Part shown: piece by piece, positions 1-64,000 of the stretch
Layout of the letters: every line of letters begins with the position of its first letter
Numbering within the stretch: position 1 is the first letter of the stretch
Source: an uncultured archaeon
GTDB taxonomy: Archaea; Nanobdellota; Nanobdellia; Pacearchaeales; GW2011-AR1
Length of the DNA stretch: 64,000 bases
Direction of reading: 5' to 3'
NCBI GenBank assembly: GCA_902386025.1
Contig: CABMHR010000001.1
Location: forward strand, 177,108-241,107
Position numbers and translations under genes: made by a program
Notes under the pieces: model-generated
The model's database searches: none
What the model was told of the DNA's origin: nothing
Seen by the model: only the letters and a program-made list of their open reading frames with translations

Positions 1-708
1 AGATTCATTCTGAAGACAGTTCTTCTTCCTTTTAGTTTTGACATTATTTCCAAACTTTTGTTAAGAAGCTCCCACGCATTCTTTTTTAAGCTTCTGTGAA
101 ATTTTTTGTAAAGTTCTTCGTTAGGAGTATTGACAGAGATATATAACTGCGTCGGAAGCTGTTTTGCTTTTTTAAGCTCCTCAAGTTTTTCAGGATACAA
201 TCCGTTTGTAACAAGAAAACTTGTCTTCCCTCTTTTTCTAATCTCTTCAATCAGCCCGCCGATATTTTCATAAACCATCGGCTCTCCTGAAAGTGAAATT
301 GCAAACTGCATAGGCTCCTGTGCTTCAAGATATTTTTTCATATTCGCTCTGCTTAACTGTTTTTTCTTTGATTTTTCGTCTCTATTAAATCCAATCAGGA
401 GTTCTCTCTGCGCTTTTATGCATCCGTCAATAATTTCTTTTGGAGAATCAACATTTCCCTTCAGTTCATTGTCAATAGTCATTTCAATTGCTCTCCAGCA
501 GTGCAGGCATCTGTTTGGGCACCACATTACAGCAGGAGACATCTGACAGCATAGATGAGATTTTATCCCGTAGAATTGCTCTTTATAGCAGATTCCTTCA
601 TCTAAAAGAGATTTTTTAGTCCATCTGCATATTTGAACAGCAGAATGTTTTCCGACTAAATAATAATGCTGTTTTTTCAAAAGTTTTTTGATTTTATCAG
701 GAATCATA
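1..708 (-). CDS. taw1: tRNA 4-demethylwyosine synthase TYW1/Taw1 (radical SAM), partial; runs off the 5' window edge
   Basis: Minus-strand translation from ATG at 708..706 gives MIPDKIKKLLKKQHYYLVGKHSAVQICRWTKKSLLDEGICYKEQFYGIKSHLCCQMSPAVMWCPNRCLHCWR. This matches the TYW1 Cys-rich radical-SAM region. There is no stop inside the window. Confidence 0.7.
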
Positions 709-738
709 AAAAAAGAAACAGGGGGTAGATTTTAAAGC

Positions 739-2163
739 TTACTTAAACAAGCCAATTGCCCAGAAAATCATCATAACCAAAACTAACAGAAGGAATACAT
801 AAGTAACTATCTTGAACATTCTTTTTGCCCATTTCTTGCTCTTTGTGATTGCGAACATTGCAAGATAAAAGAATCTTCCTCCGTCAAATATTCCGACAGG
901 AAGCATATTCACCAATGCAACGCTGAATCCAATTAAAACAAGCCACCATAGGAAATTGTAAATAAATTCAGCAGCTTCAAAATTAGGAGCATAATAAACA
1001 GCAGGGTTTTTGAAATTAAACGCGCTCATTAATGTTCCTAAAATTCCTGAACTTTGCCTGCTGATAAATCCAACCCCCAGATAAGACTGGCTTTCATTTA
1101 ATGGATTTTTTCCTAAAGCAATTTCATAATCTTTGTCTGTCCCATCTTCAAGAATTGTTATTGTGACTTTATCCCCTGGAGAATATTTCATAAGTTCATC
1201 TCCAAGTTTCTCCCTGCTTGTTATTGCGATTCCGTTAAGTTTTATGATTGTATTGCTTAAGTTTGCCTTTATTGCAGGAGCATCATCATACAGAAGAACA
1301 TATTCATTTATTCCTGACTGGCTTTCAAGGAAACTTTCAGTTGCAAAATAGCTTTTATTTCCTGCTTTTATCTCGCTTATCCCTGTTGTGTTTGCGAAAT
1401 AAAGCAGTTTGTCAAATGCAATATTGCTGACATTTACCTCGTTTATTGAAGTTATTGCAGAAATTCCCACAGCAGAATATGTGTATGTGTCAAATACAAC
1501 CCCAGAAGGAGTGAAGGCAAGAGAGAAAAATAATACTAATATTCCAAATGATAAAATTGCAATCAGCAGGTTTGCAAATGTTCCTGCGGAAAGAATCGCC
1601 ATCTGATTCTGGATTTTTTTCTTTTCCATTTTTTTCTCGTCAAGTTCAACAAATGCTGCAAGAAATATTGGAAGAAAGAATGGAAAGAATCCAATCCCTG
1701 TGCTTTTTATTCTTACTTTTTTATTTACCGCAAAAATTCCGTGGCTGAATTCGTGGCTTATTGCAACAATTGCAAGAACAATTATCCAATAAATGAAATA
1801 AAACGGAGGAAGATAATTGACTTTGAAAATCTGCGGAAGATAAGGAAGCAGAGGTGCTATTGGAGGAATTTTTATCAAGCTTACAATTTCATTATGAAAA
1901 ATATAAGTCCAGACTATTTTTCCAAAAAGATAAAGCATTGTCGCCATCAGAAAAAATCCAATAATAATTGAGAGATAGCTCAAAAAATTAAGCAGTTTGG
2001 TGTATTTTTTTCCAATATGTTCTATTATTCTCATTCCGACTTTTGTTTTATACAGCCACAAAAGCCCTTCTCTTTTCAGATTCTCCCGTCTTTTGTATAA
2101 AAAAACAGAGGTAAACACTAAGAATATCACTAATAGCACTATGTCGTAAATCATAAAATTCAT
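739..2163 (-). CDS. Site-2 protease family (M50) zinc metalloprotease with PDZ-like region
   Basis: HEFSHG (HExxH) lies in a polytopic membrane protein. A LDG/FDGG-type distal motif is present. Confidence 0.65.
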   Translation of the reverse strand: MNFMIYDIVLLVIFLVFTSVFLYKRRENLKREGLLWLYKTKVGMRIIEHIGKKYTKLLNFLSYLSIIIGFFLMATMLYLFGKIVWTYIFHNEIVSLIKIPPIAPLLPYLPQIFKVNYLPPFYFIYWIIVLAIVAISHEFSHGIFAVNKKVRIKSTGIGFFPFFLPIFLAAFVELDEKKMEKKKIQNQMAILSAGTFANLLIAILSFGILVLFFSLAFTPSGVVFDTYTYSAVGISAITSINEVNVSNIAFDKLLYFANTTGISEIKAGNKSYFATESFLESQSGINEYVLLYDDAPAIKANLSNTIIKLNGIAITSREKLGDELMKYSPGDKVTITILEDGTDKDYEIALGKNPLNESQSYLGVGFISRQSSGILGTLMSAFNFKNPAVYYAPNFEAAEFIYNFLWWLVLIGFSVALVNMLPVGIFDGGRFFYLAMFAITKSKKWAKRMFKIVTYVFLLLVLVMMIFWAIGLFK

Positions 2164-2185
2164 TCTATTCCCTCTTTATTTCAGT

Positions 2186-2347
2186 TTATTTTTTTCTTAG
2201 CGGACGAAATGCTTTCTTCTTGCACTTCCTGCATTTGACTTTTCCCTTCAAAACTTTCTGCGAGTCTGCTTTCGCTTTTGTTCTGCAGTTCTTGCACACA
2301 AAAACATTCTTGTATAATCTGTTTGTTGCTTCTGGAATTTTAGCCAT
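2186..2347 (-). CDS. rpl40e: 50S ribosomal protein L40e
   Basis: 53-aa ORF, not in the ORF track: MAKIPEATNRLYKNVFVCKNCRTKAKADSQKVLKGKVKCRKCKKKAFRPLRKKK. It has the C4 zinc ribbon and basic composition typical of L40e. Confidence 0.65.
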   Translation of the reverse strand: MAKIPEATNRLYKNVFVCKNCRTKAKADSQKVLKGKVKCRKCKKKAFRPLRKK

Positions 2348-2409
2348 TGTATTATTGTGAAATTATGCTATTTAAAATATATGATTTTAATTCTAAGATT
2401 TCTGCCATC

Positions 2410-2796
2410 TTATACCTTTCGTTTTATTACTTTAACACCTTCAACATCCCAGTATTCAGCAGTGTCATTTCCCGCCAATTCGCTTTTGATTTCTTCAGGG
2501 CAGTCGACTTCAAGAGTCTCAAAATTTTCCAAATCCATCAGGCTTACTTTGTCTCCTACAGAAAGAACCTGCCCCTTTCTTTTTTCAACAAGGGGGATTT
2601 CCAGCCTGTCGTGCCCAGGGATTACAAAAACTTTTTTCTGTTCTGAAATTATTCCAACAGCTTCAATTCTGCATTTTGCGTGTCCGTGCTTTCCTGTCTT
2701 GCTTGTATCAATCTTTTTTATTGTGCAGGGCTCTCCATCAACAATAATATTAGTTCCGACTTTCGCCTCTGTTGCATTAATTATTTTCAAAACCAT
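2410..2796 (-). CDS. eif5a: Translation initiation factor 5A (aIF-5A)
   Basis: Hypusine-site motif STSKTGKHGHAK is present. The likely start is the internal Met (MVLKIINATEAK...), since the track ORF is N-terminally over-extended. Confidence 0.85.
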   Translation of the reverse strand: MVLKIINATEAKVGTNIIVDGEPCTIKKIDTSKTGKHGHAKCRIEAVGIISEQKKVFVIPGHDRLEIPLVEKRKGQVLSVGDKVSLMDLENFETLEVDCPEEIKSELAGNDTAEYWDVEGVKVIKRKV

Positions 2797-2847
2797 TATT
2801 AAACAAAAAAAAATACATTTATAAACATTTTTACTCAAACAAATAAA

Positions 2848-3507
2848 ATGGTGCTGCAAAAAAAAGACTTTATTGAGATTGAATTTACGGGAAGAATAAA
2901 AGACGGGGAAGTATTTGATTCAAATGTAAAAAAAAATCTGGAAAAATTAAACCCGAATGAAAACCCAAAACCCCTGATTTTTTCTTTGGGAGAGGGGATG
3001 TTTCTCAAGGGGATTGATGATTTTCTGATTGGAAAAGAAATTGGGGAATATACAATAGAACTTTCCCCTGAAAAAGCATTTGGGCCGAGAATAAAAGAAT
3101 TTGTCCAGATGGTTCCTTCAAAATTATTCAGCGGACAGAGATTAAATCCTGTTCCTGGAGCAGTATTCAACTTTGACGGAAGAATGGCAAAAATTCTCTC
3201 TGTCTCTGGCGGAAGAGTGATGGTTGATTTTAACAATCCTCTAGCAGGAAAAGCTGTGGTGTATGATGTCAAGGTTATAAGAAAAATAGACGACTTGAAC
3301 GAAAAAGTAAAATCATTTCTAAATTTCCTTTTCAGAAGAGACATAAAATTCTCTGTTGACAAAGAAAACAAGAAAGTGATTGTTGAAGTTGAGAAAAATC
3401 TCTCCCAGTTTGTTGAAATGTTCAAAGAGAAATTCAAGGATGTGATGGGAATGGAGCTTGAGATAAAAGCCGGTGAAAAAGAAAAGCCAAAACAGGAAGC
3501 ACAATAA
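2848..3507 (+). CDS. FKBP-type peptidyl-prolyl cis-trans isomerase (SlyD-like, with IF insert)
   Basis: Motifs: FDSN...PLIFSLGEG...DFNNPLAGK. Confidence 0.7.
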   Translation: MVLQKKDFIEIEFTGRIKDGEVFDSNVKKNLEKLNPNENPKPLIFSLGEGMFLKGIDDFLIGKEIGEYTIELSPEKAFGPRIKEFVQMVPSKLFSGQRLNPVPGAVFNFDGRMAKILSVSGGRVMVDFNNPLAGKAVVYDVKVIRKIDDLNEKVKSFLNFLFRRDIKFSVDKENKKVIVEVEKNLSQFVEMFKEKFKDVMGMELEIKAGEKEKPKQEAQ

Positions 3508-3564
3508 TTATTCTTCCTTTTTTAGAACGATAATTCTTATAAATCCATCTTAATTCTATTTGTT

Positions 3565-4668
3565 ATGGCAGAAATTTACAAAAAAGGTGCTTCGGCTATG
3601 TCAAATGTTTCTGAAGAAGTCAAAGAAATAGACAGGGAGCTTGAAGAACTTATAAAAAAGCAGTCAGCAAAAATAAAAGTTATTGGAGTTGGCGGTGCAG
3701 GAAATAATTCTTTAAGCAGAATGAGGGAAATAGGGATAAAAGGAGGGGAATTAATTGCAGTTAACACAGATGCTCAAGATTTGCTGTATGCAAATGCAGA
3801 CCAGAAAATACTTATCGGGAAAGATTTGACGCAGGGATTGGGTGCAGGGAGCAACCCCAAAATAGGAGAGCAGGCAGCAAAAGAATCAGAATCAGAAATA
3901 AAGAAAAAAATTGCTTCAAGTGATATGATTTTCATAACCTGCGGGATGGGCGGAGGAACAGGAACAGGCGCAGCTCCTTTTATTGCAGGGCTTGCAAAAA
4001 AACAGGGAACATTAACTATTGGTGTTGTAACACTTCCCTTTACAATTGAAGGAAAAAAAAGAATTGAAAATGCAATGGAGGGGCTTGACAAGATGCAGTC
4101 TGTTGTAGACACGCTTATTGTTATCCCCAACGACAAATTGCTGGAATTGGCTCCTGAACTGCCTTTGCATACTGCATTCAAAATTGCAGATGAAATTCTT
4201 ACAAATGCAGTAAAGGGAATTACAGAATTAGTTACAACAACAGGATTGGTAAATCTTGACTTTGCAGACATTAAAGCAGTGATGGTTGATGGGGGAGTTT
4301 CACTAATCGGCTTGGGAGAATCAGATTCTTCCCAGAGGGCAGTTGATTCTGTTGAGAAAGCAATTCAAAATCCCCTTCTTGATGTTGATATTTCGGGAGC
4401 AACAGGAGCATTGGTAAATATTGTCGGAGGGCCCGATATGAGCTTGGAAGAATGCAAGACAATAATAGAAGCAGTTGGAAATAAATTAAGCAGGGAAGCA
4501 AAGCTAATTTGGGGAGCCCAGATTTCAGATGATATGGAAAAATCAGTGAGAGTTCTTCTTGTTGTTACAGGGGTAAAAAGCTCCCAGATTATCGGACACG
4601 AAGATTCAATTGATGACATAAAACACAAGGAAATTGAAGAAGAACTCGGAATTGAATTTTTTGAATAA
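3565..4668 (+). CDS. ftsZ: Cell division GTPase FtsZ
   Basis: GVGGAGNN and the tubulin signature GGGTGTGAAP are present. Confidence 0.9.
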   Translation: MAEIYKKGASAMSNVSEEVKEIDRELEELIKKQSAKIKVIGVGGAGNNSLSRMREIGIKGGELIAVNTDAQDLLYANADQKILIGKDLTQGLGAGSNPKIGEQAAKESESEIKKKIASSDMIFITCGMGGGTGTGAAPFIAGLAKKQGTLTIGVVTLPFTIEGKKRIENAMEGLDKMQSVVDTLIVIPNDKLLELAPELPLHTAFKIADEILTNAVKGITELVTTTGLVNLDFADIKAVMVDGGVSLIGLGESDSSQRAVDSVEKAIQNPLLDVDISGATGALVNIVGGPDMSLEECKTIIEAVGNKLSREAKLIWGAQISDDMEKSVRVLLVVTGVKSSQIIGHEDSIDDIKHKEIEEELGIEFFE

Positions 4669-4687
4669 ATAATTTTAAAAACCCATT

Positions 4688-5020
4688 ATGCTGCATAAAT
4701 TTATGAAAGATATTGATGAAAGGCGTGCATTGCTGATGAAAGTGCATTATAATTATACAGAGCTTAGAGCAAAAAACAGAAATGATGAACTCCTTGGACT
4801 CTGCGACTATGATGCCCCTTCAGGAAGGTTGTCAATCAACAGAACTGTAAATGAACTTATTAAAAGATTTTCTCCAGAAAAAAGAGAGCTCAACGACGCA
4901 CTTAGAAATTATAATGCAAGCTTGGAAGAAGTCATAATGGGAGACAGAATAATACTTTCAGATAATTTGGTTTTCTCAAAAGAAGAACTAAAGGCGCTTA
5001 GCGAAGAACTTCCATTTTAA
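4688..5020 (+). CDS. Hypothetical protein (immediately downstream of ftsZ)
   Basis: 110-aa ORF with no recognised motifs. Confidence 0.35.
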   Translation: MLHKFMKDIDERRALLMKVHYNYTELRAKNRNDELLGLCDYDAPSGRLSINRTVNELIKRFSPEKRELNDALRNYNASLEEVIMGDRIILSDNLVFSKEELKALSEELPF

Positions 5021-5078
5021 TTAATAAGATATATTCGCATACACAAATCTTAAAAAACTATTTTTTAATTCATAAGTT

Positions 5079-5330
5079 ATGAAAAAAGATGAATATAATT
5101 CTTTTTTGTCCAGATATGACAAAGGAACAAGATTCGAGATTGTAACGGACAGGGGGAACGGAAGAATGTCATCAGAAGCAACACTAAATTATTCTGACAA
5201 GGCAGGAATTATTAAACCAGAATTGGAATTTGACGGAGGGGCAGTATTTAATCCGCGATTAGTAGGTGGGATTGAAAACGGAGTTATTTCTTTAAAACCG
5301 CTCTTCAATTTTTCATCAGATAAATCTTAA
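5079..5330 (+). CDS. Hypothetical protein
   Basis: 83-aa ORF. Confidence 0.3.
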   Translation: MKKDEYNSFLSRYDKGTRFEIVTDRGNGRMSSEATLNYSDKAGIIKPELEFDGGAVFNPRLVGGIENGVISLKPLFNFSSDKS

Positions 5331-5354
5331 AAACCCTGTTTCTCTAATTAATAT

Positions 5355-5573
5355 ATGAAAATTTTTACTTCACTGAAATCTTTTCTTGAGAAATGCAAAA
5401 GAGTTTGGATGGTTCTTAGAAAGCCAACAAGAGAAGAATTCCTCAAGATTGCAAAAGTTTCTGCAGTCGGGATTTTAATTATAGGAATTCTTGGATTTTT
5501 AATTTCTATTGTCATAAAGCTTTTTACAAAGTGATTTCTCCTTCAAAAAGTTTATAAACCTGACTTTCAAATA
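5355..5573 (+). CDS. secE: Protein translocase subunit SecE / Sec61-gamma
   Basis: 72-aa ORF, not in the track: MKIFTSLKSFLEKCKRVWMVLRKPTREEFLKIAKVSAVGILIIGILGFLI... It has a single C-terminal TM and sits directly upstream of spt5-rpl11, which is the conserved synteny. Confidence 0.7.
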
Positions 5574-5632
5574 AATTATATCTTTCTAAGATATTATGTC
5601 TTAGACGGAGCTAAACAAATAACGACGATAAA

Positions 5633-6091
5633 ATGATTTTTATTGTAAAAGTAACAACAAACAAGGAAGAAAGGGTATTGGACATGATTGCAGAGAGAGC
5701 TCAGAAAAAAAATCTGAATGTTTTTGCAGTTCTTCGCCCTCACGGACTTAGAGGATATGTTCTTTTGGAGGCAGAAGACAGGGAATCTGCAGAAGAATCT
5801 GCTTTTGATTTGCCTTATGTAAAAGGAATCATAGGAAAAACAATCAACTACGACGAGATAAAAAATATGATTGAACCTTCTGCAACAACTATTTCAATAA
5901 AAGAAGGAGATATTGTTGAGATGATTGCAGAGCCATTCAAGAAAGAAAAAGCAAAAGTTTTAAGAATAGACAAGCAGAAAGAAGAAGTTGTAGTAGTATT
6001 GCTTGGGGCAGTTGTTCCTTTATCTGTAACGGTTAAACTGGACAATGTCAAAGTAATAAGAAGAGAAGAAGGAGAAGAAAATGCAAATTAA
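5633..6091 (+). CDS. spt5: Transcription elongation factor Spt5 (NusG family, NGN + KOW)
   Basis: NGN-like N-terminus and a KOW motif (GDIVEMIAEPFKKEKAKV). Context is SecE-Spt5-L11. Confidence 0.8.
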   Translation: MIFIVKVTTNKEERVLDMIAERAQKKNLNVFAVLRPHGLRGYVLLEAEDRESAEESAFDLPYVKGIIGKTINYDEIKNMIEPSATTISIKEGDIVEMIAEPFKKEKAKVLRIDKQKEEVVVVLLGAVVPLSVTVKLDNVKVIRREEGEENAN

Positions 6092-6764
6092 ACTTTTGGT
6101 TGATGGTGGAGCAATGAAGCCGGGTCCTGCACTTAGCCAGAAGCTCGGCCCATTGGGGATTCCAGTAAATCAAGTTATTCAAAAAGTAAATGAAGCAACA
6201 AAGCCTTTTGACGGAATTCAGGTTCCTGTTGAATTGAATGTCAATCCTTCAACAAGAGAATTTGACGTAAAAGTTTTCTCGCCTCCTGTTTCTGGATTAG
6301 TAAAAAGAGAATTAAAAATTGAGAAAGGTTCTGGACTTCAGAAAAAAGTAAAAGTTGGAAATGCTTCAATAGAACAAATAATTTCTTTAGCAAATACAAA
6401 ATCCCAAAACTTGCTGTGCAAGGATTTTAAGTCAGCAGTAAAAACTATTGTAGGAACCTGCGCCAGCTTGGGAATATTAATTGAAAACAAGCCCGCTGTT
6501 GAGATAGAGCAGGAAATTAATGAAGGAAAATATGACAAGGAGATAAATGCAATGAAAACAGAAACTTCTCCTGAAAAGAAAAAAGAGCTTGAAGCATACT
6601 TTTCAAAGATAAAGAAGGAACAGGACAAGCTATTGCAGCAGGAACAGGCTGCTAAAGCAGCAGCTGAAGAAGCCAAGACAGCTGAAGCTCCTGCCGCATC
6701 TGCAGAAAAGAAACCAGAAGAGAAAACTGCCAAAGCTCCTGCCAAGGCTTCGCCGAAGAAATAA
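6081..6764 (+). CDS. rpl11: 50S ribosomal protein L11 (uL11) with ~65-aa Lys/Ala/Glu-rich C-terminal extension
   Basis: Core reads MKPGPALSQKLGPLGIP...VKVFSPP. The tail reads KAAAEEAKTAEAPAASAEKKPEEKTAKAPAKASPKK. Confidence 0.85.
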   Translation: MQIKLLVDGGAMKPGPALSQKLGPLGIPVNQVIQKVNEATKPFDGIQVPVELNVNPSTREFDVKVFSPPVSGLVKRELKIEKGSGLQKKVKVGNASIEQIISLANTKSQNLLCKDFKSAVKTIVGTCASLGILIENKPAVEIEQEINEGKYDKEINAMKTETSPEKKKELEAYFSKIKKEQDKLLQQEQAAKAAAEEAKTAEAPAASAEKKPEEKTAKAPAKASPKK

Positions 6765-6805
6765 TAAGAACAATTTATAAATTAATAATTGTTCTTTTTT
6801 TTAAG

Positions 6806-6878
6806 GGGGCTATGGGGTAGTCTGGTAGCCTTCGAGGTTTGGGACCTCGCGACCCCGGTTCAAATCCGGGTAGCCCCA
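6806..6878 (+). tRNA. tRNA-Pro (anticodon UGG)
   Basis: Hand-folded cloverleaf. Acceptor GGGGCTA/TAGCCCC, anticodon stem CGAGG/CCTCG, loop TTTGGGA, T-arm CCCGG-TTCAAAT-CCGGG, discriminator A. No encoded CCA. Confidence 0.85.
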
Positions 6879-6957
6879 TTGCACGAGTGCCGTGCAAGAA
6901 ATAAAATGCAACGAGAGCAGGCTTGAGTTCGGTAGCTCAATTTAAGGAAGACAAAAA

Positions 6958-7176
6958 ATGCCATCAAAATCAAAAAAAACAAAATCAGCAGGAAGATTCG
7001 GAGCAAGATACGGGCGTTCAGTGAAAACTAAATTAGTTAATGTAGAGCAGAAGCAGAGAAAAAAGCAAAAATGCCCATACTGCGGAAAACTTGGAGTGAA
7101 AAGAGTTTCAAAAGGAATATGGGAGTGTTCAAAATGCGATAAAAAATTTGCATCAGACATATACTACTTACAATAA
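6958..7176 (+). CDS. rpl37ae: 50S ribosomal protein L37Ae (eL43)
   Basis: GRFGARYG...CPYCGK...WECSKCDKKFA zinc ribbon. Confidence 0.8.
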   Translation: MPSKSKKTKSAGRFGARYGRSVKTKLVNVEQKQRKKQKCPYCGKLGVKRVSKGIWECSKCDKKFASDIYYLQ

Positions 7177-7183
7177 TAATAAA

Positions 7184-7321
7184 ATGGTTACCTACAAATG
7201 TTTCAAGTGCGAGAAGAAAGTTCTTAGTAACAACCTGGATAAGAGATTTGTCTGCCCTTTTTGCGGAAGCAAGATTTTTTACAAGCCAAGAACACATGTT
7301 AAGAAAATAAAGGCAGAATAA
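7184..7321 (+). CDS. rpoP: DNA-directed RNA polymerase subunit P (RpoP/Rpb12)
   Basis: 45-aa ORF, not in the track: MVTYKCFKCEKK...RFVCPFCGSKIFYKPRT. Conserved L37ae-RpoP-PfdB synteny. Confidence 0.75.
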   Translation: MVTYKCFKCEKKVLSNNLDKRFVCPFCGSKIFYKPRTHVKKIKAE

Positions 7322-7323
7322 AA

Positions 7324-7641
7324 ATGGACGAAGAAAAAATTCAGGAAATGCAGCTTCTTGAACAAAAACTGCAGAATACAATTCTTCAAAAGCAGGCGTT
7401 TCAGATGGAGCTTGCAGAAACTGCTTCTGCATTGGCTGAATTGGAAAAATCAGGAGATGAAGTCTTTAAAATAATCGGACAGTTGATGATTAAATCTGAA
7501 AAGTCAAAGATGAAAGAAGAACTTCTTGACAAGCAGAAAATTCTGAATTTAAGAATAGCCTCTTTGGACAAGCAGGAAAAAATTCTGGCAGAACAATCGG
7601 AAAAATTCAGGGAAGAAATAACAAAATATTCAAAAAAATAA
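7324..7641 (+). CDS. pfdB: Prefoldin beta subunit
   Basis: Coiled-coil, ~105 aa, downstream of rpoP. Confidence 0.65.
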   Translation: MDEEKIQEMQLLEQKLQNTILQKQAFQMELAETASALAELEKSGDEVFKIIGQLMIKSEKSKMKEELLDKQKILNLRIASLDKQEKILAEQSEKFREEITKYSKK

Positions 7642-7780
7642 ATGCATAAAAAAGATATAATTTTTTATTTTATTCTCTTTTCTTTTTAAAACCTCGTCGG
7701 TAAAAAAAGAATAGACACACTTTCAAAATATATAAATAAACTTGCGAAATCTTTATAAATAAGTCATATCTAACTTTAAT

Positions 7781-8179
7781 ATGGCATTTGATAAATTAAA
7801 AAAGGTTTTTAGCGGTTCTCCAAAAAGTTCAGGTTCTGCTGAAGATTATCTTGAGATTGACTTAGAGAAAGAGGAAAAAGAGAGCAAAATATTGGTTAAG
7901 CTTTTTGTACTGAAAAAATATGATGATGTAAACCCAATCTTGAATGTTTTGAGAGAAGGCTACACAATTGCAATCATTGACATAAAGGTTTTGAAAAGCA
8001 AAGACCCAATTGAGCTGAAAAGAGCTGTTTCAAAAGTTAAGAAAACAGCAGATGCTCTTGAAGGGAACATTGCAGGGTTCGGAGAAAATTTATTGATTGT
8101 AACTCCTCCTTTCGCAAAGATTGAAAGAGATACAACTGTAAGCACAGAACCAGAAAGAAAGCCAAATAAGTTTGAATAA
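7781..8179 (+). CDS. sepF: Cell division protein SepF (FtsZ membrane anchor)
   Basis: SepF/DUF552-like core ILVKLFVLKKYDDVNPILNVLREGYTIAIIDI...LLIVTPPFAKI. Confidence 0.6.
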   Translation: MAFDKLKKVFSGSPKSSGSAEDYLEIDLEKEEKESKILVKLFVLKKYDDVNPILNVLREGYTIAIIDIKVLKSKDPIELKRAVSKVKKTADALEGNIAGFGENLLIVTPPFAKIERDTTVSTEPERKPNKFE

Positions 8180-8220
8180 TTCTTCAAAACCTTTAAAACT
8201 TCTGCTTTTCTATTAATTTT

Positions 8221-8835
8221 ATGAAGATTGTTTTTATTCCCGCAAAAATAAATTCAGAGATAGATGCAAAAAAGATGCAGAATCTGAAACTGCCTGTTAA
8301 CATAGCAATTGCTTATTCTATTCAATATAAGGATATTACATTTAAAATAAAGGAAATTCTATCTAAAAATCATAAAATCACTTCCATAACTCAAGTTTTA
8401 GGATGTTCAAAGCCAAAGTTTATACGGGGAACAGAAGCAATACTGCTTGTTTCTTCAGGAAAATTTCACGCAATTTCCCTGTCGGCAGAGACAAACCTGC
8501 CTGTTTATGTTCTTGAAGCAGGAGGAATAAAAAAAATATCAAAAGAGGAAGTTGATTCTTTTGCAGTGAGAAAAAAAGCATCTTACTTGAAATTCCTTAA
8601 TGCAGAGAAAATTGGAATCCTAGTTTCAACAAAGTCAGGGCAGGAAAACCTGAAAAAAGCAATCTCTTTCAAAAACAATCTGAAAAATAAAAAATCCTAT
8701 TTGTTTATGGGAAATAATATTAATGTAAAAGAATTTGAAAACTTTCCAGACATCAAGGCGTGGGTTAATTCTGCCTGCCCAAGAATGGATTTTGACAGTT
8801 CAGCTATTAATATAAGCGATTTGGAGAAGAATTAA
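8221..8835 (+). CDS. dph2: Diphthamide synthesis Dph2-like protein lacking the N-terminal domain
   Basis: Aligns by eye to Dph2 domains 2 and 3 (VLGCSKP... and ...NSACPRMDFD). There is no domain-1 equivalent. Confidence 0.5.
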   Translation: MKIVFIPAKINSEIDAKKMQNLKLPVNIAIAYSIQYKDITFKIKEILSKNHKITSITQVLGCSKPKFIRGTEAILLVSSGKFHAISLSAETNLPVYVLEAGGIKKISKEEVDSFAVRKKASYLKFLNAEKIGILVSTKSGQENLKKAISFKNNLKNKKSYLFMGNNINVKEFENFPDIKAWVNSACPRMDFDSSAINISDLEKN

Positions 8836-8990
8836 TTTTATAATAAATTATCCCCCTTTTAAAATAATCATCTCACTTGGACAGCACGTTAATTCTTATT
8901 CATTAACTATTTTTTGTTATGATATAAAATTCTAAACGCGTGATTAAACTTACTTTGTTGTTTTGAAAAAGAGGGGATAATAAATTTTCC

Positions 8991-9380
8991 CTAAACTCTC
9001 GCCATTCCAAAAACTGTCTTTATGGCTACAATAATAGTAGCCGGAACAAATAATGCAAGCAGTGCAGCGAATATTGATGATGCAGTGTCTCCTGCTCCGA
9101 TTCCTATAAGAGAACTAATAACACTTTCCATTCCAAATCTGCTTACTATCACAATTATCGCACCTGTTATGAGAAATGTCTGTGAGTCTCTGCCTGTCGT
9201 GTTTATTGAAGCTCCAACAACTATTCCGAGAATAACAAGTATAAAATAAATAAAACTGCTGTATCCTGTCAGCTTTGAAAGGGGAATCAAAGTTGTCAGC
9301 AGTCCTGCAATCACAGCAAGAACAACTGCTATAAGAAAAGCCCACGCGCCTATAGAATTCTCTTTTGCCTTCATCATCAT
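8991..9380 (-). CDS. Hypothetical membrane protein
   Basis: Three or four predicted TM helices. Confidence 0.4.
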   Translation of the reverse strand: MMMKAKENSIGAWAFLIAVVLAVIAGLLTTLIPLSKLTGYSSFIYFILVILGIVVGASINTTGRDSQTFLITGAIIVIVSRFGMESVISSLIGIGAGDTASSIFAALLALFVPATIIVAIKTVFGMARV

Positions 9381-9510
9381 ATTAAATAGTATGCAGGGAA
9401 ATATATAAATTTTCTTGCTTCCTCATTCCCTCGTTATTTTCAATAAAAAACGGCATTCCAAATCTATATTTTGCAAAATACAAAACCTTATAAACCATAG
9501 TAACTCCGAA

Positions 9511-11118
9511 ATGATTACACAAATGACAAACAAATCATTTACATTTGCGATTTTAAGCATCTTTGCAATGCTGACTCTAATGAGTTTTGCAAGTGCAGCA
9601 ACATTAACAAATCAAAATCCAACTACTTTTCTAACAACAAGCGGGTCTCACACTCTTACTATTGATGTTACTGGGACTGCTTCAGAAGTTGTTACCTTAT
9701 CTTTGCCTGATATAACTCAGGATGGGAAGACAATTGACTTCACTGTTGCACCTTCTGTAACTATTGTAGCAACAGGGGTTGCTCAATCAATAACAATTAG
9801 CTATACTGTTCCTACTGACTTCGTATTCAATTACGGAAAAACTTACTCTACAATTTTAACTGCTACAGCAGCTTCAGGAAATACAAGCCAAACTTTTTCT
9901 TTCCCTGTTACTAATCCTACAAAATACACAGACAACGGAGATTTAAGTATAACAATTGATGACTTGTCTGTTAAAAATGGATTTGGAAAAGATGATGATT
10001 GGTTCCCTCTTGATGATGTTAATGCAAAAATAGTTGTTGAAAATAGCGGAACAGACAAGATCAAGAATATAGTTGTAGAATGGGGATTATATGATCAGAA
10101 TACAGGAAAATTTGTTATGAAAGAAAAGGAAAGCGATTTCAACTTAAATGACGGGGATGACAAGACATTAAACATTCCTTTCAAACTTGATGAAGTGAAC
10201 AAATTTGACAATAGTGATACTTATGTGTTCTACGCTTGGGCTACAGGAGAAGACGAAGCTCACAGCGATGATAAAACTTCAACTTATGATTCAGCTTCTA
10301 TTAATATGATAAATGATGAAAGCGATTTTGTTGTTCTTGGCAATATTCAGATTTCAGATTCTGTCTCATGCGGAGATGATGTTCATATCACAGCAGATGT
10401 CTGGAATATTGGAACAGATGACCAGGACAAGGTTTATGTAATCATATCTGAATCTACTTTGGGAATAAATCAAAAGGTTTCTATTGGGGATATAAGTTCT
10501 TTTGACAATGGAATCTTGGATGCAACCATAAAAATTCCCCAGGATGCTGAATCAGAAAAAAATTATGTCCTAAAACTCTCTGTTTATGGAGAAGACGGGC
10601 TTTATCAGAATGATTATGACGATTCAAAATCTCAATCTGATGTTTGGTTTAAAGTTTCAGGAACTTGTTCTGCTCCTGTAACAATTGCAGCAAGCTTACA
10701 GTCAGAAGCAAGAACAGGGCAGGAATTGAAAGTAAAAACAACTATTACAAACACAGATTCAAAAGCAGGCAATTTCACTCTTGATTTGAGCGGATACTCT
10801 TCTTGGGCAGAATTAGTAAATGTTAATAAAACTTCATTCACGGTAAATGCAGGAGCATCCCAAGATGTTATAATTACATTCAAAGTAAACGATGATGCTT
10901 CTGGAAGCCAGAATTTCAATATAGGATTGCAGGAAGGAACAAAGACATTTTCACAGCAGGTTTCTGTTCCATTGACACAGTCATCAGGATTTTCATTGTC
11001 AGGAATTACAGGCTTGTTTACAAGTGGGAATAAGCTGATTTGGGCAATCGGTGCATTGAATGCGATTTTGATATTAGTCATCATTATTGTAGCAGTAAAG
11101 GTTGTAAGAAAGAAATAA
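9511..11118 (+). CDS. Secreted cell-surface protein with C-terminal TM anchor
   Basis: Signal peptide MITQMTNKSFTFAILSIFAMLTLMSFASA. The body is Thr/Ser/Asp-rich with a C-terminal TM + RKK. Start chosen at the internal Met. Confidence 0.55.
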   Translation: MITQMTNKSFTFAILSIFAMLTLMSFASAATLTNQNPTTFLTTSGSHTLTIDVTGTASEVVTLSLPDITQDGKTIDFTVAPSVTIVATGVAQSITISYTVPTDFVFNYGKTYSTILTATAASGNTSQTFSFPVTNPTKYTDNGDLSITIDDLSVKNGFGKDDDWFPLDDVNAKIVVENSGTDKIKNIVVEWGLYDQNTGKFVMKEKESDFNLNDGDDKTLNIPFKLDEVNKFDNSDTYVFYAWATGEDEAHSDDKTSTYDSASINMINDESDFVVLGNIQISDSVSCGDDVHITADVWNIGTDDQDKVYVIISESTLGINQKVSIGDISSFDNGILDATIKIPQDAESEKNYVLKLSVYGEDGLYQNDYDDSKSQSDVWFKVSGTCSAPVTIAASLQSEARTGQELKVKTTITNTDSKAGNFTLDLSGYSSWAELVNVNKTSFTVNAGASQDVIITFKVNDDASGSQNFNIGLQEGTKTFSQQVSVPLTQSSGFSLSGITGLFTSGNKLIWAIGALNAILILVIIIVAVKVVRKK

Positions 11119-11119
11119 A

Positions 11120-11986
11120 ATGAACAAGATAAAAAGAACATTAGCTGGATTGTTATCTCTTCCTATAATGGGATGTGCTTCTTCTTTAAGGCCTGTTGGA
11201 AGCATTGACATTGCTTATGTTCCTGAAAGAGTTGATTCATCTTCTTCCTATTCTAATGAAATAAAAGTAGCTTCAGAATTGGGAATGGCATTAAGAGTTG
11301 GGGAAAATTTTGACTTTACAATAGGCGGAGAAGGAAAATTATTATTGACTCCTTTTGCAGATTCAGTAACAAAAATTATAGATTTGCAGAATTGCGGAAT
11401 CTACGCAAAAGCAGACATAGGAAAAAATCTTGAACTTTACGCAGAATACTCTATTAATTCACCTGTAAATGGAGAGCCATTGACACTTACAGGTGCAAAC
11501 GGAAAATCCCACGCAATAAACTACGGCGAACTTGCAGAAATTGGTTTTTTGCTTGACTGGAAAAAATTATCAGGATGGAAATTTCCTTTATTAGGACTTA
11601 ACCTTTCATTAAGCCCGGCCGTAAGTATGAGTGCAGCTTATGTTCCTGAAAGAGTTGATTCATCTGCCTCTTATCTTAATGAACTTGAAGCAGGGATAAA
11701 TGCAGGAATGACATTAAATATAGGAGAAAATTTTGACTTTACAATAGGCGGAGAAGGAAAAGTTTTTATTAATCCTCTTGCAAATTCTGTTACAAAAGCA
11801 GTAGATTCCCAGGAATATGGGATTTATGCAAAAGCAAATATAGGAAAGAATTTTGAACTTTACGCAAAATATTTTATTGATATTCCTGTAAGCGGGGAGC
11901 CATTGACACTTACAGATGCAAACGGAAAATCCCACGCAATAAACTACGGCGAATCAGCAGAAGCAGGAATTAAATTCACCTTCTAA
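11120..11986 (+). CDS. Lipoprotein with two tandem ~115-aa repeats
   Basis: Lipobox LPIMGC. The unit AYVPERVDSS...GENFDFTIGGEGK...GEPLTLT.ANGKSHAINYGE occurs twice. Confidence 0.55.
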   Translation: MNKIKRTLAGLLSLPIMGCASSLRPVGSIDIAYVPERVDSSSSYSNEIKVASELGMALRVGENFDFTIGGEGKLLLTPFADSVTKIIDLQNCGIYAKADIGKNLELYAEYSINSPVNGEPLTLTGANGKSHAINYGELAEIGFLLDWKKLSGWKFPLLGLNLSLSPAVSMSAAYVPERVDSSASYLNELEAGINAGMTLNIGENFDFTIGGEGKVFINPLANSVTKAVDSQEYGIYAKANIGKNFELYAKYFIDIPVSGEPLTLTDANGKSHAINYGESAEAGIKFTF

Positions 11987-12593
11987 AAATTTTATTAATT
12001 ATTCTCTCGCTGAATTTTTCTTCGTTCTCTAATCTTACAATAATAAGCCCTATTATATACCCGATTAATGCTCCTAAGATTACATCGCTGAAGAAATGCA
12101 GTCCGAAATAAACTCTTGAAAATGCAATAAGCACAGCGAATATTATCCAGAACTTTTTTAATCTTGGAAACTGCTTGGCTAAAATGGGAATAGCGCAGAA
12201 TGCAAACATGCTTTGGAAAGAAGGGAAAGAATAATTCCATACTGCAAAACTTGCTTCCTGCAGTCTTGGAAGAAGTGAAACAATCCCTAATTGGAAAGGA
12301 CGCAGCCTCTGAATTGTAAACTTCAGCAAAAAGCTGACTATTGCAGAAATTCCAAGACAGCTCCACAAAGGAATAATCCATCTTCTTTTATTCTCTCTCC
12401 ATAAAAAAAGAGCAGTCAAGATAAAGAAGATTAATATCTCTGAACTTAAGTAAGTTATAACAAGAAAAAATTTGTCAAGGAAATCATTTCTTAAAAGAGA
12501 AGCGTATTCAGACAGCTTGACATCAAAATAAAAACTTATAAGGATAAGGAATGCAAACACAATAAAAAGTATTGCTCTTTTATTTTTTTTCAT
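11976..12593 (-). CDS. PAP2-superfamily membrane phosphatase
   Basis: KFTIQRLRP (KxxxxxxRP) and SRVYFGLHFFSDV (SRxxxxxHxxxD). Confidence 0.65.
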   Translation of the reverse strand: MKKNKRAILFIVFAFLILISFYFDVKLSEYASLLRNDFLDKFFLVITYLSSEILIFFILTALFLWRENKRRWIIPLWSCLGISAIVSFLLKFTIQRLRPFQLGIVSLLPRLQEASFAVWNYSFPSFQSMFAFCAIPILAKQFPRLKKFWIIFAVLIAFSRVYFGLHFFSDVILGALIGYIIGLIIVRLENEEKFSERIINKIFRR

Positions 12594-12632
12594 ACTCTTA
12601 TTAACAAAAAATTATTTAAATAGATTTCCTCT

Positions 12633-13202
12633 TTGTTAGTTATGAAGAAAGAGGGAAATTCTGCACTGAATATTTTTTTGAGATATGCAATTATGATTTT
12701 ATTCGGAATTTTAAATGCAGGTTTTTTTTATATTATCTTCACACCTCTTACAATTTATCCTGTTTATTTTTTGCTGAAGATTTTTTTTGGAGCATCTCTT
12801 ATTGGAAATGTCCTATTTGTTCATAATTTTCCTGTTGAAATAATAGGCGCGTGCGTCGCAGGTTCTGCTTATCTTCTGCTCTTGGTTTTAAATCTGTCAA
12901 CTCCCAAGATAAAATTGTCAAGGAGAATCGGGATTTTCTTTTTTTCATTTTCTCTTTTGCTGGCGGTTAATGTGTTGAGAATTTTTACACTTTCAGGAAT
13001 ATTGGTTTCAGGAAGTTCATTATTTGACTTGGCGCATAAAATATTCTGGTATGCAGGAAGTATTTTGTTTGTTGCAGGGATATGGTTCTTGAGTGTTAAG
13101 TTATTTAAGCTGAAAGAAATTCCATTCTATTCTGATATAAAATATCTTTGGAATAAGCTAAGAAAAGATATGAAGAAATCCAAGCATTCCAAGAAGCATT
13201 AA
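12633..13202 (+). CDS. Exosortase/archaeosortase-domain membrane protein (small archaeosortase-like)
   Basis: Polytopic. Has a conserved Cys in IIGACVAGSAY and Arg in AVNVLRIF, like the archaeosortase catalytic Cys/Arg. Confidence 0.45.
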   Translation: MLVMKKEGNSALNIFLRYAIMILFGILNAGFFYIIFTPLTIYPVYFLLKIFFGASLIGNVLFVHNFPVEIIGACVAGSAYLLLLVLNLSTPKIKLSRRIGIFFFSFSLLLAVNVLRIFTLSGILVSGSSLFDLAHKIFWYAGSILFVAGIWFLSVKLFKLKEIPFYSDIKYLWNKLRKDMKKSKHSKKH

Positions 13203-13204
13203 AA

Positions 13205-13996
13205 TTATATTGCTTGTCCTTGGTTCAGTTTTGTATTCACTTCAGATAAAGCTTCAAGCATAAATCTTTCTGTTGTATCTAAAATCTCGCAATTTTGGAC
13301 ATTAATATTATAGCAAGCAGGCCCTGATTTGTCGATTAATGATTCATTTCCTTCTCTGATATTTAGAAATCCATATCTTCCTTGTGAATCACAGCTCGCA
13401 TTCACGTCTTTTATCATATTTCCCCCAATAACTTCATATAATCTTAATAAGTTAGCAATTGCTATCATTCCGTCTCCATTGCAGTTAAAACTGCTGCTTA
13501 AATTTATTACATTTTCCTTTTTTAATTTTATAACCCCCTGAAATGGAACAGAATCTTCCAATTTTCTTGGGTCTTTTCTGAAATAAAAATTATAATCTGC
13601 TTCTTTCCCTGTTTTTGAGCTTCCAATGACAAATGCTCCGCTTTCATTGATAATGCCCGGAACAGATGTTCTATACAATGTCAATTGTCCGACTTTTTCA
13701 GTTGCAAATTTTACTCCTTTAACTTCAAAATGATTAAAAGAATAATTAATATACCAAACTGCAGCAACCATCAAAACAAGCCCAAGCATTACTGCTCCAA
13801 GAGTTATAAAAATCTTAGTTTCTTTTTTAAGCTGGTTTTTTGAAACTATTTTTTCCTCTTCAATTCCTTTGGAAATTATTGTCTTTTCCTTCCCTTCTTT
13901 TTCAACATCAAAAATCTCCTTGACTTCTTCCTTGATTAAGTTCTTTTTTGGAATATCTGATTCGCTCTTTTTTGCTTCTTTTCTCTTTTTTTCCAT
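13205..13996 (-). CDS. Hypothetical membrane-anchored extracellular protein
   Basis: Lys/Glu-rich N-terminus, single TM, then a Cys-containing ectodomain. Confidence 0.4.
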   Translation of the reverse strand: MEKKRKEAKKSESDIPKKNLIKEEVKEIFDVEKEGKEKTIISKGIEEEKIVSKNQLKKETKIFITLGAVMLGLVLMVAAVWYINYSFNHFEVKGVKFATEKVGQLTLYRTSVPGIINESGAFVIGSSKTGKEADYNFYFRKDPRKLEDSVPFQGVIKLKKENVINLSSSFNCNGDGMIAIANLLRLYEVIGGNMIKDVNASCDSQGRYGFLNIREGNESLIDKSGPACYNINVQNCEILDTTERFMLEALSEVNTKLNQGQAI

Positions 13997-14073
13997 TATG
14001 TAAATTCCTTTTTTACTTATCCTGAATTTTCTATTCAGTCATTTTAATAAATTTGGATTGCTGTTTATAAGGT

Positions 14074-14652
14074 TTATTGTATTCCAGTTATCTTATACAA
14101 AAAACTATCACTTAGCTTGATTAAATCTTCGCTTTTCCCCTCGATAAAAACACAGCTTTTATTCTGGCTTATTCCTATATTGCTGCTTTTTCTTATTACT
14201 ATAAAATTATCATCGCAGGTTTTTGCAGGCGCATTTTCTGCGCATTTGTCTGCTTCAAGACACGCTTCCTGCACTCTCTGGACTATTTGGTTCTGATAAA
14301 ATAAATTTCTGTAAATTTCTGTTCCTGCTTCTGAATTTTCTGTATAAATATACAATGGCTTTCCCTGATAACTGCTTAATGGATTCAAGACAGAATTTGT
14401 TTTTTCTGCTTCATTTGGATTATACTGGAAAGAAAACTGGAAACTGCCTGCATTGGTGTTCCATAATCCTGATGTCTTTGTGAATTCAAATCCATTATAT
14501 TTCAAGCTTGTTGAACTGCTTTTATTGCTTCCGCTTAAAGAATATCCAATAGTGCTCAGCGCCATGACTAATATCAGAATTCCTCCGATAATCAGCTGAT
14601 TCCTTCTTCTCTTTTTTTCAACTTTTTCCTGCGAAATTATCTTCCTCATCAA
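14074..14652 (-). CDS. Hypothetical signal-anchored extracellular protein
   Basis: N-terminal TM. Confidence 0.4.
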   Translation of the reverse strand: MMRKIISQEKVEKKRRRNQLIIGGILILVMALSTIGYSLSGSNKSSSTSLKYNGFEFTKTSGLWNTNAGSFQFSFQYNPNEAEKTNSVLNPLSSYQGKPLYIYTENSEAGTEIYRNLFYQNQIVQRVQEACLEADKCAENAPAKTCDDNFIVIRKSSNIGISQNKSCVFIEGKSEDLIKLSDSFLYKITGIQ

Positions 14653-14764
14653 TAAAAATATTTTTCATACTATAAAAAACTTATGAAACACCAGATTAGT
14701 TTTAATTTAGTTATCACTAATCTCTAAAAAAAAGAAAAAGAAAAAATAAAATAAAAAATTGTTT

Positions 14765-17242
14765 TTATGCAACTACAAGTGTAGCAGTTGTAGCAGAAGT
14801 ACCTTTGTATTTCTTTCCAACTGTTGTATCTACAGTTTGTGTTCTTAAGTAAGTAGCAGCATTTACAGTATCAGCAGCTTCATAACCCGCAACGACTAAA
14901 GCAACTTTCCCTGTTGAGTAAGTGCTTGCTAAACTTTGGATCAAGAATTGTCCTGAGCCAATGTCTGTCTTTGTTGTGAAATCGCTTCCACAAGTGCTTC
15001 CTAATAAATTAGCAGCAACAGAGTTAATACAGCTTCCACCAACAACAATCAAGTTCTTTGAACTTACAGAGCTAACTTCAGAGTCTTTTACAAGAACATC
15101 TCCAAGTTGTGTTGCTCCTCCTGTTGTTGAGCTTACAGATATGTCTCCACTATTAATGTATACTAATGGATTTGCAATGCTCTTTGGTATTGAAGCTTCT
15201 ATGCTTACTGGTGAATCTGCAGGGTCTGTGCTGATTATATGTTGTCCGTAAAGTCCAATATACTCTTGTACATTTGAATCATCTGGACTAGTTAACCATT
15301 TGCTTGTTCCTGCTTGAGTGACTTTTGCATCTCCAGAACTGTTTGTAACATTTACATAGAATACTGCTCCTTGGTTAGGAAGAGTGAACTGATCGTCATC
15401 TCTTGTTGTATCATCTATTGTTACATTTAAGCTCCAAGGGTCTGATACACTTGAGGTACCCACCGTATTGGTAGGATCAATTATCTCATTAACAAAGGTA
15501 GCATTTTTATCTGTTATATTAATCAACGTATTGTAATACGTTCTAATATAATTAGATACGCTTGCATTGCTTAAATCAGTAGTTGATTCTTTACTTCCAT
15601 AGTCCCCGCTACTGAATGCAATTAAACAATCATTAGCGCTTGAACAGCTTGAAGCATTTATGAAAGTAAAGTCTGCTCCAGCTTCTTGCAATGTACCATG
15701 TCCCATAGATCCAGCTGCTGTAGTCATAACTACATCTCTATCTACTTGGTTTGAACCAGGGTTTAGAGTAAAGTGGAATACGGGATTAGTATCTGTAGTT
15801 TTATCTGCTCCTTTATATTGAATCACAACTGTTTTAGCATTACTTGTAGGAACCTTAGGATTTCCAGTGTTTAGAATGACATAATCATTCTTTGAAACAT
15901 TTTGGAAAGTTGAAAGCAATACTAAGCTTTTGTCTGCATCAGCTCCACCATAGACTCCTGAAGTATTTGTGTATAATACAGGCAATTCAACTTTATCCCC
16001 ATTGTAGTTTACAAAATCAAGGGTATATTTTTTGTCATTTCCAGAAACTTTAAAGCTAATATTTTCATAACTTTGAGCTTTTAATCCTGCAAATGATATA
16101 TCCCAATTCTGTCCAACTAATACTTCTGGTTTATCCAAATCTGAAGCCTGGCTTAATTTCTTTCCAACTGGAACATATAAGTCATCTTCTGCAGTCATGT
16201 TAATTGCAATTTGGCTGATGGATACATCAGACACATTGCTTGCAGTTATATCAACATGTGCATCGCTTACTGTTTCTCCATTTACAACCATTGCAGAGTT
16301 ATTGTTCAATTCAAGTTTATCTGCTCCTATGTAGAATACAGCATTATTATCTGCTCCAGCAATACCCTGATAAGTTATATCAGTTACAGCTAGATATTTT
16401 CCATTGGCTAATTTTTCAATATCGCCTTTGTCCATCTTAGCTGTTGTTTCAGTTCCACTTGCTGAAGTAATAGTGAACTTTGCTTCAGTAGCACTTGTAA
16501 CTTCTGCACTAACAGTATATTCTCCTATAGTTAATGGTGTTGCACGGGCAGTTCCTGTTAAAGCACCGCTCATTAAAGTCAAATCTACACCTTTTGAAGT
16601 CATATAAGCACTTGTTATAGTGTAAGTTTTTCCCAAAAGAGTTATTTGTTTGTCCTCTATGTCTGATAATTTGTTGTCTGCTGTGTCAATATCAGATCCT
16701 AAAGCAGTACCAAAACTCATAACATACTTTGCAATCTGTTGTCCGCTTGGTATCTTAAAAAACAATCCTAAAGCATCTGTATCTGGGTCTGAAGTGTAGA
16801 TAACTCTACCTGGGTCGGATAAATCAGTTGTTTCAAAATAGAGATACTGCTTGTAAGTAGAATCTCCTTTCTCGTTAGAGAGAGAACCATCTGCTAAAAT
16901 AGCTAAGTCGCCAGAACTAATATATGAAGTAACTTCTGCTATAGATTCATTAATCTCCAATATATCAGAACTTGTTCCAACCTGCCAAGCATCTCCGCCA
17001 GTTACAGTAGTGCTTCCGCTTGTTCCAGTCATATATGATTGCAAGTTTGACTGAATGTTTCCTGCCTGAACTAAATCAAGTGAAGAAACACCAGAACCTG
17101 TACCATAAACAACAGCGACATTTGCAGCTCCTCCAGCAACGAAAGGTGCGGGATAATTTGCAGCTACAGCAGTGCCCATAGTTAATCCTACCATCAATGC
17201 GCTAGCAGCGATTGCCGTTACTTTTTTAAAATTTAATCTCAT
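14765..17242 (-). CDS. S-layer-like major surface protein
   Basis: Sec signal MRLNFKKVTAIAASALMVGLTMGTAVA. 825 aa, Thr/Ser/Gly-rich. There is a strong RBS (GGAGGT) and a long structured 5' leader. Confidence 0.55.
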   Translation of the reverse strand: MRLNFKKVTAIAASALMVGLTMGTAVAANYPAPFVAGGAANVAVVYGTGSGVSSLDLVQAGNIQSNLQSYMTGTSGSTTVTGGDAWQVGTSSDILEINESIAEVTSYISSGDLAILADGSLSNEKGDSTYKQYLYFETTDLSDPGRVIYTSDPDTDALGLFFKIPSGQQIAKYVMSFGTALGSDIDTADNKLSDIEDKQITLLGKTYTITSAYMTSKGVDLTLMSGALTGTARATPLTIGEYTVSAEVTSATEAKFTITSASGTETTAKMDKGDIEKLANGKYLAVTDITYQGIAGADNNAVFYIGADKLELNNNSAMVVNGETVSDAHVDITASNVSDVSISQIAINMTAEDDLYVPVGKKLSQASDLDKPEVLVGQNWDISFAGLKAQSYENISFKVSGNDKKYTLDFVNYNGDKVELPVLYTNTSGVYGGADADKSLVLLSTFQNVSKNDYVILNTGNPKVPTSNAKTVVIQYKGADKTTDTNPVFHFTLNPGSNQVDRDVVMTTAAGSMGHGTLQEAGADFTFINASSCSSANDCLIAFSSGDYGSKESTTDLSNASVSNYIRTYYNTLINITDKNATFVNEIIDPTNTVGTSSVSDPWSLNVTIDDTTRDDDQFTLPNQGAVFYVNVTNSSGDAKVTQAGTSKWLTSPDDSNVQEYIGLYGQHIISTDPADSPVSIEASIPKSIANPLVYINSGDISVSSTTGGATQLGDVLVKDSEVSSVSSKNLIVVGGSCINSVAANLLGSTCGSDFTTKTDIGSGQFLIQSLASTYSTGKVALVVAGYEAADTVNAATYLRTQTVDTTVGKKYKGTSATTATLVVA

Positions 17243-17630
17243 TTTTTTAACCTCCTTTCAACTCTATTTAATATGTTGTCTATGACAACCTCTCCTCTCA
17301 ACCGATGAGATAGGGTAACCCATCCTGTCGAGATGAACATGAACGCCCTATTAGAACACTCAATAACGAGTGTTAAAAGAAAAAATTCATTTTGCTTTAA
17401 AAAACTTGTTGTGATATTTTCACTTACCCTATCAAAACTATGTAGTTTTACTACATTTATTTATAAAGATGGTGATATCACTCTAATATGATTACACTTA
17501 TTGAGGGTTCTGTGAGAAAGATTTATTAACATATATTCTTTTTGCAGAATATATAACTAAATATATCATACTCTCTGATTATATATATCATAGATATATT
17601 ATTAAAAAAAACATATATTGGTAAGAAGGG

Positions 17631-17975
17631 ATGGTAACAAGGGAAATAACAATAAAAGAAGCAAAGGGGGCATTTTCTATATTTAAGAAGCCCTCTAAGG
17701 GGAAGGAAGAATATGATTTCTCTGGGATATCTGCATTGAGGCAGGTGCTGGGCAATGAAAAAGCGAGGATATTAAGCGTCATAAAAAATGACAAGCCGAG
17801 TTCTTTATATGATTTGTCCAAGAAGCTTGGCAGGAATTTCAAGTCTGTTTACGCTGATTCTAAACTGCTTGAAAGATTTGGTTTTATAGAACTGGCTGAA
17901 GAGAAAGTAAATAACCGGACAAGATGCAAGCCAAAGATAGTAACAGATACCATAACAATACAAATTAAGATTTAA
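17631..17975 (+). CDS. Predicted winged-helix transcriptional regulator
   Basis: wHTH-like segment SLYDLSKKLGRNFKSVYADSKLLERFGFIEL. Confidence 0.4.
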   Translation: MVTREITIKEAKGAFSIFKKPSKGKEEYDFSGISALRQVLGNEKARILSVIKNDKPSSLYDLSKKLGRNFKSVYADSKLLERFGFIELAEEKVNNRTRCKPKIVTDTITIQIKI

Positions 17976-18451
17976 CTGTAAAGATTAAGGGAAACCTGAT
18001 AGTCTGTTCCTCCTCTTGTAAAGTCCTGAAATGCCCCCTGATAACTTGCTGTTTTATTCCCGCCTTGGAATTTTATCTTTTCCTGCTCATCTGCTGTAAT
18101 TTTAAATTCATATCCTTTTACTGCACTCTGGGTTCCAACATTCCATCCTTTTGTAACCATATTGCCTAAATTAGATTTTAATACATCACAGCTGTCTCTT
18201 CCATCAATGCATATATCTCCATTCTCGCAGGAAATTATCAATTCCTGCACAGGAAGAAATCCTATCTGGCTGTCGCAGTCTGTTGTATACTGCAGGCTTG
18301 ATTCTATAAAACTTTCAATTTCAGAATCTTGAACAATAGTCTGATCAGGAGTTTTTATCAAAAAACTAAGCAGGATTAGAAGGATTACCCCCACAATTAC
18401 TACAATCACTGCAAATCCAACCATCTCCTCTTGCGCTAATTTATCTCTCAT
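17972..18451 (-). CDS. Type IV pilin-like protein (class III signal peptide)
   Basis: MRDKLA|QEEMVGFAVIVVIVGVILLILL. A basic leader and +1 Gln are followed by a hydrophobic segment. Confidence 0.5.
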   Translation of the reverse strand: MRDKLAQEEMVGFAVIVVIVGVILLILLSFLIKTPDQTIVQDSEIESFIESSLQYTTDCDSQIGFLPVQELIISCENGDICIDGRDSCDVLKSNLGNMVTKGWNVGTQSAVKGYEFKITADEQEKIKFQGGNKTASYQGAFQDFTRGGTDYQVSLNLYS

Positions 18452-19074
18452 TGTGTTTTGTCCTCAGAACTAACCATTAATCTGGCAAGTTCGCATTTAT
18501 CATAAGCTCCTGTCCCGCCTGATTTCTTCCTGCACAGCGAGATAAAACTTGAACTGGAAGGCAGTGTTTTTACATTCTTGTCAAGGATTTTAAGAACCCC
18601 GCAATTTGGATAATTTTCCATATTGCATTCTATATTTCCAGAATCAGGATAAACTTTCCTTATTTCTATTTTTGCAACACCCCAGAAACCAGAAAATTTA
18701 TCTTTATTTTCTGAAAGAATTATAACTTTATCAAAATCAACGCAGTCTGTTCTGCTGCTCCCAAATGCATTTTCGCAGGATAACTCTGGAGAATTTGCAA
18801 GTTTTGATACAAGAAGAGTAGCTTCTTTTTCTGCAAGATTTGTAGCTGTTTTCTGAAGATTCTGCATTATTATGGATAGAAAAAACAATCCGACAAGAAC
18901 AAACAGGAAAGTAACTGCTATAATCATAAAAACCATCTGCTGTATTTTCATCTGAGCCGAGCGATTTCGCGGTATTAAGGCACGTGTCATGCAAGCGAAG
19001 TCGGGAGTAGAGCGATTTCGCGGTATTAAGGCACGTGTCATGCAAGCGAAGTCGGGAGTTTTTTTGTTTACCAT
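18448..19074 (-). CDS. Type IV pilin-like protein with two tandem copies of a 17-aa leader insert
   Basis: MVNKK[TPDFACMTRALIPRNRS]x2 AQM + hydrophobic. Confidence 0.55.
   Translation of the reverse strand: MVNKKTPDFACMTRALIPRNRSTPDFACMTRALIPRNRSAQMKIQQMVFMIIAVTFLFVLVGLFFLSIIMQNLQKTATNLAEKEATLLVSKLANSPELSCENAFGSSRTDCVDFDKVIILSENKDKFSGFWGVAKIEIRKVYPDSGNIECNMENYPNCGVLKILDKNVKTLPSSSSFISLCRKKSGGTGAYDKCELARLMVSSEDKTQ
18958..19059 (-). repeat. Two tandem copies of a 51-nt GC-rich in-frame element in a prepilin leader
   Basis: Sense strand is actcccgacttcgcttgcatgacacgtgccttaataccgcgaaatcgctc(t/g), twice. Confidence 0.85.
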
Positions 19075-20006
19075 AGCAGGCAGTCTCCGGCATTATTTAT
19101 TTCAGTTATAGCATCTGCTTCTGTCTTGACAATTCCCAATTCAGAAGAGCTTGTTAAATCTCCTGCAAGCTGGCTTAATTCATCCAAACTTCCTCCTGCA
19201 TTGTTGTCACATCCTTCTTTCTGGATAAGCATCCCTTTGTCTTTATACAGCAGAGAAATTTCTTCTAATCTAAGCATTAATCTTTTTATCTGGCATTCAT
19301 ATGCATCTTTGTCTGAAAATATTGCAGCATACATCAATGCGCTTGTCCCTTCTCCTGTTTCAGCAAAATACATAATTTTTCCGTCTTTCTCAACAGATTC
19401 AGAAGACAAGTCAACATTTATGTCGCAGTTTTCATTGTTGAAGCATATTCTTATTCCATTCTGGGCGCAGTTGTCTATAAGCAGATTGCTCTGGTTTAAA
19501 TTGAATATTTCCTGGCTTATCTCTTCAGGAGCGTCGACAAAGCAGTAGCTTTTTTTTGAAGAAGTCATGTAAATCAAGTCTGCAATTTTGAATGGGAAAT
19601 CAAAGGGTTTTGAGAAAATGTAAAATGTTTTTCCTTCTGTTTCATTGTCTGAGAAAATATATTTGTTTTCAAAAAAAATGTTCACGTCGGTTTTTACCCA
19701 TTTGTTGAAGCTTTTTTGCTCCAGTTGTATTCCCTGCTTCCCAAAATTCCCCGCACTGTCGCAGATGTTATGAATTCTTGTCTCTGTTGGGATTGTTATG
19801 GAAGTTGTCTGCGCTGTTTCGTAGCTTGTTTCCAGAGGATTTAACAAAGCATCTATTTCCTTTCCTGTCTTAGCGCTTACTGTTTCCTGCCCAGAATTAA
19901 TTAATTTTGAACTGAAATAAATAGCAAGAAAAATTATGACAATTCCCGCAATAAGAGCAAACAGCCAGCCAAAAGAAATTTCAAGCGCCCCTTTTTTTTC
20001 TTTCAT
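19068..20006 (-). CDS. Type IV pilin-like protein
   Basis: MKEKKGALEISFGWLFALIAGIVIIFLAIY. Confidence 0.55.
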   Translation of the reverse strand: MKEKKGALEISFGWLFALIAGIVIIFLAIYFSSKLINSGQETVSAKTGKEIDALLNPLETSYETAQTTSITIPTETRIHNICDSAGNFGKQGIQLEQKSFNKWVKTDVNIFFENKYIFSDNETEGKTFYIFSKPFDFPFKIADLIYMTSSKKSYCFVDAPEEISQEIFNLNQSNLLIDNCAQNGIRICFNNENCDINVDLSSESVEKDGKIMYFAETGEGTSALMYAAIFSDKDAYECQIKRLMLRLEEISLLYKDKGMLIQKEGCDNNAGGSLDELSQLAGDLTSSSELGIVKTEADAITEINNAGDCLLW

Positions 20007-20110
20007 AAATAAAAATACCGAATATAACTTATAAATTTTCCTAATATTTTTTTCTTTCTTATTCTCTTGCCCCTTTCTATCATTGTAGGTTCTTTTTTAA
20101 AAGAACCTCA

Positions 20111-20593
20111 TTATCTTGTAATAGTTACTAATGTCTCCCCGTAATTTTTTACAATATTCATGCTTATTTTTCCCTTGACATTCTGGATGCAGAATGGATT
20201 TTCATCTTTGATTGTTTTTGCAATATCAATATTTTCAATTTTCTTTCCTGCAATTATGCTTTTGGAGGTGAATTTCATATTTTCAAACTCATCATTCTGA
20301 AAACATACAGAACTAATCTTTGTGGGCAGAGAATATTTCACGCTTTGGCTTCCTTCGCTGCTCTTCCACATTTTGTTTACATCTTCCTGAAAATTTTGCG
20401 AGAAGGTTTGTATCTGCACATCCTGCTGCATATTCAAAAATTTTGTTATAGCATAAAATCCAAAGACAAGAAAAACAATTATAAGAATAATGGAAAAAAT
20501 CATTCCGAATGATAAATTCATCTGTGCCGAGCGATTTCGCGGAATTAAGGCACGTGTTATGCAAGCGGGTTCGCGAGTTTTCTTATCCATCAT
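20111..20593 (-). CDS. Type IV pilin-like protein with leader insert
   Basis: MMDKK[TREPACITRALIPRNRS]AQMNLSFGMIFSIILIIVF. Confidence 0.55.
   Translation of the reverse strand: MMDKKTREPACITRALIPRNRSAQMNLSFGMIFSIILIIVFLVFGFYAITKFLNMQQDVQIQTFSQNFQEDVNKMWKSSEGSQSVKYSLPTKISSVCFQNDEFENMKFTSKSIIAGKKIENIDIAKTIKDENPFCIQNVKGKISMNIVKNYGETLVTITR
20528..20578 (-). repeat. 51-nt GC-rich in-frame element copy
   Basis: Sense strand is actcgcgaacccgcttgcataacacgtgccttaattccgcgaaatcgctcg. Confidence 0.85.
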
Positions 20594-20732
20594 TAAAAAT
20601 GCCGAATATAACTTATAAATTTATCGAGACAATCCTTTATTACTATTTTTTATTATCAACATCTTTTGAAGACAATCAATCATACCTGCTCGTAACCTCT
20701 CGCAGATTTTTGTTAAATTTTATACACAGAAG

Positions 20733-21083
20733 TTAAATCCAATAACATCTCGTGGCAACCATAAAAATCTCATGCTGTTTAAATCTTCTTTTTAATGTCT
20801 CTTTATATTCTTTTAATTCCTTTATCTTTGCAACATTGCAGATAGTCATCTTATCTTCTGAATCAATTAAGATAGTATAAACAACTGTTTTATCATTATA
20901 TCTCTTTTTGTTATTTGGATTTATCCAAGAACCAATTATAGGGGTGTTGGTTGTATTTATCCCACCTGCCATTTTTAATAATTCTTCATAAGTATCAAAG
21001 AAAGATTCCTCTGGAATTTTCCCTCCCCCGTCTTCAAGGTTAAAATTAATAGGTAATTGTATATCTACTTTAAAATGAGTCAT
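20733..21083 (-). CDS. Hypothetical protein
   Basis: 116-aa ORF. Confidence 0.3.
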   Translation of the reverse strand: MTHFKVDIQLPINFNLEDGGGKIPEESFFDTYEELLKMAGGINTTNTPIIGSWINPNNKKRYNDKTVVYTILIDSEDKMTICNVAKIKELKEYKETLKRRFKQHEIFMVATRCYWI

Positions 21084-21313
21084 TATTCTTCTTGATTTAT
21101 CGGTAATTCAGTAAAAGAAATATTATTATCACTCAAAATTCTAAGAAATCTTTTTTCTACAATAAACTCGTCCTGTTTGTCTGAGTAAGTATTTCCATTA
21201 GTCATTAACAGATAAAATCCCTTTATTTTATTCTCTCTTGAATGATTAATTTTTATTCTTACATAAATATGTTCATTTTCATTGTTAACACAAGAACAAA
21301 TTTCATCAGGCAT
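21083..21313 (-). CDS. Hypothetical protein
   Basis: 76-aa ORF. Confidence 0.25.
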   Translation of the reverse strand: MPDEICSCVNNENEHIYVRIKINHSRENKIKGFYLLMTNGNTYSDKQDEFIVEKRFLRILSDNNISFTELPINQEE

Positions 21314-21383
21314 ATTTTTTAAACCTCTTTTTTAATATAAAGATATGTATAATAAACTATATATTCTTTTTGGATTTTTCTAA

Positions 21384-24300
21384 TTAGTAAGAACTGACAG
21401 GCCTTGCAATCAAGCTGCATTCAGCAGGAGATGGCTGGTTTCCAAATTCATCCTTGCACTTTATGTAGAATATGCTGTTAATATTCCAGTCTGTTGAATG
21501 AGCTAAATTATCTGCGGTTGTCATCTTTAGCCCGTCTTTAAAGTCATATCCGCAGTTGGTTGTGTCATAAACGCAGTCTGCTTTCTCGTTTGTTGTAATT
21601 TTCAGCTGATTGACGTCGTTGTAAACTCTTGTAACTATGGGGGCAGTTGTATCTGTCTTGACTGTAAATGTTGTTGCTTGTGTCTGGCAGTTTAATCCGC
21701 TGTCACAGCATTTTATTGAATAAGTATAAGTTCCTGAATCCAGCCATAAATCCTGTGAATGCTGATAAGAATCTGTGTTGGCAAATTTGGCGTAAATTGT
21801 TTCTGATGATTCTTTGAAGAAGCAGGCTGCTTCTCCGTTTTGATATCCTGCAGAAGTTACTGCTTCTAACTTAACGTGGACGCTTTGAGTTGAATCTTTT
21901 ATTGTTGTTCCGTCTAAAGGAGCAATGCTGTTAATTACTAAATCTCTTGTTCCGATTAGCTTGTAAACATAAGATTGTGTCATTGCTGTTCTTTCTGATT
22001 CTTTGTCTGTTCCCTGCTTTGAAGGATAGCTCTTGCATCTAAAGTAAAAGTTATTTTCAACTTCATCTCTTATTCCTGTTAATGTAGTTGTGCATTTGTA
22101 GAGCATATTTGCGCTTATTTCTGTGCTTTCCTGTGCGCAAGTCATTGTATTAGTCATTGCATCATAACTCTCGTCGTTGTGGCTCCATTTGCAGTCTGAT
22201 GGCTTGTCTGTATAAACATCAACTGATTTTGAAGTAACTCCTTTTTGTGTTGGCGCTCCGTTGGATGGGTTTGTCAGTTCAACAGAAGGGGCAGTTGTAT
22301 CTGGCTGGCTCTGGACGCAGTATTTGAATACAAATGTTCCGGCAGTTGAAACTCCATTCTTGCTCTGGCATCTTACATAAGTTTCATAATTTCCTCCATT
22401 TTCTATTTGAACTCCCTCGTCGCTTAACTCGCTTGTTCCTGGATGGAATGAAAGGATGCTGTGATTTTCTATGAAATGTCCTTGGCTGATTAATCCGGGA
22501 TTTGTCATACTGTCAAAAGTGCTTTTTCTGACAGTGTCAATTCTGCATTGTCCTGGCTTGTCTAAATTTATTCCGTAAGTTATTTTTTGGAATGGAAGTG
22601 CGCATCCGTCGCTGGTTTCTGTGTTGATTATTTTCACTCCCTTGTCAGATGCAGATGTTGTTGCAGGCTCGTATTTGAATCCTTCCTGCAATGCTCCTTC
22701 CCATGCAGACATTGTAGGAGGTGTGACATCATTTCTATTATTGAAATAACATTTCTCTTCGCTTGTTCCTTCATTCAGCAATTCACAATTCTGCCCCAAG
22801 CTCTCGCATTTGTATTTTGTGCAGGGCAATTGTCCTGTATTGCATTTCTCGCAGTTTGCTCCGCCTGTTGCAGGCTGCCACGAGTTGCAGGTATATTGAA
22901 CTGCTACAACTTCTCTTTCTCTGTGAAATATTACAAAGAGGATAGCAGAAATTCCAAGTCCAATCAATCCTCCTACAAATCCTGTAAATAAGAAAGTAGT
23001 ATCTTTTCCAATAACACCCAATCCAAATAATAATGTTTCAATTGCAGAACCTGCTGCATATCCTATTCCTAATACAATTCCTGCATCACTCCATGCCTGA
23101 GGATCTGGATTTCCAGGGATAGTGCTTATTCCCCATAATCCTGCCCAAAGTCCAACAGCAATAACAGAATTTCCAACTATCGCCCATATTCCTCCGTTGT
23201 TAAATATATTGCTTAAAAAATTTGGTGCTTCATCTTGAGTGTATCCCTTATATCCTGTTCCAGGAGATGCACTATTTGGATTTGTATTCCCTTGTTGTTG
23301 TGAAGTTAAATCAGTTACAGCTGTTTTCGCTTTTCCATACACATCTAAATAACCCCCTGCTAAACTAGCCATATCAACAGCTGATGGGGTGCTGGATGGT
23401 TCTTTTGATGTTTCCTTTTCCCCTATCAAGTCTAATTTATCACAACAAACACCATTTCCATTTAACTCTATAAATCCTGTTCTAACATTACAAGAAGTTC
23501 TAGTAGTCCCATATTTTGCATTTAAATCAACACACTTATTTTTATCTACGCAACTTGCTCCAGAATTGCATTTTTTATTTGCCTCTTCATTATTGTTTGT
23601 TCCAGTTCCAGTGGTTGCTGTTCTTGGATTTATTGTTAAAGTAAAAGATTTTGTATCTGTTCCTTTAATTTTTTGGCTTCCCCCCCCTGCAGAACAATAT
23701 GCTTTTGCAGTTACAGAGAAACTTGTAGAGCCTGCATTTTTTACTCCCCCCAATGAATAAAATTCCCCACTAAATTGATTATAGTCTATATTATGGCCTG
23801 CACTTCCAATAGTGCTTGCTGCGTTTGAAACTTCCCAATGAACTTCGCACCCGCTTAAACTATATATAGACTTTATATTTGTGGTTAATGTAAAAAGAGT
23901 ATCTTTTTGTCCAACAGTTACAGAAGGTGAAGCAGAATTTATAGCAAATGATGTTGATGAAGTTGTTGATGCTTCTGGGTTAATTATTGTTAAAGCAAAA
24001 GTTTTTGGATTTGATACATATAATGGATTATTCCCTTCACTTATTTGTGTTTGAACTTTAAAAGTATATGTTCCTGCTGTTGTTGGTGTCCCAGAAAGAA
24101 TCCCCGTTTCTGTATTAAAAGATAATCCTGGGATTATTAATTGAAAATTCTCTGGAGTCATTATTTTCCATTCATAATAAGCAAGAGAGGGTTTATACTT
24201 TGTTCCATAATTTACACTAAGTTGAAGAGAATATCCTGATTTACCTGCTTCCCATATTAATTGTGAATCTGTTACATCGTTTATGTCTATGGATGAGGCA

Positions 24301-24440
24301 GTAGCACTCACGATTTTGAATTCATTCCCAAGAAGATAAGCGAAAGCAGCGATGCTGACAACTAAGATAAAGATTTCAAATATTGACATTCCTTTTTCTG
24401 CTTTCCTCTTCAGCGAACTTTTGTTTTTTATTTTATCCAT
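21384..24440 (-). CDS. Giant pilin-like surface protein: N-terminal signal/TM, He_PIG-like Ig domain, central multi-TM segment, Cys-rich C-terminal domains
   Basis: KAEKG|MSIFEIFILVVSIAAF. LSGTPTTAGTYTFKV is a He_PIG-like motif. Residues ~420-500 are strongly hydrophobic. There are many Cys residues. Confidence 0.55.
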   Translation of the reverse strand: MDKIKNKSSLKRKAEKGMSIFEIFILVVSIAAFAYLLGNEFKIVSATASSIDINDVTDSQLIWEAGKSGYSLQLSVNYGTKYKPSLAYYEWKIMTPENFQLIIPGLSFNTETGILSGTPTTAGTYTFKVQTQISEGNNPLYVSNPKTFALTIINPEASTTSSTSFAINSASPSVTVGQKDTLFTLTTNIKSIYSLSGCEVHWEVSNAASTIGSAGHNIDYNQFSGEFYSLGGVKNAGSTSFSVTAKAYCSAGGGSQKIKGTDTKSFTLTINPRTATTGTGTNNNEEANKKCNSGASCVDKNKCVDLNAKYGTTRTSCNVRTGFIELNGNGVCCDKLDLIGEKETSKEPSSTPSAVDMASLAGGYLDVYGKAKTAVTDLTSQQQGNTNPNSASPGTGYKGYTQDEAPNFLSNIFNNGGIWAIVGNSVIAVGLWAGLWGISTIPGNPDPQAWSDAGIVLGIGYAAGSAIETLLFGLGVIGKDTTFLFTGFVGGLIGLGISAILFVIFHREREVVAVQYTCNSWQPATGGANCEKCNTGQLPCTKYKCESLGQNCELLNEGTSEEKCYFNNRNDVTPPTMSAWEGALQEGFKYEPATTSASDKGVKIINTETSDGCALPFQKITYGINLDKPGQCRIDTVRKSTFDSMTNPGLISQGHFIENHSILSFHPGTSELSDEGVQIENGGNYETYVRCQSKNGVSTAGTFVFKYCVQSQPDTTAPSVELTNPSNGAPTQKGVTSKSVDVYTDKPSDCKWSHNDESYDAMTNTMTCAQESTEISANMLYKCTTTLTGIRDEVENNFYFRCKSYPSKQGTDKESERTAMTQSYVYKLIGTRDLVINSIAPLDGTTIKDSTQSVHVKLEAVTSAGYQNGEAACFFKESSETIYAKFANTDSYQHSQDLWLDSGTYTYSIKCCDSGLNCQTQATTFTVKTDTTAPIVTRVYNDVNQLKITTNEKADCVYDTTNCGYDFKDGLKMTTADNLAHSTDWNINSIFYIKCKDEFGNQPSPAECSLIARPVSSY

Positions 24441-24452
24441 TTTCCTGTATTT

Positions 24453-26060
24453 TTATGCAGTTCCTGTGCTCAAGTTTGTTTTTGTTATGCTTTCCTGAAC
24501 ATTCCCCTTTGCTCCTGCATAATTTGTTTTGTCTCCGCAGTCTCCTAATTTAGTGCAGATGCTGTTCATCTTGCTTGCCCAGGTTTTTCCTCCGTCGTAA
24601 TTTCCATTTGCGTCATTTACGCAAGAGCAGTTATTTCCATTCCACCATAAATTATTGAGATCAGGCCCTTCGCATACATAGTTGGAGTTTATTATATCCT
24701 TCTTCATCTGAACATAGCATAAAGTATTCGCCAGCTGACAGGAATCTATTGCATCTGTTGTTCCGTCTCTTGCAAATCCTGGCTGGATTTTTGGAACGCA
24801 CAATCCTGCAGAGCTTGAATTGACAAGCTTTCCTTCTTCAACCGAATAAGAATATCCGCTGCTTGCTATCCAAGAGCAGTCTCTTACATTGACATCATTG
24901 CAGTCTTCTTCTTTTGTTTGAAGTATGCAGTCCTGCCAGACATTTGCCCTGCAGTTTGCAGACATAAAAGGGCTGTCTGTTGTTCCTATGTCTGATTCAG
25001 AGCAGACTTTCTGCCTTGTGGAATCGCATTCTTCCATTGTAACTTCTCCATTATAGCACATCATTCTGAAAGAAGTTGAACCAGGAGAATTTTCATTCCC
25101 TGCCTTCGCATCTGTTGCACACCAAGTCTCTCCGTGTTTTGGCTTTCCTGTTCCGCTGTAAATTCCATTGTAGCTGCTGCAGTCAAGGCTTCTGCATAAA
25201 TTATTTCCCACACTCACAGATTCTCCTGCTTTTTTTGTCTGACACATGCTTCCAGAATAATAATCGCAGTCTCCGCAGGTTGCAGAATTTTTATTTCCGG
25301 GATTGCTTGCAGCAGTGCAGTCTGGCTTTTGTATTGTTGTCCAATAAGGAACACTGTCTTTTTTGCTCGCATCATAAATATTTGCAAGATTTCCGCAGGT
25401 ATCTGTAAAATAAACATCATCTCCGCTGCATATTGTGTTTGCACTCTTTGCGCATATTGTTCCAAGTTCAGGCGCACTGCATAAAAATCCCTCGTGGAAA
25501 GATACATCTGACAATGTTTTTGCATTATTCTGGCAGTTTTCTTTTGTTGTCATCTCGCAGGTTTTTGCAGAAGTTTTTGCATCAGTATAAACACACGCCC
25601 CCTTTGCATTTGGGTTCGCGCTTGCGAGGCAGGTTAATTCATCATTTATATTCGCATTCCAGTTAATTGTTAATCCGTATGTTGAAGCCATCCTGTTGCA
25701 CGCAATCTGTGTTACAAATGCAACCTGATCTCCGAGAAGACAGCATCCCAAACTGCACTGGGATAAATCGCTTTCTGATTTATCGCTCCATATTCCTCCG
25801 TTGTTTGTGCAGACGCTTTCTGTTGAAGCAATGCAGGTTCCTTCCTTCTGGTTGATGCAGGTTCCTGTTTTGCAGTATGAAGTTGATTCGCATCCGGCAG
25901 AAATTGCATTATACGACGGATTGCATTCTGATTTTGAACTTTCTTCCTGGCACCATGCTCCAGAATTTGTTTTTTCACAGCAGTAATTTGCAGAACTTGC
26001 AATTCCAATTAAAAAAATTCCTAAAATTAAAAACGAATAAATTATTTTTCCTCTTTTCAT
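24453..26060 (-). CDS. Cys-rich secreted protein
   Basis: Signal MKRGKIIYSFLILGIFLIGIASSA, then a large number of Cys residues. Start trimmed to the internal Met. Confidence 0.5.
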   Translation of the reverse strand: MKRGKIIYSFLILGIFLIGIASSANYCCEKTNSGAWCQEESSKSECNPSYNAISAGCESTSYCKTGTCINQKEGTCIASTESVCTNNGGIWSDKSESDLSQCSLGCCLLGDQVAFVTQIACNRMASTYGLTINWNANINDELTCLASANPNAKGACVYTDAKTSAKTCEMTTKENCQNNAKTLSDVSFHEGFLCSAPELGTICAKSANTICSGDDVYFTDTCGNLANIYDASKKDSVPYWTTIQKPDCTAASNPGNKNSATCGDCDYYSGSMCQTKKAGESVSVGNNLCRSLDCSSYNGIYSGTGKPKHGETWCATDAKAGNENSPGSTSFRMMCYNGEVTMEECDSTRQKVCSESDIGTTDSPFMSANCRANVWQDCILQTKEEDCNDVNVRDCSWIASSGYSYSVEEGKLVNSSSAGLCVPKIQPGFARDGTTDAIDSCQLANTLCYVQMKKDIINSNYVCEGPDLNNLWWNGNNCSCVNDANGNYDGGKTWASKMNSICTKLGDCGDKTNYAGAKGNVQESITKTNLSTGTA

Positions 26061-26061
26061 T

Positions 26062-26850
26062 TTATGATGTTGCATATCCCGCAGCCCATATCTGGCTCTT
26101 TGATGCAAATTCAAATTTATTTCCTGTATTTCTGTCTGTTATTGAATATATTTTCTCTCCGCTGTCTCTCAAATCTTTTTCAACTTTCAAATCGTGGTAA
26201 TACGCCATATAAGTTGTTACTTCTGCATCTCCGTAGGCAACTTCCCACTGCAGTATGCTATTAGCTATTGCAACTAATTCATAAAGATTATTGTTCAGAA
26301 TTACAACAAATGAATCATATTTCTGCGTGTCTCCTTTTGTCAATGTCAGTGAGTAATTGAATGTTGAGACAATTCTCTTCGGAAGAAGTTCAACTGATGT
26401 AGCTCCTGATTTCAAATCAACGCTGTATCCCTGACTTTCATAGCTGGATTTCATCGACGAGAAGCACGAATTAACTTCAGAAGAAATTGCATTTTTTATT
26501 TCTGATTCAATGTGCTGCTTCAGCATTGGCTGCTGGACAACGCAGAAAACTTTGTTTGTTGCCTTGAAATACTGGTTTGTGTAGCATAAAAATTCAACTT
26601 TATTGTTGTCTTTAAGAATAAAATTCTCTGGATTTAAACTTCCCCCCTGCAGCGATATCTTGGTTACTGCGTCGGTGATTCCTTTTTCAATGCAGGTTTG
26701 AATGTAAGACTGCGGAGTTTTTGCCTGTGCTCCGAAAGTTGTTTTAATCTGCGGATAAAAACTATAAATCAAAAAACCTGCAACAACAATTATTATTCCA
26801 ATAATAATAAATATAGTAATCTGCCCCTTTCTGTTCCACCTCTTGTTCAT
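26062..26850 (-). CDS. Archaeal type IV pilin (class III signal peptide)
   Basis: MNKRWNRKG|QITIFIIIGIIIVVAGFLIY, a canonical KG|Q site. Confidence 0.65.
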   Translation of the reverse strand: MNKRWNRKGQITIFIIIGIIIVVAGFLIYSFYPQIKTTFGAQAKTPQSYIQTCIEKGITDAVTKISLQGGSLNPENFILKDNNKVEFLCYTNQYFKATNKVFCVVQQPMLKQHIESEIKNAISSEVNSCFSSMKSSYESQGYSVDLKSGATSVELLPKRIVSTFNYSLTLTKGDTQKYDSFVVILNNNLYELVAIANSILQWEVAYGDAEVTTYMAYYHDLKVEKDLRDSGEKIYSITDRNTGNKFEFASKSQIWAAGYATS

Positions 26851-27057
26851 TCTATTTTTAAGATATCTTTATTTATAAACTTTAAGAATAAAAAGAATTT
26901 ATAGAAACGCATAAGCTGAAAGAGTTAAAAACTTGAGATATATAAAATAAGTATATACCCCCTAGGATTGACTTTGAGCAAACCTGGGTTTATCTTTAAA
27001 TATTTATTAAAGAAATTTTGTTTGGATAATTATACTTAAATAATCTTCTCATTTATA

Positions 27058-27540
27058 TTGTTTATGAGATTTGAGGTAGATTTAAGCGGATGTGATATTT
27101 TTATTGAAAATAGTGTTTTGGGACTTTCTAATTGTAAAGGGTTAATAAAAGGTTTTCAGATGAATAATAAGATTATTGGGGGTTTACAAACTAATTGGAA
27201 AGCAGGGAAATATTCGTGCAAATATTCAAAAAGGGGGTTGGGGTTTTTTAAGGCAATGGTTTATTCTTCAATAATTTGCGGGTTATTAGAATCTATCCAA
27301 GCGAAAGAAGTAGAATTAGAAATTTGCAGGGATCTTAGATTCCATGAGAATAACATTAGACAAAGATTAAATAAATTATTAAGAAAAAAGCTTGGAGTAA
27401 AAGTAAATTCAATTATTTTCAAATCTATGAAAGGGACTGATGTAGATAATTATGTTTATTTAATGTTTAAAGATAACTATAACTTGCTTCCAACATATGT
27501 TAATTTATCTTTATTGGACATAGAAAAATTCTTAATTTAA
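27058..27540 (+). CDS. Hypothetical protein (orphan, Cys-containing)
   Basis: 160-aa ORF in an intergenic island. Confidence 0.3.
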   Translation: MFMRFEVDLSGCDIFIENSVLGLSNCKGLIKGFQMNNKIIGGLQTNWKAGKYSCKYSKRGLGFFKAMVYSSIICGLLESIQAKEVELEICRDLRFHENNIRQRLNKLLRKKLGVKVNSIIFKSMKGTDVDNYVYLMFKDNYNLLPTYVNLSLLDIEKFLI

Positions 27541-27714
27541 CGCATTACGGGCTTTTTACACCGATTCCTAGTCCGCCTCCTATATCATTTTCGGCAAGCT
27601 CGCTAGCATTAATGCGATAAATCTCTTAAGAAAAAGACGTTTATAAATCTTTATCTTGATTAATTTAACCCCTTGCTTAGATTAGCAATCGCTTGTTGAG
27701 TAAATAATCTCGTG

Positions 27715-28440
27715 CTAATCTTCTGTTTCTACTCTCGGAGCCAGAAGAAAATTAAGCTCCATATGTTCTGTTTTCAAATCTATTCTAAGTGGATGGTCAT
27801 TTGCAAAATTCAAAATTGTTTTGTCGCAGATTTTCGCACCCTTCATAAATTTCTGCAGATATTCCAGGCTGTATTTTGATTTGCAGTCTTCTGCTTCAAT
27901 TTTTGCCTCATCTTTTGAAAATGCAGAGCGTGCAGAATTCAGCCCTCTTGATTCAATTATGAATCCCCCGTTGTTTATCACAAAAGAGCAGGCATCAGAA
28001 ACGACAGAGCAGTCTTCAATTGACGAAATTAAATCCATAGAAGATATCTCTACCATTGAGCTGTAATCCAAATTTGGCATTTCTTTTTCCTGTCCTTCAA
28101 CTTCAATTAGGTTCAGGCTGAAATTTCTTCTGATTCTGTCCTGAATCTGTATTTCAAGGCAGTTTTCTCTTTTTTCAAGAATCAAGGGGGTTCCTGTATT
28201 GCATCTTTTCAAAATTCTCTTTAAATTGTCAAGATTTATTCCAAGAACTTCATCTCCTGTTTCAAACTGAGAGAAAGCGCTTTTTGGAAGCCTGAATCTT
28301 ACCATTGCGACATTTGCAGGGTCTATTGCAGTAATGCTCATTCCAAATTCGCTGATTTTGATTCTTACTTCTGTCACTAATTCTGATATAACCTCTATCA
28401 CCCTTGAAAGCAGACTTGGGTCCTCTAATTTCACTAGCAT
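27715..28440 (-). CDS. pcn: DNA polymerase sliding clamp PCNA
   Basis: Length and pattern are typical of archaeal PCNA (MLVKLEDPSLL...). Confidence 0.75.
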   Translation of the reverse strand: MLVKLEDPSLLSRVIEVISELVTEVRIKISEFGMSITAIDPANVAMVRFRLPKSAFSQFETGDEVLGINLDNLKRILKRCNTGTPLILEKRENCLEIQIQDRIRRNFSLNLIEVEGQEKEMPNLDYSSMVEISSMDLISSIEDCSVVSDACSFVINNGGFIIESRGLNSARSAFSKDEAKIEAEDCKSKYSLEYLQKFMKGAKICDKTILNFANDHPLRIDLKTEHMELNFLLAPRVETED

Positions 28441-28525
28441 GTTTATGGGAATATTGCCTCTCTTTTAAGTATTGCTATTTTTGAGTATAGGTTATTTATT
28501 TAAACTTTTCATATTTCTCCCTTTT

Positions 28526-29860
28526 ATGGAAACTTCTCCAAGCATAAGGGATGACAAACAGGAAGTTAGTCGCTCATTCGTAAAATCCGAACGAGAAGAA
28601 AGGATAAGAAAGATAACAAAAGTTTATTATTCAAAGCCAGAGATTCAAAAAGCAATCTTTAACTTTTCTATTAATAGGGAAGTTGTTCCCCGCTACTTTG
28701 AAGGATTTGGAAAACGCCCTGACTGCCTGCAGTATGAATCTGATATTTTTGAACTTGTGAAAAAAGGAGCAACTTCTTTTCATTGTTCAGAAGAGATTTG
28801 GGACAATCCCCTCAATATTCAAACAGGAATGACAGAGAAACAGCTGAATGGATTGAGAACAGGATGGGATTTGATTTTGGATATTGACAGCAAATATATT
28901 GATTACAGCAAGATAATGGCGAAAATAATAATCAATTTTCTAGAATTCAGCGGAGTAAGGAATGTAGGGGTAAAATTTTCAGGAAGCAAGGGATTTCATA
29001 TGATTATTCCTTGGAAAGCTTTTCCAAAAGAAATCAACGGAGTAAAAACTTCGGATATGTTTCCCGAATGGGCAAGAATTATTACAAAGTATATTATGGC
29101 TAAAACTCACGATTATCTCATAACAGAAATAACAAAACTTTATTCTCCAAACAAATACATAAAAGACAGAGAAGCTCCAAAAGAAGTAATGCCTGATTTG
29201 ATTCTTGTCTCCCCCCGCCATTTATTCAGAATGCCTTATTCTCTCCACGAAAAAACAGCGCTTGCAAGTGTTGTGATTGACAAGAGCAAGATTTCAGATT
29301 TCCAGCCCACAGATGCAAATCCGTTGAAGGCAGAAATAAAAAATTTCATTCCCAACTGTAAAGAAGGAGAAGCAACAAGATTGCTGATGCAGGCTCTTGA
29401 TTGGAACAGGGAAAATGCTCCGAAAGAAGAAAAGAAAAATTTTGAATACAAGCCAATTCAGATTACAGACCGCTCTGAAAAAAATTTTCCGCCCTGCATA
29501 AAAAAAATTCTTCTTGGAGTTCAGGATGGAAAGAAAAGAGCTTTGTTTGCTTTGATAAATTTCTTCCGCTCTGCAGGAACAGAAAAAGACGAGCTTGAAA
29601 AGATTCTTTATTCTTGGAATGAAAGAAATCAGCCCCCTCTTCATCAAGGTTATATCAAGACGCAGATTTCATGGGCTTTGAAAAGAAAACCAATAATGCC
29701 TCCAAACTGTATGGAATTTTATCAGGGAGTCGGCGTCTGCTCTCCAGATGAATTATGCAGGAGAATAAAAAATCCTGTGAATTATCTTGTTAGAAAAAAT
29801 TTTCAGTCAAACAGAAAACAATTGCCGAAAAATAAGGATAATTTTAAAAACAATAATTGA
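28526..29860 (+). CDS. priSL: Fused DNA primase: PriS catalytic domain + PriL-CTD-like Fe-S domain
   Basis: PriS motifs LILDIDSKY and FSGSKGFHMIIPW. The C-terminus has four Cys (PPCIKK...NCMEF...GVCSPDELC). Confidence 0.65.
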   Translation: METSPSIRDDKQEVSRSFVKSEREERIRKITKVYYSKPEIQKAIFNFSINREVVPRYFEGFGKRPDCLQYESDIFELVKKGATSFHCSEEIWDNPLNIQTGMTEKQLNGLRTGWDLILDIDSKYIDYSKIMAKIIINFLEFSGVRNVGVKFSGSKGFHMIIPWKAFPKEINGVKTSDMFPEWARIITKYIMAKTHDYLITEITKLYSPNKYIKDREAPKEVMPDLILVSPRHLFRMPYSLHEKTALASVVIDKSKISDFQPTDANPLKAEIKNFIPNCKEGEATRLLMQALDWNRENAPKEEKKNFEYKPIQITDRSEKNFPPCIKKILLGVQDGKKRALFALINFFRSAGTEKDELEKILYSWNERNQPPLHQGYIKTQISWALKRKPIMPPNCMEFYQGVGVCSPDELCRRIKNPVNYLVRKNFQSNRKQLPKNKDNFKNNN

Positions 29861-29871
29861 GTGTATAAAGA

Positions 29872-31665
29872 ATGAACAAAAGAGTGTGTTTTTTATTTTT
29901 GCTTGGTTTGGTTTTATGTTCATTATTTGCTGCTGCAGCCAATGATACAACTACAGACATACAGACAAAAGCTTATGCCTGTCTGGGAAATAAAGTAAAC
30001 GGACATTGTTCTTCTCTTTCAACAGAAGAAAAAATATTCTCTCTTTTATCAATAGGGCAGTGCAAATCAGAACTTCTTTCAGATTCATTTTCAACTCAAT
30101 GCTGGCCTGAACAGAAATGCACAGTAAAATCAACAGCACAGGCAATTCTTGCATTAAGCAAGGCAGGAATTGACACATCAAAAGCAGAAACTTGGCTGTT
30201 GTCGCAGTCAATAAACTCAAAAGATATTGACTGGTTCCTGCAGGTTGAGGCAAATACTGCTGCTGGAGAAGAAACATCCTGTTCAGTTGCTTATTCGGAT
30301 AATTCAATTCATCATTTTTCTATAAATGAAGACAAGACATTAAGCGGAGATGCAGGAAATTGCTTAAGTGTTTATCAGGATTATTGGTTCAAGGTATCTT
30401 CTTCGTGCTACAACGAGCAGTTTAAAGTTTCCTGTTCTGATTCTTTTCAAACTTCTGTATTGTATCAAAAAACAGATGCAGGCACAAATGATTTTTATGT
30501 TTCAGACAAGACAGCTTCTGCATCAGGCGAGGGGACAACAACAGAAAATATAAATTTATCCTGCTTCAAGACAGGCTCTGTCTGTGATTATGAAGGAACA
30601 TTATGGGCAGCAATTGTTTTAAAATATCTGAAATATGATGTATCTTCTTACATTCCATATTTAATTGCAATGTCAGGAAACAATCCCCAATATATTCCTG
30701 AATCTTTCCTTTACACACTGACTGATAATTTCAGGACAGATTTGCTGACAAGACAGCAGGAGAATCAATGGTGGGCTGCATCAGGGGACAAATTTTATGA
30801 TACTGCTGTTGCACTTCTTCCTTTCCAAAATGAAGATATAACCGAAAAAGCAAATTCAAAAGCTTGGCTTAGCGGCGTTCAGGGAGCAGATGGATGCTGG
30901 CAGGACAATATAAGGAATACTGCATTTATTCTTTATTCTCTTTGGACAAAAAATATTAATGTTACAGTAACCCAGAAAAATTGCGAAAGTTCAAATCATT
31001 TTTGTATGTCAAGCGCTTCGTGTTCAGGCATAAGTGGAACAGAATTAACAGATTACAGCCAGTCTTGTTTGGGAACAAATATTTGCTGTGATAGGCAGAA
31101 AGTATTAGCAAGCTGTTCTGCTCAAGGAGGAAAATTATGCTCTTCAGGAGAGCAGTGTCTTGGAGGAAGTGATATAGATGCATCTGATTCTTTAAACAGC
31201 ATATGCTGTGTAAGCGGGACTTGCGGAGTTCAGCAGCAGACAGCGTGCAGTTCTTCAGGAGGAATATGCAGAGATTCCTGCTTCAGCACAGAGCAATTTT
31301 CTTCATCTTCCTGCTCTTCATCTCAAGTTTGCTGTGTTTCTTCATCAGCATCGCAGAAATCTTCAGGAAGCTTGGTTATTATTCTGCTCGTAATATTAAT
31401 AGTTCTTGCTTTGGCTGGAATAATCTTCAGGAAGAAATTAAGAGAACTTTTCTTGAAATTCAAGTTTGGCGGGGGAAAAGGAAAAGCTCCAACAACTCCA
31501 AGCCCAAGATTCCCTCCAACATCATCTTCAAGAGTTTATCCGGGATTAATTCCAAGAACAATAATTCCGCAGAGAGCTCCTGCTACAAGAGCGCCTGTGA
31601 GAAAACCTGCAGGAAGGGATGAAGTGTCAGATGTTCTCAAAAAATTAAAAGATATTGGGAAATAA
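29872..31665 (+). CDS. Cys-rich secreted protein with C-terminal TM and Pro/Arg-rich cytoplasmic tail
   Basis: Signal peptide, many Cys, TM LVIILLVILIVLALAGIIF. Confidence 0.5.
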   Translation: MNKRVCFLFLLGLVLCSLFAAAANDTTTDIQTKAYACLGNKVNGHCSSLSTEEKIFSLLSIGQCKSELLSDSFSTQCWPEQKCTVKSTAQAILALSKAGIDTSKAETWLLSQSINSKDIDWFLQVEANTAAGEETSCSVAYSDNSIHHFSINEDKTLSGDAGNCLSVYQDYWFKVSSSCYNEQFKVSCSDSFQTSVLYQKTDAGTNDFYVSDKTASASGEGTTTENINLSCFKTGSVCDYEGTLWAAIVLKYLKYDVSSYIPYLIAMSGNNPQYIPESFLYTLTDNFRTDLLTRQQENQWWAASGDKFYDTAVALLPFQNEDITEKANSKAWLSGVQGADGCWQDNIRNTAFILYSLWTKNINVTVTQKNCESSNHFCMSSASCSGISGTELTDYSQSCLGTNICCDRQKVLASCSAQGGKLCSSGEQCLGGSDIDASDSLNSICCVSGTCGVQQQTACSSSGGICRDSCFSTEQFSSSSCSSSQVCCVSSSASQKSSGSLVIILLVILIVLALAGIIFRKKLRELFLKFKFGGGKGKAPTTPSPRFPPTSSSRVYPGLIPRTIIPQRAPATRAPVRKPAGRDEVSDVLKKLKDIGK

Positions 31666-31790
31666 GATAATTTTTTTGCAGTGCTAAAGAGACATCTAAA
31701 CTCTTTTACCTGATTGATTATTATGCCCATAGTAATTTAATTATTTTCAATACAAATAAACTTTATTAACTCATTTTCTTTTAATCTTTA

Positions 31791-33062
31791 ATGAAAAAAG
31801 AGGTGATACTTGTATTAATGTTATTTTGTTTAGTTTTTCCTTTCGTTTCTGCAGTTGAATTTGATTTAAATCAGAATTTCAGCCAAGGAGAGACATTAGT
31901 GGAAAAAGTGTCAGGAAATTTTCTTTCTCCTTTGACAAAAAATAATATTTTCTTTTACGAAGGGCACGTCAGAATTCCTATGGAATACGGAGTATTGGGA
32001 ATAAACGGCGATTATTACATTTACGCTCTTTTATCTGGAAAATCCGAAGGCGATTATTCTGTATCAATTGAAAATGCGCAGTATATGAAAGGAGCAGAAA
32101 TATTGAGCGATAAAATAATAAAAAATTTTACAATAACAAATGAGACAGCAGATTTTTTTGTCAGTCCAGGAGTAATGATTTCAGCAGGGGATTTTTTTCT
32201 TGAACTTCAGAATACAGGCGACAATCAGGTAACAATCAGCATAAATACTGAAGCAAATAATTCTGGAATAAGGAAAGTAGAAGCTTCTGCAAATTCTGTC
32301 CAGTTAAAATCAGGGGAAATAAAAAAAATATACTTCAAGGTTGGAATAGGAAAGCCTGAACTGAAGACAATTGAATTGAAAACAGAAAAAACAATTTATG
32401 AAATTCCTGTTTACATATCTTCTGAACTTGAAGGAATATTGCAGCCGACTTTCAGCTTTGAGCCGTCAAGCGTGACTTATTCATTCCCAACAAATTCAAT
32501 TATCAAGGAAACAATTTATCTTTATAATACTGGAGAGAAAGAGATAAACAACATAAACATTTCTCTTGATGATTCTCTAATTTCTCTTGTGAATCTTTCT
32601 GTGACAAAGATTACAAGTTTAAAGCCGGATTCAAAAGTTTCCATAGAGCTGACTTTCTTCTCTAAAAACGAGACAACAGAATTGGGAAATCTAAAGGCAA
32701 AATCAGAAGACGCAATAGCATATTCTTCAATCTCATTGAAACTGATGAACAATTATACTCTTTCTCCTAACGAGACAATTCAATCATCAGCAAAAACCTG
32801 CACAGAACTTCTTGGAAGTGTGTGCAATATCTCCACAGAAAAATGCAGCCAAGAGCCTGTATATGCAACAGACAATTTGTGCTGTATGGGAACCTGCGAT
32901 AAAATTCAAAAATCAGGTTCATCAGCTAAAGTAATCGGAATACTTCTTTTTATTCTCGTTGTTGCAGGAGGAGCTTGGTTTTATTTCAAGAAATACAAAA
33001 AGGCAAAAAAACCTCTTAATCTGCTTGAAGTAGCAAAAGGAAAACCTGCTGTCAAGCAGTAA
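31791..33062 (+). CDS. Secreted protein with C-terminal TM anchor
   Basis: Signal peptide. C-terminus reads CCMGTC...VIGILLFILVVAGGAWFYFKKYKK. Confidence 0.5.
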   Translation: MKKEVILVLMLFCLVFPFVSAVEFDLNQNFSQGETLVEKVSGNFLSPLTKNNIFFYEGHVRIPMEYGVLGINGDYYIYALLSGKSEGDYSVSIENAQYMKGAEILSDKIIKNFTITNETADFFVSPGVMISAGDFFLELQNTGDNQVTISINTEANNSGIRKVEASANSVQLKSGEIKKIYFKVGIGKPELKTIELKTEKTIYEIPVYISSELEGILQPTFSFEPSSVTYSFPTNSIIKETIYLYNTGEKEINNINISLDDSLISLVNLSVTKITSLKPDSKVSIELTFFSKNETTELGNLKAKSEDAIAYSSISLKLMNNYTLSPNETIQSSAKTCTELLGSVCNISTEKCSQEPVYATDNLCCMGTCDKIQKSGSSAKVIGILLFILVVAGGAWFYFKKYKKAKKPLNLLEVAKGKPAVKQ

Positions 33063-33262
33063 TATTCACATCTCTTCCAAAAATATTTGTTTCTATTAAT
33101 TTCCCCTTTAAATCATAAATTTTCTGGACTGATTCTTTTTCTTTGTCAAATTTTCTTTTTAATCTTTCTTCTTCTTTTTCTTCAGGAACTTTTCCAGCAT
33201 CCAAGCCCTGCTTTATTAACTGATGAAAATATCCTGTGTACGTCGCCATTGTGGGAGAAATT

Positions 33263-33751
33263 TCATTTATTCTCATCTCTTTTTTTGTTTTTTTCCTTAA
33301 CCTCTTCTCCAAGTGATTCTCTTAATTTCTTCTCCAGAATTGTTTTTTCTGTCTGCAAAATTCTTGTTATTTCCTCGTAGCCGTGCAGTCTTCTTGTCAA
33401 TTCATTGAGGATTTCCCCAAAACTTGCATTTGTCAGCTGAATATTTTGGGGGGAAGTAATCTCAACATATGCAGGCATATATTTGAACATCAATCCAACA
33501 ATAGACAAAAGCTCTTCAGCTTCAATCTCAATCTCTGCAAAACTCGTGTAAAAATCTTTCTGCTCTTTCATAATGACAGGCGGATTTATTTTTGTCTCTC
33601 TTAATTTTATCCCTTTTTCCTGCCCAATCCTCTTTACCAAGTCGTTCAAGGTTTCAGTCAGGAATTCTGCAGGCCTTCCAAGGACTTCAAGAATGAAAAC
33701 TGCATTTATTTTTTTCTCATTTGAACTCATTTTTATTTTTTCTCCTTCCAA
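33263..33751 (-). CDS. Hypothetical protein
   Basis: 162-aa ORF. Confidence 0.35.
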   Translation of the reverse strand: MEGEKIKMSSNEKKINAVFILEVLGRPAEFLTETLNDLVKRIGQEKGIKLRETKINPPVIMKEQKDFYTSFAEIEIEAEELLSIVGLMFKYMPAYVEITSPQNIQLTNASFGEILNELTRRLHGYEEITRILQTEKTILEKKLRESLGEEVKEKNKKRDENK

Positions 33752-34316
33752 TCAAAAACAAAATACCGAACATAACACAGAAGGTTATGATTCCGTAAAA
33801 AGATAAATTCTTTTTCAAAATTTCTTTATTATCTTCGCTTTTTATACTTTTTGCATCTTCAGTATCTGCATTAAGAGTTATTGCAGGAAGCTCTACTGCC
33901 TTTTCAGAATTTTTTGCATTGCTGCTTGGCATAGAAGTTGTGTGGGGGATGTTCTCTGATGCTTCTGTATCTTTGTCTGTATTTGTATAATTATCTTCTA
34001 TTGTTTCATTTTCCTTAATTTCTGTTGTGTTTTCATCATTTGTTTCTTCATCTTCATCCACACAAGCCAGCCCTTGAGATTTTATTTGATTTAATCTTGT
34101 TCCATTTCCTATCCCGCTAACTCTTGCTAAATCATCAACAGAACCAAATGGGCGCAGTTCAATAATGCTCTGCGCTCTTGCAGGGCCTATTTGAGTTATT
34201 TCCTGCAGGGCAGTTAAATCAGCAGTGTTAATATTAATTTGAGTTGAATTGCATAATGCGAAGGCGTTTGATATTAATGCAACTGCAATTAAGAAAATCA
34301 TCAACCTCTTAATCAT
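33717..34316 (-). CDS. comEA: ComEA-like helix-hairpin-helix DNA-binding protein, membrane-anchored
   Basis: ININTADLTALQEITQIGPARAQSIIELRPFGSVDDLARVSGIG. Signal at the N-terminus and a TM at the C-terminus. Confidence 0.6.
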   Translation of the reverse strand: MIKRLMIFLIAVALISNAFALCNSTQININTADLTALQEITQIGPARAQSIIELRPFGSVDDLARVSGIGNGTRLNQIKSQGLACVDEDEETNDENTTEIKENETIEDNYTNTDKDTEASENIPHTTSMPSSNAKNSEKAVELPAITLNADTEDAKSIKSEDNKEILKKNLSFYGIITFCVMFGILFLIGRRKNKNEFK

Positions 34317-34340
34317 ATATAGAACAGCAAAAAAGGATTT

Positions 34341-34631
34341 TTATTTTTTGTTATATCTAACATCAAAATCAATATATTCAATTTTGCCTCTTTCTTTTGA
34401 TTTTTTTGCAATCCATATCTTTGAGAAAATTTCTTTTTGTAGATACCACCTACACTTCTCTTTCTCTTCTTTTGAAAGAATACCATTCATTTTAACTTCA
34501 ACTCCAATTACGCTATATAATCCATCATGAATGTGTCTCATTATAATGAAATCAGGAAACCCCGCACCCAAAACAAATAACTTCTTAAAAGGATTATATT
34601 TTCTAGCAATGATTAACTTTCCCTCTTTCAT
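34341..34631 (-). CDS. hjc: Holliday junction resolvase Hjc, C-terminal fragment (PD...EVK)
   Basis: GFPDFII...IGVEVK carries the PD-(D/E)xK core. It lacks the N-terminal helix with the first catalytic Glu. Confidence 0.5.
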   Translation of the reverse strand: MKEGKLIIARKYNPFKKLFVLGAGFPDFIIMRHIHDGLYSVIGVEVKMNGILSKEEKEKCRWYLQKEIFSKIWIAKKSKERGKIEYIDFDVRYNKK

Positions 34632-35296
34632 TTTATAACCTCTAAAATTTTATCTTTACAAAATTCTAAATTTGACTTAATCTCATGTTCCCATAATCTT
34701 AAAATAATATATCCCTTGTTCTGCAACTCTTTGGTTCTAATTTTGTCTATCTCTCTTCCAGAAGGGTAATTGTGATAATAATCTCCATCACATTCTATAA
34801 TTATTTTTTTGTTTATGATAATATCACATTGATATTTGTGTACAATATCTGTAATCGGTTGGTGTTTTATAAAAGGAATATTTAATTCAGTTAATAAATT
34901 TTGGATAATCAACTCAGGTTTAGTATCTTTTTTTAGTATCTTTTGGTAAAGTCTCTTTTCTTTTATTTTAAGGATTGTTTCTTTGGATTTATTAACACCC
35001 GGATTTGTTTTACCTTTGATAAAAGTGTGTCTAAATGGGTTATCTCTTATTCTCTCTTTTGTATCAAGAGAATGTTTATATCCTTTATGATATTGATTAT
35101 TTAAATTATTTTTTATAAGTTTACTCTCTTTAGCCAATTTGCTTAATTTTTCAGATTTAAAATAACAAAATCTGTTACAATAGATTTGGGTTTTTCTTTC
35201 AGTTTTTATTTCTTTCTTGCATGTTGGACAAATTTTTGTATAAATCTTAGCTTTTTCCCATTCTATCTTTTTCTTCCCCTTATTAAATGGAATCAT
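34628..35296 (-). CDS. Free-standing homing-endonuclease-like protein (NUMOD3 motifs + Vsr/DUF559-like nuclease domain)
   Basis: NUMOD3-like HSLDTKERIRDN and GKTNPGVNKSKETILKIK. C-terminal ECDGDYYH...REIDKIRTKELQNKGYIILRLWEHEI is a Vsr-like PD-(D/E)xK domain. Confidence 0.5.
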   Translation of the reverse strand: MIPFNKGKKKIEWEKAKIYTKICPTCKKEIKTERKTQIYCNRFCYFKSEKLSKLAKESKLIKNNLNNQYHKGYKHSLDTKERIRDNPFRHTFIKGKTNPGVNKSKETILKIKEKRLYQKILKKDTKPELIIQNLLTELNIPFIKHQPITDIVHKYQCDIIINKKIIIECDGDYYHNYPSGREIDKIRTKELQNKGYIILRLWEHEIKSNLEFCKDKILEVIK

Positions 35297-35308
35297 TATT
35301 TTTTAATC

Positions 35309-35569
35309 CTATTTATTTTCCTCTTTAAACTCAACATTATTTACCCATTTACTTACTATCCAGCCTTTTCCTTCTAAGTCTTTTCTAACTTTTAATTCAA
35401 ATCTTCCCCCCTGTGCTCTGGATAAACTGCCTTTTTTAATTCTGCTTTTTTCTTTAATTTTATGTATTGTCCCATTATTATCCCAAGAGGTTTCATAATT
35501 TTCCGGGTCTCCTGCTTTACGGATTATTTCCATAATCTTATCTTTATGCTCTTTTTCTATTCTTTCCAT
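35309..35569 (-). CDS. hjc: Holliday junction resolvase Hjc, N-terminal fragment
   Basis: GGRFELKVRKDLEGKGWIVSKW matches the Hjc N-terminal helix and strand (G.RfERel...L...G). Confidence 0.45.
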   Translation of the reverse strand: MERIEKEHKDKIMEIIRKAGDPENYETSWDNNGTIHKIKEKSRIKKGSLSRAQGGRFELKVRKDLEGKGWIVSKWVNNVEFKEENK

Positions 35570-35819
35570 AAATTTATACTAAAAAGGAAGTTTATATTTT
35601 TTTAGAATTTCAAAAGATTTAAATATAAAATTAATTTTATATTAATAAGGAGAGGTGATTATGAAAAAAACAAAATTTAAATTTAAGTTTCACCCATTGG
35701 GGCTTTTGGGATTTTTGGGTTTTCTTGGATTCTTAGGAATAATAAATCCTTGGCAGTATTTGATGTTTTTTAATTTCCTTTATTTCTTAAGATTTTTTCA
35801 TAAAGTTAAAGGATAAAAA

Positions 35820-36005
35820 TTACAAGTCCCTTGACTGAATTGTTCTCCGCTTGTTTGCTTTGGCTCTTTCAATTGCATTGACTAATATATCTTCAACTTT
35901 TTTGTCAAGTGCAGTTGCAACTTCATCAGCAACAGAAGATATTGCATTTTCTTTGTCAAGCTCCTTAATCAAGGGGCGTATCTGTGATTTTATTATAATT
36001 CCCAT
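35820..36005 (-). CDS. Archaeal histone (HMf family)
   Basis: Histone fold with RRTIQSRDL at the C-terminus (compare RKTIKAEDI). Confidence 0.65.
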   Translation of the reverse strand: MGIIIKSQIRPLIKELDKENAISSVADEVATALDKKVEDILVNAIERAKANKRRTIQSRDL

Positions 36006-36799
36006 TATTTGCCTTTAGCCTTTTTAATATCGTCGTCAAATTCTTTTATTGTTCCCCTGACTTGTTCAATTTCTTTTTCAGAGATTTTGTAATCCTCGTG
36101 GACAATTCTGTTATGCAGTGTTTCTATCTTGTTCATTCTTTCTTTTGTGTCTAATTTTATCCAGTTGTTTTCCAGCAAAAGATTTGAAGCCCCTTTTATG
36201 TCAATTGATTCATCTTCTTCAATTGGGATATTCATCTTTTCCACAATTGCATTCTTCACCATTGAATCCAATATAAGATAATACCTGATGAATTCAGCAA
36301 CATTATCTTTGTTTGCAGGCTCTAATTTCAGCTTTTCAATTTCTTCTTCAAGCTCCATTGAATCATTTTCCCTGTCTTTTTTCTCTGACCAGATTGAAGC
36401 GAAAATTCCCGAAGTTGCGAATATAAGCGAGATAATTGTCAAGATTGCTCCTTTAATAAATAAAGATTGTGCAACTAAAATTATCAATATATAAAAAGGA
36501 GAAAGGAAAGATATAAACCAAAGCACTGATGCAGTCCAGTTCATTATTCTTTTAACCCTGTTCAATGGGTCTTTTATCACATAATTGATTCCATAAAAAT
36601 AAATTGACAGGAACTGGATAAAAATAATTGCGTTTAGAAATTGGTCTGGGGAAATATCAAACCATAAAATTTTGAAGGTTATTCCAGAAGAGAAAAGCGA
36701 AATGATGGAATCCCTTAATGTAAAAGTTATCAGCAGGAAAGACAAGGAGTAAACTACCTTGCTGTCAATAAATGCAAATAATTTATTTTCGTCTGTCAT
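36005..36799 (-). CDS. Hypothetical membrane protein with C-terminal coiled coil
   Basis: Four TM helices, then a charged helical tail. Confidence 0.35.
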   Translation of the reverse strand: MTDENKLFAFIDSKVVYSLSFLLITFTLRDSIISLFSSGITFKILWFDISPDQFLNAIIFIQFLSIYFYGINYVIKDPLNRVKRIMNWTASVLWFISFLSPFYILIILVAQSLFIKGAILTIISLIFATSGIFASIWSEKKDRENDSMELEEEIEKLKLEPANKDNVAEFIRYYLILDSMVKNAIVEKMNIPIEEDESIDIKGASNLLLENNWIKLDTKERMNKIETLHNRIVHEDYKISEKEIEQVRGTIKEFDDDIKKAKGK

Positions 36800-36828
36800 T
36801 TTTCACCTTTTTTAATTAATAACCCCCC

Positions 36829-37215
36829 TCATTTTTTATGTTTTTTCTCAATCAAACCCTCTACAATTCCCAAAGCAATAAACCAAATAAGGAAATCAAT
36901 CAATACTTGAATTGTTGAATTAACTTTTATATTGGATATTAAAAAATAATGAACGATTAAAATAGGGATAATCATTAAATACATAAGATAATATTCCCAT
37001 TCTGTCTTTTTTCTTTTTCTGGATTTCCTCCTTATTTTAACCACTCCCAATATCACAAATGAACTTGTAAGCATAATCCAAAATATTACGAAATCAATAA
37101 AAACCTGAATAGTTGAGCTAAAATTAATTTTTGAGATTAAGAAATAATGGATAATTAGTATAACTAATGTGGAGATACCAATTCCTAAACTACTTTTTTT
37201 ATATTTTTCTTTCAT
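36829..37215 (-). CDS. Small membrane protein with internal duplication
   Basis: Two ~45-aa repeats (HYFLISKINFSSTIQVFIDF / HYFLISNIKVNSTIQVLIDF). Confidence 0.35.
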   Translation of the reverse strand: MKEKYKKSSLGIGISTLVILIIHYFLISKINFSSTIQVFIDFVIFWIMLTSSFVILGVVKIRRKSRKRKKTEWEYYLMYLMIIPILIVHYFLISNIKVNSTIQVLIDFLIWFIALGIVEGLIEKKHKK

Positions 37216-37217
37216 AT

Positions 37218-38678
37218 TTATTTTTCCTTCCGCTCAAAGCTCGGCTTCATCAATGGAAATATGACGCATTCGCCCACAGGCTTATTTTCAAGAAATGCAA
37301 ATAATCTTTCTGAAATTCCAAATCCTGTTGTGGGGGGCATTCCGTATTTCAATGCTTCAACAAAATCATTGTCAGTCATCTGTGCTTCCTCGTCGCCTGC
37401 TGCCCTTAGTTTTGCCTGTTCCGCAAATCTTTCCATCTGTTCTATCGGTTCATTCAATTCGCTGAACCCCTTTCCAACTTCAGAGCCTGCAATTAATATT
37501 TGGTATCTTTCAACAACATCTGGATTTTTTTCAGAGCGTTTTGCCAAGGGTTCCATACTTACAGGAACATTTATCAGAAATCCAGGCCCGCCGATTTTTT
37601 TCCTGCAGTATTTCCACAGATTGTCAATCCCCCTTGTAAGATTAAATCCTTTTTTTTCATATTCTATGTTTAATTCTTTTAATTTTGATTTTATCTCTTC
37701 AGTATTTGTCTTTAATATATTCACTTTTGTCATTTTTTTTATTATTTCTATGAAATCATATGTCTCCCACTTTTTTCCCAAATCAACATCAAATCCCTTT
37801 ATCTTGAATTTGAGTGTTCCGTAGACTTCTTTTGCTATATACTTGTACATCTCTTCTGCGAGCTTCATTCCGTCGTTGTAATCAGCATATGCCCAGTAGA
37901 ATTCCATCTGCGTGTAATCCTGAAGATGTTCTGCATCCATTCCTTCATTTCGGAATATTCTCCCTATTTCAAAAACCTTGGGATAACCTGCAACCATCAA
38001 TCTCTTTAGCCATAATTCAGGAGAAATTCTAAGATAAACATTAAGATTCAATGCATTATGATGGGTAATAAAAGGTTTTGTCTCTGCCCCTCCGGGAGTA
38101 TTCTCAAGAACAGGAGTTTCAACTTCCATAAATCCTTTTGACAGCAAAAAATTCCTGATTGACTGCCAGAATTTTGCTTTTCTTATGAACAAGTCTCTTA
38201 TTTCTGGATTCATCATTATTTCAAGATATCTTTTTCTTAATCTTTCTTCATCATCCTGCAAGCCGTGGAATTTTTCTGGGAGAGGGAGAATTGCTTTTGA
38301 AAGCAGAGTCAGATTTTTCACAAGTATTGATGTTTCATTTGTCTTTGTTTTAAATATTTCCCCTTCAATTCCAACAAAATCTCCAGCATCAATATATTTG
38401 CTGAAGAAAGAGAATACTTTTTCAGGAGTGTTCTTTTCCTGAAAGACAATTTGAATATCTCCTGTTGAATCTCTCAATTTTGCGAAAGAAATTTTTCCCA
38501 ATTCTCTTTTTGTAATCAATCTTCCTGCTGTTTTTACTTTGGAATTTATCTTTGACTTAAGGCACTCTTCTGCATTTTCTTTTTTGTCAAATCTGTGCGG
38601 ATAAGGATTAACTCCTTTTTTTCTAATTTCTTCAATTTTTCTTATTCTTTCGTTTACTATCTGCTCTTCACGTCCCAT
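37218..38678 (-). CDS. lysS: Lysyl-tRNA synthetase, class II
   Basis: NPYPHRFDK, FMEVETPVL and FEIGRIFRNEGMDAEHLQDYTQMEFY. Confidence 0.85.
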   Translation of the reverse strand: MGREEQIVNERIRKIEEIRKKGVNPYPHRFDKKENAEECLKSKINSKVKTAGRLITKRELGKISFAKLRDSTGDIQIVFQEKNTPEKVFSFFSKYIDAGDFVGIEGEIFKTKTNETSILVKNLTLLSKAILPLPEKFHGLQDDEERLRKRYLEIMMNPEIRDLFIRKAKFWQSIRNFLLSKGFMEVETPVLENTPGGAETKPFITHHNALNLNVYLRISPELWLKRLMVAGYPKVFEIGRIFRNEGMDAEHLQDYTQMEFYWAYADYNDGMKLAEEMYKYIAKEVYGTLKFKIKGFDVDLGKKWETYDFIEIIKKMTKVNILKTNTEEIKSKLKELNIEYEKKGFNLTRGIDNLWKYCRKKIGGPGFLINVPVSMEPLAKRSEKNPDVVERYQILIAGSEVGKGFSELNEPIEQMERFAEQAKLRAAGDEEAQMTDNDFVEALKYGMPPTTGFGISERLFAFLENKPVGECVIFPLMKPSFERKEK

Positions 38679-38750
38679 ATTTTATCTAAATAAAACTATT
38701 TTAAATATTTAACCAAAAAGATTTATTAACCTAGTTTTGCTGATATAATT

Positions 38751-38978
38751 ATGAAAAAGAGAGGAATGCACGGATATTTATTCAAGCACGGCAAAGAAGA
38801 CAAAATGAAATGCAGTTGCCGCTGCGGAACATGCGGAGGGGGGATTTACTTTCTTGGATTTATCGGTGCTGCAGTTTTTTACCTTCAGCAGTCAACAACT
38901 TTCTGGACAGGCGTTCTTGCTGTATTAAAAGCAATGGTTTGGCCTGCAATGCTTGTGTATAAGCTTCTTGGATTTTAG
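38751..38978 (+). CDS. Small membrane protein with Cys-rich N-terminus
   Basis: CSCRCGTCGGG followed by two TM helices. Confidence 0.3.
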   Translation: MKKRGMHGYLFKHGKEDKMKCSCRCGTCGGGIYFLGFIGAAVFYLQQSTTFWTGVLAVLKAMVWPAMLVYKLLGF

Positions 38979-39009
38979 AAAGAGGTGATAATTATTTTCC
39001 TCTTCCCAA

Positions 39010-39411
39010 TTATTCTCTGTCCAGCTCATTATTAAGCAATTCATCAGCCAACACTTGAAATTTGTCTTCTCTTCCTACGTGCTGATATTTTATTTTTTTG
39101 AAATTTTCCTGAAGCTTCTGGACTTTTAAAAATAAAGGAAGAAGATGCGGATTTCTGACTTTATACTTTCCCAAAAGCTGATTAACAACAAGTTCAGAAT
39201 CAAGAATGCAGATAAGTTCATCATTTGTAAATTTTGAAGCGAGTTCAAGAGCTTTTATCAGCGCTTCATATTCTGCGATGTTATTTGTCACGAATTTCCC
39301 AATCTTTGTAGAATATTTTGTGAGGATTTTTTCATCTTCTCTGACAAGAACTCCTATTGCTCCTGCTCCAGGGTTTCCCCTCGCACCGCCATCGGAATTT
39401 GTATATATCAT
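39010..39411 (-). CDS. rnhA: Ribonuclease HI
   Basis: DGGARGNPGAGAIG...TNNIAEYEALIKAL...DSELVVNQ. Confidence 0.8.
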   Translation of the reverse strand: MIYTNSDGGARGNPGAGAIGVLVREDEKILTKYSTKIGKFVTNNIAEYEALIKALELASKFTNDELICILDSELVVNQLLGKYKVRNPHLLPLFLKVQKLQENFKKIKYQHVGREDKFQVLADELLNNELDRE

Positions 39412-39458
39412 AAATAATAAAAAGAAAAAGGATTTTTATAATTTGTTAAGAGAGATAA

Positions 39459-39764
39459 TCAGGTTATCTTATTAATCAATTCATTCTTTATTAATTTCTT
39501 TTTCTCTCCAGAAAGATTGGATATAAATTTCTTAACCATGCTCTTTGATATCGTAAAAATATAATTTAATTTTATCACGCTATCCCTTGGAAGCCCTTCT
39601 TTTTTTGGGATAAAAATGCCTTTCATTTTTGTATTGCTTGTTATACCCGCGACAACAATATTGCCCTGTTCTTCAAATAAAACAAGTGCTGGGCGGGTTT
39701 TAACCTCAAATGTATCTGTATACTGAATCTGTGCTAATATTATCTGCCCAAAACTAAATTTCAT
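39459..39764 (-). CDS. mazF: MazF/PemK-family toxin
   Basis: Typical MazF pattern (FEVKTRPALVL...GITSN...RDSVIKLNYIFTI). Confidence 0.6.
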   Translation of the reverse strand: MKFSFGQIILAQIQYTDTFEVKTRPALVLFEEQGNIVVAGITSNTKMKGIFIPKKEGLPRDSVIKLNYIFTISKSMVKKFISNLSGEKKKLIKNELINKIT

Positions 39765-39981
39765 CCCAAATTTCGTCCTCTTTATTATTCCAAAGTTCTT
39801 TCATTTTTGGCTGTTGGATTTTATGAAGAAATTCATCATACTGATTTCTTTTTTTCAACATCAAAAAGAATTTAGCCATCTGGCTTAATAATTCATTATA
39901 TGTCTGCTGGGGGTAATCTTTTGCTTCTTTGAGCATTTCAATAACTTTTTTGTCCAGCAGAATAGTGGATTCTTGTGGCAT
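39754..39981 (-). CDS. Putative antitoxin paired with MazF
   Basis: 75-aa upstream ORF that overlaps the toxin start. Confidence 0.4.
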   Translation of the reverse strand: MPQESTILLDKKVIEMLKEAKDYPQQTYNELLSQMAKFFLMLKKRNQYDEFLHKIQQPKMKELWNNKEDEIWDEI

Positions 39982-40016
39982 ATATAAATAAGGTATAAGT
40001 AATTATATAAATATTC

Positions 40017-40292
40017 CTATATATGTAGAACTTTGAACTCTTTAAAATCTTGGAATTTTTCTTCCTTAACTTCAACTTTTCCTATTTTCGCGTGCTTTGG
40101 GCCTGTTTTGCACAATTCAATCATCTTGTCAACCTTATCATTATTTCCTTCAATAAAAACTTCAACTCTTCCGTCTTCAAGATTTCTGGCAAATCCTCTT
40201 ATGTCATTCCTCTCTGCGTTTTCTTTTATGAACTGCCTGAAAAAAATCCCCTGAACAGTTCCTTCAATGTATAATCTTACTGCTTTTTTCAT
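40017..40292 (-). CDS. acyP: Acylphosphatase
   Basis: VQGIFFRQF...GFARNLEDGRVEV. Confidence 0.75.
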   Translation of the reverse strand: MKKAVRLYIEGTVQGIFFRQFIKENAERNDIRGFARNLEDGRVEVFIEGNNDKVDKMIELCKTGPKHAKIGKVEVKEEKFQDFKEFKVLHI

Positions 40293-40439
40293 AATAATTA
40301 TAATTGAAATTGATTATTAAAGATTTGGATTAAATTCTCATTCCCAGAAAAGACAGAAATTTTTATCACCTCTTTTTAATCACAGCCACAAGTTTATCCC
40401 ACGCGTTGAGTTTTTATTATTAACTAATTTTCTTTATTC

Positions 40440-41021
40440 TTATATTCCTCTGTAATCCAATTCATTATTAACAACAGCAACTGTTTGGGAAGCGAAGTAC
40501 ATTTTATTTCCAACAGAAACAAGATTCATTATTTTTTTCAGCCGCTTGAATTCTTTCTGCGGAATTCCTTCGTGGTCTCCAAGAATGAATACGCAGTTAT
40601 CTCTGATTTTAGCTTTTCTTATATCTTCTCCTTTTTTGTCAAGCAGAAATATCTCTTTTCCCTCTTCGCTTAATTCCTCAATAACTTTCATAAAACTTTT
40701 CTTCTCAACAAAACAGCCGGGCAGGGCTTCTGTCCTTTTGCCTTCTTTGTATTTGTAAAGAATTTTCTTTATCAGGTTTCCTACATCTTTTTTGCTTATT
40801 TCCAATTCATCTTTTACTTGAATCTCAATATGCTTTGGAGGGTCTGGCTGTCCATAGAAGACAAAATGAAATTTTGTGTCTTTTCTGAATCCATGGGAGA
40901 GAAAAACTCCCTGAATAAATGAATGTATTGCAATATCCATTCTTCCTGCTTTCATCAAATCACTGCTGTCAAAATTCCCAGATGTTCTGGCGCTTTGTGA
41001 AAAATAAACAAACTCACGCAT
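40440..41021 (-). CDS. trmY: tRNA (pseudouridine54-N1)-methyltransferase TrmY (SPOUT, DUF358)
   Basis: AGRMDIAIHSFIQGVFLSHGFRKD resembles Methanocaldococcus TrmY. Confidence 0.55.
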   Translation of the reverse strand: MREFVYFSQSARTSGNFDSSDLMKAGRMDIAIHSFIQGVFLSHGFRKDTKFHFVFYGQPDPPKHIEIQVKDELEISKKDVGNLIKKILYKYKEGKRTEALPGCFVEKKSFMKVIEELSEEGKEIFLLDKKGEDIRKAKIRDNCVFILGDHEGIPQKEFKRLKKIMNLVSVGNKMYFASQTVAVVNNELDYRGI

Positions 41022-41059
41022 AGGGAAAATAGGGAGAAGGAAGTTAAAAAGGTATTGAT

Positions 41060-41995
41060 TTAATTCCTTATTTCCTGCATAACAAACATTCCTTTTGCAA
41101 AAACATTTACTTCGTTAAGAACTTTGAACATTCCGACAAATCTGCTATTTGAAAACCCGCAGACAATTTGATTCTTTTCAGCTTTCACTTTATTTTCCAA
41201 ATCCTTTTCATATACTGGCTGTCCGTGCATTATTCTTTCTACAGGCTCTTCCTTAATTTCCACAACAGGATAAACTTCGCTGATAATTTCAGCAGGAATA
41301 ATAATTTCTCTAATCAGTTTATCATTTCCCTTTTCATATTCCTCAACTGCCTTTTCAAATTTCTCCTTGCTAACCATCTCTTTACTTTTGAAAATTCCTG
41401 CTCGGATTCTTTTTAATCCAGTCATATGCGCCCCTATTTTCATTTCCTCCCCCAAATCATGAATAAGTTTTCTTATGTAAGTTCCGCCTTGGCATTCAAC
41501 CCTGAAATAAACTTCTTTTCCGTCTTTTTTCAGCAGTTCAAATTTTTTTATTTCTCTTTCTCTTTCCTGCCTTTTGACTTTTGAGCGAACAGGGGGAAGC
41601 TGTATAATCGTCCCCATAAATTTTTCTTCTATAACTTTTTTTATTTCCTCAAGAGAAACATCTTCGTGAATTCTCATCACTCCTTCATATTCCTTGTCTT
41701 CTCCTATAAAAAATCCGCTTAATTTTACTGCTCTGTTTAACGCAACAGGCAAAACTCCAGTAACCATCGGATCCAATGTTCCAAAATGGCTTGTTTTCCT
41801 TAATTTCAGTTTTTTTCTCACAAAATCAACAACATCAAAGCTCGTGCAGTCCGAACGACTTTGCGATGATGAAGCCAGTGATGAGTGAGCGGGGTCGAGA
41901 GTTGTAGGTTTGTCAAAATTTATAATTCCAAATTCAAGAAGTTCCTTAATCGATTTTGTTGATTTTATTTTTTCAAGATTTATTTTTGCATCCAT
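41060..41995 (-). CDS. cbf5: H/ACA RNP pseudouridine synthase Cbf5 (TruB family + PUA), with a 19-aa GC-rich in-frame insert
   Basis: FDKP...KTSHFGTLDPMVTG. An extra TLDPAHSSLASSSQSRSDC segment lies between the motifs. Confidence 0.7.
   Translation of the reverse strand: MDAKINLEKIKSTKSIKELLEFGIINFDKPTTLDPAHSSLASSSQSRSDCTSFDVVDFVRKKLKLRKTSHFGTLDPMVTGVLPVALNRAVKLSGFFIGEDKEYEGVMRIHEDVSLEEIKKVIEEKFMGTIIQLPPVRSKVKRQEREREIKKFELLKKDGKEVYFRVECQGGTYIRKLIHDLGEEMKIGAHMTGLKRIRAGIFKSKEMVSKEKFEKAVEEYEKGNDKLIREIIIPAEIISEVYPVVEIKEEPVERIMHGQPVYEKDLENKVKAEKNQIVCGFSNSRFVGMFKVLNEVNVFAKGMFVMQEIRN
41846..41902 (-). repeat. Diverged 57-nt copy of the GC-rich element, inserted in-frame in cbf5
   Basis: Sense strand is actctcgaccccgctcactcatcactggcttcatcatcgcaaagtcgttcggactgc. 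It shares an exact 10-mer and ~70% ungapped identity with the pilin-leader element. Confidence 0.5.
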
Positions 41996-42681
41996 TTTTT
42001 CCTCTCCTCTGGAGAAAACTTCTCAATAGAATATCTAAGCATTGTCCTAGGCATTTCCTTGTTTCTTGAAGCAAGAAATATTTCAAGAACATTTTTGTTT
42101 TTCTTTCCAACTTCTCTCAAAGCCCAGCCGACAGCCTTGTGGATTAAATCGTGCTCGTCGTGAAGAAGCATTTCGGATATTGCAAGAGTTTCCCCTAATT
42201 TTCCTTTGCGTATGAACTGAAGTGTTGATATTATCGCAATTCTTCTCTCCCAGAGATTGTCTGATTTAGCAAGCATCTTCAGAATATCTGTTCCTTCTCT
42301 AATCAGAAAATCTCCGACAATATTTGGGGCAGACAAATCAACCAAATCCCAGTTGTTTATGTTTCTTGTATTCTTCATATAAAATTCATAAATTTTTCTT
42401 TTTTCAAGATTGTCTTTTTTTGCTTTTTTATATTTATTATTAAGTATTAAAAGTGCAGCCATTCTGTATTCGTGAAATTTGCTGTTAAGAAGAGTTTGCA
42501 ATTCTAAGAAGGATAAATTGGTGTATTTTTTTATGATTGCCCTCTGCTGTGGCATTGTCAGCCCAAGAAATACATCTCCTTCTCCGTATTCTCCTTTTCC
42601 TGTTTTGAAAAATCTCTGATATCCTTTTGCTTTCTCGGGATTTCTGCTTTTCTCAATCTCATTTGTTAATTCATTAAGCAT
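41980..42681 (-). CDS. DNA alkylation repair protein (AlkD/AlkC-like HEAT-repeat glycosylase)
   Basis: YQRFFKTGKGEYGEGDVFLGLTMP...NNWDLVD...WALREVGK. Confidence 0.6.
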   Translation of the reverse strand: MLNELTNEIEKSRNPEKAKGYQRFFKTGKGEYGEGDVFLGLTMPQQRAIIKKYTNLSFLELQTLLNSKFHEYRMAALLILNNKYKKAKKDNLEKRKIYEFYMKNTRNINNWDLVDLSAPNIVGDFLIREGTDILKMLAKSDNLWERRIAIISTLQFIRKGKLGETLAISEMLLHDEHDLIHKAVGWALREVGKKNKNVLEIFLASRNKEMPRTMLRYSIEKFSPEERKKWMQK

Positions 42682-42682
42682 T

Positions 42683-43702
42683 TTAAACCTCTTCTGATTC
42701 TGTTTCAATTCTGTCGTAAGTGGGAAATTCTTCAACTCTTGTTATCTTTTCTTTCCCGAGAAGCTTTCTTGCAATTGGTTCTGAAAGGATTGTTCTTTTC
42801 TTTTTCTCGTCGTAAAAAACACCTTCTCCTTTCATCTTTTTATTCACAATAAGGTAGATAACTGTTCCGTCTTCTGTTCTTTTTCCGTAAGGGAGAATTT
42901 TGTGCTTTTTCAGCCTGTTCTTATACTGATAATCATTCTTGAGTTTTGCAGAGCACAGATGAATTTTCAGTTTTGATTTTTCTTTTGACAATTCTTCCAA
43001 AATCCATTTTCCAGATTCAAGGCTTCCAGCAATAACATATCCACCTTCTTTTAATTTGTATCTTGCAACTATTGCCTGAAAATTTGTTTCTGAAAGTTCA
43101 AATTCATTAAGATTCACAAATCCTATGTAATCTTCTGCTCCTTTTATAAAATCAAGAATTTCCTCTTTTCTTTCTGGAATCATAGGAAGTTCTATGCCGA
43201 TATTTTCTTTTTTCCAGAATTTTGAAGCCATTTCTATTTTCTTCAAATCTTCTACAGTTGTATCTGGCTTAATAAGGAATTCGGGGTGAAAGCGGACTTC
43301 ATCAGCAACTCTTGCTATTCTTTTCAGTTTTCTTTCTGCAACAAGTTTTGTCGGAAGATAAATATGAATATGAAATTCCTTTCCAAATCTTTTTTTTAAT
43401 GCAGAAGCAAGCCGAACTGTTCTCCCTGTGCAAAGCAGAGGGTCTCCTCCTGTTATTCCTGCCCCTGTTGCCCTGCTTTCATCTGCTTCCTGAATTATCT
43501 CTTTTGCATTTCTGCATGTTCTCTCATTTGCATATGTTTCATTCTTGTTTTTTCTTTTCCTGCTTAAAGAGCAATACCAGCAGTTTCTTGAGCATTTTCC
43601 TGTAACAAACAAAACAAGCTTGTCTCCTTTTACGCAGTGTCTGCATCCTTCTGCAAATCCATTAAGGCAGTAAGAATCAAATTTTGTTTTCTTGATTTTC
43701 AT
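42683..43702 (-). CDS. Radical SAM protein with N-terminal zinc-ribbon-like Cys cluster
   Basis: CSRNCWYC (Cx3Cx2C). Confidence 0.55.
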   Translation of the reverse strand: MKIKKTKFDSYCLNGFAEGCRHCVKGDKLVLFVTGKCSRNCWYCSLSRKRKNKNETYANERTCRNAKEIIQEADESRATGAGITGGDPLLCTGRTVRLASALKKRFGKEFHIHIYLPTKLVAERKLKRIARVADEVRFHPEFLIKPDTTVEDLKKIEMASKFWKKENIGIELPMIPERKEEILDFIKGAEDYIGFVNLNEFELSETNFQAIVARYKLKEGGYVIAGSLESGKWILEELSKEKSKLKIHLCSAKLKNDYQYKNRLKKHKILPYGKRTEDGTVIYLIVNKKMKGEGVFYDEKKKRTILSEPIARKLLGKEKITRVEEFPTYDRIETESEEV

Positions 43703-43737
43703 AGAATTAGGAAAAAATGAGGGTATAAAAATTATTC

Positions 43738-44316
43738 TTAATGCCCTTGGCTCATTCTGTTATAGGTAGATTTCATATTCTTCTGTTCTTTTGGAGATTT
43801 TACCTTTGTTTCGTGCTTTGCTTTCTGTGCAATTTCTTTTTCAATCTCTTTGCCTGCTTCAATTGTTGCTGATTTGTCTTCTTTTTCTTCAATTTTTTCT
43901 TCTTCTGTCTTGGCTTCTGTTTTTTCCTCTGTTTTCTCTTCAGCTTCTTTCTTCTTTTTCTTTGTCTCTTGGCTCTTGCTGTTTTGTTTTTCTTCTCTTA
44001 ATTTTTTGAATTTTATTTTTGCAGGCATTTCAGCAAGCTCTACTCTGACAATGTCGTCTTCTTTTATTGCTTTGACTTTGATTTTTGCAGGAGGATTTTT
44101 TATTCCCCTGCTCCAGATTGCTTCATTAAGATATTTGTCGACTCTTACTTTGTCCAAATCTCTGTCTCTTATTTTCATATGCTTGACTAAAAATTCCTTG
44201 ATTGTTTTGACAGCTTTGTTTGCTCTCTTGTAAGTTGGAACTATCTTCCATCTTGTTCTAAGAGGAATGACATATTCTCTTTCAATGCGATTGTTTTTTT
44301 CTTTTTCCATTTTCAA
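43738..44316 (-). CDS. rpl31e: 50S ribosomal protein L31e with long Lys/Glu-rich C-terminal extension
   Basis: REYVIPLR...HMK...KYLNEAIWSRGIKNPP. Confidence 0.7.
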   Translation of the reverse strand: MKMEKEKNNRIEREYVIPLRTRWKIVPTYKRANKAVKTIKEFLVKHMKIRDRDLDKVRVDKYLNEAIWSRGIKNPPAKIKVKAIKEDDIVRVELAEMPAKIKFKKLREEKQNSKSQETKKKKKEAEEKTEEKTEAKTEEEKIEEKEDKSATIEAGKEIEKEIAQKAKHETKVKSPKEQKNMKSTYNRMSQGH

Positions 44317-44381
44317 TCGTGTTGATTGTAAACTTTATGTTTACTTTCAATTTTTTCTGTTTTTTTATCTGCCATTATTTA

Positions 44382-44708
44382 CTATCCTAAATGCCATTTC
44401 TTTATTCTTCTTGGCTTAATATGAAGTTTTGTTCTTCTCCATGAACGCTTGTATTTTGTCATAGCAGAAGGATGTATCTTTTTTCCTGTTCCGTGTTTTC
44501 TCAAAACAGCCCATACAGGAGCCCATTTTGTCTGCCTTGCTTTCACTGCAAGTGTTGCTTTCTTCTCGTCAAATCCTCTTTGTCTTTTTGAAACGTGAGG
44601 CTTCTGAATAACTAAAGGCTGTTGAACTGCCTTTGCTTCTGTTTTCTTTTTCTTGAATATATTTTTTTTCTCTTTCACTTTTTTTTCAGTTTTTTCTTTA
44701 TCTGCCAT
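44382..44708 (-). CDS. rpl39e: 50S ribosomal protein L39e with N-terminal basic extension
   Basis: KWAPVWAVLRKHG...RSWRRTKL. Confidence 0.65.
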   Translation of the reverse strand: MADKEKTEKKVKEKKNIFKKKKTEAKAVQQPLVIQKPHVSKRQRGFDEKKATLAVKARQTKWAPVWAVLRKHGTGKKIHPSAMTKYKRSWRRTKLHIKPRRIKKWHLG

Positions 44709-44709
44709 T

Positions 44710-45147
44710 TTATTTTATTTCCTCCATAAACTTTCTTCCCTTTTCTGTAAGTTTTCTTCCCATTCTCTTTCCTTTCAAGCCCTTGACATCTTTTACAGAT
44801 TCTGTAAATCCTGCCTTGTCTGCCTGCTGAAGAACAGTTCTTATGATTTTTCCGCCTGATTTCACAAATCTTTCAGGCTTCATTCCCCTGTTTTTTTTGC
44901 TTCCGTATTTTGTTCTTAATCTGTTTACTCCTACAACTTTCTTTTTGTAAATCTGCTTGAGTATGCTTGCTGCTCTTTTATACCAGAAATCAATATCTTC
45001 AATTGGACGCTCTTTGCTTGAAGATGATTTTATGAATTTTGCCCATTCTGGCTCCTGAAATTCAGAAACATTTTTCAAAGCTGCTGCTAATTTAAGATTA
45101 TATTCCTGCGGTTCTATTTCATACACTAAATTTTTTCTTTCTGTCAT
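44710..45147 (-). CDS. rps19e: 30S ribosomal protein S19e
   Basis: PEWAKFIKSSSSKERPIED...WYKRAASILKQIY...GSKKNRGMKPERFVKSGGKIIR. Start at the internal Met. Confidence 0.7.
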   Translation of the reverse strand: MTERKNLVYEIEPQEYNLKLAAALKNVSEFQEPEWAKFIKSSSSKERPIEDIDFWYKRAASILKQIYKKKVVGVNRLRTKYGSKKNRGMKPERFVKSGGKIIRTVLQQADKAGFTESVKDVKGLKGKRMGRKLTEKGRKFMEEIK

Positions 45148-45366
45148 GTTGATTATATAGGCACATCTTGCGATGTTTAGATACGCCGAAGCGTTTAACC
45201 TAAAAGTTAGGGGAAATGGGGATTTATAAATGTTGGGGGAGACTTTGTAATCTCCCTGACACTTATACTCCAGTTTCACATATTTCTGAAAGATGGTTTG
45301 GTATTTTAAATGAAAGATTTAAATAAATAAAAAACCAATGTAATAATAATAGATGGAAAGAGTAAA

Positions 45367-45576
45367 ATGCCAGCAGAACAACTAATAAAAGAAGAAACTT
45401 ATACAGCAGTGGGATATAAAGATGATAATGGGAGATTTCACCTTATTTTTCAGAATAAACAAAATCCAGATGTTCAACCTTTAACCGATGAAGAGATAGA
45501 AGAGATTAAATCCAATCTTAAAGATTGGGGAAAATGGATTAAATTTAAAGAATTAAAGAAAGATTTAAGAGATTAA
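45367..45576 (+). CDS. Hypothetical small protein
   Basis: 69-aa ORF in a small-ORF island. Confidence 0.3.
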   Translation: MPAEQLIKEETYTAVGYKDDNGRFHLIFQNKQNPDVQPLTDEEIEEIKSNLKDWGKWIKFKELKKDLRD

Positions 45577-45792
45577 ATGGTAGAGATTGAATTTAACAAA
45601 AGAAATAATAAAAGAATAAGAGAAATAAGCCAACAAAAAGCAAATGAAATTATTAGAAAATACAAAAGAGATGGAATAGAAGTTAAAGAGTTGGCTGAAG
45701 CTGAACAAGTATTAATTAGTATTGGCGGAATGATTTTGGGATATTTTGCAATAGATATTGCAAACAGAATTGCACAAGAATTAAATAATTAA
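45577..45792 (+). CDS. Hypothetical small protein
   Basis: 71-aa ORF. Confidence 0.3.
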   Translation: MVEIEFNKRNNKRIREISQQKANEIIRKYKRDGIEVKELAEAEQVLISIGGMILGYFAIDIANRIAQELNN

Positions 45793-45793
45793 T

Positions 45794-46027
45794 ATGTTAA
45801 AAGAAATACTATTTAATAAAAAGCTCTATTTTTTACCACCAGTTCTTCTTCTTTGTATTGAATTTACACTTGGGACTTACAAAGAGACTTTTAACTTATT
45901 TTATCAAAAGCCAATATTTATTCTACCTTATTTAATAATCTACTTTTTTATCTCTCTGATTTTAATATGTATTTTAAACTTATATAAAAAATTAACAAAA
46001 ACTAAATTTTTTAAAACCAAAAAGTGA
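45794..46027 (+). CDS. Hypothetical small membrane protein
   Basis: 77 aa with two TM helices. Confidence 0.3.
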   Translation: MLKEILFNKKLYFLPPVLLLCIEFTLGTYKETFNLFYQKPIFILPYLIIYFFISLILICILNLYKKLTKTKFFKTKK

Positions 46028-46084
46028 CGCAGATGTTATAATACGGGGAGGAAAAATTAGATTATCATTAAAAAAGAAAGATAA

Positions 46085-46555
46085 TCATCTTTCTGTTTCT
46101 CTTGCACTATTAAATGCACTAAAAAAACCTTTTATTACATTTATGGCTTTTTCTCCAGATACTATTTGTAAATTAGTTATACCTTGATAATGTTTATTAC
46201 TTTCATATTCTCTTTGTTTTTCTGGTGAAGTAAATAAATAACATTTAAATGGGGGGTCATCAGTTAAATTTATTCCGAAAATAATATTTTTAGTTATCTT
46301 TTCTTCATATTTATCCAATAATTCTGGTTCTTCGATTACTTTAAAAGCTCCACCGAGGTATTTTGAATCAAGTTTGTCTTTACATAACTCTGCTTCTTTT
46401 TTTAAAATAAGATTATGTTCTCTTTTACAATATTCAGAAGAACTTTTTATATGCATAAGATAAGAGAGAATTGTCTCTTTTCCTTGCTGTGTTGAAAGCC
46501 AAAGAATAAAATCAGCATCACATAATAACCTATGAGAATATGATACCGAAACCAT
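46085..46555 (-). CDS. Hypothetical protein
   Basis: 156-aa ORF. Confidence 0.3.
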   Translation of the reverse strand: MVSVSYSHRLLCDADFILWLSTQQGKETILSYLMHIKSSSEYCKREHNLILKKEAELCKDKLDSKYLGGAFKVIEEPELLDKYEEKITKNIIFGINLTDDPPFKCYLFTSPEKQREYESNKHYQGITNLQIVSGEKAINVIKGFFSAFNSARETER

Positions 46556-46561
46556 TTTAAA

Positions 46562-46810
46562 TTACTTGAAAGCAGAAGCAAGAAGCTTTTCATTAACTTC
46601 TTTTACGGAAAGAATAGTAATTGAAGAACCTATCTTCTTTTCTATTTCTAAAAGGGTCCCAATTGGAAATGCTTCTATTTTTTTCTTCACATTTAAATCA
46701 TCAAATTTAATATCTGAATTCTCATTATAAGATTCGACTAAATCTTCTTTTAATTCAAAGTCTGTAAAAAAAGTTTCTTCATTTGTCATGATAAATAAAC
46801 TATTTAGCAT
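46562..46810 (-). CDS. Hypothetical protein
   Basis: 82-aa ORF. Confidence 0.3.
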   Translation of the reverse strand: MLNSLFIMTNEETFFTDFELKEDLVESYNENSDIKFDDLNVKKKIEAFPIGTLLEIEKKIGSSITILSVKEVNEKLLASAFK

Positions 46811-46897
46811 ATTTTAAATCTTGCTATTAAGTAAGATTAATCTAATAAAATGAGATAGATATTTATATTTTTCTATCTAGTTCAATTAAGGTAAGAA

Positions 46898-48208
46898 TCA
46901 AAGTTCCTTTTTATAATTAACCGCAGTTGGAGCTTCTCCGCCGTGCCATGTGAATCTCGGGCGGATGCGGACAGGATAAATTCTTTCTGAATTATCGTCA
47001 AGAACAATCGCGCTTCCTTTAAGCGGAGGCAAATCATTCATATATCCGCTTATTCCCTGAAGAAGATAGCTTTGCATTATAAAATTCAATGCGTCAATAT
47101 CTGGCTGTGCAGTAACTCTGTGGGAAATTACAATGTCTGACTGCGTCATAGCATCTCTGTGAATCTGCCCTGGCTGCTGCGTTGCTAAAACCAGAGAAAT
47201 TCCTGGCTGTCTTCCTTCTCTTAAGAGCTGAACAAGAGCGTCTGTAGCAGCAGTCTTTCCATTAAGAGGGAGAAATTCATGCGCCTCGTCAATAAACATC
47301 CACACAAGAGGGTTTTCTTTTTTTTCAGAAACAAACGATAAATTAATTCCCCTTGAAACAGAAGACACTTCTTCTGTTTTTCTCGCATCCATTCTTTCAT
47401 TGAAAATTTTTCTTGAAACTAAACTGATAACAAGAGCTCTGATATTGAATGCGCCGACAGAATTGTAAATGCTTAAATCAAGAACAGACGTCATTCCTGC
47501 ATTAATCAAATCTTTTATCTGCGTAGGCTCTTCTCCGCCTTTTGCAAATATTCCCCATTCATCTGCTGCTTCAAAAAGCCCGACTGCTGCATTTTTTACT
47601 TCTTCCCCTGTTTTTTCATCGCCTTCAATAAGTGAAATAATGTCACTTATCTCAAATTTTCCTTTCTCGCTTAATCTTCCAAGAGTTCTCTGTATTAAAA
47701 TGGAAACAGGGCTTGTAATATCCAATCCAAATGTTATAATCCAGTCTTCAGAAGTCAGTTCTTTTATGTCAAGAGCAAATCTTTCATCAACAGGAATTCC
47801 TTTTTCAATATAGTTGTCATAATGTCCTGAAGGAACAAAAACTTTTACAGGCAGATTTTTTGACTTCAAATCCCATTCAGCCAGAAGCTTCCTGTCTTTT
47901 TCGTTTTCAAATTTCATTGTCCAATAAATTCCCATTGTGTCAAACATGAGGGAAGCAATGTTCTGGCTCACGTCTTTCGGCAGATTTGAAATCTCTTCTG
48001 CCATAACTCCAAGTGTGTAAGATTTTCCGCTTCCTCTCTTTCCTGCAACAAGAACAACATGGCTTCTTGCAACATCCATAAATATTTTGTTGCTTAATGA
48101 AGTGTATTGCCCCATCTTTACATAGCCCTTTCCAAGAAATATCAATCCCCTGTCTCCAAAATTCTTTTTGTCAGATTCATCTCTTCCTAAAATAATGTCA
48201 TATACCAC
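46898..48208 (-). CDS. HerA/FtsK-superfamily P-loop ATPase (DUF87-like)
   Basis: Walker A GKRGSGKSYT and Walker B WMFIDEAHEF. Confidence 0.55.
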   Translation of the reverse strand: MVYDIILGRDESDKKNFGDRGLIFLGKGYVKMGQYTSLSNKIFMDVARSHVVLVAGKRGSGKSYTLGVMAEEISNLPKDVSQNIASLMFDTMGIYWTMKFENEKDRKLLAEWDLKSKNLPVKVFVPSGHYDNYIEKGIPVDERFALDIKELTSEDWIITFGLDITSPVSILIQRTLGRLSEKGKFEISDIISLIEGDEKTGEEVKNAAVGLFEAADEWGIFAKGGEEPTQIKDLINAGMTSVLDLSIYNSVGAFNIRALVISLVSRKIFNERMDARKTEEVSSVSRGINLSFVSEKKENPLVWMFIDEAHEFLPLNGKTAATDALVQLLREGRQPGISLVLATQQPGQIHRDAMTQSDIVISHRVTAQPDIDALNFIMQSYLLQGISGYMNDLPPLKGSAIVLDDNSERIYPVRIRPRFTWHGGEAPTAVNYKKEL

Positions 48209-48285
48209 CTTATAAAATGTATGAATAACTTTTTATATTTGTCGCAGAATAATTGAGGTGTCAGTCTCTGATTATTATTTATTGA

Positions 48286-49392
48286 ATGCACATCCACAAA
48301 GTTTTTAAAAGGGGTTTATTTAATCTTGAAATGGAAGAAGAGAGAAAAGAGAGCGAAAATATGGTTGAATCTCATCATAAAAAAATTAATCTGACAGAAA
48401 AAATGAGGGAAAACCCTTGGATGCCTGCAACAATTGTTTCTGGAATTTTAATATTAGTTCTTCTGTTCTCTGTATTTTCAGGAGCACTCACAGGAAATGC
48501 AGTGTCTTCAAAAACTGCAGGAGAAAAACTTCTCGCTTTTTATCAATCAATGGGTGTTGAGAACCTGACTCTTGATTCTGTAAGCGAAATTTCTGGACTT
48601 TATCAGGTAAATGTAAATTATAATAACAAATTAATCTCCTTATACATAACTAAAGACGGAAAAAATGTAGTGCCTTCTTTAACTCCTATAGAAATAGCTT
48701 CTTCTGATTCTTCAACAGCACAAACAGAAGTTCCAAAAGCAGACAAGCCAAAAGTTGAACTTTATGTTTTCACATACTGCCCTTATGGACTGCAGATGGA
48801 AAAGGCAGCTATTCCTGCTGTTGAATTATTTGGAGATAAAATTGATTTTAGTATAAGATATATAGGAGATATGCACTCACCTAAGGGCTGTTCTGGAAGC
48901 GCCTGCTTTGAGAAAACAGAAACAGAAAGGCAATTATGCATAGAGAAAAATTATCCAGATAAATATTTAGATTATGTTTCTGCATTTGCATCAGACACAG
49001 CAATCGGAGCATGCAGCGGGGACGCATCGTGCCTTGCCCCTAAACTGATTGCATTATATTCAAAGCTTGGAATTGATAGTTCAAAGATAGATTCCTGCAT
49101 AGCATCAGACGGAGAAACAATGTATGAAGCAGAAGTAAGCAATTCACAAAAAATTAATTCTCAGATTACTGCTATAAACCCAAAAGGCGGACTTGGTTCA
49201 CCATATTTAATTATTAATGGACAAGTTGAGGAACAACAACCAAGCAGAAGAAGTCCCGAGGAAATTAAAGGTGCAGTTTGTTCTGCATTCAATAATGTTC
49301 CTTCAGAATGTTCTACATCATTAAGCACAACATCTGCATCAGCAGGATTTGGTGCAGGAACAAGTTCTTCAAGTTCAACAGCAAGCTGTTAG
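48286..49392 (+). CDS. Secreted/membrane-anchored protein with thioredoxin-fold-like CPYG motif
   Basis: TM anchor. YVFTYCPYGLQ is present. Ser-rich tail. Confidence 0.35.
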   Translation: MHIHKVFKRGLFNLEMEEERKESENMVESHHKKINLTEKMRENPWMPATIVSGILILVLLFSVFSGALTGNAVSSKTAGEKLLAFYQSMGVENLTLDSVSEISGLYQVNVNYNNKLISLYITKDGKNVVPSLTPIEIASSDSSTAQTEVPKADKPKVELYVFTYCPYGLQMEKAAIPAVELFGDKIDFSIRYIGDMHSPKGCSGSACFEKTETERQLCIEKNYPDKYLDYVSAFASDTAIGACSGDASCLAPKLIALYSKLGIDSSKIDSCIASDGETMYEAEVSNSQKINSQITAINPKGGLGSPYLIINGQVEEQQPSRRSPEEIKGAVCSAFNNVPSECSTSLSTTSASAGFGAGTSSSSSTASC

Positions 49393-49494
49393 TTATTCTT
49401 TACAATTTACTAGATTAAGCAATTAGTTAATGATAAAACTTTAACGCGGTGTTTAACTGATAGCAACTTCTGTGAAAAAGAGGTGATAACTTTC

Positions 49495-49737
49495 CTACCT
49501 TTTAGCTTTTCTCCACTTTCTTATTATTATCTTAAATCCAATAAGTTTTGAAGTGTAATTAACTCCAAGTTTTTCCAAAAGTTCATCAGAATATTTTTTT
49601 ATTGTTTCTTTTTCGTGCCCTGCACTTTTCAAAACAGAAATTCTTATGCTTTCCCGTGTTTGAAATGCATTCTTTAATGTCTGGATAAAATTTTCTGTTA
49701 TCCCGTTTTTTCCCAACTGCATTTCTGTAAAAGTCAT
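49495..49737 (-). CDS. YhbY/CRM-domain RNA-binding protein
   Basis: QLGKNGITENFIQTLKNAFQTRESIRISVLK. Confidence 0.55.
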   Translation of the reverse strand: MTFTEMQLGKNGITENFIQTLKNAFQTRESIRISVLKSAGHEKETIKKYSDELLEKLGVNYTSKLIGFKIIIRKWRKAKR

Positions 49738-49750
49738 AAGAAATTAAATT

Positions 49751-50137
49751 TCATTGAGTTTTTATATGTTTATTAACAAGCTCTTCAATTTCTTTTTTCT
49801 TGGCTTTAATTTCCTTGTATTTTCTAACGCCAAACATTCCTGCTTTCATTTTCTTGTCCTTGTAAGTTTCTTTTCCTGAAAAAATATGAACAGCCACATC
49901 ATTCTTGTTGTCTCTCCAGTCTTGGCTTTTTGAAGCGCAGAAAATTGCAGTTTCTTTGATGTCTTTTTTTGCCGGCTTCAAATCTTCAATTATGCAAAAA
50001 GGGCTTCCTGATGCTGAAGTATGCATAATTATATTGCTTTTTCCAAGAAACTGCTTTACCAGCTCGTCGTTGCTTTCTGCATCTTTGCCTGCCAGAACTT
50101 TTTTCCCAGAACTTGTTATAAATTCTCTAAATTTCAT
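49751..50137 (-). CDS. NFACT-R/DUF814-domain protein
   Basis: KKVLAGKDAESNDELVKQF...IIMHTSASGSPFCII. Confidence 0.5.
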   Translation of the reverse strand: MKFREFITSSGKKVLAGKDAESNDELVKQFLGKSNIIMHTSASGSPFCIIEDLKPAKKDIKETAIFCASKSQDWRDNKNDVAVHIFSGKETYKDKKMKAGMFGVRKYKEIKAKKKEIEELVNKHIKTQ

Positions 50138-50564
50138 ATTTTAACCAATTATTTACTATCTTTAAACATTTCTTCTGGTTTTTCCAAGTAAGTTTTTTCA
50201 TTGCTTCATTAAAATTCATCCATTTGTATCCAGAATGCTCTCTTGAATCAATCTTGACATTTCCTTTTTTTACTCTAACAGCATACAGCGAATATTTCTG
50301 TCCAACAACCCCCTTTCTGTCAGGAAACTTCTTTTTGTATTTATACAATCCTGCAACATTAAATTTTTTTATATTTAAAATTTTCAGCCCAGTTTCTTCT
50401 TTTATTTCTCTTCTGACAGCCATCTTTTTTGTTTCCAAGAATTCAATTCCCCCTTTTGGAAATTCCCATCCAATCCAGTGCTTTTTTCTTTTCAAGATTA
50501 AATATTCAATTTTGTTTTTGTTTCTGGAATAAGTTAATGCAAAAATAGCTTTTCTAAACCTCAT
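50127..50564 (-). CDS. NUDIX hydrolase
   Basis: Nudix box GWEFPKGGIEFLETKKMAVRREIKEETGL. Confidence 0.75.
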   Translation of the reverse strand: MRFRKAIFALTYSRNKNKIEYLILKRKKHWIGWEFPKGGIEFLETKKMAVRREIKEETGLKILNIKKFNVAGLYKYKKKFPDRKGVVGQKYSLYAVRVKKGNVKIDSREHSGYKWMNFNEAMKKLTWKNQKKCLKIVNNWLKYEI

Positions 50565-50601
50565 TTATCTAATAAGTTAGAATGGTTTTTATATTTTCAG
50601 A

Positions 50602-51954
50602 TTATTCTATTCTTCCCTTTCCTTCATCAGAATCGTCAACTCTTACTTTTGTTCCTTTTTCAACCATATAAACATTCTTTATGCCTGTGCTTTTATCTAC
50701 AACTATATTTCCAGAAACAAAATTATAATCAGGATGAATCACTTCAACTGAAAGCTCTGACGGGGCAAAAACCTTTAATCTAACCTCGCTGCTGCAGTCA
50801 TTTGCTGTCATTGAACCTGTCAGATAATTGTTTATGCATCCTTCTGCAAAATCTGCAGTTTCTCCTGTAAAATAACGATGAGCAATCTCTCTCTTTTCAG
50901 GAGCATTGCTTGAAAATGTAAATCTTTCCCCGCTTATTGGATAATGTGTTAAATCATCTTTCACTAAAAAGTCAATTGTTTTAATTGAGGAATTTATCTC
51001 TCTGTCAACAAACCCCTTCACAATATTGTATATTGACTGATTGCTTAATTCTGGAACATTAGCATTTAATATTCCGTCATAATCCTTAATTATGTCTTCG
51101 CGGAAATATCCTTTGCAATCTGTTTTCAAACTCATCCTTAATTGTTTTGTGTTTATGCTATTAATCAGTTCATTCATTAATTTTTCAAATGTCTCTGGCT
51201 TTATTCCAGCAACAAGAGGAATCTGCTTCATTCTTTCTATTAATCCTCGTCCTGATTCATTCGCAGGCCTGAAAAAATAATTTGGATTTTTTTCAAATAT
51301 ATCTGAAAGATTAATTTCTCCGTTATTGTCTGTGAGATATAATGAATTGTCAAGAAATACTCTGACTCCTTCACCTACAATCGCTTCTTCAAGAAGATTA
51401 TATTTCACAGAACTTGTCTGCTTTTTAGTTGGAGTAATTTCTGATTTGTATCTTCCTGTAGATACTATTTCTGCTCTCTTTGAACTTCCCCACATTAATC
51501 CATCAATGCCTACTCCTATAAGCAGTCCTGATGAACCGAATACTAAAACTTTAGTAGCTTCATTTCCTTTGCTTCCATCAAAAGCGAAACCAAGAGCAAT
51601 TGTTGCTAATGGAGTTAGAAATGTAAAAAGAGGATTAAATGCATCCTGTTTATTCACATTCTGCGTCTCTTTATAGATAGTTTCATTCCCAAATGTATCA
51701 ACAGAAGAAATAAATTCTCCTGCTTTTTGAGTAACTCTTGACTTATAAACTCCATCTTCAAGAAATGAATTAATACTAAATGCTCTTTCTTTTTCACGGA
51801 CTATTTCTGTATTGATAATTTTAGAACCGCCTGAAGAAGAAACTTCCCATCTGCTTCCTACAACTTTTGATGTTGAACTGCATCCCATTATCATTGCAGG
51901 AATCAAGGCAAGCAAGGGAGTGGTTTTCTTGTTTAATTTTTTTATTAAACTCAT
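50602..51954 (-). CDS. Hypothetical lipoprotein
   Basis: Lipobox IMGCSS. 450 aa. Confidence 0.4.
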   Translation of the reverse strand: MSLIKKLNKKTTPLLALIPAMIMGCSSTSKVVGSRWEVSSSGGSKIINTEIVREKERAFSINSFLEDGVYKSRVTQKAGEFISSVDTFGNETIYKETQNVNKQDAFNPLFTFLTPLATIALGFAFDGSKGNEATKVLVFGSSGLLIGVGIDGLMWGSSKRAEIVSTGRYKSEITPTKKQTSSVKYNLLEEAIVGEGVRVFLDNSLYLTDNNGEINLSDIFEKNPNYFFRPANESGRGLIERMKQIPLVAGIKPETFEKLMNELINSINTKQLRMSLKTDCKGYFREDIIKDYDGILNANVPELSNQSIYNIVKGFVDREINSSIKTIDFLVKDDLTHYPISGERFTFSSNAPEKREIAHRYFTGETADFAEGCINNYLTGSMTANDCSSEVRLKVFAPSELSVEVIHPDYNFVSGNIVVDKSTGIKNVYMVEKGTKVRVDDSDEGKGRIE

Positions 51955-51990
51955 AGAATAATTAGGGATATCAAGTCTTTTTAAAGATTT

Positions 51991-53250
51991 TTATTTTCTC
52001 CAGACTCTTAGGGCTTCTTCAAGTTCAACGTGCGTTTTCGCATATTCTTCAAGAGGAATTTTATTCAGCGAAGCGTCAACTGCCTGCCTCATTGCTCTTG
52101 CTCCTGCTTCTGTTCCAAATGGGTGTCCGTGGATTCCTCCGCCTGCCTGTATAACCAAATCTTTTCCAAGATTTTTAATCAAGAAAGGAACATATCTCGG
52201 ATGCAAACCTCCTGATGAGACGCCCAAAACAGGTTTTATATTTGCCCATTTTTGAGCAAGGCGTTTTTTTGTTTCAGCGACTTTCATTTTTTCAATTTCT
52301 TCCTGAAGTTCTTTTATTGTTTTTATATCTCCTTCAAGTTTTCCTATTCCTGTTCCGATATGAAGAGTATCAACTCCTATTACTCTTGCAAAATCAGCAA
52401 TAACCATCATCGCCATTCCGTGTTCGGGATTTCTGTCGAGGGCAGCGTGCATTGCTCTGTGCGCGTGGATAGCCATTTTGAAATTTGCTTCTCTCAATGT
52501 CTGCACAGCAGCCCAGCCTGCAGTAAGAATATCAATCATCACAAACTTCCCTCCTTGATTCTCAACAAGCTGCGCCCTCTTAATCATTTCCTTTGTTTCT
52601 GCAGTAACATTCACAAAATATCCTTTTCTCTCTCCTGTTTCACTTTCTGCTTTGTCAGCCATCTCCAAAGTTTTTGTCAGGCGGTTCTCAAACATATTAA
52701 ATTTCTGTGATGCGAGATTTTCATCATCCTTTACAATATCGCATCCCCCAATCCAAGATTCGTAGGCACTCTCGCTGTGATGTTCTGTATTCAGCCCAAT
52801 CTTTGGCTTTATTATTGTCCCGACAAGAGGGCGATTGCTTACTCTCATCATTTTTCTTATCCCCCCAATCCCGTATTTCGGCCCCTTAAATCCATTAAGA
52901 ATTGATTTTGGAAATGAAGCATCTTCCAGCCTTATTGTTTTTACTGCTTTCATTCCGAAAATATTTCCTGCAATAGAAGATAATATATTTGGGACATTGT
53001 CTCTTTCAAAAAGCGCTTCAGGATAAGCAATTTTTACATAATTTCCTTTTATGGAAAAAACTTTTGCTCTTAATTTTTCAACATATTCCTGCCCGCTGAC
53101 TTTTGTCCAAGTTCCGACGCTGGATTCCAAGGCAACAGTGTTAGCTGCTTCTGCCATTGACATTTTATTCGGAGAAATCTTGAACAAGCAGACTAAATCA
53201 TTCTTAGGCTTGTATTTCAAATTGACAAAATAAAGTTTTTTTTCTTTCAT
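51991..53250 (-). CDS. rbcL: Ribulose-1,5-bisphosphate carboxylase large subunit, form III
   Basis: GGCDIVKDDENL and adjacent catalytic motifs. ~420 aa is the archaeal form III length. Confidence 0.8.
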   Translation of the reverse strand: MKEKKLYFVNLKYKPKNDLVCLFKISPNKMSMAEAANTVALESSVGTWTKVSGQEYVEKLRAKVFSIKGNYVKIAYPEALFERDNVPNILSSIAGNIFGMKAVKTIRLEDASFPKSILNGFKGPKYGIGGIRKMMRVSNRPLVGTIIKPKIGLNTEHHSESAYESWIGGCDIVKDDENLASQKFNMFENRLTKTLEMADKAESETGERKGYFVNVTAETKEMIKRAQLVENQGGKFVMIDILTAGWAAVQTLREANFKMAIHAHRAMHAALDRNPEHGMAMMVIADFARVIGVDTLHIGTGIGKLEGDIKTIKELQEEIEKMKVAETKKRLAQKWANIKPVLGVSSGGLHPRYVPFLIKNLGKDLVIQAGGGIHGHPFGTEAGARAMRQAVDASLNKIPLEEYAKTHVELEEALRVWRK

Positions 53251-53291
53251 ATCACCTCTCTATAAATATGTCAAATCGGGTTTTTATATTT

Positions 53292-54620
53292 TTATCCCTT
53301 TTTTATTTTTGTTCCTTCTGCAGTATCATCAATCTGGTATCCGAGCTTTTCAATTCTTCTTCTTATGTTGTCTGCTTCTTCCCAATTCTTTTTCTTTCTC
53401 ATTTCTTCCCTCTCTTTTGCTAATTTTTTAACATCAGAGGGGATATCAATCTTTTCTTCCTTGTTCAAATTAAGCCCGAATACCTTGTCAATTTCTTTTA
53501 TTGTTCCGGCTTTTCCTTTTGCATCTTTGTCTCTAGCCAATTTCCACAGGACAGCAAGGGCTTCAGGGGTATTCAAATCATCGTCCATTGCATCCCTGAA
53601 TTCTTTCAAATATTTTGTATTTATTTCCTCATCATCTTTCAAATCAAGAGTTATATTTTTCAGCCTTTCATATGAATTCTTAGCGTCATTCAGCGCGTTT
53701 TCTGAAAAGTCAATAGGTTTTCTGTATTGCGTTGATATGACAAAATATCTTATCACTTCTCCGCTGTAATTTTTTAGAATGTCTCTTATTGTTTTGAAAT
53801 TTCCAAGGCTCTTGCTCATTTTTACTTTGTTTACATTAACCATTCCGTTATGCACCCAGTAATTCACAAATTTTTTTCCTGCTGCAGCTTCGCTTTGGGC
53901 AATCTCGTCTTCGTGATGCGGGAAAATTAAGTCCTGCCCTCCTCCGTGTATGTCAAGAGGAAGCCCTAAAATTTTTTCAGACATTGCAGAACATTCAATA
54001 TGCCAGCCAGGGCGCCCTTTGCCCCAGGGAGAATACCAAGACGGCTCCCCTTTTTTTGAAAATTTCCACAAGACAAAATCTTCCCTGTTTCTTTTTTCTT
54101 CCTTAAGTGCAACTCTTTTCCCCGCAATTAAATTTTCTGTTTTCTGATGTGATAATTTTCCATAACCCTTGAATTTGGAAACATCATAATAAACTCCGTC
54201 TCCATTTATAATGTAAGTATATCCTTTTTCTTCCAGTCTTTTTATAAGATTAATCATTTCAGGGATATATTCTGTCGCTTTTGGCTGAACATCTGGCTTG
54301 TCTACTCCAATTTTTGCATAATCTTTAAGATGAGCCTTCAAATTTCTTTTTGTCAGTTCTTTTATGTCCTCTTTTAATTCATTTGCCTTGTTTATTATTT
54401 TGTCATCAACATCAGTAATGTTAGAAACAAACTTGACTTCAAATCCGAGAAATTTTAAATATTTTCTTAAAATATCAAACGCTATCTGCTGTCTCGCGTG
54501 TCCGAGATGAGGAACATCATTTACAGTCGGCCCGCAGACATACATCTTAACAATTCCTTTTTTGGACGGCTTGAAGATTTCTTTTTTTCCTGCAAGAGTA
54601 TTATACAATTTTATGGACAT
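53292..54620 (-). CDS. cysS: Cysteinyl-tRNA synthetase
   Basis: [17 protein letters not shown] (HIGH) and KMSKSLGN. Confidence 0.85.
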
Positions 54621-54667
54621 TAGACTTGTTGCCTCTTAAACTTTAAAAAACTTTATAAGAATAAAAT

Positions 54668-55270
54668 TTACTTCGCCTTTATTTTTACATCAAAGAAATC
54701 ACTTGCATAAGCAGTTTCTCCTGCCTTGACTTCTATCTTGAATCTTGCAGTGCATAACGGAGAGCCGACAGGAATGTCAAATAAAACTTTTCTGACTATG
54801 CTGTCCCCGCTTGGGATTGACAAACTATCTTCTGCTTTTCCTAATATAATCCAGCTTTCAGCTTCTTCCTTGCTTATTCCGCAGTTTCCAACATCAGATG
54901 CAGATACAGCATAAGAAAAAGTGCTCTGTGCATTTGCTCCTTCCTGCAGATTCTTAATTCCAAAACCAACTCCGTCAGTTGAAGTCTGCGCTATTTCAAC
55001 AAGTCTTGTTCCGGGATATACTGACATCTTGTTGTCTTCTGAAAATAATTTATTTATTTCATTTCTTAACTGCTGGTCTGTCAAATCAACAACACCTGTT
55101 GCAGATTTTGAAATTTTTTGTATTAAGAATATTCCTCCAATCAAAAGAGTAACAAGAAGAACAATTGTGACAATTGTTCCTATTGACATTTCCATTTGCC
55201 CCGAGCGATTTCGCGGTATTAAGGCACGTGTCATGCAAGCGGGGTCGCGAGCTTTATATTTGTTTTTCAT
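54668..55270 (-). CDS. Type IV pilin-like protein with leader insert
   Basis: MKNKYK[ARDPACMTRALIPRNRS]GQMEMSIGTIVTIVLLVTLLIGG. Confidence 0.55.
   Translation of the reverse strand: MKNKYKARDPACMTRALIPRNRSGQMEMSIGTIVTIVLLVTLLIGGIFLIQKISKSATGVVDLTDQQLRNEINKLFSEDNKMSVYPGTRLVEIAQTSTDGVGFGIKNLQEGANAQSTFSYAVSASDVGNCGISKEEAESWIILGKAEDSLSIPSGDSIVRKVLFDIPVGSPLCTARFKIEVKAGETAYASDFFDVKIKAK
55202..55252 (-). repeat. 51-nt GC-rich in-frame element copy
   Basis: Sense strand is gctcgcgaccccgcttgcatgacacgtgccttaataccgcgaaatcgctcg. Confidence 0.85.
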
Positions 55271-55271
55271 C

Positions 55272-55565
55272 TTATTCTGCAGGGAATGTATTTATGTTTT
55301 GAAGCCAGCTTTCAATTTTTGGAGCAATGAATATCAGATAAACAATTCCCAAAATAAATCCTATGACGCTTAATATCAATCCTGCTTTTCCTAATTTTGT
55401 CGGCTTGTTTCTCTGCTGAACAAGGCACATAAAGAAACCAGCAACAGCAAGAATCATTCCTAAATATCCTCCGAGAGCCAAGACGCTCAATAATCCGAGT
55501 GTAAATCCTGCTGCACCCATAGAATTTCCTTTAATCTTTGATTCTCTCACCTTTTTTTCTGCCAT
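55272..55565 (-). CDS. Small membrane protein
   Basis: 97 aa with three TM helices. Confidence 0.35.
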   Translation of the reverse strand: MAEKKVRESKIKGNSMGAAGFTLGLLSVLALGGYLGMILAVAGFFMCLVQQRNKPTKLGKAGLILSVIGFILGIVYLIFIAPKIESWLQNINTFPAE

Positions 55566-55782
55566 ATTTAATTATTGTCTTTTACTTTTATAAATGTTAT
55601 TAATATCAGCCCTGAGCAGTAATTCAAGGGGAAAGTCAAGCGAACAAAACCGCGTAGGTGTTGTCGCATTGGGACCACTGTACTCGAATCCCCACTCGTT
55701 GCATTAATTCTTCTTACCTGCACTCGTGAAAATCCTCGGAGTCGAACAGTTCGACAATCAATAAATATAATCTACGATTATA

Positions 55783-55854
55783 TGGGACCACTGGGAGTCG
55801 AACCCAGGACACCTACGTCTTCAGCGTAGTGCTCTCCCGCTGAGCTATGGTCCC
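55783..55854 (-). tRNA. tRNA-Phe (anticodon GAA)
   Basis: Hand-folded cloverleaf: GGGACCA-TA-GCTC-AGCGGGA-GAGC-A-CTACG-CTGAAGA-CGTAG-GTGTC-CTGGG-TTCGACT-CCCAG-TGGTCCC-A. Confidence 0.85.
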
Positions 55855-55916
55855 GCCGATTATAAAATAATAAAATGATAACTTTTAAAGTTTGGCTTTT
55901 ATGTTCTTGTTAAGGA

Positions 55917-56342
55917 TTAAAGAGACTTCATATTAGAAATAATCTTTCTCATTTCCGGAATTCTTTTTACAATGAAATATGCAGCCCCTTCTTGTGCAGG
56001 TGTTGGAATATTCATTCCGCTTTTTTCTTTGTTTCTCCATATCCCAAAATAAGTTCCTTCCAATCCTTCTTCTTTGTTTATTTTCTTCACCTCAAAATAA
56101 TCTAGAATCCAGCCGTCTCTTAAATCAAATTTTAAAATTGTTTCTTTTTTTGAGAATATTACTCTTCCTTCTAATTGGCTTGCTTTGTGATTTAATGGAG
56201 GTTCTTTGCAGAGATATCCTTTGATTTGAAGATTTCCTTCATCATCATTTTCTCTTGGTTCCATAATTCCTGCTTGAGGTATTTCTTCTCTCCCAGCAAG
56301 ATAAGTTCCCTGTATGCAATAATCTTCCATGTTTTTATTCAC
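55917..56342 (-). CDS. Hypothetical protein
   Basis: 141-aa ORF. Confidence 0.35.
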   Translation of the reverse strand: MNKNMEDYCIQGTYLAGREEIPQAGIMEPRENDDEGNLQIKGYLCKEPPLNHKASQLEGRVIFSKKETILKFDLRDGWILDYFEVKKINKEEGLEGTYFGIWRNKEKSGMNIPTPAQEGAAYFIVKRIPEMRKIISNMKSL

Positions 56343-56387
56343 TAAGGGCTACTTTTTAAGAATTTATGTCATAAAATAATATGAAAT

Positions 56388-56722
56388 GTAAGTTGGGTAT
56401 AAGCCACTTTTTGTCGTTCGTCGTTAAATTAATAGCAAACCAAACGTGTTAACATTCAACTATGCGGTTTCAAACCTTGCACCAGTCAAGTTGCTCGTTT
56501 CATCAAATCTCATCCTTCAAAGTTCCAACCAAGTTTTCATAACTCGGGATGAGCTGTGCCGTTTCTGTAACAGAGCTTTGCTTCACAGCAATCCATTTTC
56601 ACGGATGACTTTGTCGCAGACAAAATTGCCTGCGGGTGGGCGGACTTTCCTCAGAATTAGCGATTATATTTTATCACTTGTCTGTTTGGAGACTAAATCC
56701 CGAAGTTAACTGCCCAACTTAC
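56388..56722 (-). ncRNA. rnpB: RNase P RNA (archaeal type)
   Basis: Terminal helix GUAAGUUGGG...CCCAACUUAC. GAGGAAAGUCCGCCCACC (CR-I) lies ~66 nt from the 5' end on the minus strand. ACAGAAACGG and ...GUGGCUUAUACCC are near the 3' end. The region is GC-enriched relative to the AT-rich coding regions. Confidence 0.65.
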
Positions 56723-56772
56723 AAAAAACTCATGAAAGAAGAGTTTTTAAATTTTGTCTTCTATATTTCCTT

Positions 56773-57273
56773 ATGAAAAAGAGAGGGAAAAAGAAGCTGA
56801 ACAAAAAAGTAAACTGGAAGATTTTAATCACAAGTTTTATTGTGGTTTATGCTGCTGCATTTATTGGGAGCATATTCACTTCTCAAGGTGTAAATTCTGA
56901 CTGGTATCAATCAGTAAAACCAGTAATAACTCCCCCAAACTGGGTTTTCCCTGTTGTCTGGAATATTTTATTTTTCCTTATTTTTGTTTCACTTTATGCT
57001 TCATTGGTGAGCGCAAGAAAGAAAATTCTCAAATTAAGGATAGGGGTAATTTTCGGAATTAATTTCATACTGAACATTTTATGGAGCGTTCTTTACTTTG
57101 GGCTAAAAAACCCCCTGCTTGCTTATTTTGATTTGCTTCTGCTTATGATTTCAATCCTTTCTATGATTTTCATAATCTGGAAAATAAACAGAAAAGCATC
57201 TTGGCTTTTAGTCCCTTATTTTCTATGGGTTGGTTTTGCAGGAATACTGAATTATCTTAGCGCATTTAGATAA
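56773..57273 (+). CDS. tspO: TspO/MBR-family tryptophan-rich sensory protein
   Basis: PPNWVFPVVWNILF. Five TM helices, ~160 aa. Confidence 0.6.
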   Translation: MKKRGKKKLNKKVNWKILITSFIVVYAAAFIGSIFTSQGVNSDWYQSVKPVITPPNWVFPVVWNILFFLIFVSLYASLVSARKKILKLRIGVIFGINFILNILWSVLYFGLKNPLLAYFDLLLLMISILSMIFIIWKINRKASWLLVPYFLWVGFAGILNYLSAFR

Positions 57274-57492
57274 GAATAAAGAGGTTGTGAAGATAAGGGC
57301 AGAGCCCTTATCTTCAAGGGGTTGATGAGGTTAAATTTTTGAATATTTTAACTTCTTTTTACACTTATTTTAATAAAAAGTTCTTTATAAGCAGTGGGAA
57401 ATAAAAATCCATAAATAAAATATGTAGGATAACTACATATCGGAAAAATCAAAAACATAAAACTTTAAATAAGGAAAATAGGTTCAATTTTT

Positions 57493-58179
57493 ATGAGTTT
57501 GACTTCACTAATAATAGATAACAGGTGGGTGCTTGAAGTTCTTTACGCATTTGTTATAAGTGCAATCTGCATGGCTATTGTCTTCAAAACTGACAAGCTT
57601 TACAAAATAAGCCTCCATAAAGGAATAAGATATTTTAGAAATGTATTCTTCTTTTACGGAATTGCATTTATTGCGAGATATATATTCGGCGTTCTTTCTG
57701 ATTCAGCTTTTGAATATGTCCTGTTTGCAAAAGTAGCATTTGAATATTTTATTGTGATGGCAGGATTTTTCCTTCTTTACAGCCTGATATGGAGAAAATT
57801 TGAGTCGCAAAAAACCCATTACTTCACTTCTCTTTTCAATTCCAAGGTTGCAATATTTCACTTAATGGCTTTGATAATTGCAGTTCTTGATGTCTTGTGG
57901 GGGGCTTATGATTTCATGTTCTATTCCCAGATAATTGTTTTTGTCTTTGCATCAATAATTTCCTATAATAATTACATAAAAAACGGAAAAGAGCGAAAGT
58001 TCCTTAAGTTTTCATTCTTGGCGATGATTCTTGGATTATCTGCTTGGATTCTTAATCTTGTAACAGAGATGTATCTTAGCTGGAGCCACAAGGCATTATT
58101 CGGAATTGGATTGATTAACATAGCATTTTTCTTTTTATTCTTGTATGGGGTTATAAAAATTACAAACAGCACAAAATGA
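57493..58179 (+). CDS. Hypothetical polytopic membrane protein
   Basis: Six or seven TM helices. Confidence 0.4.
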   Translation: MSLTSLIIDNRWVLEVLYAFVISAICMAIVFKTDKLYKISLHKGIRYFRNVFFFYGIAFIARYIFGVLSDSAFEYVLFAKVAFEYFIVMAGFFLLYSLIWRKFESQKTHYFTSLFNSKVAIFHLMALIIAVLDVLWGAYDFMFYSQIIVFVFASIISYNNYIKNGKERKFLKFSFLAMILGLSAWILNLVTEMYLSWSHKALFGIGLINIAFFFLFLYGVIKITNSTK

Positions 58180-58451
58180 CAACAAAGAAACGTGAAAGAC
58201 TGGATGTTATAAGAGACATAATCAGCACAATAAAGGAAAACAGGCAGATAAAGCCAACAAGACTGCTTTATGCTTCAAACTTATCTCCTCAAATGTTCAA
58301 GGAATACATAAATGAACTTATAGAAAAGAAATTCATAAAGCTGGATGTTGACGGAAAAGACAAGAAATCATTTTCTCTGACAAAAAAAGGAAGCGATTTT
58401 CTTCAGGAATATAAAGTTATTGAAAGCTTCATTGAAAACTTTGGATTATAA
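58176..58451 (+). CDS. Predicted winged-helix transcriptional regulator
   Basis: 91 aa. Overlaps the upstream membrane gene by 4 nt. Confidence 0.4.
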   Translation: MTTKKRERLDVIRDIISTIKENRQIKPTRLLYASNLSPQMFKEYINELIEKKFIKLDVDGKDKKSFSLTKKGSDFLQEYKVIESFIENFGL

Positions 58452-58572
58452 CTCATTTTCTGTTATACAAACCTTTAAAAATGTGGGTTATTACGCTTTA
58501 TTATGAATTTAAATGAAGCAGTAGAGTCCATAAGATTTCTATTCATAAAATTGTAAGGAGGATATAAGCAAG

Positions 58573-58920
58573 ATGAAGTTACACGTAGGAAATTTACCTT
58601 TTAGCGTTGATGATGAAGAGTTGAAAAGCCTTTTCGCAGAATACAATGCTGAAGAAGTTACTCTTATCAAAGACAAGTTTTCAGGAAGATCAAAAGGTTT
58701 CGGATTCGTAACAATTTCCAATGATGAAGTTGCCCAAAAGGCAATTGCAGATTTGAATGGAAAAGATGTACAGGGACGAGAGCTTAAGGTTTCTGAAGCA
58801 AGGCCAATGGAAGAGCGCCCAGAAAGACCAAGAAGAAGTTTTGACAACAACAGAGGCGGTGGAAGAGGCTTCGGCGGTGGTTCTAGAGACGGCGGGTTTG
58901 GCGGAAGAAGAAGATTTTAA
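58573..58920 (+). CDS. RRM-domain glycine/arginine-rich RNA-binding protein
   Basis: RNP-2 LHVGNL and RNP-1 KGFGFVTI. RGG/GGF tail. Confidence 0.8.
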   Translation: MKLHVGNLPFSVDDEELKSLFAEYNAEEVTLIKDKFSGRSKGFGFVTISNDEVAQKAIADLNGKDVQGRELKVSEARPMEERPERPRRSFDNNRGGGRGFGGGSRDGGFGGRRRF

Positions 58921-59090
58921 GTAATCTCTCTAAAAAATCAGGTGATTTTTTTTCTTTTTTATTCAATTTTTATTTTGTTCGGTTTTTTTAATTTTATATT
59001 TAGTTAATGCTCGTAAATAATTATGAGGTTAAGTGTGTAACAGAAACATTTAAATATTATAACACTTATAATTATTATAATAATTATAAA

Positions 59091-59303
59091 ATGGAAAACA
59101 CAACAATTGCTCTAAGTAAAGAGTTAAAAGAAAAGATAAGCGAATTTGGAAATAAAGGAGAAAGTTTTTCTGACATCTTGCAGAGAATGTACAATAGTGC
59201 TGTTCAAAGACAGCTTAATGACTTTTTGTTTAATGAAAAAGGATTTATTCCCATAGAAGAAGCTATGGCGGAGGCTAAAAAGAAGTGGCCAAAGTCGAGA
59301 TAA
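59091..59303 (+). CDS. Putative antitoxin (small DNA-binding protein)
   Basis: MENTTIALSKELKEKISEF... Start chosen at the internal Met. Confidence 0.35.
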   Translation: MENTTIALSKELKEKISEFGNKGESFSDILQRMYNSAVQRQLNDFLFNEKGFIPIEEAMAEAKKKWPKSR

Positions 59304-59626
59304 GTGAAAAATTAAAAGAAGATATCTATAAAAAATTTAAAGAAGAATCAACTGAAATCTTTAATTTAATTTATTCTTTAAGAGAAAATCCAAAAAAAGG
59401 AAAAGAAGTAGGGCAGGTATCTGGAATACTTATAAAAGAGTTAAGATATAAATCATTCAGATTTTATTTTATTACAAATGGATATCAATTAAGAGTTCTT
59501 GACTTGGCTGAATTGCAGGATTTAGTCATAAGGTTTGTAAGAATGTCAGACAAGAAATCACAGCAGAAAGTAATTGATGAGATAAAGCAGATTTTAAGAA
59601 GTTTTGGGGAGAAAGGATTTAAATGA
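59285..59626 (+). CDS. RelE/ParE-superfamily (HigB/Gp49-like) toxin
   Basis: LIKELRYKSFRFYFITNG... Confidence 0.45.
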   Translation: MAKVEISEKLKEDIYKKFKEESTEIFNLIYSLRENPKKGKEVGQVSGILIKELRYKSFRFYFITNGYQLRVLDLAELQDLVIRFVRMSDKKSQQKVIDEIKQILRSFGEKGFK

Positions 59627-59850
59627 AATCAATTAAACTGAAACTTCCAAAAAGATTTAACCCAAAAATTGTAATATTCTCGCTAATTGCCCTCGGCTTT
59701 ATTGTTCTAACCTTTTTTGTAAATCCTTATTTTATCATAGGAGCAGTTGTGCTGATGATTCTAAATCGAAGAGAGATAATGGGAAAGAAAGGGAAATAAA
59801 ATTCCAAAACCTTTAAATTCCCCCTTGCTTTTTATTATAAAGGTGATAAA

Positions 59851-60141
59851 ATGGATGCAACTATTCTTGCAGGGCTTCTTGGAGGAATTGGCGGAGTTAC
59901 ACGCGGATTTGTCGGATTGCTGAAAGCATTATCAATGAGAAGAAGAATTTTATGGGGATATTATGCAATAACTGTTCTTGTTGCTTTAGTCATAGGAGTT
60001 TTTGTGGGAATTATTTTCAACTTCGATGTTCGGCTTTCGCTTCTTGCAGGTTATGCAGGAACAGATATTCTTGAGGGAATTTACAAGAGCTTTTCTGTCC
60101 AGAAAACATATATCGGAAGTGCAAAAGCAAGTAAAAAATAA
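59851..60141 (+). CDS. Small membrane protein
   Basis: Three TM helices. Confidence 0.35.
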   Translation: MDATILAGLLGGIGGVTRGFVGLLKALSMRRRILWGYYAITVLVALVIGVFVGIIFNFDVRLSLLAGYAGTDILEGIYKSFSVQKTYIGSAKASKK

Positions 60142-60181
60142 TTAGCGAAAAATTTATAAGGGTGTATCAATTGATATAACT

Positions 60182-60478
60182 ATGTTAAAATTAATAAGGG
60201 AACAAAATCCAACAGCAAGATTTCCAAGATTAGATACGGTTATGTTTATAGAAGAATTCATAAAAGAAAATGACGGAGAGTTCAGAAAAAAGCAACTTTG
60301 GGAACATCTTCCTAAAAAGATGATGTATCAAACATTCTCTGTTGTTTTGGACTATCTTATATTATCTGGAAAAGTGTCTGTTGATGCAGAAGGAAAAATT
60401 GGATGGATATTTTATCCTGAAGATGTTGAAAAACTGCTAAAGAGGACTCATTTATTCTGGAAGAGAAATGAAAAGTAA
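60182..60478 (+). CDS. Hypothetical protein (possible antitoxin for the downstream RelE-like gene)
   Basis: 98 aa. Its 3' end overlaps the toxin gene. Confidence 0.3.
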   Translation: MLKLIREQNPTARFPRLDTVMFIEEFIKENDGEFRKKQLWEHLPKKMMYQTFSVVLDYLILSGKVSVDAEGKIGWIFYPEDVEKLLKRTHLFWKRNEK

Positions 60479-60788
60479 TATCACTTTTATTGATAGTAAA
60501 ATAAAGATTGCCTTTGAGAAACTAGAAAGAACTGATTTGGAAAAATATAAATTAATTAAAAGGGCATTTGAAGATTTAGAGAATAATGCTTTCTGTGGGA
60601 TACAAATACCTAAACATTTAATCCCAAAAGAGTATATTAAGAAGTTCAATGTGAAAAATCTATGGAAATATAATTTACCTGGTGCCTGGAGATTGATTTA
60701 TAGTATTGAAGGCAAAAATCTAAATGTCTTCTCTATAATCCTTGAATGGCTTGACCACAAAGAATATGAAAGGAAATTCCATTATTAA
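60468..60788 (+). CDS. RelE/ParE-family toxin
   Basis: NLWKYNLPGAWRLIYSIEGKNLNVFSIILEWLDHKEYERKF. Confidence 0.5.
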   Translation: MKSNITFIDSKIKIAFEKLERTDLEKYKLIKRAFEDLENNAFCGIQIPKHLIPKEYIKKFNVKNLWKYNLPGAWRLIYSIEGKNLNVFSIILEWLDHKEYERKFHY

Positions 60789-60796
60789 TACATAAA

Positions 60797-61174
60797 ATGA
60801 CAAACCAGCAATTAGTTGATTTCATAAATGAAGCAAGAAGAAGAGGATTTTCTGACGCGCAGATAAAAGATGCACTTGTCAGGCACTGCTGGCCTGCTGA
60901 AAAAGTTGACTCTGCATTTGAGTTTTTAACTCCCAAATTCAAATCAAAAAATCAGGTTGCAATATTTCTTTCAGATGATTTGCTTGAAATAATAGAAAAG
61001 CGTGCAAAAAAGAATATGCAGACAATATCGGAACAAATTGAGGAAATTCTAAGAAAAAGCTGTGTTAGTTACAAGGGCGGGAAATCCATAAATACAAACC
61101 CAGAAAAGTTAGACGACACCTTGGTGGGTTTGTTCAGCAGGAGAAGAGGCGGTGGGAGAAGGAGAAAGGCGTAA
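60797..61174 (+). CDS. Ribbon-helix-helix (CopG-like) domain protein with Arg/Gly tail
   Basis: AIFLSDDLLEIIEKRAKKNMQTISEQIEEIL. Confidence 0.35.
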   Translation: MTNQQLVDFINEARRRGFSDAQIKDALVRHCWPAEKVDSAFEFLTPKFKSKNQVAIFLSDDLLEIIEKRAKKNMQTISEQIEEILRKSCVSYKGGKSINTNPEKLDDTLVGLFSRRRGGGRRRKA

Positions 61175-61214
61175 AAATGGGAGATTTTTAATATAGAAGC
61201 AAACTCTTGATTAC

Positions 61215-61778
61215 ATGGCTGATTTATCTGAAAAAGAAACAAGAAAGGAATTGATTGATCCTATTTTGGAAAGGACGGGGTGGAAAGTTAAGGGGCATTA
61301 TGTTAAAGAAGAAATTAATCCAGTTAAATCTAATTTTTCAACTAAAGAATATGTCGGGCTTGATGCAGTTATCTCTATGCCTTCGGGAATTTTCAAGCCT
61401 TACGCAGGAGTTTCAACAGCAGTTCTTTATTTCACAAAAGGAGAGCCTACAGAAAAAGTCTGGTTTTACAATATGGAAGCTGACGGGTTTAGTTTAGATG
61501 ATAAGAGAACAGAGCAACCCGATAGAAATGACATTCCTGACATTTTAGAAAGATTTGAAAAAAGAAATAAAGAAGATAACGAAAACAGATTTGAAAAGCA
61601 CTTTTTTGTTCCATTAGAGGAGATTAAAGAAAAGGATTGGGATCTCTCAATTAACAGATACAAAAAGGAGAGAGAAAAGAAAACCAATTACAGAGAAAGC
61701 AAGATTATTATTGAAGAAGCAAAGAAAGAAGTAAAAGAACTTTTGAAAGGATTTGATGAGTTGGAGAAATTAATTTAG
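61215..61778 (+). pseudogene. Type I restriction-modification remnant: HsdR-like N-terminal motif fused to the C-terminal region of HsdM
   Basis: N-terminus ETRKELIDPILERTGWKV (HSDR_N-like). Then AVISMPSGIFKPYAGVSTAVLYFTKGEPTEKVWFYNMEADGF...DLSINRY (HsdM C-terminus). There is no SAM-binding or NPPF region. Confidence 0.45.
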
Positions 61779-61780
61779 CT

Positions 61781-61820
61781 TTTTAGAAATCTATTTCCCT
61801 AAAATAAGCAGTAGAAGATT
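61781..61820. repeat. Direct repeat DR1 (38-40 nt) flanking the E1-like/TraB cassette
   Basis: ttttagaaatctatttccctaaaataagcagtagaagatt. Near-identical to 63622..63659. Confidence 0.8.
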
Positions 61821-62869
61821 TAAAATTCCCGCCACATAACATTAAAATCCATAAAATCAATTTCTGCGAATCTGTTTATATTCAAATTCCCTTTCCCGAT
61901 TAGATATTTGAAAATTTCCATTATCTGAATATTTGCAATCGCTCCTGCAATTGGTCCGAGATTGCCTGTTTGTTCAATATCTTTTACTTTTTCCAGACTG
62001 CTTAAAGAATCACTTGCTCTTTGAAACTGCAGAAATTCATTAAATGTTTTGCTCTTTCCTGGAACTATAATCGGTCCTACCATCCCAAGATGGAGATTAT
62101 ACCCCCCAGCAACACAATATGAAATATTTTCTCTCACAGCGTATTCATTGATAATCCTGCTGGTTTCCTCAACAGAGGGAGAATCTGCGCAATTAACAAG
62201 AAAATCAGAGCCAGAAACAATTCTTTCCAAATCTTCTTCTTTAGAAACCATTTTTTTAAAATGGAGAATTCTTGCATCAGGTAATCTATCTTTAATCGCG
62301 TCTACTTTATATTTTCCTATATCTCTTGAATCAAAAAATAGTTGTCTGTTAAGATTACTTTCTTCCACAACATCCGGGTCGCTAATTCTTATCTCCCCAA
62401 CACCTAACTGATACAGCCCATTCACAATCCATGTTCCTATTCCCCCAACTCCAAAAACAGAGACTGTTGAATTTCTGATTTTTTTCTGAAGAGAAAGTGT
62501 TTCTTCCCATGAATCACTTAATTCATCAATGAAAGAAATCTGTCTGGAGTATCTTTTTTCTATCTGGGTTTCATCATATCTTCTTGCAATTCCCTCATGT
62601 TCTAAAGCCATTAAACAATTATTTATTTTTTTCCAATTATACTTTCCGCCAAGGTTAGAAAATAACTCTTCTTCTGTTTTCCCCTCTTTTATTTCATTAA
62701 TTATTTCTTTGACTAAAAAATCTACTCCGAATTTTTTAATTTTTCTTGTAGCAGTAAAAATTACCTGATAAATGTCATCTGATTCTTTAAGAATATAAAT
62801 TGAATCCTTGAGCTTCAATTTTTTCATTTTACTTTTCTCCCCATGAAATTTTTTCATCTGTTGGTTCAA
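61820..62869 (-). CDS. E1-like ThiF/MoeB/MccB-family adenylyltransferase with N-terminal RRE/peptide-clamp-like wHTH domain
   Basis: RYSRQISF...VFGVGGIGTWIVNGLYQLGVGEIRISDPDVVEESNLNRQ. The ~110-aa N-terminal extension has a PqqD-like beta-beta-beta-helix pattern. Confidence 0.65.
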   Translation of the reverse strand: MNQQMKKFHGEKSKMKKLKLKDSIYILKESDDIYQVIFTATRKIKKFGVDFLVKEIINEIKEGKTEEELFSNLGGKYNWKKINNCLMALEHEGIARRYDETQIEKRYSRQISFIDELSDSWEETLSLQKKIRNSTVSVFGVGGIGTWIVNGLYQLGVGEIRISDPDVVEESNLNRQLFFDSRDIGKYKVDAIKDRLPDARILHFKKMVSKEEDLERIVSGSDFLVNCADSPSVEETSRIINEYAVRENISYCVAGGYNLHLGMVGPIIVPGKSKTFNEFLQFQRASDSLSSLEKVKDIEQTGNLGPIAGAIANIQIMEIFKYLIGKGNLNINRFAEIDFMDFNVMWREF

Positions 62870-63398
62870 GAACTAATTCTCCTTTTGAATTAGAAGGATA
62901 AATCATTTTATATCCCTTAAAAGAAGTCCTTAATGGGGAATCTTCCCTTAAGTGCCATGAACCTGTAATAACAATTATTGGTTTTGCAGTTTTCCCAAGA
63001 TATTCTTTAATTGTTTCAACATTTTTTCTTTCTCTTTTATCCAGCAAGGTTTCTATTTCTTTTTGCTCTTCTTCATTTAATTCACTTTGATTTTTAATTT
63101 TCTCCTGCAAGTTTTTATCAAACCCAAAATCTTTGAAATCCATTCCGATAAGGTTTATCTTTTTTTCCATGCATAATTTAATAAGATTTTCAATTTCGCT
63201 TACAGAAGTCATATTGGAAATATCCTTTTTTTCAAGAATTTCAATAAATTTAGCATCTGAATCTAAAATATTATCTTCTAGCATTTCAGATAAAATAAAT
63301 TCAGGATTATACTTTTTAATTACCTCTTCTTGCTTTTCAAAATCTTTAATAAATCCGTGGGTATCACCTAATAAAATTAATTTGGGAGACAGATTCAT
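62829..63398 (-). CDS. TraB/PrgY/Tiki-family protein (putative peptide-processing metalloprotease)
   Basis: LILLGDTHG...KPIIVITGSWHL (GxxH...GxxH). The track start is a TTG, so start trimmed to the ATG. Confidence 0.5.
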   Translation of the reverse strand: MNLSPKLILLGDTHGFIKDFEKQEEVIKKYNPEFILSEMLEDNILDSDAKFIEILEKKDISNMTSVSEIENLIKLCMEKKINLIGMDFKDFGFDKNLQEKIKNQSELNEEEQKEIETLLDKRERKNVETIKEYLGKTAKPIIVITGSWHLREDSPLRTSFKGYKMIYPSNSKGELVLEPTDEKISWGEK

Positions 63399-63403
63399 CT
63401 GAT

Positions 63404-63553
63404 TTACATCCAATATTTTATGCTTGTTCCGCCATAATGAACTTTTTCAGTCAAAAGAACCAAGCCTTCATAACTTCCTTTTAAATTTTGTTCTTTTTTC
63501 TCTTGTCCAGTTATGAGTTCTGCTTTCTCTAAACTTTTTTCAAGTTTTTCCAT
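63404..63553 (-). CDS. 49-aa candidate precursor peptide
   Basis: MEKLEKSLEKAELITGQEKKEQNLKGSYEGLVLLTEKVHYGGTSIKYWM. It sits 5 nt upstream of the TraB-like gene. Confidence 0.35.
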   Translation of the reverse strand: MEKLEKSLEKAELITGQEKKEQNLKGSYEGLVLLTEKVHYGGTSIKYWM

Positions 63554-63621
63554 AATAAATTATAATATATAGTCCTTTTAAGCATTTCTATATGTTACAA
63601 TTCCAATTATCCCCTAAATTA

Positions 63622-63659
63622 TTTTAGAAATATTTCCCTGAAATAAGCAGTAGAAGATT
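63622..63659. repeat. Direct repeat DR2
   Basis: ttttagaaatatttccctgaaataagcagtagaagatt. Confidence 0.8.
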
Positions 63660-63699
63660 ATATCCATCTTTATGATGGATTTTTCCTATTTCTAGAAAA

Positions 63700-64000
63700 A
63701 CATTAATGAGGCTTTTAGTAGTTGTCTGCTGAAATTCTCGCGTGAGCTTGAATCTTACACAGCAACTCTATCAACGTCTTCTTCTTAGACGGCCTTTGTT
63801 GAGTCGTTTTGCGGATGGCTTCGAGCTTAGATGCATTCAGCTCTTATCCATACAATGCGTAGCTATGCAGCCTGCCATATGACAACTGCTCACCAGAGGC
63901 ATCCGAATCCCGTTCCTTTCGTACTAGAGATTCGTTCCACTCACTCAACGACACACCTAGTAGATATCATACAAACTGTCTCGCGACGTTCTTAACCCAG
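63700..64000 (-). rRNA. rrl: 23S rRNA, 3'-terminal region (partial; gene continues beyond the window)
   Basis: The reverse complement contains a sarcin-ricin-loop-like CTAGTACGAAAGGAAC, plus GATAAGAGCTGAATGCATCTAAGCTCGAAGCC and GACGTTGATAGAG. These are conserved LSU domain VI sequences. Confidence 0.85.

Follow-up and report, generated by a model that had tools for sequence, protein, structure and literature searches.

The four co-directional genes g1 to g4 (minus strand, 17972-20593) form the 3' half of a conserved seven-gene unit (17972-26850) that lies beside an S-layer gene, both in the window, the 64,000-nucleotide stretch of DNA analysed here, and in three further genomes (L001, L002 and L064). 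The unit is fairly probably a conserved cell-surface operon of the Pacearchaeota with six type IV pilin-like products, g1 to g4 among them, and with a selfish in-frame repeat in the leaders of two of these. Pacearchaeota and their relatives are uncultivated, tiny-celled organisms whose contact with other cells is not understood, and the genes described here define a conserved, lineage-wide surface module in which the candidates for main subunit, accessory subunits and adhesin are clear.

Gene order and expression signals

The ORFs of g1 to g4 are all present at the coordinates below (a slash marks the predicted cleavage site), and each encodes a short basic leader followed by a hydrophobic helix as described in the first-pass annotation. 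The four-gene locus proposed there is real but falls short of the whole unit, which comprises seven syntenic genes in the four genomes. The shared order is PCNA, 262-aa protein, Cys-rich protein, large protein, g4, g3, g2, g1, wHTH (on the opposite strand) and S-layer protein.

14765-17242, minus strand: S-layer protein gene (PF05124), which flanks the unit in all four genomes
17631-17975, plus strand: wHTH protein of the HVO_A0114 family, between g1 (convergent) and the S-layer gene (divergent)
17972-18451, minus strand: g1, 159 aa, predicted class III site A6/Q7, MRDKLA/QEEMVGFAVIVVIVGVILLILL (MRDKLA/QEEMVGF)
18448-19074, minus strand: g2, 208 aa, predicted site A40/Q41, ...RNRSA/QMKIQQMVFMIIAVTFLFVLVG, leader carrying two tandem units of the repeat (the element)
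19068-20006, minus strand: g3, 312 aa, predicted site G6/A7, MKEKKG/ALEISFGWLFALIAGIVIIF (MKEKKG/ALEISFGWLF)
20111-20590 (ORF to 20593), minus strand: g4, 159 aa (160 aa from the first ATG), predicted site A22/Q23, ...RNRSA/QMNLSFGMIFSIILIIVFLVF
21384-24440, minus strand: 1018-aa protein with a He_PIG Ig-like domain (PF05345, E 1.4e-6), class III-like start KAEKG/MSIFEIFILVV
24453-26114, minus strand: 553-aa Cys-rich secreted protein, a conserved operon member with a Sec-type signal in its orthologues
26062-26850, minus strand: 262-aa protein, first gene of the unit, NRKG/QITIFIIIGIIIV
54668-55270, minus strand: separate 200-aa class III-like gene with the element, whose orthologues in L014 and L046 also carry it

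The wHTH protein matches PF25212 (E 1.8e-13; 50.5 bits against a cut-off of 27.6) and an HVO_A0114-family wHTH occupies the same position in L001, L002 and L064. It had been placed upstream of the cluster, which is incorrect: the gene lies at the 3' end, where it runs convergently towards g1 and overlaps its stop over 4 nt, and it diverges from the S-layer gene. The large protein, which in its syntenic orthologues is 722-747 aa long, is a candidate adhesin of the operon, and the 553-aa Cys-rich protein has no match in a Pfam search.

Within the cluster the start of g1 overlaps the stop of g2 by 4 nt, and the start of g2 overlaps the stop of g3 by 7 nt. Promoter-like boxes precede g3 and g4:

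20018-20038, minus strand: promoter-like box AAATTTATAAGTTATATTCGG ahead of g3, duplicating the one of g4 (two exact copies, 0.01 expected)
20087-20108, minus strand: inverted repeat AGGTTCTTTT-AA-AAAAGAACCT just past the g4 stop, read directly from the sequence
20602-20622, minus strand: promoter-like TATA box region upstream of g4, with the same TTTATAAG box upstream of g4 in L001 and L064

The duplication of the box forms a repeat family (D3) of 45 nt with 84% identity, and the g3 ATG lies at the same spacing from its box as the second ATG of g4. The latter, at 20590, is probably the true start of g4, as in the NCBI protein P0001. The predicted promoter-to-ATG spacing indicates leaderless transcripts, and the inverted repeat may form a transcript end which separates g4 from g3-g2-g1.

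N-termini and folds of the pilin-like products

The N-termini of g1 to g4 each open with a short basic leader; a small residue and then Q or A lead into a hydrophobic helix of 22-24 residues. This pattern spans more than 2000 homologues of the four families. These comprise at least 310 homologues of g4 (RG/QLNLSFGMIF), at least 1378 of g3 (KG/ALEISFGWLF), 418 cluster representatives of g2 (K[AGS]/QLKIQQMAF) and 58 homologues of g1 (K[AG]/QEEMVGF). In all four families the -1 residue is small and preceded by K or R, and the conserved block begins exactly at +1; the boundary reads RG/Q in g4, KG/A in g3, K[AG]/Q in g1 and [KR][AGS]/Q in g2, for which the -2/-1/+1 triplets of the homologues are KAQ (40), KGQ (19), RGQ (15) and KSQ (13). 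The window copies have L at -2 in g1, and S at -2 with R at -3 in g2 and g4. The short leader carries a net positive charge in all four genes and their homologues, and varies in both sequence and length, with 2 to more than 50 residues ahead of the conserved block. A fixed boundary behind a freely varying leader is as expected for class III (prepilin-type) signals. Among the 114 ORFs of 70 aa or more, 9 satisfy a loose rule which requires a net-positive leader followed by G or A, then Q, A, L, M, V, S or I, and an 18-residue window whose hydropathy averages 2.4 or higher. With two that seem spurious set aside, six of the seven credible picks lie in 17972-26850.

The strict FlaFind-type motif is [KRDE][GA][ALIFQMVED][ILMVTAS]x3, and in this form it is passed only by the 262-aa protein. 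A FlaFind-style check, as suggested in the first-pass annotation, goes against g1 to g4: all four fail the motif, owing to polar residues at +2/+3 or to S or L at -2. None of the models PF07790, PF04021 and TIGR02537 matches g1 to g4, nor do they match any of 187 homologues (91 of g4 and 96 of g3) at E values up to 1. Foldseek against the PDB and profile searches of PDB sequences likewise return no pilin for these proteins.

The AF2 model of g4 (pLDDT 86.6) has a disordered stretch (residues 1-27), a helix of 49 residues (28-76) and then seven strands, in keeping with a long alpha-1 helix that packs against a beta domain. In g3 an N-terminal helix is followed by a linker and a beta domain, and the protein ends in a C-terminal bundle of helices; its model (pLDDT 85.4) shows only the TM part of such a long helix (residues 12-39, TM-length) followed by a low-confidence linker, and this predicted arrangement would suit a membrane anchor no less than a pilin. 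The mature domains measure about 137-306 aa, where 130-290 aa had been given, and they had been described as unrelated to each other, which does not hold: the g4 and g3 families align profile to profile over 127 columns (probability 96%, E 4.6e-9) and are, as judged from these profiles, distant paralogues. The N-terminus of g1 also aligns with the g4 family in register at the cleavage site (hhalign 87%). Invariant Cys pairs or clusters in the mature parts (C96/C134 in g4, C75/C88 in g1 and six in g3) are consistent with an extracellular location.

The leader element

The element in the leaders of two of the genes was noticed in the first pass and is real, with one copy in g4 and two tandem copies in g2. 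It is a dispersed, GC-rich repeat of 51 nt that encodes 17 residues per copy, and the window contains four intact copies and a decayed one in cbf5. A 34-nt core of the element is found four times in the window and not once in 100 shuffles.

18958-19059, minus strand: two tandem element units within the leader of g2, both encoding TPDFACMTRALIPRNRS (nhmmer; repeat family D1)
20528-20578, minus strand: element unit in the g4 leader, encoding TREPACITRALIPRNRS (nhmmer E 1.6e-16)
41852-41902, minus strand: decayed in-frame element copy in cbf5, DKPT[TLDPAHSSLASSSQSRS]DCTSFDVV (nhmmer E 0.32; DNA read directly)
55202-55252, minus strand: element unit in the leader of the gene at 54668-55270 (...RNRSG/QMEMSIGTIV), matching the g4 copy at 48/51 positions

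The decayed copy is identical to the intact copies at 30-34 of 51 positions, and the alignment of the cbf5 product with M. jannaschii Cbf5 (2apo_A) starts at residue 50, just past the insert. Alignments of g2 homologues begin at query residues 36-40, hence most of them lack the two units. In the genome collection the element is confined to MAGs of Pacearchaeota, Woesearchaeota and 'Nanoarchaeota', apart from single chance matches in high-GC bacteria. At 30 of the 44 distinct sites it lies in frame and directly before G or A and a helix, immediately ahead of the predicted cleavage site, in at least 12 protein families. Because 30 insertions in so many families share the same boundary, the repeat lends independent support, from sequence only, to the position of the cut. 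The element is also found in a YhbY-like gene (two sites in two frames), in cbf5 and in intergenic DNA beside tRNA genes, and tandem arrays of 2-3 units occur. Occupancy differs between orthologues: g4 and g2 carry the element in the window, g4 and g3 in L001, g4, g2 and g1 in L002, and g1 and the 262-aa gene in L064, the last of these also in L006. The upstream flanks are A-rich, the base following the element is usually G, and none of the three sense frames of the consensus contains a stop codon.

The element is conserved at the level of nucleotides, not of protein. Between genomes its DNA is 80-88% identical compared to 67-71% in the adjacent mature coding sequence, and at third codon positions 82-88% compared to 42-56%, while the encoded residues change non-conservatively. 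The best reading is that of a selfish in-frame repeat which survives in the disposable leader; it is multicopy, dispersed, in frame in unrelated genes, and present or absent between orthologues. Such an element, whose mobility is inferred, would insert at A-rich/G junctions, and within genes it would last only at positions where a further 17 residues per copy do no harm, chiefly in leaders destined for removal. It has two internal direct 16-nt motifs and a weak 4-nt end complementarity, and shows no terminal inverted repeats, palindromy or clear target duplication of its flanks. What speaks against the selfish reading is that the element abuts the -1 residue exactly at all 30 leader sites, which a pure tolerance filter does not predict.

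An unlikely variant is that the element is not merely tolerated but specialised for class III leaders of leaderless mRNAs, either by targeting the codon before the cleavage site with its own basic 'PRNRS' end or as a shared regulatory tag. With targeting, the 'PRNRS' end would keep processing working, and with a tag a single factor would control many surface-filament genes; if true, either would be a previously undescribed placing of nucleic-acid signals or mobile DNA in a discarded part of a protein. Also unlikely is a functional cis-regulatory module, serving as an operator (for example of the adjacent wHTH protein) or as the target of an RNA or RNA-binding protein, and placed inside disposable leader codons because the mRNAs have no 5' untranslated region. 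The promoter-to-ATG spacing does point to leaderless transcripts, the nucleotides are conserved above the flanking coding DNA at third positions too, and each unit has two direct 16-nt motifs of the form yCGCGA-NNN-CGCTyG with short dyad symmetry (GCGAAATCGC, CACGTG). In addition, the bias in location is strong, with 30 of 44 sites at the 5' ends of class III genes and always in sense orientation, and some of the non-coding copies, in L024 and L025, sit immediately ahead of surface-protein genes. However, most orthologues of every family lack the element, its occupancy shuffles between genes across genomes, and copies are also found in tandem arrays of 2-3 units and in cbf5, the YhbY-like gene and beside tRNA genes. 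There is no RNA structure signal (z -0.3 to +0.5; fold z-scores -0.31, +0.53 and -0.75), a search of the region against Rfam yields no match, and the 5' GCGA frequently changes from G to C with no compensating change.

A bulge-helix-bulge (BHB) intron, spliced from the mRNA such that the real leaders are short, is highly improbable. BHB-type introns are known in the mRNA of crenarchaeal cbf5, the gene in which the decayed copy lies, and removal of the element would restore a typical short leader (MDKK-AQMNLSF). Against this, the coding copies all come in exact multiples of 51 nt and contain no stops, even the decayed one in cbf5, from which most of the consensus is gone; the flanks needed for pairing are not conserved, no stable fold is obtained, tandem arrays exist, and two opposite-strand 3-nt bulges around a 4-bp helix could not be drawn.

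The selfish reading finds its closest parallel in the Rickettsia palindromic elements, which are in-frame selfish repeats in coding genes (PMC10969869). Both are short multicopy repeats that lie in frame in unrelated genes and keep the host frame, and both show presence or absence between orthologues as well as decayed and intergenic copies. Unlike the Rickettsia elements the archaeal repeat is 51 rather than about 100-150 nt long, non-palindromic and found in tandem arrays, and about two thirds of its sites fall in one niche, the codon before a class III cleavage site. If mobile, it would be an archaeal counterpart of the Rickettsia in-frame selfish DNA with an unusually sharp niche. For annotation this means that a long and odd 'leader' in one of these genomes is a repeat insertion, and that near-identical leader codons in unrelated genes do not indicate related proteins.

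Proposed assembly and related surface filaments

Consistent with the first-pass annotation no assembly ATPase or platform gene is found in the window, where 30 proteins were scanned and the others judged by eye. The syntenic block of each of the four genomes likewise contains no peptidase, ATPase or platform gene. This would suit an alternative in which the products of g1 to g4 are uncleaved signal-anchor membrane proteins of an S-layer anchoring or biogenesis apparatus rather than type IV filament subunits, as would the S-layer gene that always adjoins the unit, the failure of the strict FlaFind motif, the lack of pilin matches by HMM, structure or sequence, and the TM helix with flexible linker modelled for g3. 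The alternative is unlikely. A plain anchor leaves unexplained why an invariant small residue and Q/A stand at the start of conservation, behind leaders of free length, in four families, and the g4 helix, at 49 residues, extends well past a TM span. Moreover, the same leader repeat directly precedes N-termini that pass TIGR02537, the curated archaellin/type IV pilin model; in two element-bearing proteins the match starts right after the element. Loci for a TFF ATPase and platform, accompanied by sister class III proteins, also exist in relatives: L040 encodes a pilin, T2SSE, two T2SSF and two class III proteins, and in Pacearchaeota RBG_19FT_COMBO_34_9, a MAG that also contains g4 and g1 orthologues, two pilin genes with the element have a T2SSE gene about 1.1 kb away.

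For the preferred pilin-like reading it is proposed that the N-terminal hydrophobic helix inserts into the membrane with the basic leader in the cytoplasm, and that a prepilin-type (class III) peptidase encoded elsewhere then cuts at [KR][GA]/[QA]. A secretion ATPase and platform, also encoded elsewhere, would build from the products a short filament or pseudopilus of several subunits, which either crosses the S-layer or lies at it. With its small size, high conservation, separate promoter and a hairpin past the stop, g4 would be the likeliest main subunit. The stop and start codons of g3-g2-g1 overlap, and these three would likely be accessory subunits in the manner of minor pilins. Distal or adhesive parts would likely come from the Ig-domain protein of 1018 aa and from the Cys-rich protein, and the structure as a whole may serve in host attachment.

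A comparable arrangement is seen in bacterial minor-pilin and pseudopilin operons (fimU-pilVWXY1E; GspG-K), where 4-5 small pilin-like genes and a large putative adhesin are located apart from the ATPase, and as in minor-pilin operons the overlapping stop and start codons suggest a fixed stoichiometry. This is an analogy with no relation in sequence or fold, and the archaeal leader chemistry differs in having no E5 and Q/A at +1. The unit has no solute-binding domain or neighbouring ABC transporter, unlike the class III substrate-binding proteins of the Sulfolobus bindosome, with which it shares pilin-type N-termini, unrelated larger C-terminal domains and a location apart from the assembly genes. 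Archaeal TFF 'system 1', which has two platform proteins, is reported from DPANN (bioRxiv 10.64898/2026.04.22.720090), and the L040 locus is of this two-platform kind. The proteins also resemble pilins belonging to this system, the EppA-processed ones of Methanococcus maripaludis (Epd pili; PF04021 'class III signal peptide', UPF0333), in which a short basic leader closes with KG, +1 is Q and a hydrophobic helix follows, and which are likewise encoded by several different clustered pilin-like genes. Unlike Epd pilins they do not match PF04021 at E values up to 1, the mature parts are larger and without known relatives, and the cluster is fixed beside the S-layer gene away from assembly genes. 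One g4 homologue is labelled UPF0333 by JGI.

Gene order and predicted expression of the locus

The four minus-strand open reading frames which the first-pass annotation described as a pilin-like locus are present as described, but the unit to which they belong has seven genes, of which they form the 3' half, and its order is common to three other genomes, L001 (GCA_040961015.1), L002 (JGI 3300032053) and L064 (ENA ERZ27237587). The shared order starts with PCNA, a 255-283-aa protein (KG|Q(V/I)TIF, the bar marking the predicted class III cleavage site), a Cys-rich protein of ~530-550 aa and a 722-747-aa protein, continues with g4, g3, g2, g1, a convergent HVO_A0114-type wHTH gene and an S-layer gene, and ends with proteins of ~190-205 aa and then ~240-250 aa. 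The gene order in the window is identical from 26850 down to 13205. The wHTH gene had been placed upstream of the cluster; it in fact sits at the tail of the unit on the opposite strand and shares an intergenic region with the S-layer gene.

Genes of the unit and its surroundings
14765-17242 (-), S-layer gene
17631-17975 (+), wHTH gene
17972-18451 (-), g1
18448-19074 (-), g2
19068-20006 (-), g3
20111-20593 (-), g4
20733-21313 (-), two small overlapping ORFs
21384-24440 (-), 1018-aa protein
24453-26114, Cys-rich protein
26062-26850, 262-aa protein

The counterpart of the 722-747-aa protein in the window is the 1018-aa protein, which has the N-terminus KAEKG|MSIFEIF and a He_PIG Ig-like domain. 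By eye, it has in addition to its N-terminal helix a cluster of hydrophobic segments around residues 415-500, flanked by two large parts that contain Cys, and it may cross the membrane several times.

Since g3 overlaps g2 by 7 nt and g2 overlaps g1 by 4 nt, the three genes are probably one translation unit. The 104-nt spacer between g4 and g3 holds a 10-bp inverted repeat directly 3' of the g4 stop codon and, nearly exact, a second copy of AAATTTATAAGTTATATTCGG, the promoter-like box of g4. The distance from the TTTATAAG box to the ATG is equal in the g3 and g4 copies, the g4 start being the second ATG, where the NCBI protein P0001 also begins. The TTTATAAG box is also found upstream of g4 in L001 and L064. 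Transcripts from this box are presumably leaderless, which would mean that the codons directly after the ATG, including those of a 51-nt repeat in the g4 leader, are translated. Between g4 and the gene for the 1018-aa protein, the two small ORFs, of 116 and 76 aa, have no family matches and are specific to this genome; the same spot is occupied by an MFS transporter gene in L001 and by nothing in L002. It is a variable insertion point within the operon, coinciding with the duplicated promoter box.

The window stems from an AT-rich archaeon (34% GC) and contains archaeal RNase P RNA, the 3' end of archaeal 23S rRNA and a pacearchaeosortase gene (12633-13202, +; NF033505, 213 bits), and homologues of the studied genes are labelled Pacearchaeota, Nanoarchaeia or Woesearchaeota. 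Surface proteins with a C-terminal TM helix and basic tail are encoded near the pacearchaeosortase, for example at 9415-11118, 29872-31665 and 31791-33062, and could be its substrates.

N-termini, folds and assembly machinery

No pilin or class III model of Pfam or NCBIfam matches g1-g4, 91 homologues of g4 or 96 homologues of g3 (187 homologues), and the argument for class III signals therefore depends on conservation patterns.

N-terminal patterns of the four families
g4, at least 310 homologues, M-(K/R-rich, 3-45 aa)-RG|QLNLSFGMIFSIILII
g3, at least 1378 homologues, ...KG|ALEISFGWLFAIIAG
g2, 418 representatives at 50% identity, ...[KR][AGS]|Q[LM]KIQQMAFML
g1, 58 homologues, ...K[AG]|QEEMVGFAVIV

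In all four families conservation sets in abruptly after a small residue with a basic residue before it, and the leader ahead of the small residue varies freely in length and sequence. This combination is the signature expected of a leader that is cut by a prepilin-type peptidase. The EppA substrates of Methanococcus have KG|Q sites which resemble the boundary in the g1-g4 families. None of g1-g4 matches the strict FlaFind-type motif, owing to polar residues at +2/+3; only the 262-aa protein does. The proposal of class III-type N-termini is supported by the conservation pattern of four families but not by curated models or the strict motif.

AlphaFold models of g4 and g3 were made from deep alignments. 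The g4 model (pLDDT 86.6) comprises a disordered leader, a single helix (28-76) and a seven-stranded domain, which is the 'lollipop' outline of a pilin. In the g3 model (pLDDT 85.4) a helix of TM length is followed by a linker of low confidence, a beta domain and a helical bundle. Neither model has a match in the PDB: Foldseek returned nothing at E <= 0.1 (best 0.77 for g4 and 0.12 for g3, TM-scores <=0.3), and the g4, g3 and g1 family profiles gave only noise against PDB sequences, so that no solved structure or sequence resembling the globular parts emerged from these searches. Invariant cysteines in the mature parts fit an extracellular location. The description of the mature domains as mutually unrelated has to be modified, as hhalign (96%, 127 columns) identifies the families of g4 and g3 as distant paralogues; g1 aligns with g4 over the N-terminus only, in register at the predicted site (87%), and weakly with g3 (10%).

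In line with the earlier annotation, which saw no assembly ATPase or platform gene in the window, a scan of 30 of its proteins turned up neither T2SSE nor T2SSF nor an A24 peptidase. A HerA/FtsK-like protein (46898-48208, -; PF01935/PF05872), the window's only ATPase of that superfamily, is not a pilus-assembly ATPase, and a multi-TM protein (57493-58179), considered as a peptidase candidate, has no Peptidase_A24 match. Related genomes carry the machinery elsewhere. A locus of one relative (L040) combines a pilin gene with genes for T2SSE, two T2SSF proteins and two class III proteins. Pacearchaeota RBG_19FT_COMBO_34_9 has two pilin genes (L012) at a distance of ~1.1 kb from a T2SSE gene, with the g4 and g1 orthologues on another contig (L025/L027). 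The absence of this machinery from the window is therefore no evidence against a pilus-type system.

For the cluster we propose a type IV filament-like surface structure built from several subunits, a reading that is reasonably likely to be correct when taken together with the following scheme. The subunits, encoded beside the S-layer gene, would be cut at [KR][GA]|[QA] by a peptidase and assembled by an ATPase/platform pair, the genes for which would all lie elsewhere. The main subunit would be g4, with g3-g2-g1 and the 262-aa protein as accessory subunits and the 1018-aa Ig-domain protein and the Cys-rich protein as distal parts. The main rival, in which the proteins are not cleaved and serve as membrane anchors for a complex associated with the S-layer, is unlikely. 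Host attachment would be a plausible role in this lineage. The pilin-like proteins are new as unannotated members of a known protein kind, and the cluster renders DPANN surface structures more testable.

A 51-nt repeat in the leaders

The inserted leader element noted previously in two of the four genes is there, as one unit in g4 and two tandem units in g2. It is a 51-nt repeat with the consensus ACTCGCGAyyyCGCTyGyWTrwCACkkkCCTTAMTTCCGCGAAATCGCTC(G/T), which is free of stop codons in all three sense frames and has a GC content of 57% versus 34% for the genome.

Repeat units in the window
20528-20578, g4 leader, one copy
18958-19059, g2 leader, two in tandem
54668-55270, unlinked class III-like gene, one copy
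41852-41902 (-), decayed copy inside cbf5 (41060-41995), 17 extra in-frame residues TLDPAHSSLASSSQSRS between DKPT and DCTSFDVV

Genes of the unit carrying the repeat
window: g4, g2
L001: g4, g3 (two copies)
L002: g4, g2 (decayed), g1
L064: 262-aa gene, g1

The alignment of the pseudouridine synthase Cbf5 with solved Cbf5 structures begins only past the 17 inserted residues. Most database orthologues of g1-g4 lack the repeat. A scan of species-representative genomes and JGI metagenomes found it confined to Pacearchaeota, Woesearchaeota and 'Nanoarchaeota' MAGs or similar contigs, with at least 15 units at 9 sites in one MAG. Bacterial matches are single, core-only matches in high-GC genomes and attributable to chance, as is the lone IMG/VR match (L026; the 20-nt core only, on a contig of 41% GC); a viral origin was rejected accordingly.

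The DNA examined contains 44 distinct sites, 43 of them independent (the RBG_19FT g4 orthologue is counted twice, L025/L027). At 30 of the 44 the repeat lies in frame, in sense, and ends exactly at the codon before G/A and a hydrophobic helix. These leader sites span at least 12 protein families: g1, g2, g3, g4, the 262-aa and 54668 families, GLSPVITTVLL-type pilins, and the GWIEIVEAF, GSHVGMM, GQFFLIS, GQVWIETV and AQTGETISW types. Two carriers pass TIGR02537, the curated archaellin/type IV pilin N-terminal model, right after the repeat (27.1 and 21.3 bits; cut-off 20). This links the niche of the repeat to true class III signals and, by association, lends support to the site predicted in g1-g4. 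The remaining 14 sites fall in a YhbY/CRM-like gene and in intergenic DNA, three of them next to tRNA genes. In the YhbY/CRM-domain gene (L014 5136-5237; L022 2529-2579; L037; L055) the repeat occupies two positions and two frames, …VLKS[ARDPAC…PRNRS]x2AGHDKE in frame 0 and …LEKL[NSRPRLHNNDLTSAKSL]GKNYTA in frame 2, and is thus tolerated in more than one reading frame; the window orthologue (49495-49737) is without an insert. The copies beside tRNA genes are non-coding and antisense to them (L015 7338-7439, L058 2987-3037, L032 3482-3532), and in L058 and L032 the tRNA 3' end is partly duplicated on the flanks, as at mobile-element integration sites.

Between genomes the DNA of the repeat is 80-88% identical, versus 67-71% for the adjacent, well-conserved mature g4 coding sequence, and third codon positions are identical at 82-88% versus 42-56%. 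Changes among the encoded residues, such as C/R, T/S/P and R/H, are non-conservative. The repeat is a short dispersed element, probably mobile, whose coding copies probably survive only where the extra residues are harmless; a cleaved-off leader is an ideal refuge for 17, 34 or 51 of them where the genome is compact and its mRNAs are leaderless. Neither inverted ends nor a clear target duplication was seen and no transposase was noted, which counts against this reading. That the repeat directly adjoins the -1 residue in 30/30 leader sites calls for a target preference or a function. The flanks are A-rich upstream and the next base is nearly always G, a combination that K-rich leaders followed by a Gly/Ala codon provide. 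The most interesting alternative, a regulatory tag embedded in disposable leader codons, is quite unlikely. An RNA element was rejected, as no Rfam family is present in the region and three leader regions fold no better than shuffles, with no stable fold; compensatory changes were not found in the repeat. A BHB intron was likewise rejected, there being no suitable geometry, with frame and length kept even in the decayed copy.

As a leader-niche repeat, the element is probably a new form of in-frame selfish DNA. Among known elements, the in-frame Rickettsia palindromic elements come closest to it (PMC10969869), and its niche would surprise specialists in archaeal surfaces and mobile DNA. Neither the cluster nor the 51-nt repeat is described in the literature searched.

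Other leader inserts occur in homologues of g1-g4 (P0017, P0035, P0071, P0102, P0110, P0187, P0209, P0246, P0255, P0284, P0321, P0341, P0368, P0371, P0397, P0403) and in DNA loci (L064 6001-6100, 6975-7080 and 7562-7640; L024 ~1605-1650). A second kind is AT-rich and unrelated to the 51-nt repeat (...KFSLCNFFSKNRRG|, ...NFSLLSRK.G|, ...VLKNxRF...), often with a duplicated cleavage motif (KKGQLKIQ...KAQLKIQ) that looks like a target duplication, and a third, with the motif TTTCCMTTTAAAAGTGTGSTCACG, lies ahead of g2 in two genomes. Small insertions in general seem to accumulate in the class III leaders of this lineage.

Follow-up and report, generated by a model that had tools for sequence, protein, structure and literature searches.

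Three pilin-like genes in the stretch of archaeal DNA analysed here (64 kb in full, referred to as the window) have flanks with no sequence relation to each other, and the leaders of all three contain near-identical copies of a GC-rich, 51-nt segment. What is this segment, and why is it found at this very position? The original prediction named two candidates, a small mobile or recombinogenic element and an intron-like one. We regard it as likely, with a probability of about 0.7, that the segment is a selfish and probably mobile hairpin repeat, similar in kind to Rickettsia palindromic elements (RPEs), that is translated within the leader and removed together with it.

Copies of the element within the window

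A search for the 34-nt core GCATGACACGTGCCTTAATACCGCGAAATCGCTC located it four times on the - strand of the window—exactly at 18959-18992, 19010-19043 and 55203-55236, and with two mismatches at 20529-20562—and none of 100 shuffles matched it. The cores belong to four near-identical 51-nt copies carried in frame by ORFs 18448..19074, 20111..20593 and 54668..55270, confirming the predicted segment, its tandem arrangement in the first gene and the further copies at 20528..20578 and 55202..55252. While these four leader copies had been listed correctly, a diverged copy in cbf5 (41853-41903), one next to tRNA-Phe (55681-55737) and one after tRNA-Pro (6879-6939) had been overlooked, and the window total amounts to 6-7 copies:

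19009..19059, - strand: 51-nt element, tandem copy 1, in the leader of pilin-like ORF 18448..19074; encodes TPDFACMTRALIPRNRS; its hairpin-forming (G-U) strand is the + strand
18958..19008, - strand: 51-nt element, tandem copy 2, in the leader of ORF 18448..19074, directly before AQMKIQQ
20528..20578, - strand: 51-nt element in the leader of pilin-like ORF 20111..20593, MMDKK[..]AQMNLSF
55202..55252, - strand: 51-nt element in the leader of pilin-like ORF 54668..55270, MKNKYK[..]GQMEMS
41853..41903, - strand: diverged 51-nt copy, in frame in the Cbf5/TruB gene 41060..41995; covariance model score 49.5 bits
55681..55737, - strand: 57-nt member with a longer loop, adjoining tRNA-Phe; covariance model score 45.5 bits
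6879..6939, + strand: decayed module directly after tRNA-Pro; not detected by the covariance model

The G+C content of the copies (55-60%, against 28-40% in the window) bears out their description as GC-rich units in an AT-rich background, and the alternate-frame ORFs noted at 18737..19093 and 20313..20564 both exist.

A strand-specific hairpin with relatives in other DPANN genomes

In each copy, two conserved GC-rich arms enclose a variable loop. Read along the hairpin strand, these arms are GAGCGAYTTCGYG ... GCGRRGTCGSGAG-TW; they represent imperfect terminal inverted repeats (GCGAYTTCGC / GCGRRGTCGC) and form a stem of about 9-10 bp, on one strand only. A covariance model built from 18 copies returned 26 matches at E <= 1 across the window and 80 related genome loci, 21 of them below 1e-5. 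In the resulting 26-copy alignment, 97.3% of the stem cells were paired and eight of the nine stem pairs displayed compensatory changes, a result equalled by none of 500 shuffles. G-U accounted for 24% of the stem cells with almost no A-C, which indicates that pairing is selected on one strand; owing to this dependence on G-U pairs, only the antisense strand of the pilin genes can form the stem. The hairpin strand is antisense to the host gene in all leader copies, and the corresponding mRNA-strand stem carries one to three C.A mismatches. A C occupies position -1 on the hairpin strand in 91% of copies, and one subfamily has GGGTGGG on either side. No Rfam family matched the element at gathering or E-value thresholds, and a K-turn or box C/D motif in the arms was rejected upon inspection, as the required tandem G.A pairs are missing.

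An arms-only pattern recovered 131 distinct elements, with cores of 42-71 nt, in at least 120 metagenome contigs, the Hainich groundwater sites contributing many of the hits, and relatives also occur in several Pacearchaeota/Woesearchaeota genomes; the search for copies in related genomes suggested at the outset thus yielded a family. Its members differ in the loop from the window copies, and the exact 25-nt core had no match in the genome or metagenome contig collections (to which the window's own genome does not belong). The segment belongs to a group of short GC-rich hairpin repeats, ~45-75 nt in length, that populate AT-rich DPANN archaea (Pacearchaeota, Woesearchaeota, 'Nanoarchaeota'). 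This family is apparently undescribed so far: a literature search on DPANN repeats, in-frame palindromic archaeal elements and pilin-leader insertions produced no earlier description.

Several other origins were considered and set aside. A viral origin found no match in IMG/VR. An rRNA intron, suspected from the GC-rich flanks of locus L043, was dropped when Rfam showed just RNase P RNA and tRNA-Phe there, and a composite transposon was rejected for L145, where two inverted copies enclose a gene that is recognisable from its S1-like sequence as aIF2-alpha, not as a transposase.

Prepilin leaders are an insertion hot spot

Class III (prepilin-type) signal peptides combine a short basic N-terminus, a G or A at -1 and a hydrophobic stretch of ~20 residues. 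The host genes display this architecture once the insert is removed, and no Pfam family matched in a scan of five pilin-like window ORFs. The translated leaders are MVNKK[TPDFACMTRALIPRNRS]x2 AQMKIQQ (ORF 18448..19074), MMDKK[TREPACITRALIPRNRS]AQMNLSF (ORF 20111..20593) and MKNKYK[ARDPACMTRALIPRNRS]GQMEMS (ORF 54668..55270), and deletion of the insert leaves MVNKK-A-QMKIQQMVFMIIAVTFLFVLV and similar, with orthologs reading alike. In fact, insert-free orthologs of ORF 54668..55270 begin MKNKNAQMEMS or MKNKNGQMEMS, so excising 51 nt restores the natural short leader, as had been proposed; the orthologs lack exactly 17 residues, which makes the leader copy a true insertion at one position. Compared with empty sites, filled ones are longer by exactly 51 nt, and no flanking stretch of at least 3 nt is duplicated.

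The residue preceding G/A in filled leaders is S instead of the usual K/R, and S, N and T occupy this position naturally in uninserted orthologs. Many different pilin-like families carry the leader insert, with tandem x2 and x3 arrays, and occupancy varies at single genes: window gene 19068..20006 is empty, and its orthologs in L088 and L095 are filled. The prepilin leader is an insertion hot spot, with the family found most often just before the prepilin cleavage site, and the weak flank preference (C at -1) fails to account for the repeated use of this exact site. Here, the insert may merely lengthen a leader that prepilin peptidase removes, contributing ...PRNRS directly ahead of the cut.

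Two further possibilities were also considered. A leaderless start at the ATG just after the element, with TTAATA ~24 nt upstream, was rejected because orthologs without the insert preserve the MKNK..[AG]Q leader upstream and the element invariably leaves the frame open. Additionally, out-of-frame copies suspected behind 'N-truncated' homologs were rejected, since three such homologs, called from an internal Met, have normal leaders upstream.

Insertions in housekeeping genes keep the reading frame

Beyond pilin-like genes, the element was found in Cbf5, YhbY, PheT, PheRS alpha, MGMT and Dph5, and further in agmatinase-like, RadA-like, Sun-family methyltransferase and Elp3 genes—always in frame and stop-free, with host names other than Cbf5 being read from conserved motifs rather than from database matches. 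The initial view of the element as a pilin-leader feature holds for the leaders and is too narrow for the family, which extends to housekeeping genes, tRNA genes and other genomes. The Cbf5 copy of the window, oriented as its host gene, sits between DKPTT and CTSFDVV, ~25 residues upstream of GTLDP, and splits motif I; Cbf5 orthologs that lack exactly these 17 residues confirm the insertion. YhbY carries the insert at two sites and in two reading frames, and here, too, orthologs lack exactly the inserted residues. All of the ~10 mid-gene insertions, which occur in both orientations, keep the frame without stop codons. Of 26 copies whose core measures 49 nt, 22 fall within open frames spanning 90 codons or more and share the orientation of the host. 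The length of coding copies is divisible by three, whereas non-coding copies adopt arbitrary lengths. Since members of the 51-nt subfamily measure exactly 17 codons and are open in the frames used, they can be accommodated and translated inside coding sequence. Frame preservation, together with the retention of decayed in-frame relics, suggests that the insert is translated through and is probably compatible with protein function.

These observations bear on the simplest conceivable account, ordinary conservation of a long leader peptide, with a function of its own, among paralogous genes. The motif [TA]RD.A...[LI]PRNRS does recur in orthologs from other genomes, but mean variability across 29 distinct 51-mers is 0.65, 0.47 and 0.54 bits at codon positions 1, 2 and 3, with no excess at third positions. 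Moreover, YhbY uses this same DNA in a different frame (NSRPRLHNTGLTSAKSL) and PheT uses its opposite strand (ERFRGGKDSDKQAGSRV), copies also reside in non-coding DNA, and the flanks of the three window genes are unrelated. Paralogous leader conservation is already contradicted by these data and hardly credible; conservation acts at the nucleotide level and not at that of the peptide, in keeping with the original prediction. The latter had reserved the ordinary account for a case in which the same 17 residues showed normal synonymous divergence and no other copies existed; the lack of a third-position excess and the further copies both run against it.

Turnover and decay of leader copies

On a tree of 120 orthologs, at least 18 gain or loss changes are needed to explain the distribution of the element, and ortholog pairs that are 92% identical in the mature part differ in its presence. 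The leader in L203 retains the footprint MKKW-NRS-GA. Old copies decay into AT-rich leader extensions, and K/R has been regained before the cleavage residue in decayed in-frame relics, e.g., RTHKNSLYSFFPKNRR. The tandem copies of ORF 18448..19074 are identical, while the two in its L165 ortholog are not, a contrast suggesting that copies become homogenised within the genome. Turnover, frame-keeping and the multitude of hosts support the earlier proposal of a small mobile or recombinogenic element that survives where its open frame is tolerated.

Could the hairpin instead serve the pilin genes as a functional cis element, co-regulating them or marking them for processing—be it as a hairpin in antisense RNA, as DNA bound by a protein or as a structure at the mRNA 5' end—with function maintaining nucleotide identity? 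Conservation that includes synonymous sites, strand-specific pairing, the recurrent post-start position in many pilin-like genes (with several copies in a single operon) and the copy kept downstream of tRNA-Phe in eight genomes would agree with such a role. However, presence flips between orthologs as close as those mentioned above, the same element lies inside unrelated housekeeping genes and mid-gene in both orientations, copies decay, and no Rfam family corresponds to it, making this explanation unlikely.

An even less probable alternative, which we rate as very unlikely, casts the copies as sites of site-specific or homologous recombination that shuffle or convert pilin 5' ends in the manner of shufflons or antigenic variation. 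The near-identity of dispersed window copies, the identical tandem pair in contrast to the differing pair of L165 and the duplicated tRNA ends around the tRNA-adjacent copies, reminiscent of att sites, could be read this way. Yet the pilin copies of the window are without exception direct repeats, whose recombination would cause the loss, not the inversion, of 1.5-35 kb of essential DNA. Single-copy housekeeping genes harbour copies as well, and a Pfam scan of 18 window ORFs revealed no recombinase nearby.

Copies linked to tRNA genes and the question of RNA-level excision

The copy at 55681..55737 is inverted relative to the coding copies, its G-U hairpin strand being the - strand, the same as that of tRNA-Phe. 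It sits just downstream of this gene, inside a duplicated tRNA-Phe 3' fragment, between two recognisable flanks:

55738..55755, - strand: palindrome GTCGAAC-T-GTTCGAC + TCC, flanking the tRNA-adjacent copy on its 5' side; duplicate of the tRNA-Phe T-loop with its reverse complement in front
55670..55680, - strand: CAGTGGTCCCA, duplicating the final 11 nt of tRNA-Phe (55783..55854), 3' flank

The copy downstream of tRNA-Phe is conserved in eight genomes. The loop and 3' arm of the tRNA-Pro module (6879..6939) resemble the tRNA-Phe-adjacent copy, and CGGTAGCTCA, which comes next, is similar to the 3' end of tRNA-Pro. Locus L133 contains a tRNA-Ile(GAU) that is complete apart from a copy interrupting it and that is detected only once this copy is removed.

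Such contexts revive the second option of the original prediction, RNA-level excision, whereby a BHB or relaxed archaeal intron, or a self-removing RNA, would be spliced from the pilin, cbf5 and yhbY mRNAs. A structured hairpin conserved at the nucleotide level, relatives in tRNA T-arm contexts, the interrupted tRNA-Ile and the split motif I of Cbf5 are all compatible with an intron, and archaeal cbf5 is a known case of mRNA splicing (PMC2738675). We scanned the sense RNAs of eight coding copies for a bulge-helix-bulge (a 4-bp helix with two 3-nt bulges, relaxed to three of four central pairs and to outer helices of 2 bp), requiring the excised length to equal that of the insert. No BHB excising 51 nt recurred across these copies even under relaxed settings, the exon flanks (an A-run and GCN) are unable to pair, and none was found in the interrupted tRNA-Ile of L133 either. 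Furthermore, it is the antisense strand that pairs, with C.A mismatches on the mRNA strand; coding copies are all stop-free multiples of three, in contrast to the non-coding ones; decayed copies persist in frame as leader extensions; and just 1 of 158 elements interrupts a tRNA gene. The known crenarchaeal cbf5 intron, 16-44 nt long, lies in the catalytic Asp codon, i.e., at another site (PMC2738675). On this evidence, the intron-like option is quite unlikely, and the check for BHB motifs speaks against it.

The strand-specific G-U stem and the conserved copy in duplicated tRNA 3' ends suggest that the element has a functional or RNA-level aspect going beyond 'selfish DNA'. A tentative reading, which we consider possible although doubtful, is that its home is the tRNA gene: an element of an undescribed archaeal kind would target T-arm-like ...TTCGAnTCC^ sequences, reside behind intact tRNA genes along with a duplicated tRNA 3' end, be selected for a single-strand fold in tRNA-sense orientation and spread to coding regions via an intermediate of RNA or single-stranded DNA, using a mechanism that differs from those of known transposases. 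Taken as a whole, this scenario would also call for removal from the transcript in some contexts, such as the tRNA-Ile of L133.

A probable selfish hairpin repeat and its implications

Under the preferred reading of a selfish hairpin repeat, copies accumulate in class III signal peptides, after the basic start and ahead of the G/A cleavage residue, and come and go between close relatives at this site. Within a genome they are homogenised or re-inserted and tandemly duplicated, finally decaying to AT-rich extensions. Mobility could proceed through a single-stranded DNA or RNA intermediate folding on the G-U/G-T strand, with insertion probably occurring 3' of a C and without target duplication. 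Scanned with Pfam, the 18 window ORFs included no transposase, integrase or other mobilising enzyme, and no autonomous relative sharing the element ends was found among them.

These findings have practical consequences, as gene callers and pilin predictors will misjudge filled leaders, and 17-residue inserts in Cbf5, MGMT or PheRS risk being mistaken for lineage-specific features. The family also amounts to a natural experiment on the sites at which proteins accept insertions and on the origin of new peptide segments, with the cleaved prepilin leader emerging as a safe harbour. If not previously described, it extends selfish DNA inside protein-coding genes, known from Rickettsia, to small AT-rich archaeal genomes. 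The most intriguing part, the link with tRNA 3' ends, falls outside the preferred explanation; duplicated tRNA 3' ends and a strand-specific hairpin point to a mobilisation route that is now testable.

Comparison with known systems

Of the hallmarks of a MITE, the element has terminal inverted repeats, whereas filled and empty sites show no target-site duplication, the subfamily flanked by GGGTGGG being a possible exception. REP/BIME sequences with RAYT and the ends of IS200/IS605 elements are short GC-rich imperfect hairpins recognised on one strand, inserted beside a short specific sequence without target duplication. REPs are extragenic; our element is intragenic as well, and no conserved GTAG-like guide tetranucleotide was found. 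Unlike IS200/IS605, no Y1/HUH transposase gene turned up among the 18 window ORFs (Pfam). GC skew suggests that the hairpin strand of the pilin copies is the leading-strand template, the opposite of the IS608 rule.

Yeast mitochondrial GC clusters and 'byp' elements are likewise ~50-nt GC-rich hairpins that invade coding regions of AT-rich genomes. Bypassing in T4 gene 60 and byp relies on a take-off codon that the landing codon matches, with a stop codon following take-off; in contrast, the junctions here (AAA|ACT...TCG|GCT, or GCN) have neither matching codons nor a stop after take-off, and bypassing is unnecessary because the elements are open and in frame. With BHB introns the element shares a short structured insert in cbf5 and tRNA contexts, conserved ends and a variable interior, yet it differs in the lack of a BHB at its junctions, in universal frame preservation and in the antisense location of the leader-copy structure; the cbf5 insert of the window, 51 nt between DKPTT and CTSFDVV, also occupies a different site from the crenarchaeal intron.

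The parallel behind the preferred reading is with RPEs. As summarised in PMC10969869 (after Ogata et al. 2000), they are palindromic repeats of ~100-150 nt within many unrelated coding genes of an AT-rich reduced genome, always inserted in frame at permissive positions, translated as an extra peptide segment, lacking a known transposase and decaying in place. The likeness concerns described properties, as sequence similarity is not expected: here, too, an in-frame palindromic repeat populates unrelated genes and decays in place, and no transposase was found. What sets the present element apart is an archaeal rather than bacterial host, a length of 51 nt (three times shorter), a GC-rich single stem with strand-specific G-U pairing, a hot spot in cleaved prepilin leaders and conservation with duplicated tRNA 3' ends.

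In-frame copies in the leaders of pilin-like genes

The window is AT-rich (28-40% G+C) and archaeal; both its RNase P RNA and its 23S rRNA, present as the 3' end, are of archaeal type. A 34-nt core occurs four times on its minus strand—three times exactly and once with two mismatches—and in 0 of 100 shuffled sequences. These matches mark in-frame 51-nt units of 55-60% G+C in three pilin-like genes that do not align to one another outside the 51 nt, which bears out the original prediction of a near-identical, GC-rich segment in divergent hosts, tandem in gene 1 (18448..19074). The units and two neighbours of their hosts are as follows:

19009-19059, minus strand: 51-nt element in the gene 1 leader, head to tail with 18958-19008
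18958-19008, minus strand: 51-nt element in the gene 1 leader, second of the tandem pair
20528-20578, minus strand: 51-nt element, in frame in gene 2 (ORF 20111..20593)
55202-55252, minus strand: 51-nt element, in frame in gene 3 (ORF 54668..55270)
14765..17242, minus strand: S_layer_C match, neighbour of element-bearing pilin-like genes
21384..24440, minus strand: He_PIG match, neighbour of element-bearing pilin-like genes

The translations of the three ORFs also agree with the predicted leader position, with a short basic start before the insert and [A/G]-Q-M after it, the latter followed by a long hydrophobic stretch. Pfam gave no family for any of the five such ORFs at the two window loci, and the label 'pilin-like' therefore refers to the class III signal-peptide pattern alone. 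At 14765..26850 (minus strand), the element-bearing genes are clustered with large surface proteins; the ORFs scanned included no recognisable pilus ATPase or platform protein. The pilin-like gene lying between genes 1 and 2 (19068..20006, minus strand) is empty in the window (MKEKKGALEISFGW...), and its orthologs carry, at the same leader position, one copy in L095 or two tandem copies in L088 (two of the loci analysed). A separate ORF (34628..35296, minus strand) encodes a DUF559/REase_MTES_1575 endonuclease-like domain with no apparent tie to the repeats.

Presence, absence and decay among gene 3 orthologs

Hundreds of gene 3 homologs were found in Pacearchaeota, Woesearchaeota and 'Nanoarchaeota'. 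Most have 182-188 residues and begin with MKNKNAQMEMS, MKNKNGQMEMS or a similar N-terminus lacking the insert, just as had been expected if excision left a normal leader. About 20 homologs carry 15-21 additional residues exactly where the element sits, e.g., TRDPACMTLTLTPQNRS and TRDFARSSLSLIPRNRS. When the mature parts of 120 orthologs are placed on a neighbour-joining tree, at least 18 changes are required to explain the long or short state of the leader, and presence of the insert differs between ortholog pairs that are 92% identical in the mature part. The element in pilin leaders is a true insertion, polymorphic among orthologs.

Several orthologs document its decay. In one (locus L203, 300-340), all that is left of the element is its last 9 nt (AATCGCTCG), so that the leader reads MKKW-NRS-GAMEMS; this resembles a footprint left by imprecise deletion. 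Others have clearly decayed, AT-rich versions in which the frame is kept, such as RTHKNSLYSFFPKNRR in L007. Before the cleavage G/A, these relics again have K or R, in place of the S encoded by the intact element, as would be expected from selection on a translated and processed leader.

Copies in other genes and genomes

A search with the two arms of the element revealed a fifth, diverged copy in the window:

41853-41903, minus strand: diverged element, in frame and sense, inside cbf5 (41060..41995, minus strand)

The host encodes a Cbf5/TruB pseudouridine synthase (Pfam TruB_N), and the insert adds 17 residues in frame in motif I (...FDKPTT[LDPAHSSLASSSQSRSD]CTSFDVV...), with alignment of solved Cbf5 structures to the window protein starting directly past it. 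Inserts at this site are present in 5 of 120 Cbf5 orthologs, nearly intact in one (ARDPACTTHPLTPQNRS), and other orthologs of the set have lineage-specific inserts of 14-23 residues at eight further positions. In the Pacearchaeota genome L003, a copy resides in the orthologous pilin leader and two tandem copies in a YhbY/CRM-like gene (ISVLKS[17][17]AGHDKEK); the orthologous YhbY gene of L007, L005 and L158 has one copy, at a different site and in a different frame (EKL[NSRPRLHNTGLTSAKSL]GKKY).

An arms-only scan of metagenomes (GAGCGAYTTCGYGR N15-45 GCGRRKTCGSGAG) returned at least 120 contigs with at least 131 distinct elements, their cores spanning 42-71 nt, and the viral contigs searched gave no match. 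Further interrupted hosts, named by conserved motifs only, include PheT, PheRS alpha, MGMT (immediately upstream of PCHRV), diphthine synthase, an agmatinase-like enzyme, a RadA-like ATPase, a Sun-family methyltransferase, Elp3 and a PP-loop ATPase, with the element in either orientation. The element is not a pilin feature, and the proposal of a mobile in-frame element is both supported and broadened by the ortholog polymorphism and this range of hosts and contigs.

The coding copies appear built for translation. Among copies with a 49-nt core (the 51-nt unit), 22 of 26 fall within open frames of 90 codons or more, in the orientation of the host, and the other length classes are mostly non-coding. 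Most coding 51-mers are found in the class III signal-peptide leaders of a wide range of pilin-like families, invariably directly before G/A, either singly or in arrays of 2-3 (loci L087, L088, L095, L101, L117, L125, L136, L165 and L198). In all of the roughly ten mid-gene insertions, the frame is the same on either side and stop-free inside; the chance of frame conservation alone is 1/3 per case.

Hairpin anatomy and insertion site

All family members consist of two GC-rich arms, pairing as a 9-bp stem, and a variable loop. In an alignment of 26 copies—fitted to a covariance model, which somewhat favours structure—97.3% of stem cells are paired and 8 of 9 pairs show changes on both sides; neither any of 500 shuffles nor a slid register approaches these values. 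G-U makes up about a quarter of the paired cells and A-C is almost absent, and pairing is therefore kept on one strand only. For every pilin, cbf5 and yhbY copy, the pairing strand is the one antisense to the gene; on the mRNA strand, the stem has 1-3 C.A mismatches, and its folding is no better than that of shuffled sequence. Among 29 different 51-mers, variability at codon positions 1, 2 and 3 is 0.65, 0.47 and 0.54 bits, without a third-position excess. Conservation follows the arms and is therefore at the nucleotide level, in line with the earlier view that it exceeds what the peptide needs. Normal synonymous divergence together with a lack of other copies had been named as the pattern that would speak against an unusual element; the variability found is not concentrated at third codon positions, and other copies exist.

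On the hairpin strand, the preceding base is C in 91% of copies; the last GAG is followed by T and then A or T, two bases that tandem arrays show to be part of the unit. Neither flank analysis nor comparison of filled and empty sites revealed a target duplication. Members of one subfamily, mostly in coding sequence, have a G-rich direct repeat on both sides (GGGTGGGC ... T[AT]GGGTGGGA; L126, L157, L134, L173, L186, L140, L146, L064 and others); the repeat could belong to a longer form of the element or be a target duplication.

Splicing as an alternative

The original prediction also allowed for an intron-like element with a bulge-helix-bulge (BHB) motif, removed from the RNA. One locus leans this way: in L133, the copy at 1468-1526 splits the T-arm of a tRNA-Ile(GAU) that is complete apart from it and lies on the opposite strand; ARAGORN calls this tRNA only with the element removed. 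This is the sole interrupted tRNA gene among 158 elements and has no clear BHB; either the tRNA gene is a pseudogene or the element must be removed from the transcript. Against splicing, no BHB excising the exact insert length recurred across the sense RNAs of eight coding copies, even under relaxed criteria (3 of 4 central pairs, 2-bp outer helices), and their exon flanks, an A-run and GCN, cannot pair. Moreover, the crenarchaeal cbf5 intron (16-44 nt) interrupts the catalytic Asp codon (PMC2738675), a different site from that of the window insert. Taken with universal preservation of the frame, a stem that forms on the wrong strand and decay that stays in frame, these sequence features make splicing unlikely.

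Association with tRNA 3' ends

Family members also accompany tRNA genes in the window:

55783..55854, minus strand: tRNA-Phe
55670-55755, minus strand: tRNA-adjacent module, 45 nt downstream of tRNA-Phe
6879-6939, plus strand: decayed tRNA-adjacent module, directly after tRNA-Pro (6806..6878)

The module behind tRNA-Phe reads GTCGAAC-T-GTTCGACTCC[57-nt family member]CAGTGGTCCCA, i.e., the reverse complement of the T-loop, a T-loop copy, the element and a copy of the last 11 nt of tRNA-Phe. Its flanks make up a duplicated 3' fragment of tRNA-Phe, which the 57-nt member interrupts. This member is inverted relative to coding copies, so that a transcript reading through from the tRNA can fold into the G-U stem. 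A helix with a 3-nt bulge flanking this copy was considered and is not a canonical BHB. The decayed module lacks a 5' arm; its loop and 3' arm are similar to those of the copy next to tRNA-Phe, and CGGTAGCTCA, similar to the tRNA-Pro 3' end, follows.

The same architecture lies behind tRNA-Phe in L003, L007, L009, L013, L016, L043 and L067, each matching its own tRNA end, and on metagenome contigs behind tRNA-Leu, Ala, Gln, Arg and Asn, in some as arrays. A copy of the last 11 nt occurs within 300 nt downstream of 16 of 59 tRNA-Phe genes in genome loci and 14 of 37 tRNAs in metagenome loci, as against 0 of 109 in the upstream control. The unit [tRNA 3' end + trailer + T-loop copy + hairpin] can be repeated 2-4 times behind one tRNA gene:

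L082 863-1040, L185 2574-2879 and L043 1369-1720 (loci analysed): tRNA-end/hairpin arrays

The arrangement could reflect site-specific integration, a rescue duplication for the invaded tRNA gene or a function in tRNA-transcript processing.

A probable selfish hairpin repeat

The four leader copies of the window are near-identical, as against the divergence between genomes, and the tandem copies of gene 1 are identical, as against a differing pair in its L165 ortholog; both comparisons point to recent spread or homogenisation within this genome. The hairpin on one strand and the lack of target duplication suggest mobilisation through a single-stranded intermediate, and the 17-codon subfamily would owe its success in prepilin leaders to their removal by cleavage.

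We found no description of the family in the literature searched; in a MITE census, a Woesearchaeal genome ranks among the archaeal genomes densest in such elements (PMC11602168). By analogy, the account with most support is that of a selfish hairpin repeat comparable to the Rickettsia palindromic elements, which are inserted in frame in many unrelated genes (PMC10969869), a property common to both families. The archaeal family would represent in-frame palindromic selfish DNA, otherwise a known kind, made distinctive by how strikingly it concentrates in cleaved signal-peptide leaders and by its tie to tRNA 3' ends.

Follow-up and report, generated by a model that had tools for sequence, protein, structure and literature searches.

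A conserved cluster of prepilin-like and cysteine-rich protein genes, a candidate surface apparatus of Woese- and Pacearchaeota-type archaea

Few uncultured archaea match Woese- and Pacearchaeota in abundance and diversity, and we know of no account of how their envelope is built or of the means by which they attach to a partner. An earlier note on a 64,000-nucleotide stretch of DNA from an uncultured archaeon (the window) had picked out three adjacent genes, here called A, B and C, as an operon that could encode a surface machine. What might these genes build, and do they act alone?

Gene content, order and spread of the locus

All three genes lie on the minus strand (Table 1). They are as tightly packed as had been claimed, with the likely start of B 1 nt past the stop codon of A and the start of C 12 nt past the stop codon of B. 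A-B-C is present as proposed, but the unit does not end there: it runs downstream with four more prepilin-like genes to give seven, A-B-C-F-G-H-I, and an S-layer gene adjoins it. TATA/BRE-like motifs can be read upstream of A, F and G, and archaeal promoter architecture suggests that the one before A serves as a promoter. A 45-nt direct repeat (D2, copies 84% identical) precedes both F and G. In addition, a 51-nt in-frame insert occurs once in the leader of F and as two tandem copies in that of H. We considered this leader repeat as a structured RNA or a member of a known RNA family and rejected the idea, having found no significant fold and no Rfam match.

At 40-60% amino-acid identity, approximately 45 species-level loci keep the order PCNA-A-B-C-F-G-H-I-(HVO_A0114)-S-layer-K-L. 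We found relatives of C in the genomes of at least 578 species, which with two exceptions are named Woese-, Pace- or Nanoarchaeota or plain "archaeon." A, B and C are real genes; B has 740 full-length homologues, which are without Pfam domains, and 2001 representatives of 50% clusters match the core of C (E ≤ 1e-3). A literature search found no account of the A-I cluster. It is made up of several unannotated protein families, and the locus clearly belongs to the cell envelope.

Between I and the S-layer gene, and always on the opposite strand in the approximately 45 loci, lies a gene for an HVO_A0114-family protein, possibly a regulator. K and L, which follow the S-layer gene, are paralogues (hhalign probability 95%). 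Approximately 7 kb from the cluster, the window also encodes a secreted, membrane-anchored ComEA-like HhH protein (33717-34316).

The S-layer gene adjoins the cluster in every long locus, and its product has a Sec signal with no C-terminal TM, anchor or sorting signal. These features would suit an S-layer anchoring or organizing complex in which C with its membrane helices and rigid Ig-like stalk, B and the pilin-like proteins form pillars that tether or space the S-layer, with no filament. The locus also has the behavior of a core locus, present in one copy and inherited vertically, and not that of an accessory pilus island. Nevertheless, we consider this explanation unlikely. The S-layer gene forms a unit of its own on the far side of an opposite-strand gene, and K and L, as N-anchored paralogues directly after it, are the more obvious anchor candidates. 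Moreover, the hypervariable slot of C and the duplicated A'-B'C' modules described below fit exposed binding better than a spacer.

Table 1. Genes, protein regions and motifs of the locus, with positions in the window (slashes mark signal boundaries)
Feature	Position	Strand	Description
TATA/BRE-like motif, A	26871-26883	-	AAAGTTTATAAAT; approximately 25 nt upstream of the ATG of A; read from sequence
Gene A	26062-26850	-	262 aa; prepilin-like, class-III signal RKG/QITIFIII; first in A-B-C
Gene B	24453-26060	-	535 aa from MKRGK; secreted, Cys-rich; alternative starts 26075, 26114
Gene C	21384-24440	-	1018-aa membrane protein; NCBI VVB83678.1
C residues 18-38	24327-24389	-	N-terminal hydrophobic helix after basic leader KRKAEKG/MSIFEIF; then conserved VSA44-46
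C residues 47-407	23220-24302	-	Variable slot, predicted extracellular; 361 aa here
C residues 105-152	23985-24128	-	He_PIG (PF05345) Ig-like domain, Pfam match
C residues 408-505	22926-23219	-	Gly/Ala-rich three-helix block: 417-440, 447-473, 486-505
C residues 506-1018	21387-22925	-	Conserved core: Cys knot 518-564, then approximately five beta-sandwich domains; 21 conserved Cys
TATA/BRE-like motif, F	20612-20622		Upstream of F; read from sequence
Gene F	20111-20593	-	Prepilin-like; paralogue of G; 51-nt in-frame leader insert in this genome
TATA/BRE-like motif, G	inside 45-nt repeat 19994-20038		Upstream of G; read from sequence
Gene G	19068-20006	-	312 aa; prepilin-like, KKG/ALEISFGWLFA
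Gene H	18448-19074	-	Prepilin-like, ...A/QMKIQQMVFMII; leader with two tandem 51-nt inserts
Gene I	17972-18451	-	159 aa; prepilin-like, DKLA/QEEMVGFAVIVV
HVO_A0114-family small protein	17631-17975	+	Pfam PF25212, E 1.8e-13
S-layer-like protein	14765-17242	-	825 aa; Pfam S_layer_C, E 4.6e-7; conserved neighbor
K	14074-14652		N-anchored; after the S-layer gene
L	13205-13996		N-anchored; after K

Prepilin-like proteins A, F, G, H and I

We defined a class-III signal as a short leader of basic character that ends in [KR][GA] and runs straight into a hydrophobic helix of approximately 20 residues. All five proteins (A, F, G, H and I) begin in this way, with a signal of the [KR][GA]/Q type. The N-terminus of A reads MNKRWNRKG/QITIFIIIGIIIVVAG, and its class-III site with the helix is RKG/QITIFIIIGIIIVVAGFLIY. 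Motif and helix recur in 82-97% of orthologues (A, 63/70; F, 60/71; G, 66/68; H, 55/64; I, 49/60). Compared by hhalign, the families are mutually distinct with the exception of F and G, which are paralogues (probability 96%). Each is present once per locus, and a second A (A') is found in approximately 20 loci with an extra module. Judged by these N-termini, A, F, G, H and I are five predicted prepilin-type proteins.

Beyond the signal, known pilins offer no match. At E ≤ 0.1, no pilin family of Pfam or NCBIfam matches any of the five, and profiles of A and G searched against PDB sequences returned no pilin and no significant relative. Gene A, which had been called a canonical KG/Q pilin, does have the class-III signal that this name implies, but it has no relative in Pfam and none among PDB entries. 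Peptidase_A24, T2SSE and T2SSF gave zero matches among the 50 window ORFs scanned, and no prepilin peptidase, assembly ATPase or platform protein is annotated in the 20-kb neighborhoods of loci L001 and L003. A HerA/DUF87 ATPase at 46898-48208 is not of the T4P ATPase type.

In archaea, class-III signals are also found on surface proteins that do not form pili, such as the sugar-binding proteins of Sulfolobus. This background and a locus without ATPase or platform genes would be consistent with a bindosome-like, non-filamentous complex, in which the signals only anchor and oligomerize surface proteins and a metabolically dependent cell uses the complex to capture substrates such as nutrients or DNA from its surroundings. 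The ComEA-like gene points the same way and has a counterpart in L003; however, the linkage is not constant, since the gene is absent from the annotated L001 neighborhood. No ligand-binding or transporter domain was detected in any member of the cluster, and five distinct, stoichiometric pilin-like proteins are more typical of minor-pilin sets. We therefore regard such a complex as quite unlikely.

The cysteine-rich proteins B and C

Gene B had been described as encoding a 553-aa, Cys-rich secreted protein. The maximal ORF (24453-26114) does run for 553 aa from a TTG and contains 43 Cys, but the likely start is the ATG at 26060 (MKRGKII...), and the NCBI entry begins at MQHHK to give 540 aa (VVB83679.1). 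The true length is probably 535-540 aa. The protein carries a Sec-type signal (...IGIASSA/NYCCEK) and no anchor. Cys accounts for 8.0% of B, whereas the cytoplasmic proteins encoded in the window contain 0.79%; 38 of the 43 Cys columns are invariant, and the variable ones vanish in pairs (345-370 and 463-478). An AF2 model of B is beta-rich (pLDDT 90.8), and a Foldseek search with it found no match (best E 1.3 in the PDB and 0.23 in BFVD). Pfam and NCBIfam hold no relatives, and a profile search against the PDB was empty. As modeled, B is a secreted, disulfide-rich protein whose predicted fold is without a solved analogue. We also considered B as a PilY1-type tip adhesin, with a C-terminal beta-propeller (Neisseria_PilC domain), and dismissed this, as there is no Pfam match and the pLDDT-91 model has no Foldseek PDB match at E < 1.

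The leader of C had been read as pilin-like. The EKG/MSIFEIF sequence is present, and 101 of 118 members have Glu or Gln at position +5. However, position -1 is G, S, A or T in only 70 (K in 15), position -2 is K or R in 66, and the conserved VSA after the helix resembles a signal-peptidase-I site, like that of B. The N-terminal helix (H1; median Hessa dG -0.1 kcal/mol) is ambiguous and may act as a class-III-like signal or as a Sec signal/anchor.

In 118 relatives the slot that follows is 29 to 361 aa long (median 92), and it is longest in this genome. Here it contains the He_PIG domain that had been reported in the 1018-aa protein (E 1.4e-6; 29.1 bits, above the Pfam gathering threshold of 24), a match that covers profile positions 51-95 of 96 only. 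Among the 120 homologues listed, this C alone contains the domain. By this comparison, the slot has been filled with the He_PIG region in a lineage-specific manner, and the region lies outside the conserved design of C. A search with full-length C gave only He_PIG repeat proteins because the domain dominated the word filter, and residues 380-1018 were used as the query instead. AF2 confidence in the slot is low owing to the lack of aligned homologues.

In approximately 20 loci there is a second module, in which a B-like domain is fused in the N-terminal slot of a C-like protein. These B'C' fusions are always preceded by an A' gene. The fusion ORFs place the B domain in the N-terminal slot of C and, together with the preceding A' gene, link A, B and C functionally. 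A natural B-C fusion also supplies evidence that B and C interact.

Structure prediction had been proposed as a check on the central block of C, which was thought to contain three TM helices. The AF2 model indeed shows helices in all three segments and not beta structure (pLDDT approximately 80), but only the last, 486-505, is strongly hydrophobic across the family. The family-wide mean KD values are 1.16, 0.61 and 1.88, and the median dG values of the three (H2, H3 and H4) are +3.9, +4.7 and +1.0 kcal/mol, unfavorable for the inner two. The count of three TM helices is therefore uncertain, and only H1 and H4 of C look like clear membrane spans.

Beyond H4, the Cys-rich C-terminus of approximately 500 aa described in the earlier note is present, with 23 Cys in the 508 residues from 511 to 1018 (4.5%, again compared to 0.79%). 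The core is modeled at pLDDT above 90, and in the PDB Foldseek pairs it with tandem Ig/Fn3/cadherin ectodomains at E values from 2e-13 to 1e-8. It has no Pfam or NCBIfam relatives, a profile search against the PDB was empty, and neither B nor C has a Pfam match to S_layer_N or S_layer_C; the two architectures lie outside annotated pilin, adhesin and S-layer families, as had been suspected. The idea of C as a fusexin/HAP2 class-II-like fusogen was rejected: none appears among the best 50 Foldseek PDB matches listed, all of which are tandem Ig/Fn3/cadherin chains. Cys of the core co-vary in pairs, not fours (768-783, phi 0.96; 912-918, phi 0.97). Because Cys are gained and lost in pairs, pointing to disulfides, both B and the core of C probably lie outside the cell and are disulfide-bonded. 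From end to end, C begins with a helix that is pilin-like or part of a signal, continues with the fast-evolving slot and the Gly-rich block of helices, and finishes with a conserved stalk of tandem beta-sandwiches, probably disulfide-bonded.

The helices of C could also be read differently. If C were a type-I-like receptor, it would be cleaved after VSA46, hold its variable domain outside, span the membrane once at 486-505 and use a cytoplasmic core for signaling or scaffolding. Insertion energies near zero only for H1 and H4 (+4 to +5 kcal/mol for H2 and H3), the 1-3 K/R after H4 and the odd number (three) of central helices in AF2 are consistent with this arrangement. However, positive charges do not outnumber negative ones in the flank after H4 (KR 1.8 vs DE 2.0), and the core combines a Cys content far from that of cytoplasmic proteins, co-variation in pairs and a fold matching extracellular chains, making a receptor very unlikely.

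Possible role and comparison with known systems

The reading that we prefer, at somewhat less than an even chance, is a surface assembly built on prepilins, with B and C as its disulfide-rich adhesin or anchor module. A-B-C would be the first transcription unit of a seven-gene envelope locus (A-B-C, F, G-H-I) that is inherited vertically and confined to DPANN archaea of the Woese-/Pacearchaeota type. A, F, G, H and I would be processed by a prepilin peptidase whose gene lies elsewhere. Their N-terminal helices could then bring them together in a short scaffold resembling a pilus or pseudopilus, much like the tip or priming complexes formed by minor pilins. B would be held on C, and B-C with A would form the membrane-anchored distal or adhesive part. 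The slot of C would present lineage-specific binding domains, He_PIG here and a B-like domain in the paralogues. The structure would probably traverse or contact the adjoining S-layer and may serve attachment to a surface or host. The part in cell-cell interaction suggested in the earlier note is likewise plausible.

We favor this assembly because gene order is kept, at least 578 species carry a relative of C, the class-III motif recurs in 82-97% of orthologues, and the five families are mutually distinct (except F-G), like minor pilins. The A'-B'C' modules, the Sec signal of an anchorless B, the high and paired Cys, the Ig/Fn3/cadherin-like fold of the C core and the hypervariable length of its slot also argue for it. 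Several results argue against it: the locus, the scanned window ORFs and the L001/L003 neighborhoods contain no ATPase, platform or peptidase gene; no pilin in Pfam or among solved structures matches; and the leader of C is not cleanly class-III. Helix parity adds a further difficulty, as a simple reading with only H1 and H4 as autonomous TM helices would leave the core cytoplasmic. A further proposal, a distinctly long shot, is a Woese-/Pacearchaeota host-contact apparatus. Here, a five-pilin pseudopilus would drive a head of B and C, made rigid by disulfides, across the S-layer. The helix block of C, Gly-rich and marginally hydrophobic, would not lie in the cell's own membrane but would enter that of the host or form the lining of a bridge between the cells, and the hypervariable slot would set host range.

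Returning to the prepilin-based assembly, the cluster is a good candidate for a surface or attachment apparatus of Woese-/Pacearchaeota-type archaea. The candidate is a concrete one, with seven genes, at least 578 species genomes, an order kept at 40-60% identity and an adjoining S-layer gene. It includes in B a fold without a solved analogue, and the hypervariable slot of C could mark host or surface specificity.

Individual parts recall known surface proteins. The beta-sandwich string of the C core and the He_PIG domain of its slot resemble tandem Ig-like adhesins (He_PIG/Big, cadherin-like chains and the GhpA grappling hook). However, these matches are generic, with target-normalized TM-scores of 0.04-0.35 at approximately 10% identity, and the conserved core shows an invariant arrangement of Cys peculiar to itself and no Big or He_PIG profile match. 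Adhesins of this kind also lack the block of central helices and the N-terminal helix seen in C. In the Sulfolobus SlaA/SlaB S-layer, as here, an anchorless lattice protein is encoded beside membrane-anchored stalk proteins. There is no homology, though; SlaB is a single coiled-coil/beta-sandwich anchor without pilin-like partners, and here K and L, not C, lie directly downstream of the S-layer gene.

Other parallels lie in the layout of whole gene clusters. Archaeal type IV pilus-like loci (Methanococcus Epd and PilA-type adhesion pili) contain G/Q class-III proteins and clustered minor-pilin-like genes, frequently have S-layer-like genes as neighbors, and are defined by ATPase/TadC genes and pilin arCOG families (Makarova et al. 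2016, PMC4858521). Our locus shares the class-III proteins, the clustering and the S-layer-like neighbor, but no ATPase/TadC or pilin Pfam was detected in it, and B and C have no counterpart there. Minor-pilin and pseudopilin tip complexes (T4aP FimU-PilVWXE with PilY1; T2SS GspH-I-J-K; Com ComGD-GG) show no detected sequence or fold relationship to the proteins described here, and B is not a PilY1-type beta-propeller. The archaeal cluster differs further in its extra membrane protein C, its [KR][GA]/Q signals and the lack of a secretin, ATPase or platform gene nearby. Nevertheless, both encode four or five dissimilar prepilins together, both include a large secreted non-pilin protein in the same operon, and in both the major pilin and motor may be encoded elsewhere.

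An envelope locus of conserved gene order

The window has a low GC content (~0.34) and an archaeal source; it holds the end of an archaeal LSU rRNA, an archaeal RNase P, a homologue of the RuBisCO large subunit, primase and PCNA. The database entries for the two large proteins, VVB83678.1 and VVB83679.1, belong to a 241-kb contig and are titled 'Uncharacterised protein [uncultured archaeon]', and the MAGs behind all close relatives are named Woesearchaeota, Pacearchaeota or Nanoarchaeota.

Prepilin-like A, Cys-rich secreted B and the 1018-aa C, which the earlier note read as a three-gene operon, are indeed co-oriented ORFs on the minus strand, but the unit extends beyond them. According to the neighbourhoods of B homologues and a phmmer survey over 83 loci, ~45 species-level loci share an invariant order: primase(-), PCNA, A, B, C, four further prepilin-like genes (F, G, H and I), an HVO_A0114-family gene on the opposite strand, an S-layer protein, and the N-terminally anchored paralogues K and L (hhalign 95%). 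Protein identity across these loci is just 40-60%. TATA-like motifs ~25 nt upstream of the A, F and G ATGs suggest A-B-C, F and G-H-I as transcription units. Immediately upstream of the G and F start codons lies a 45-nt direct repeat, 84% identical between copies, with the TATA-like AAATTTATAAG inside; the two copies probably represent a promoter duplication serving leaderless transcripts.

Features of the locus and its surroundings (window positions unless a related locus is named)
Feature	Position (nt)	Strand	Description
L	13205-13996	-	paralogue of K
K	14074-14652	-	paralogue of L
S-layer-like protein	14765-17242		Pfam S_layer_C
I	17972-18451		prepilin-like
H	18448-19074		prepilin-like
G	19068-20006		prepilin-like
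F	20111-20593		prepilin-like
45-nt direct repeat	19994-20038, 20578-20622		upstream of G and F
76- and 116-aa ORFs	20733-21313		overlapping; between C and F
C	21384-24440	-	1018 aa; start 12 nt past B
A	26062-26850	-	262 aa; N-terminus MNKRWNRKG|QITIFIIIGIIIVVAG
29-nt inverted repeat	26990-27018 / 27448-27476		flanks of 160-aa ORF
160-aa ORF	27058-27540	+	between PCNA and A
597-aa protein	29872-31665	+	signal peptide, 32 Cys, C-terminal anchor
423-aa protein	31791-33062	+	signal, C-terminal anchor
199-aa protein	33717-34316	-	ComEA-type HhH
HerA/DUF87-type ATPase and 368-aa protein	46898-49392		divergent pair
200-aa pilin-like ORF	54668-55270		unlinked
51-nt repeat	18947-19059 (two in tandem), 20517-20578, 55203-55241		in H, F and the 200-aa ORF
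51-nt repeat / PRNRS, related locus L005	~7691, ~14501
51-nt repeat / PRNRS, related locus L036	~13130, ~15130, ~15181, ~18942

Beyond primase and PCNA, most loci keep the genes for the 597-aa and 423-aa proteins in synteny, which extends the conserved envelope region to ~20 kb. The 199-aa protein, ~7 kb off the cluster, carries a ComEA-type HhH DNA-binding domain (HHH_3, E 8e-13) along with a Sec signal, an acidic linker and a membrane anchor at its C-terminus; by its predicted domains it is an extracellular DNA-binding protein, and the neighbourhood of related locus L003 holds a counterpart. The 76-, 116- and 160-aa ORFs have neither a counterpart in the other syntenic loci nor a Pfam match, and are therefore likely recent insertions.

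Prepilin-like proteins

In relatives, the leader of A, F, G, H and I is short and basic and terminates in [KR][GA]; next come Q and a hydrophobic helix, and among G relatives Y, F or A may replace the Q. The class-III motif is present in 63/70 orthologues of A, 60/71 of F, 66/68 of G, 55/64 of H and 49/60 of I. Past this helix the five are mutually unrelated, save the paralogues F and G (hhalign 96%), and none matches Pfam, NCBIfam or a solved structure.

Neither the window ORFs scanned nor the relatives' annotated neighbourhoods contain an assembly ATPase, platform protein or prepilin peptidase, which is what a non-filament, bindosome-like complex might look like; the same loci encode five distinct families with pilin-type signals, as a pilus-like assembly would. 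The HerA/DUF87-type ATPase (436 aa), paired with a membrane-anchored protein of 368 aa (10 Cys, Ser/Thr-rich tail), does not belong to the type IV pilus class.

Some leaders carry a GC-rich 51-nt repeat in frame, always directly ahead of the [GA]|Q cleavage motif. It translates to ...AC(M/I)TRALIPRNRS and contains inverted repeats; three copies of its 39-nt core are identical, and two other genomes have its 3' part (PRNRS) at this site in pilin leaders of their own. Neither a significant RNA fold nor an Rfam match was obtained for the repeat. Candidate explanations are a mini mobile element, a gene-conversion tract and a shared regulatory site; an element or conversion tract may be tolerated there because the leader is cleaved off.

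Proteins B and C

B is Cys-rich as first described (43 Cys), but its length of 553 aa holds only for the maximal ORF, which needs a TTG start. From the ATG at 26060, 1 nt past the stop of A, it has 535 aa (MKRGKIIYSFLILGIFLIGIASSA|NYCCEK), and the NCBI call gives 540 aa. The family comprises at least 740 full-length proteins, all without a Pfam domain, and 38 of the 43 Cys columns are invariant. The predicted model is confident (pLDDT 90.8) and beta-rich; Foldseek found it no match, with E at best 1.3 for PDB and 0.23 for BFVD, and a profile search of PDB likewise found none.

An AlphaFold2 model of C, built with 117 homologues, has a helix at residues 12-38, low confidence at 40-408, where homologues fail to align, three helices at 417-440, 447-473 and 486-505 (pLDDT ~80), and a very confident all-beta part at 520-1018 (pLDDT >90). 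The central hydrophobic block is thus helical, as proposed, rather than buried beta structure. Foldseek matches the Cys-rich C-terminal core, which has 21 conserved Cys, to tandem Ig/Fn3/cadherin ectodomains (E 2e-13 to 1e-8). A search with residues 380-1018 hit 2001 cluster representatives (50% identity) at E<=1e-3, 1163 of them at E<=1e-30; relatives occur in at least 578 species genomes and range from ~650 to 1700 aa. Two come from short contigs whose bins are labelled 'Methanosarcinales' and 'Alphaproteobacteria', most likely mis-binned DPANN contigs rather than true presence beyond the clade.

The slot, as we call the stretch from the N-terminal helix to the helix block, is hypervariable (29-361 aa, median 92) and A/G/T/S/P-rich, and the window protein has the longest of 118. 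The He_PIG domain reported there is a genuine Pfam match (residues 105-152, 29.1 bits against a cut-off of 24), found among the 120 best C matches in the window protein only.

In ~20 loci a second module, A'-B'C', lies upstream of A-B-C. B'C' is a single ORF of 1200-1420 aa. Its N-terminus is C-like (for example KIAIAEILILVLGIFSFSYLL...ISA); then come a Cys-rich domain like that of B, the helix block and finally a core like that of C. This order puts the B-like domain exactly in the slot of C, and A' invariably accompanies it. Together these are strong comparative evidence that A, B and C function together and that the slot lies outside the cell.

Topology and a proposed assembly

Cys makes up 8.0% of B, 4.5% of the C core and 5.4% of a neighbouring signal-plus-C-terminal-anchor protein, against 0.79% in cytoplasmic proteins of the window. 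Variable Cys are gained or lost strictly pairwise in C (768-783, phi 0.96; 912-918, phi 0.97) and in B (345-370 and 463-478, phi 1.0). Such pairing argues for disulfides over metal sites, and so places the C core most probably outside the cell, a location we consider likely though short of firm. The competing reading makes C a receptor with a cytoplasmic core, a location that would follow if both inner helices behaved alike; charge counts around the helices favour neither location. Insertion energies on the Hessa scale speak against an outside location: values near zero are reached just by the N-terminal helix and the final one of the block (medians -0.1 and +1.0 kcal/mol). Of the three transmembrane helices originally assigned to the block, all are helical in the model, but the inner two, at +3.9 and +4.7 kcal/mol, score unfavourably as membrane spans. 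The N-terminus, with E/Q at +5 in 101/118 members and a conserved VSA, could be a class-III-like signal or, equally, a long Sec signal cleaved after VSA as in B.

A prepilin-based surface assembly is the best-supported reading of the A-B-C-F-G-H-I locus; its rivals are a complex that anchors the S-layer, a bindosome-like complex without a filament, and the receptor with its core in the cytoplasm. The sequences themselves establish the gene content, the signals, the fusion, the paired Cys pattern and the conservation. Five distinct pilin-like subunits, presumably processed and perhaps forming a filament, would scaffold a disulfide-rich module in which B would contact C, and C would anchor it. 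The slot would display lineage-specific binding domains, possibly for adhesion. In nearly all loci the S-layer gene, whose product has no anchor, is followed at once by K and L, which are candidate S-layer anchors. The proximity of the S-layer gene is also what an S-layer anchoring complex would predict. The proposed assembly probably works with, or traverses, the S-layer encoded alongside.

B, C, the five pilin-like families and the locus are not described in curated families, solved structures or the searchable literature, and the locus has components whose fold lacks a solved counterpart. Class-III signals and Ig-like stalks, the principles on which it is built, are already known, and in its set of five distinct pilin-like subunits it resembles the minor-pilin and pseudopilin sets.
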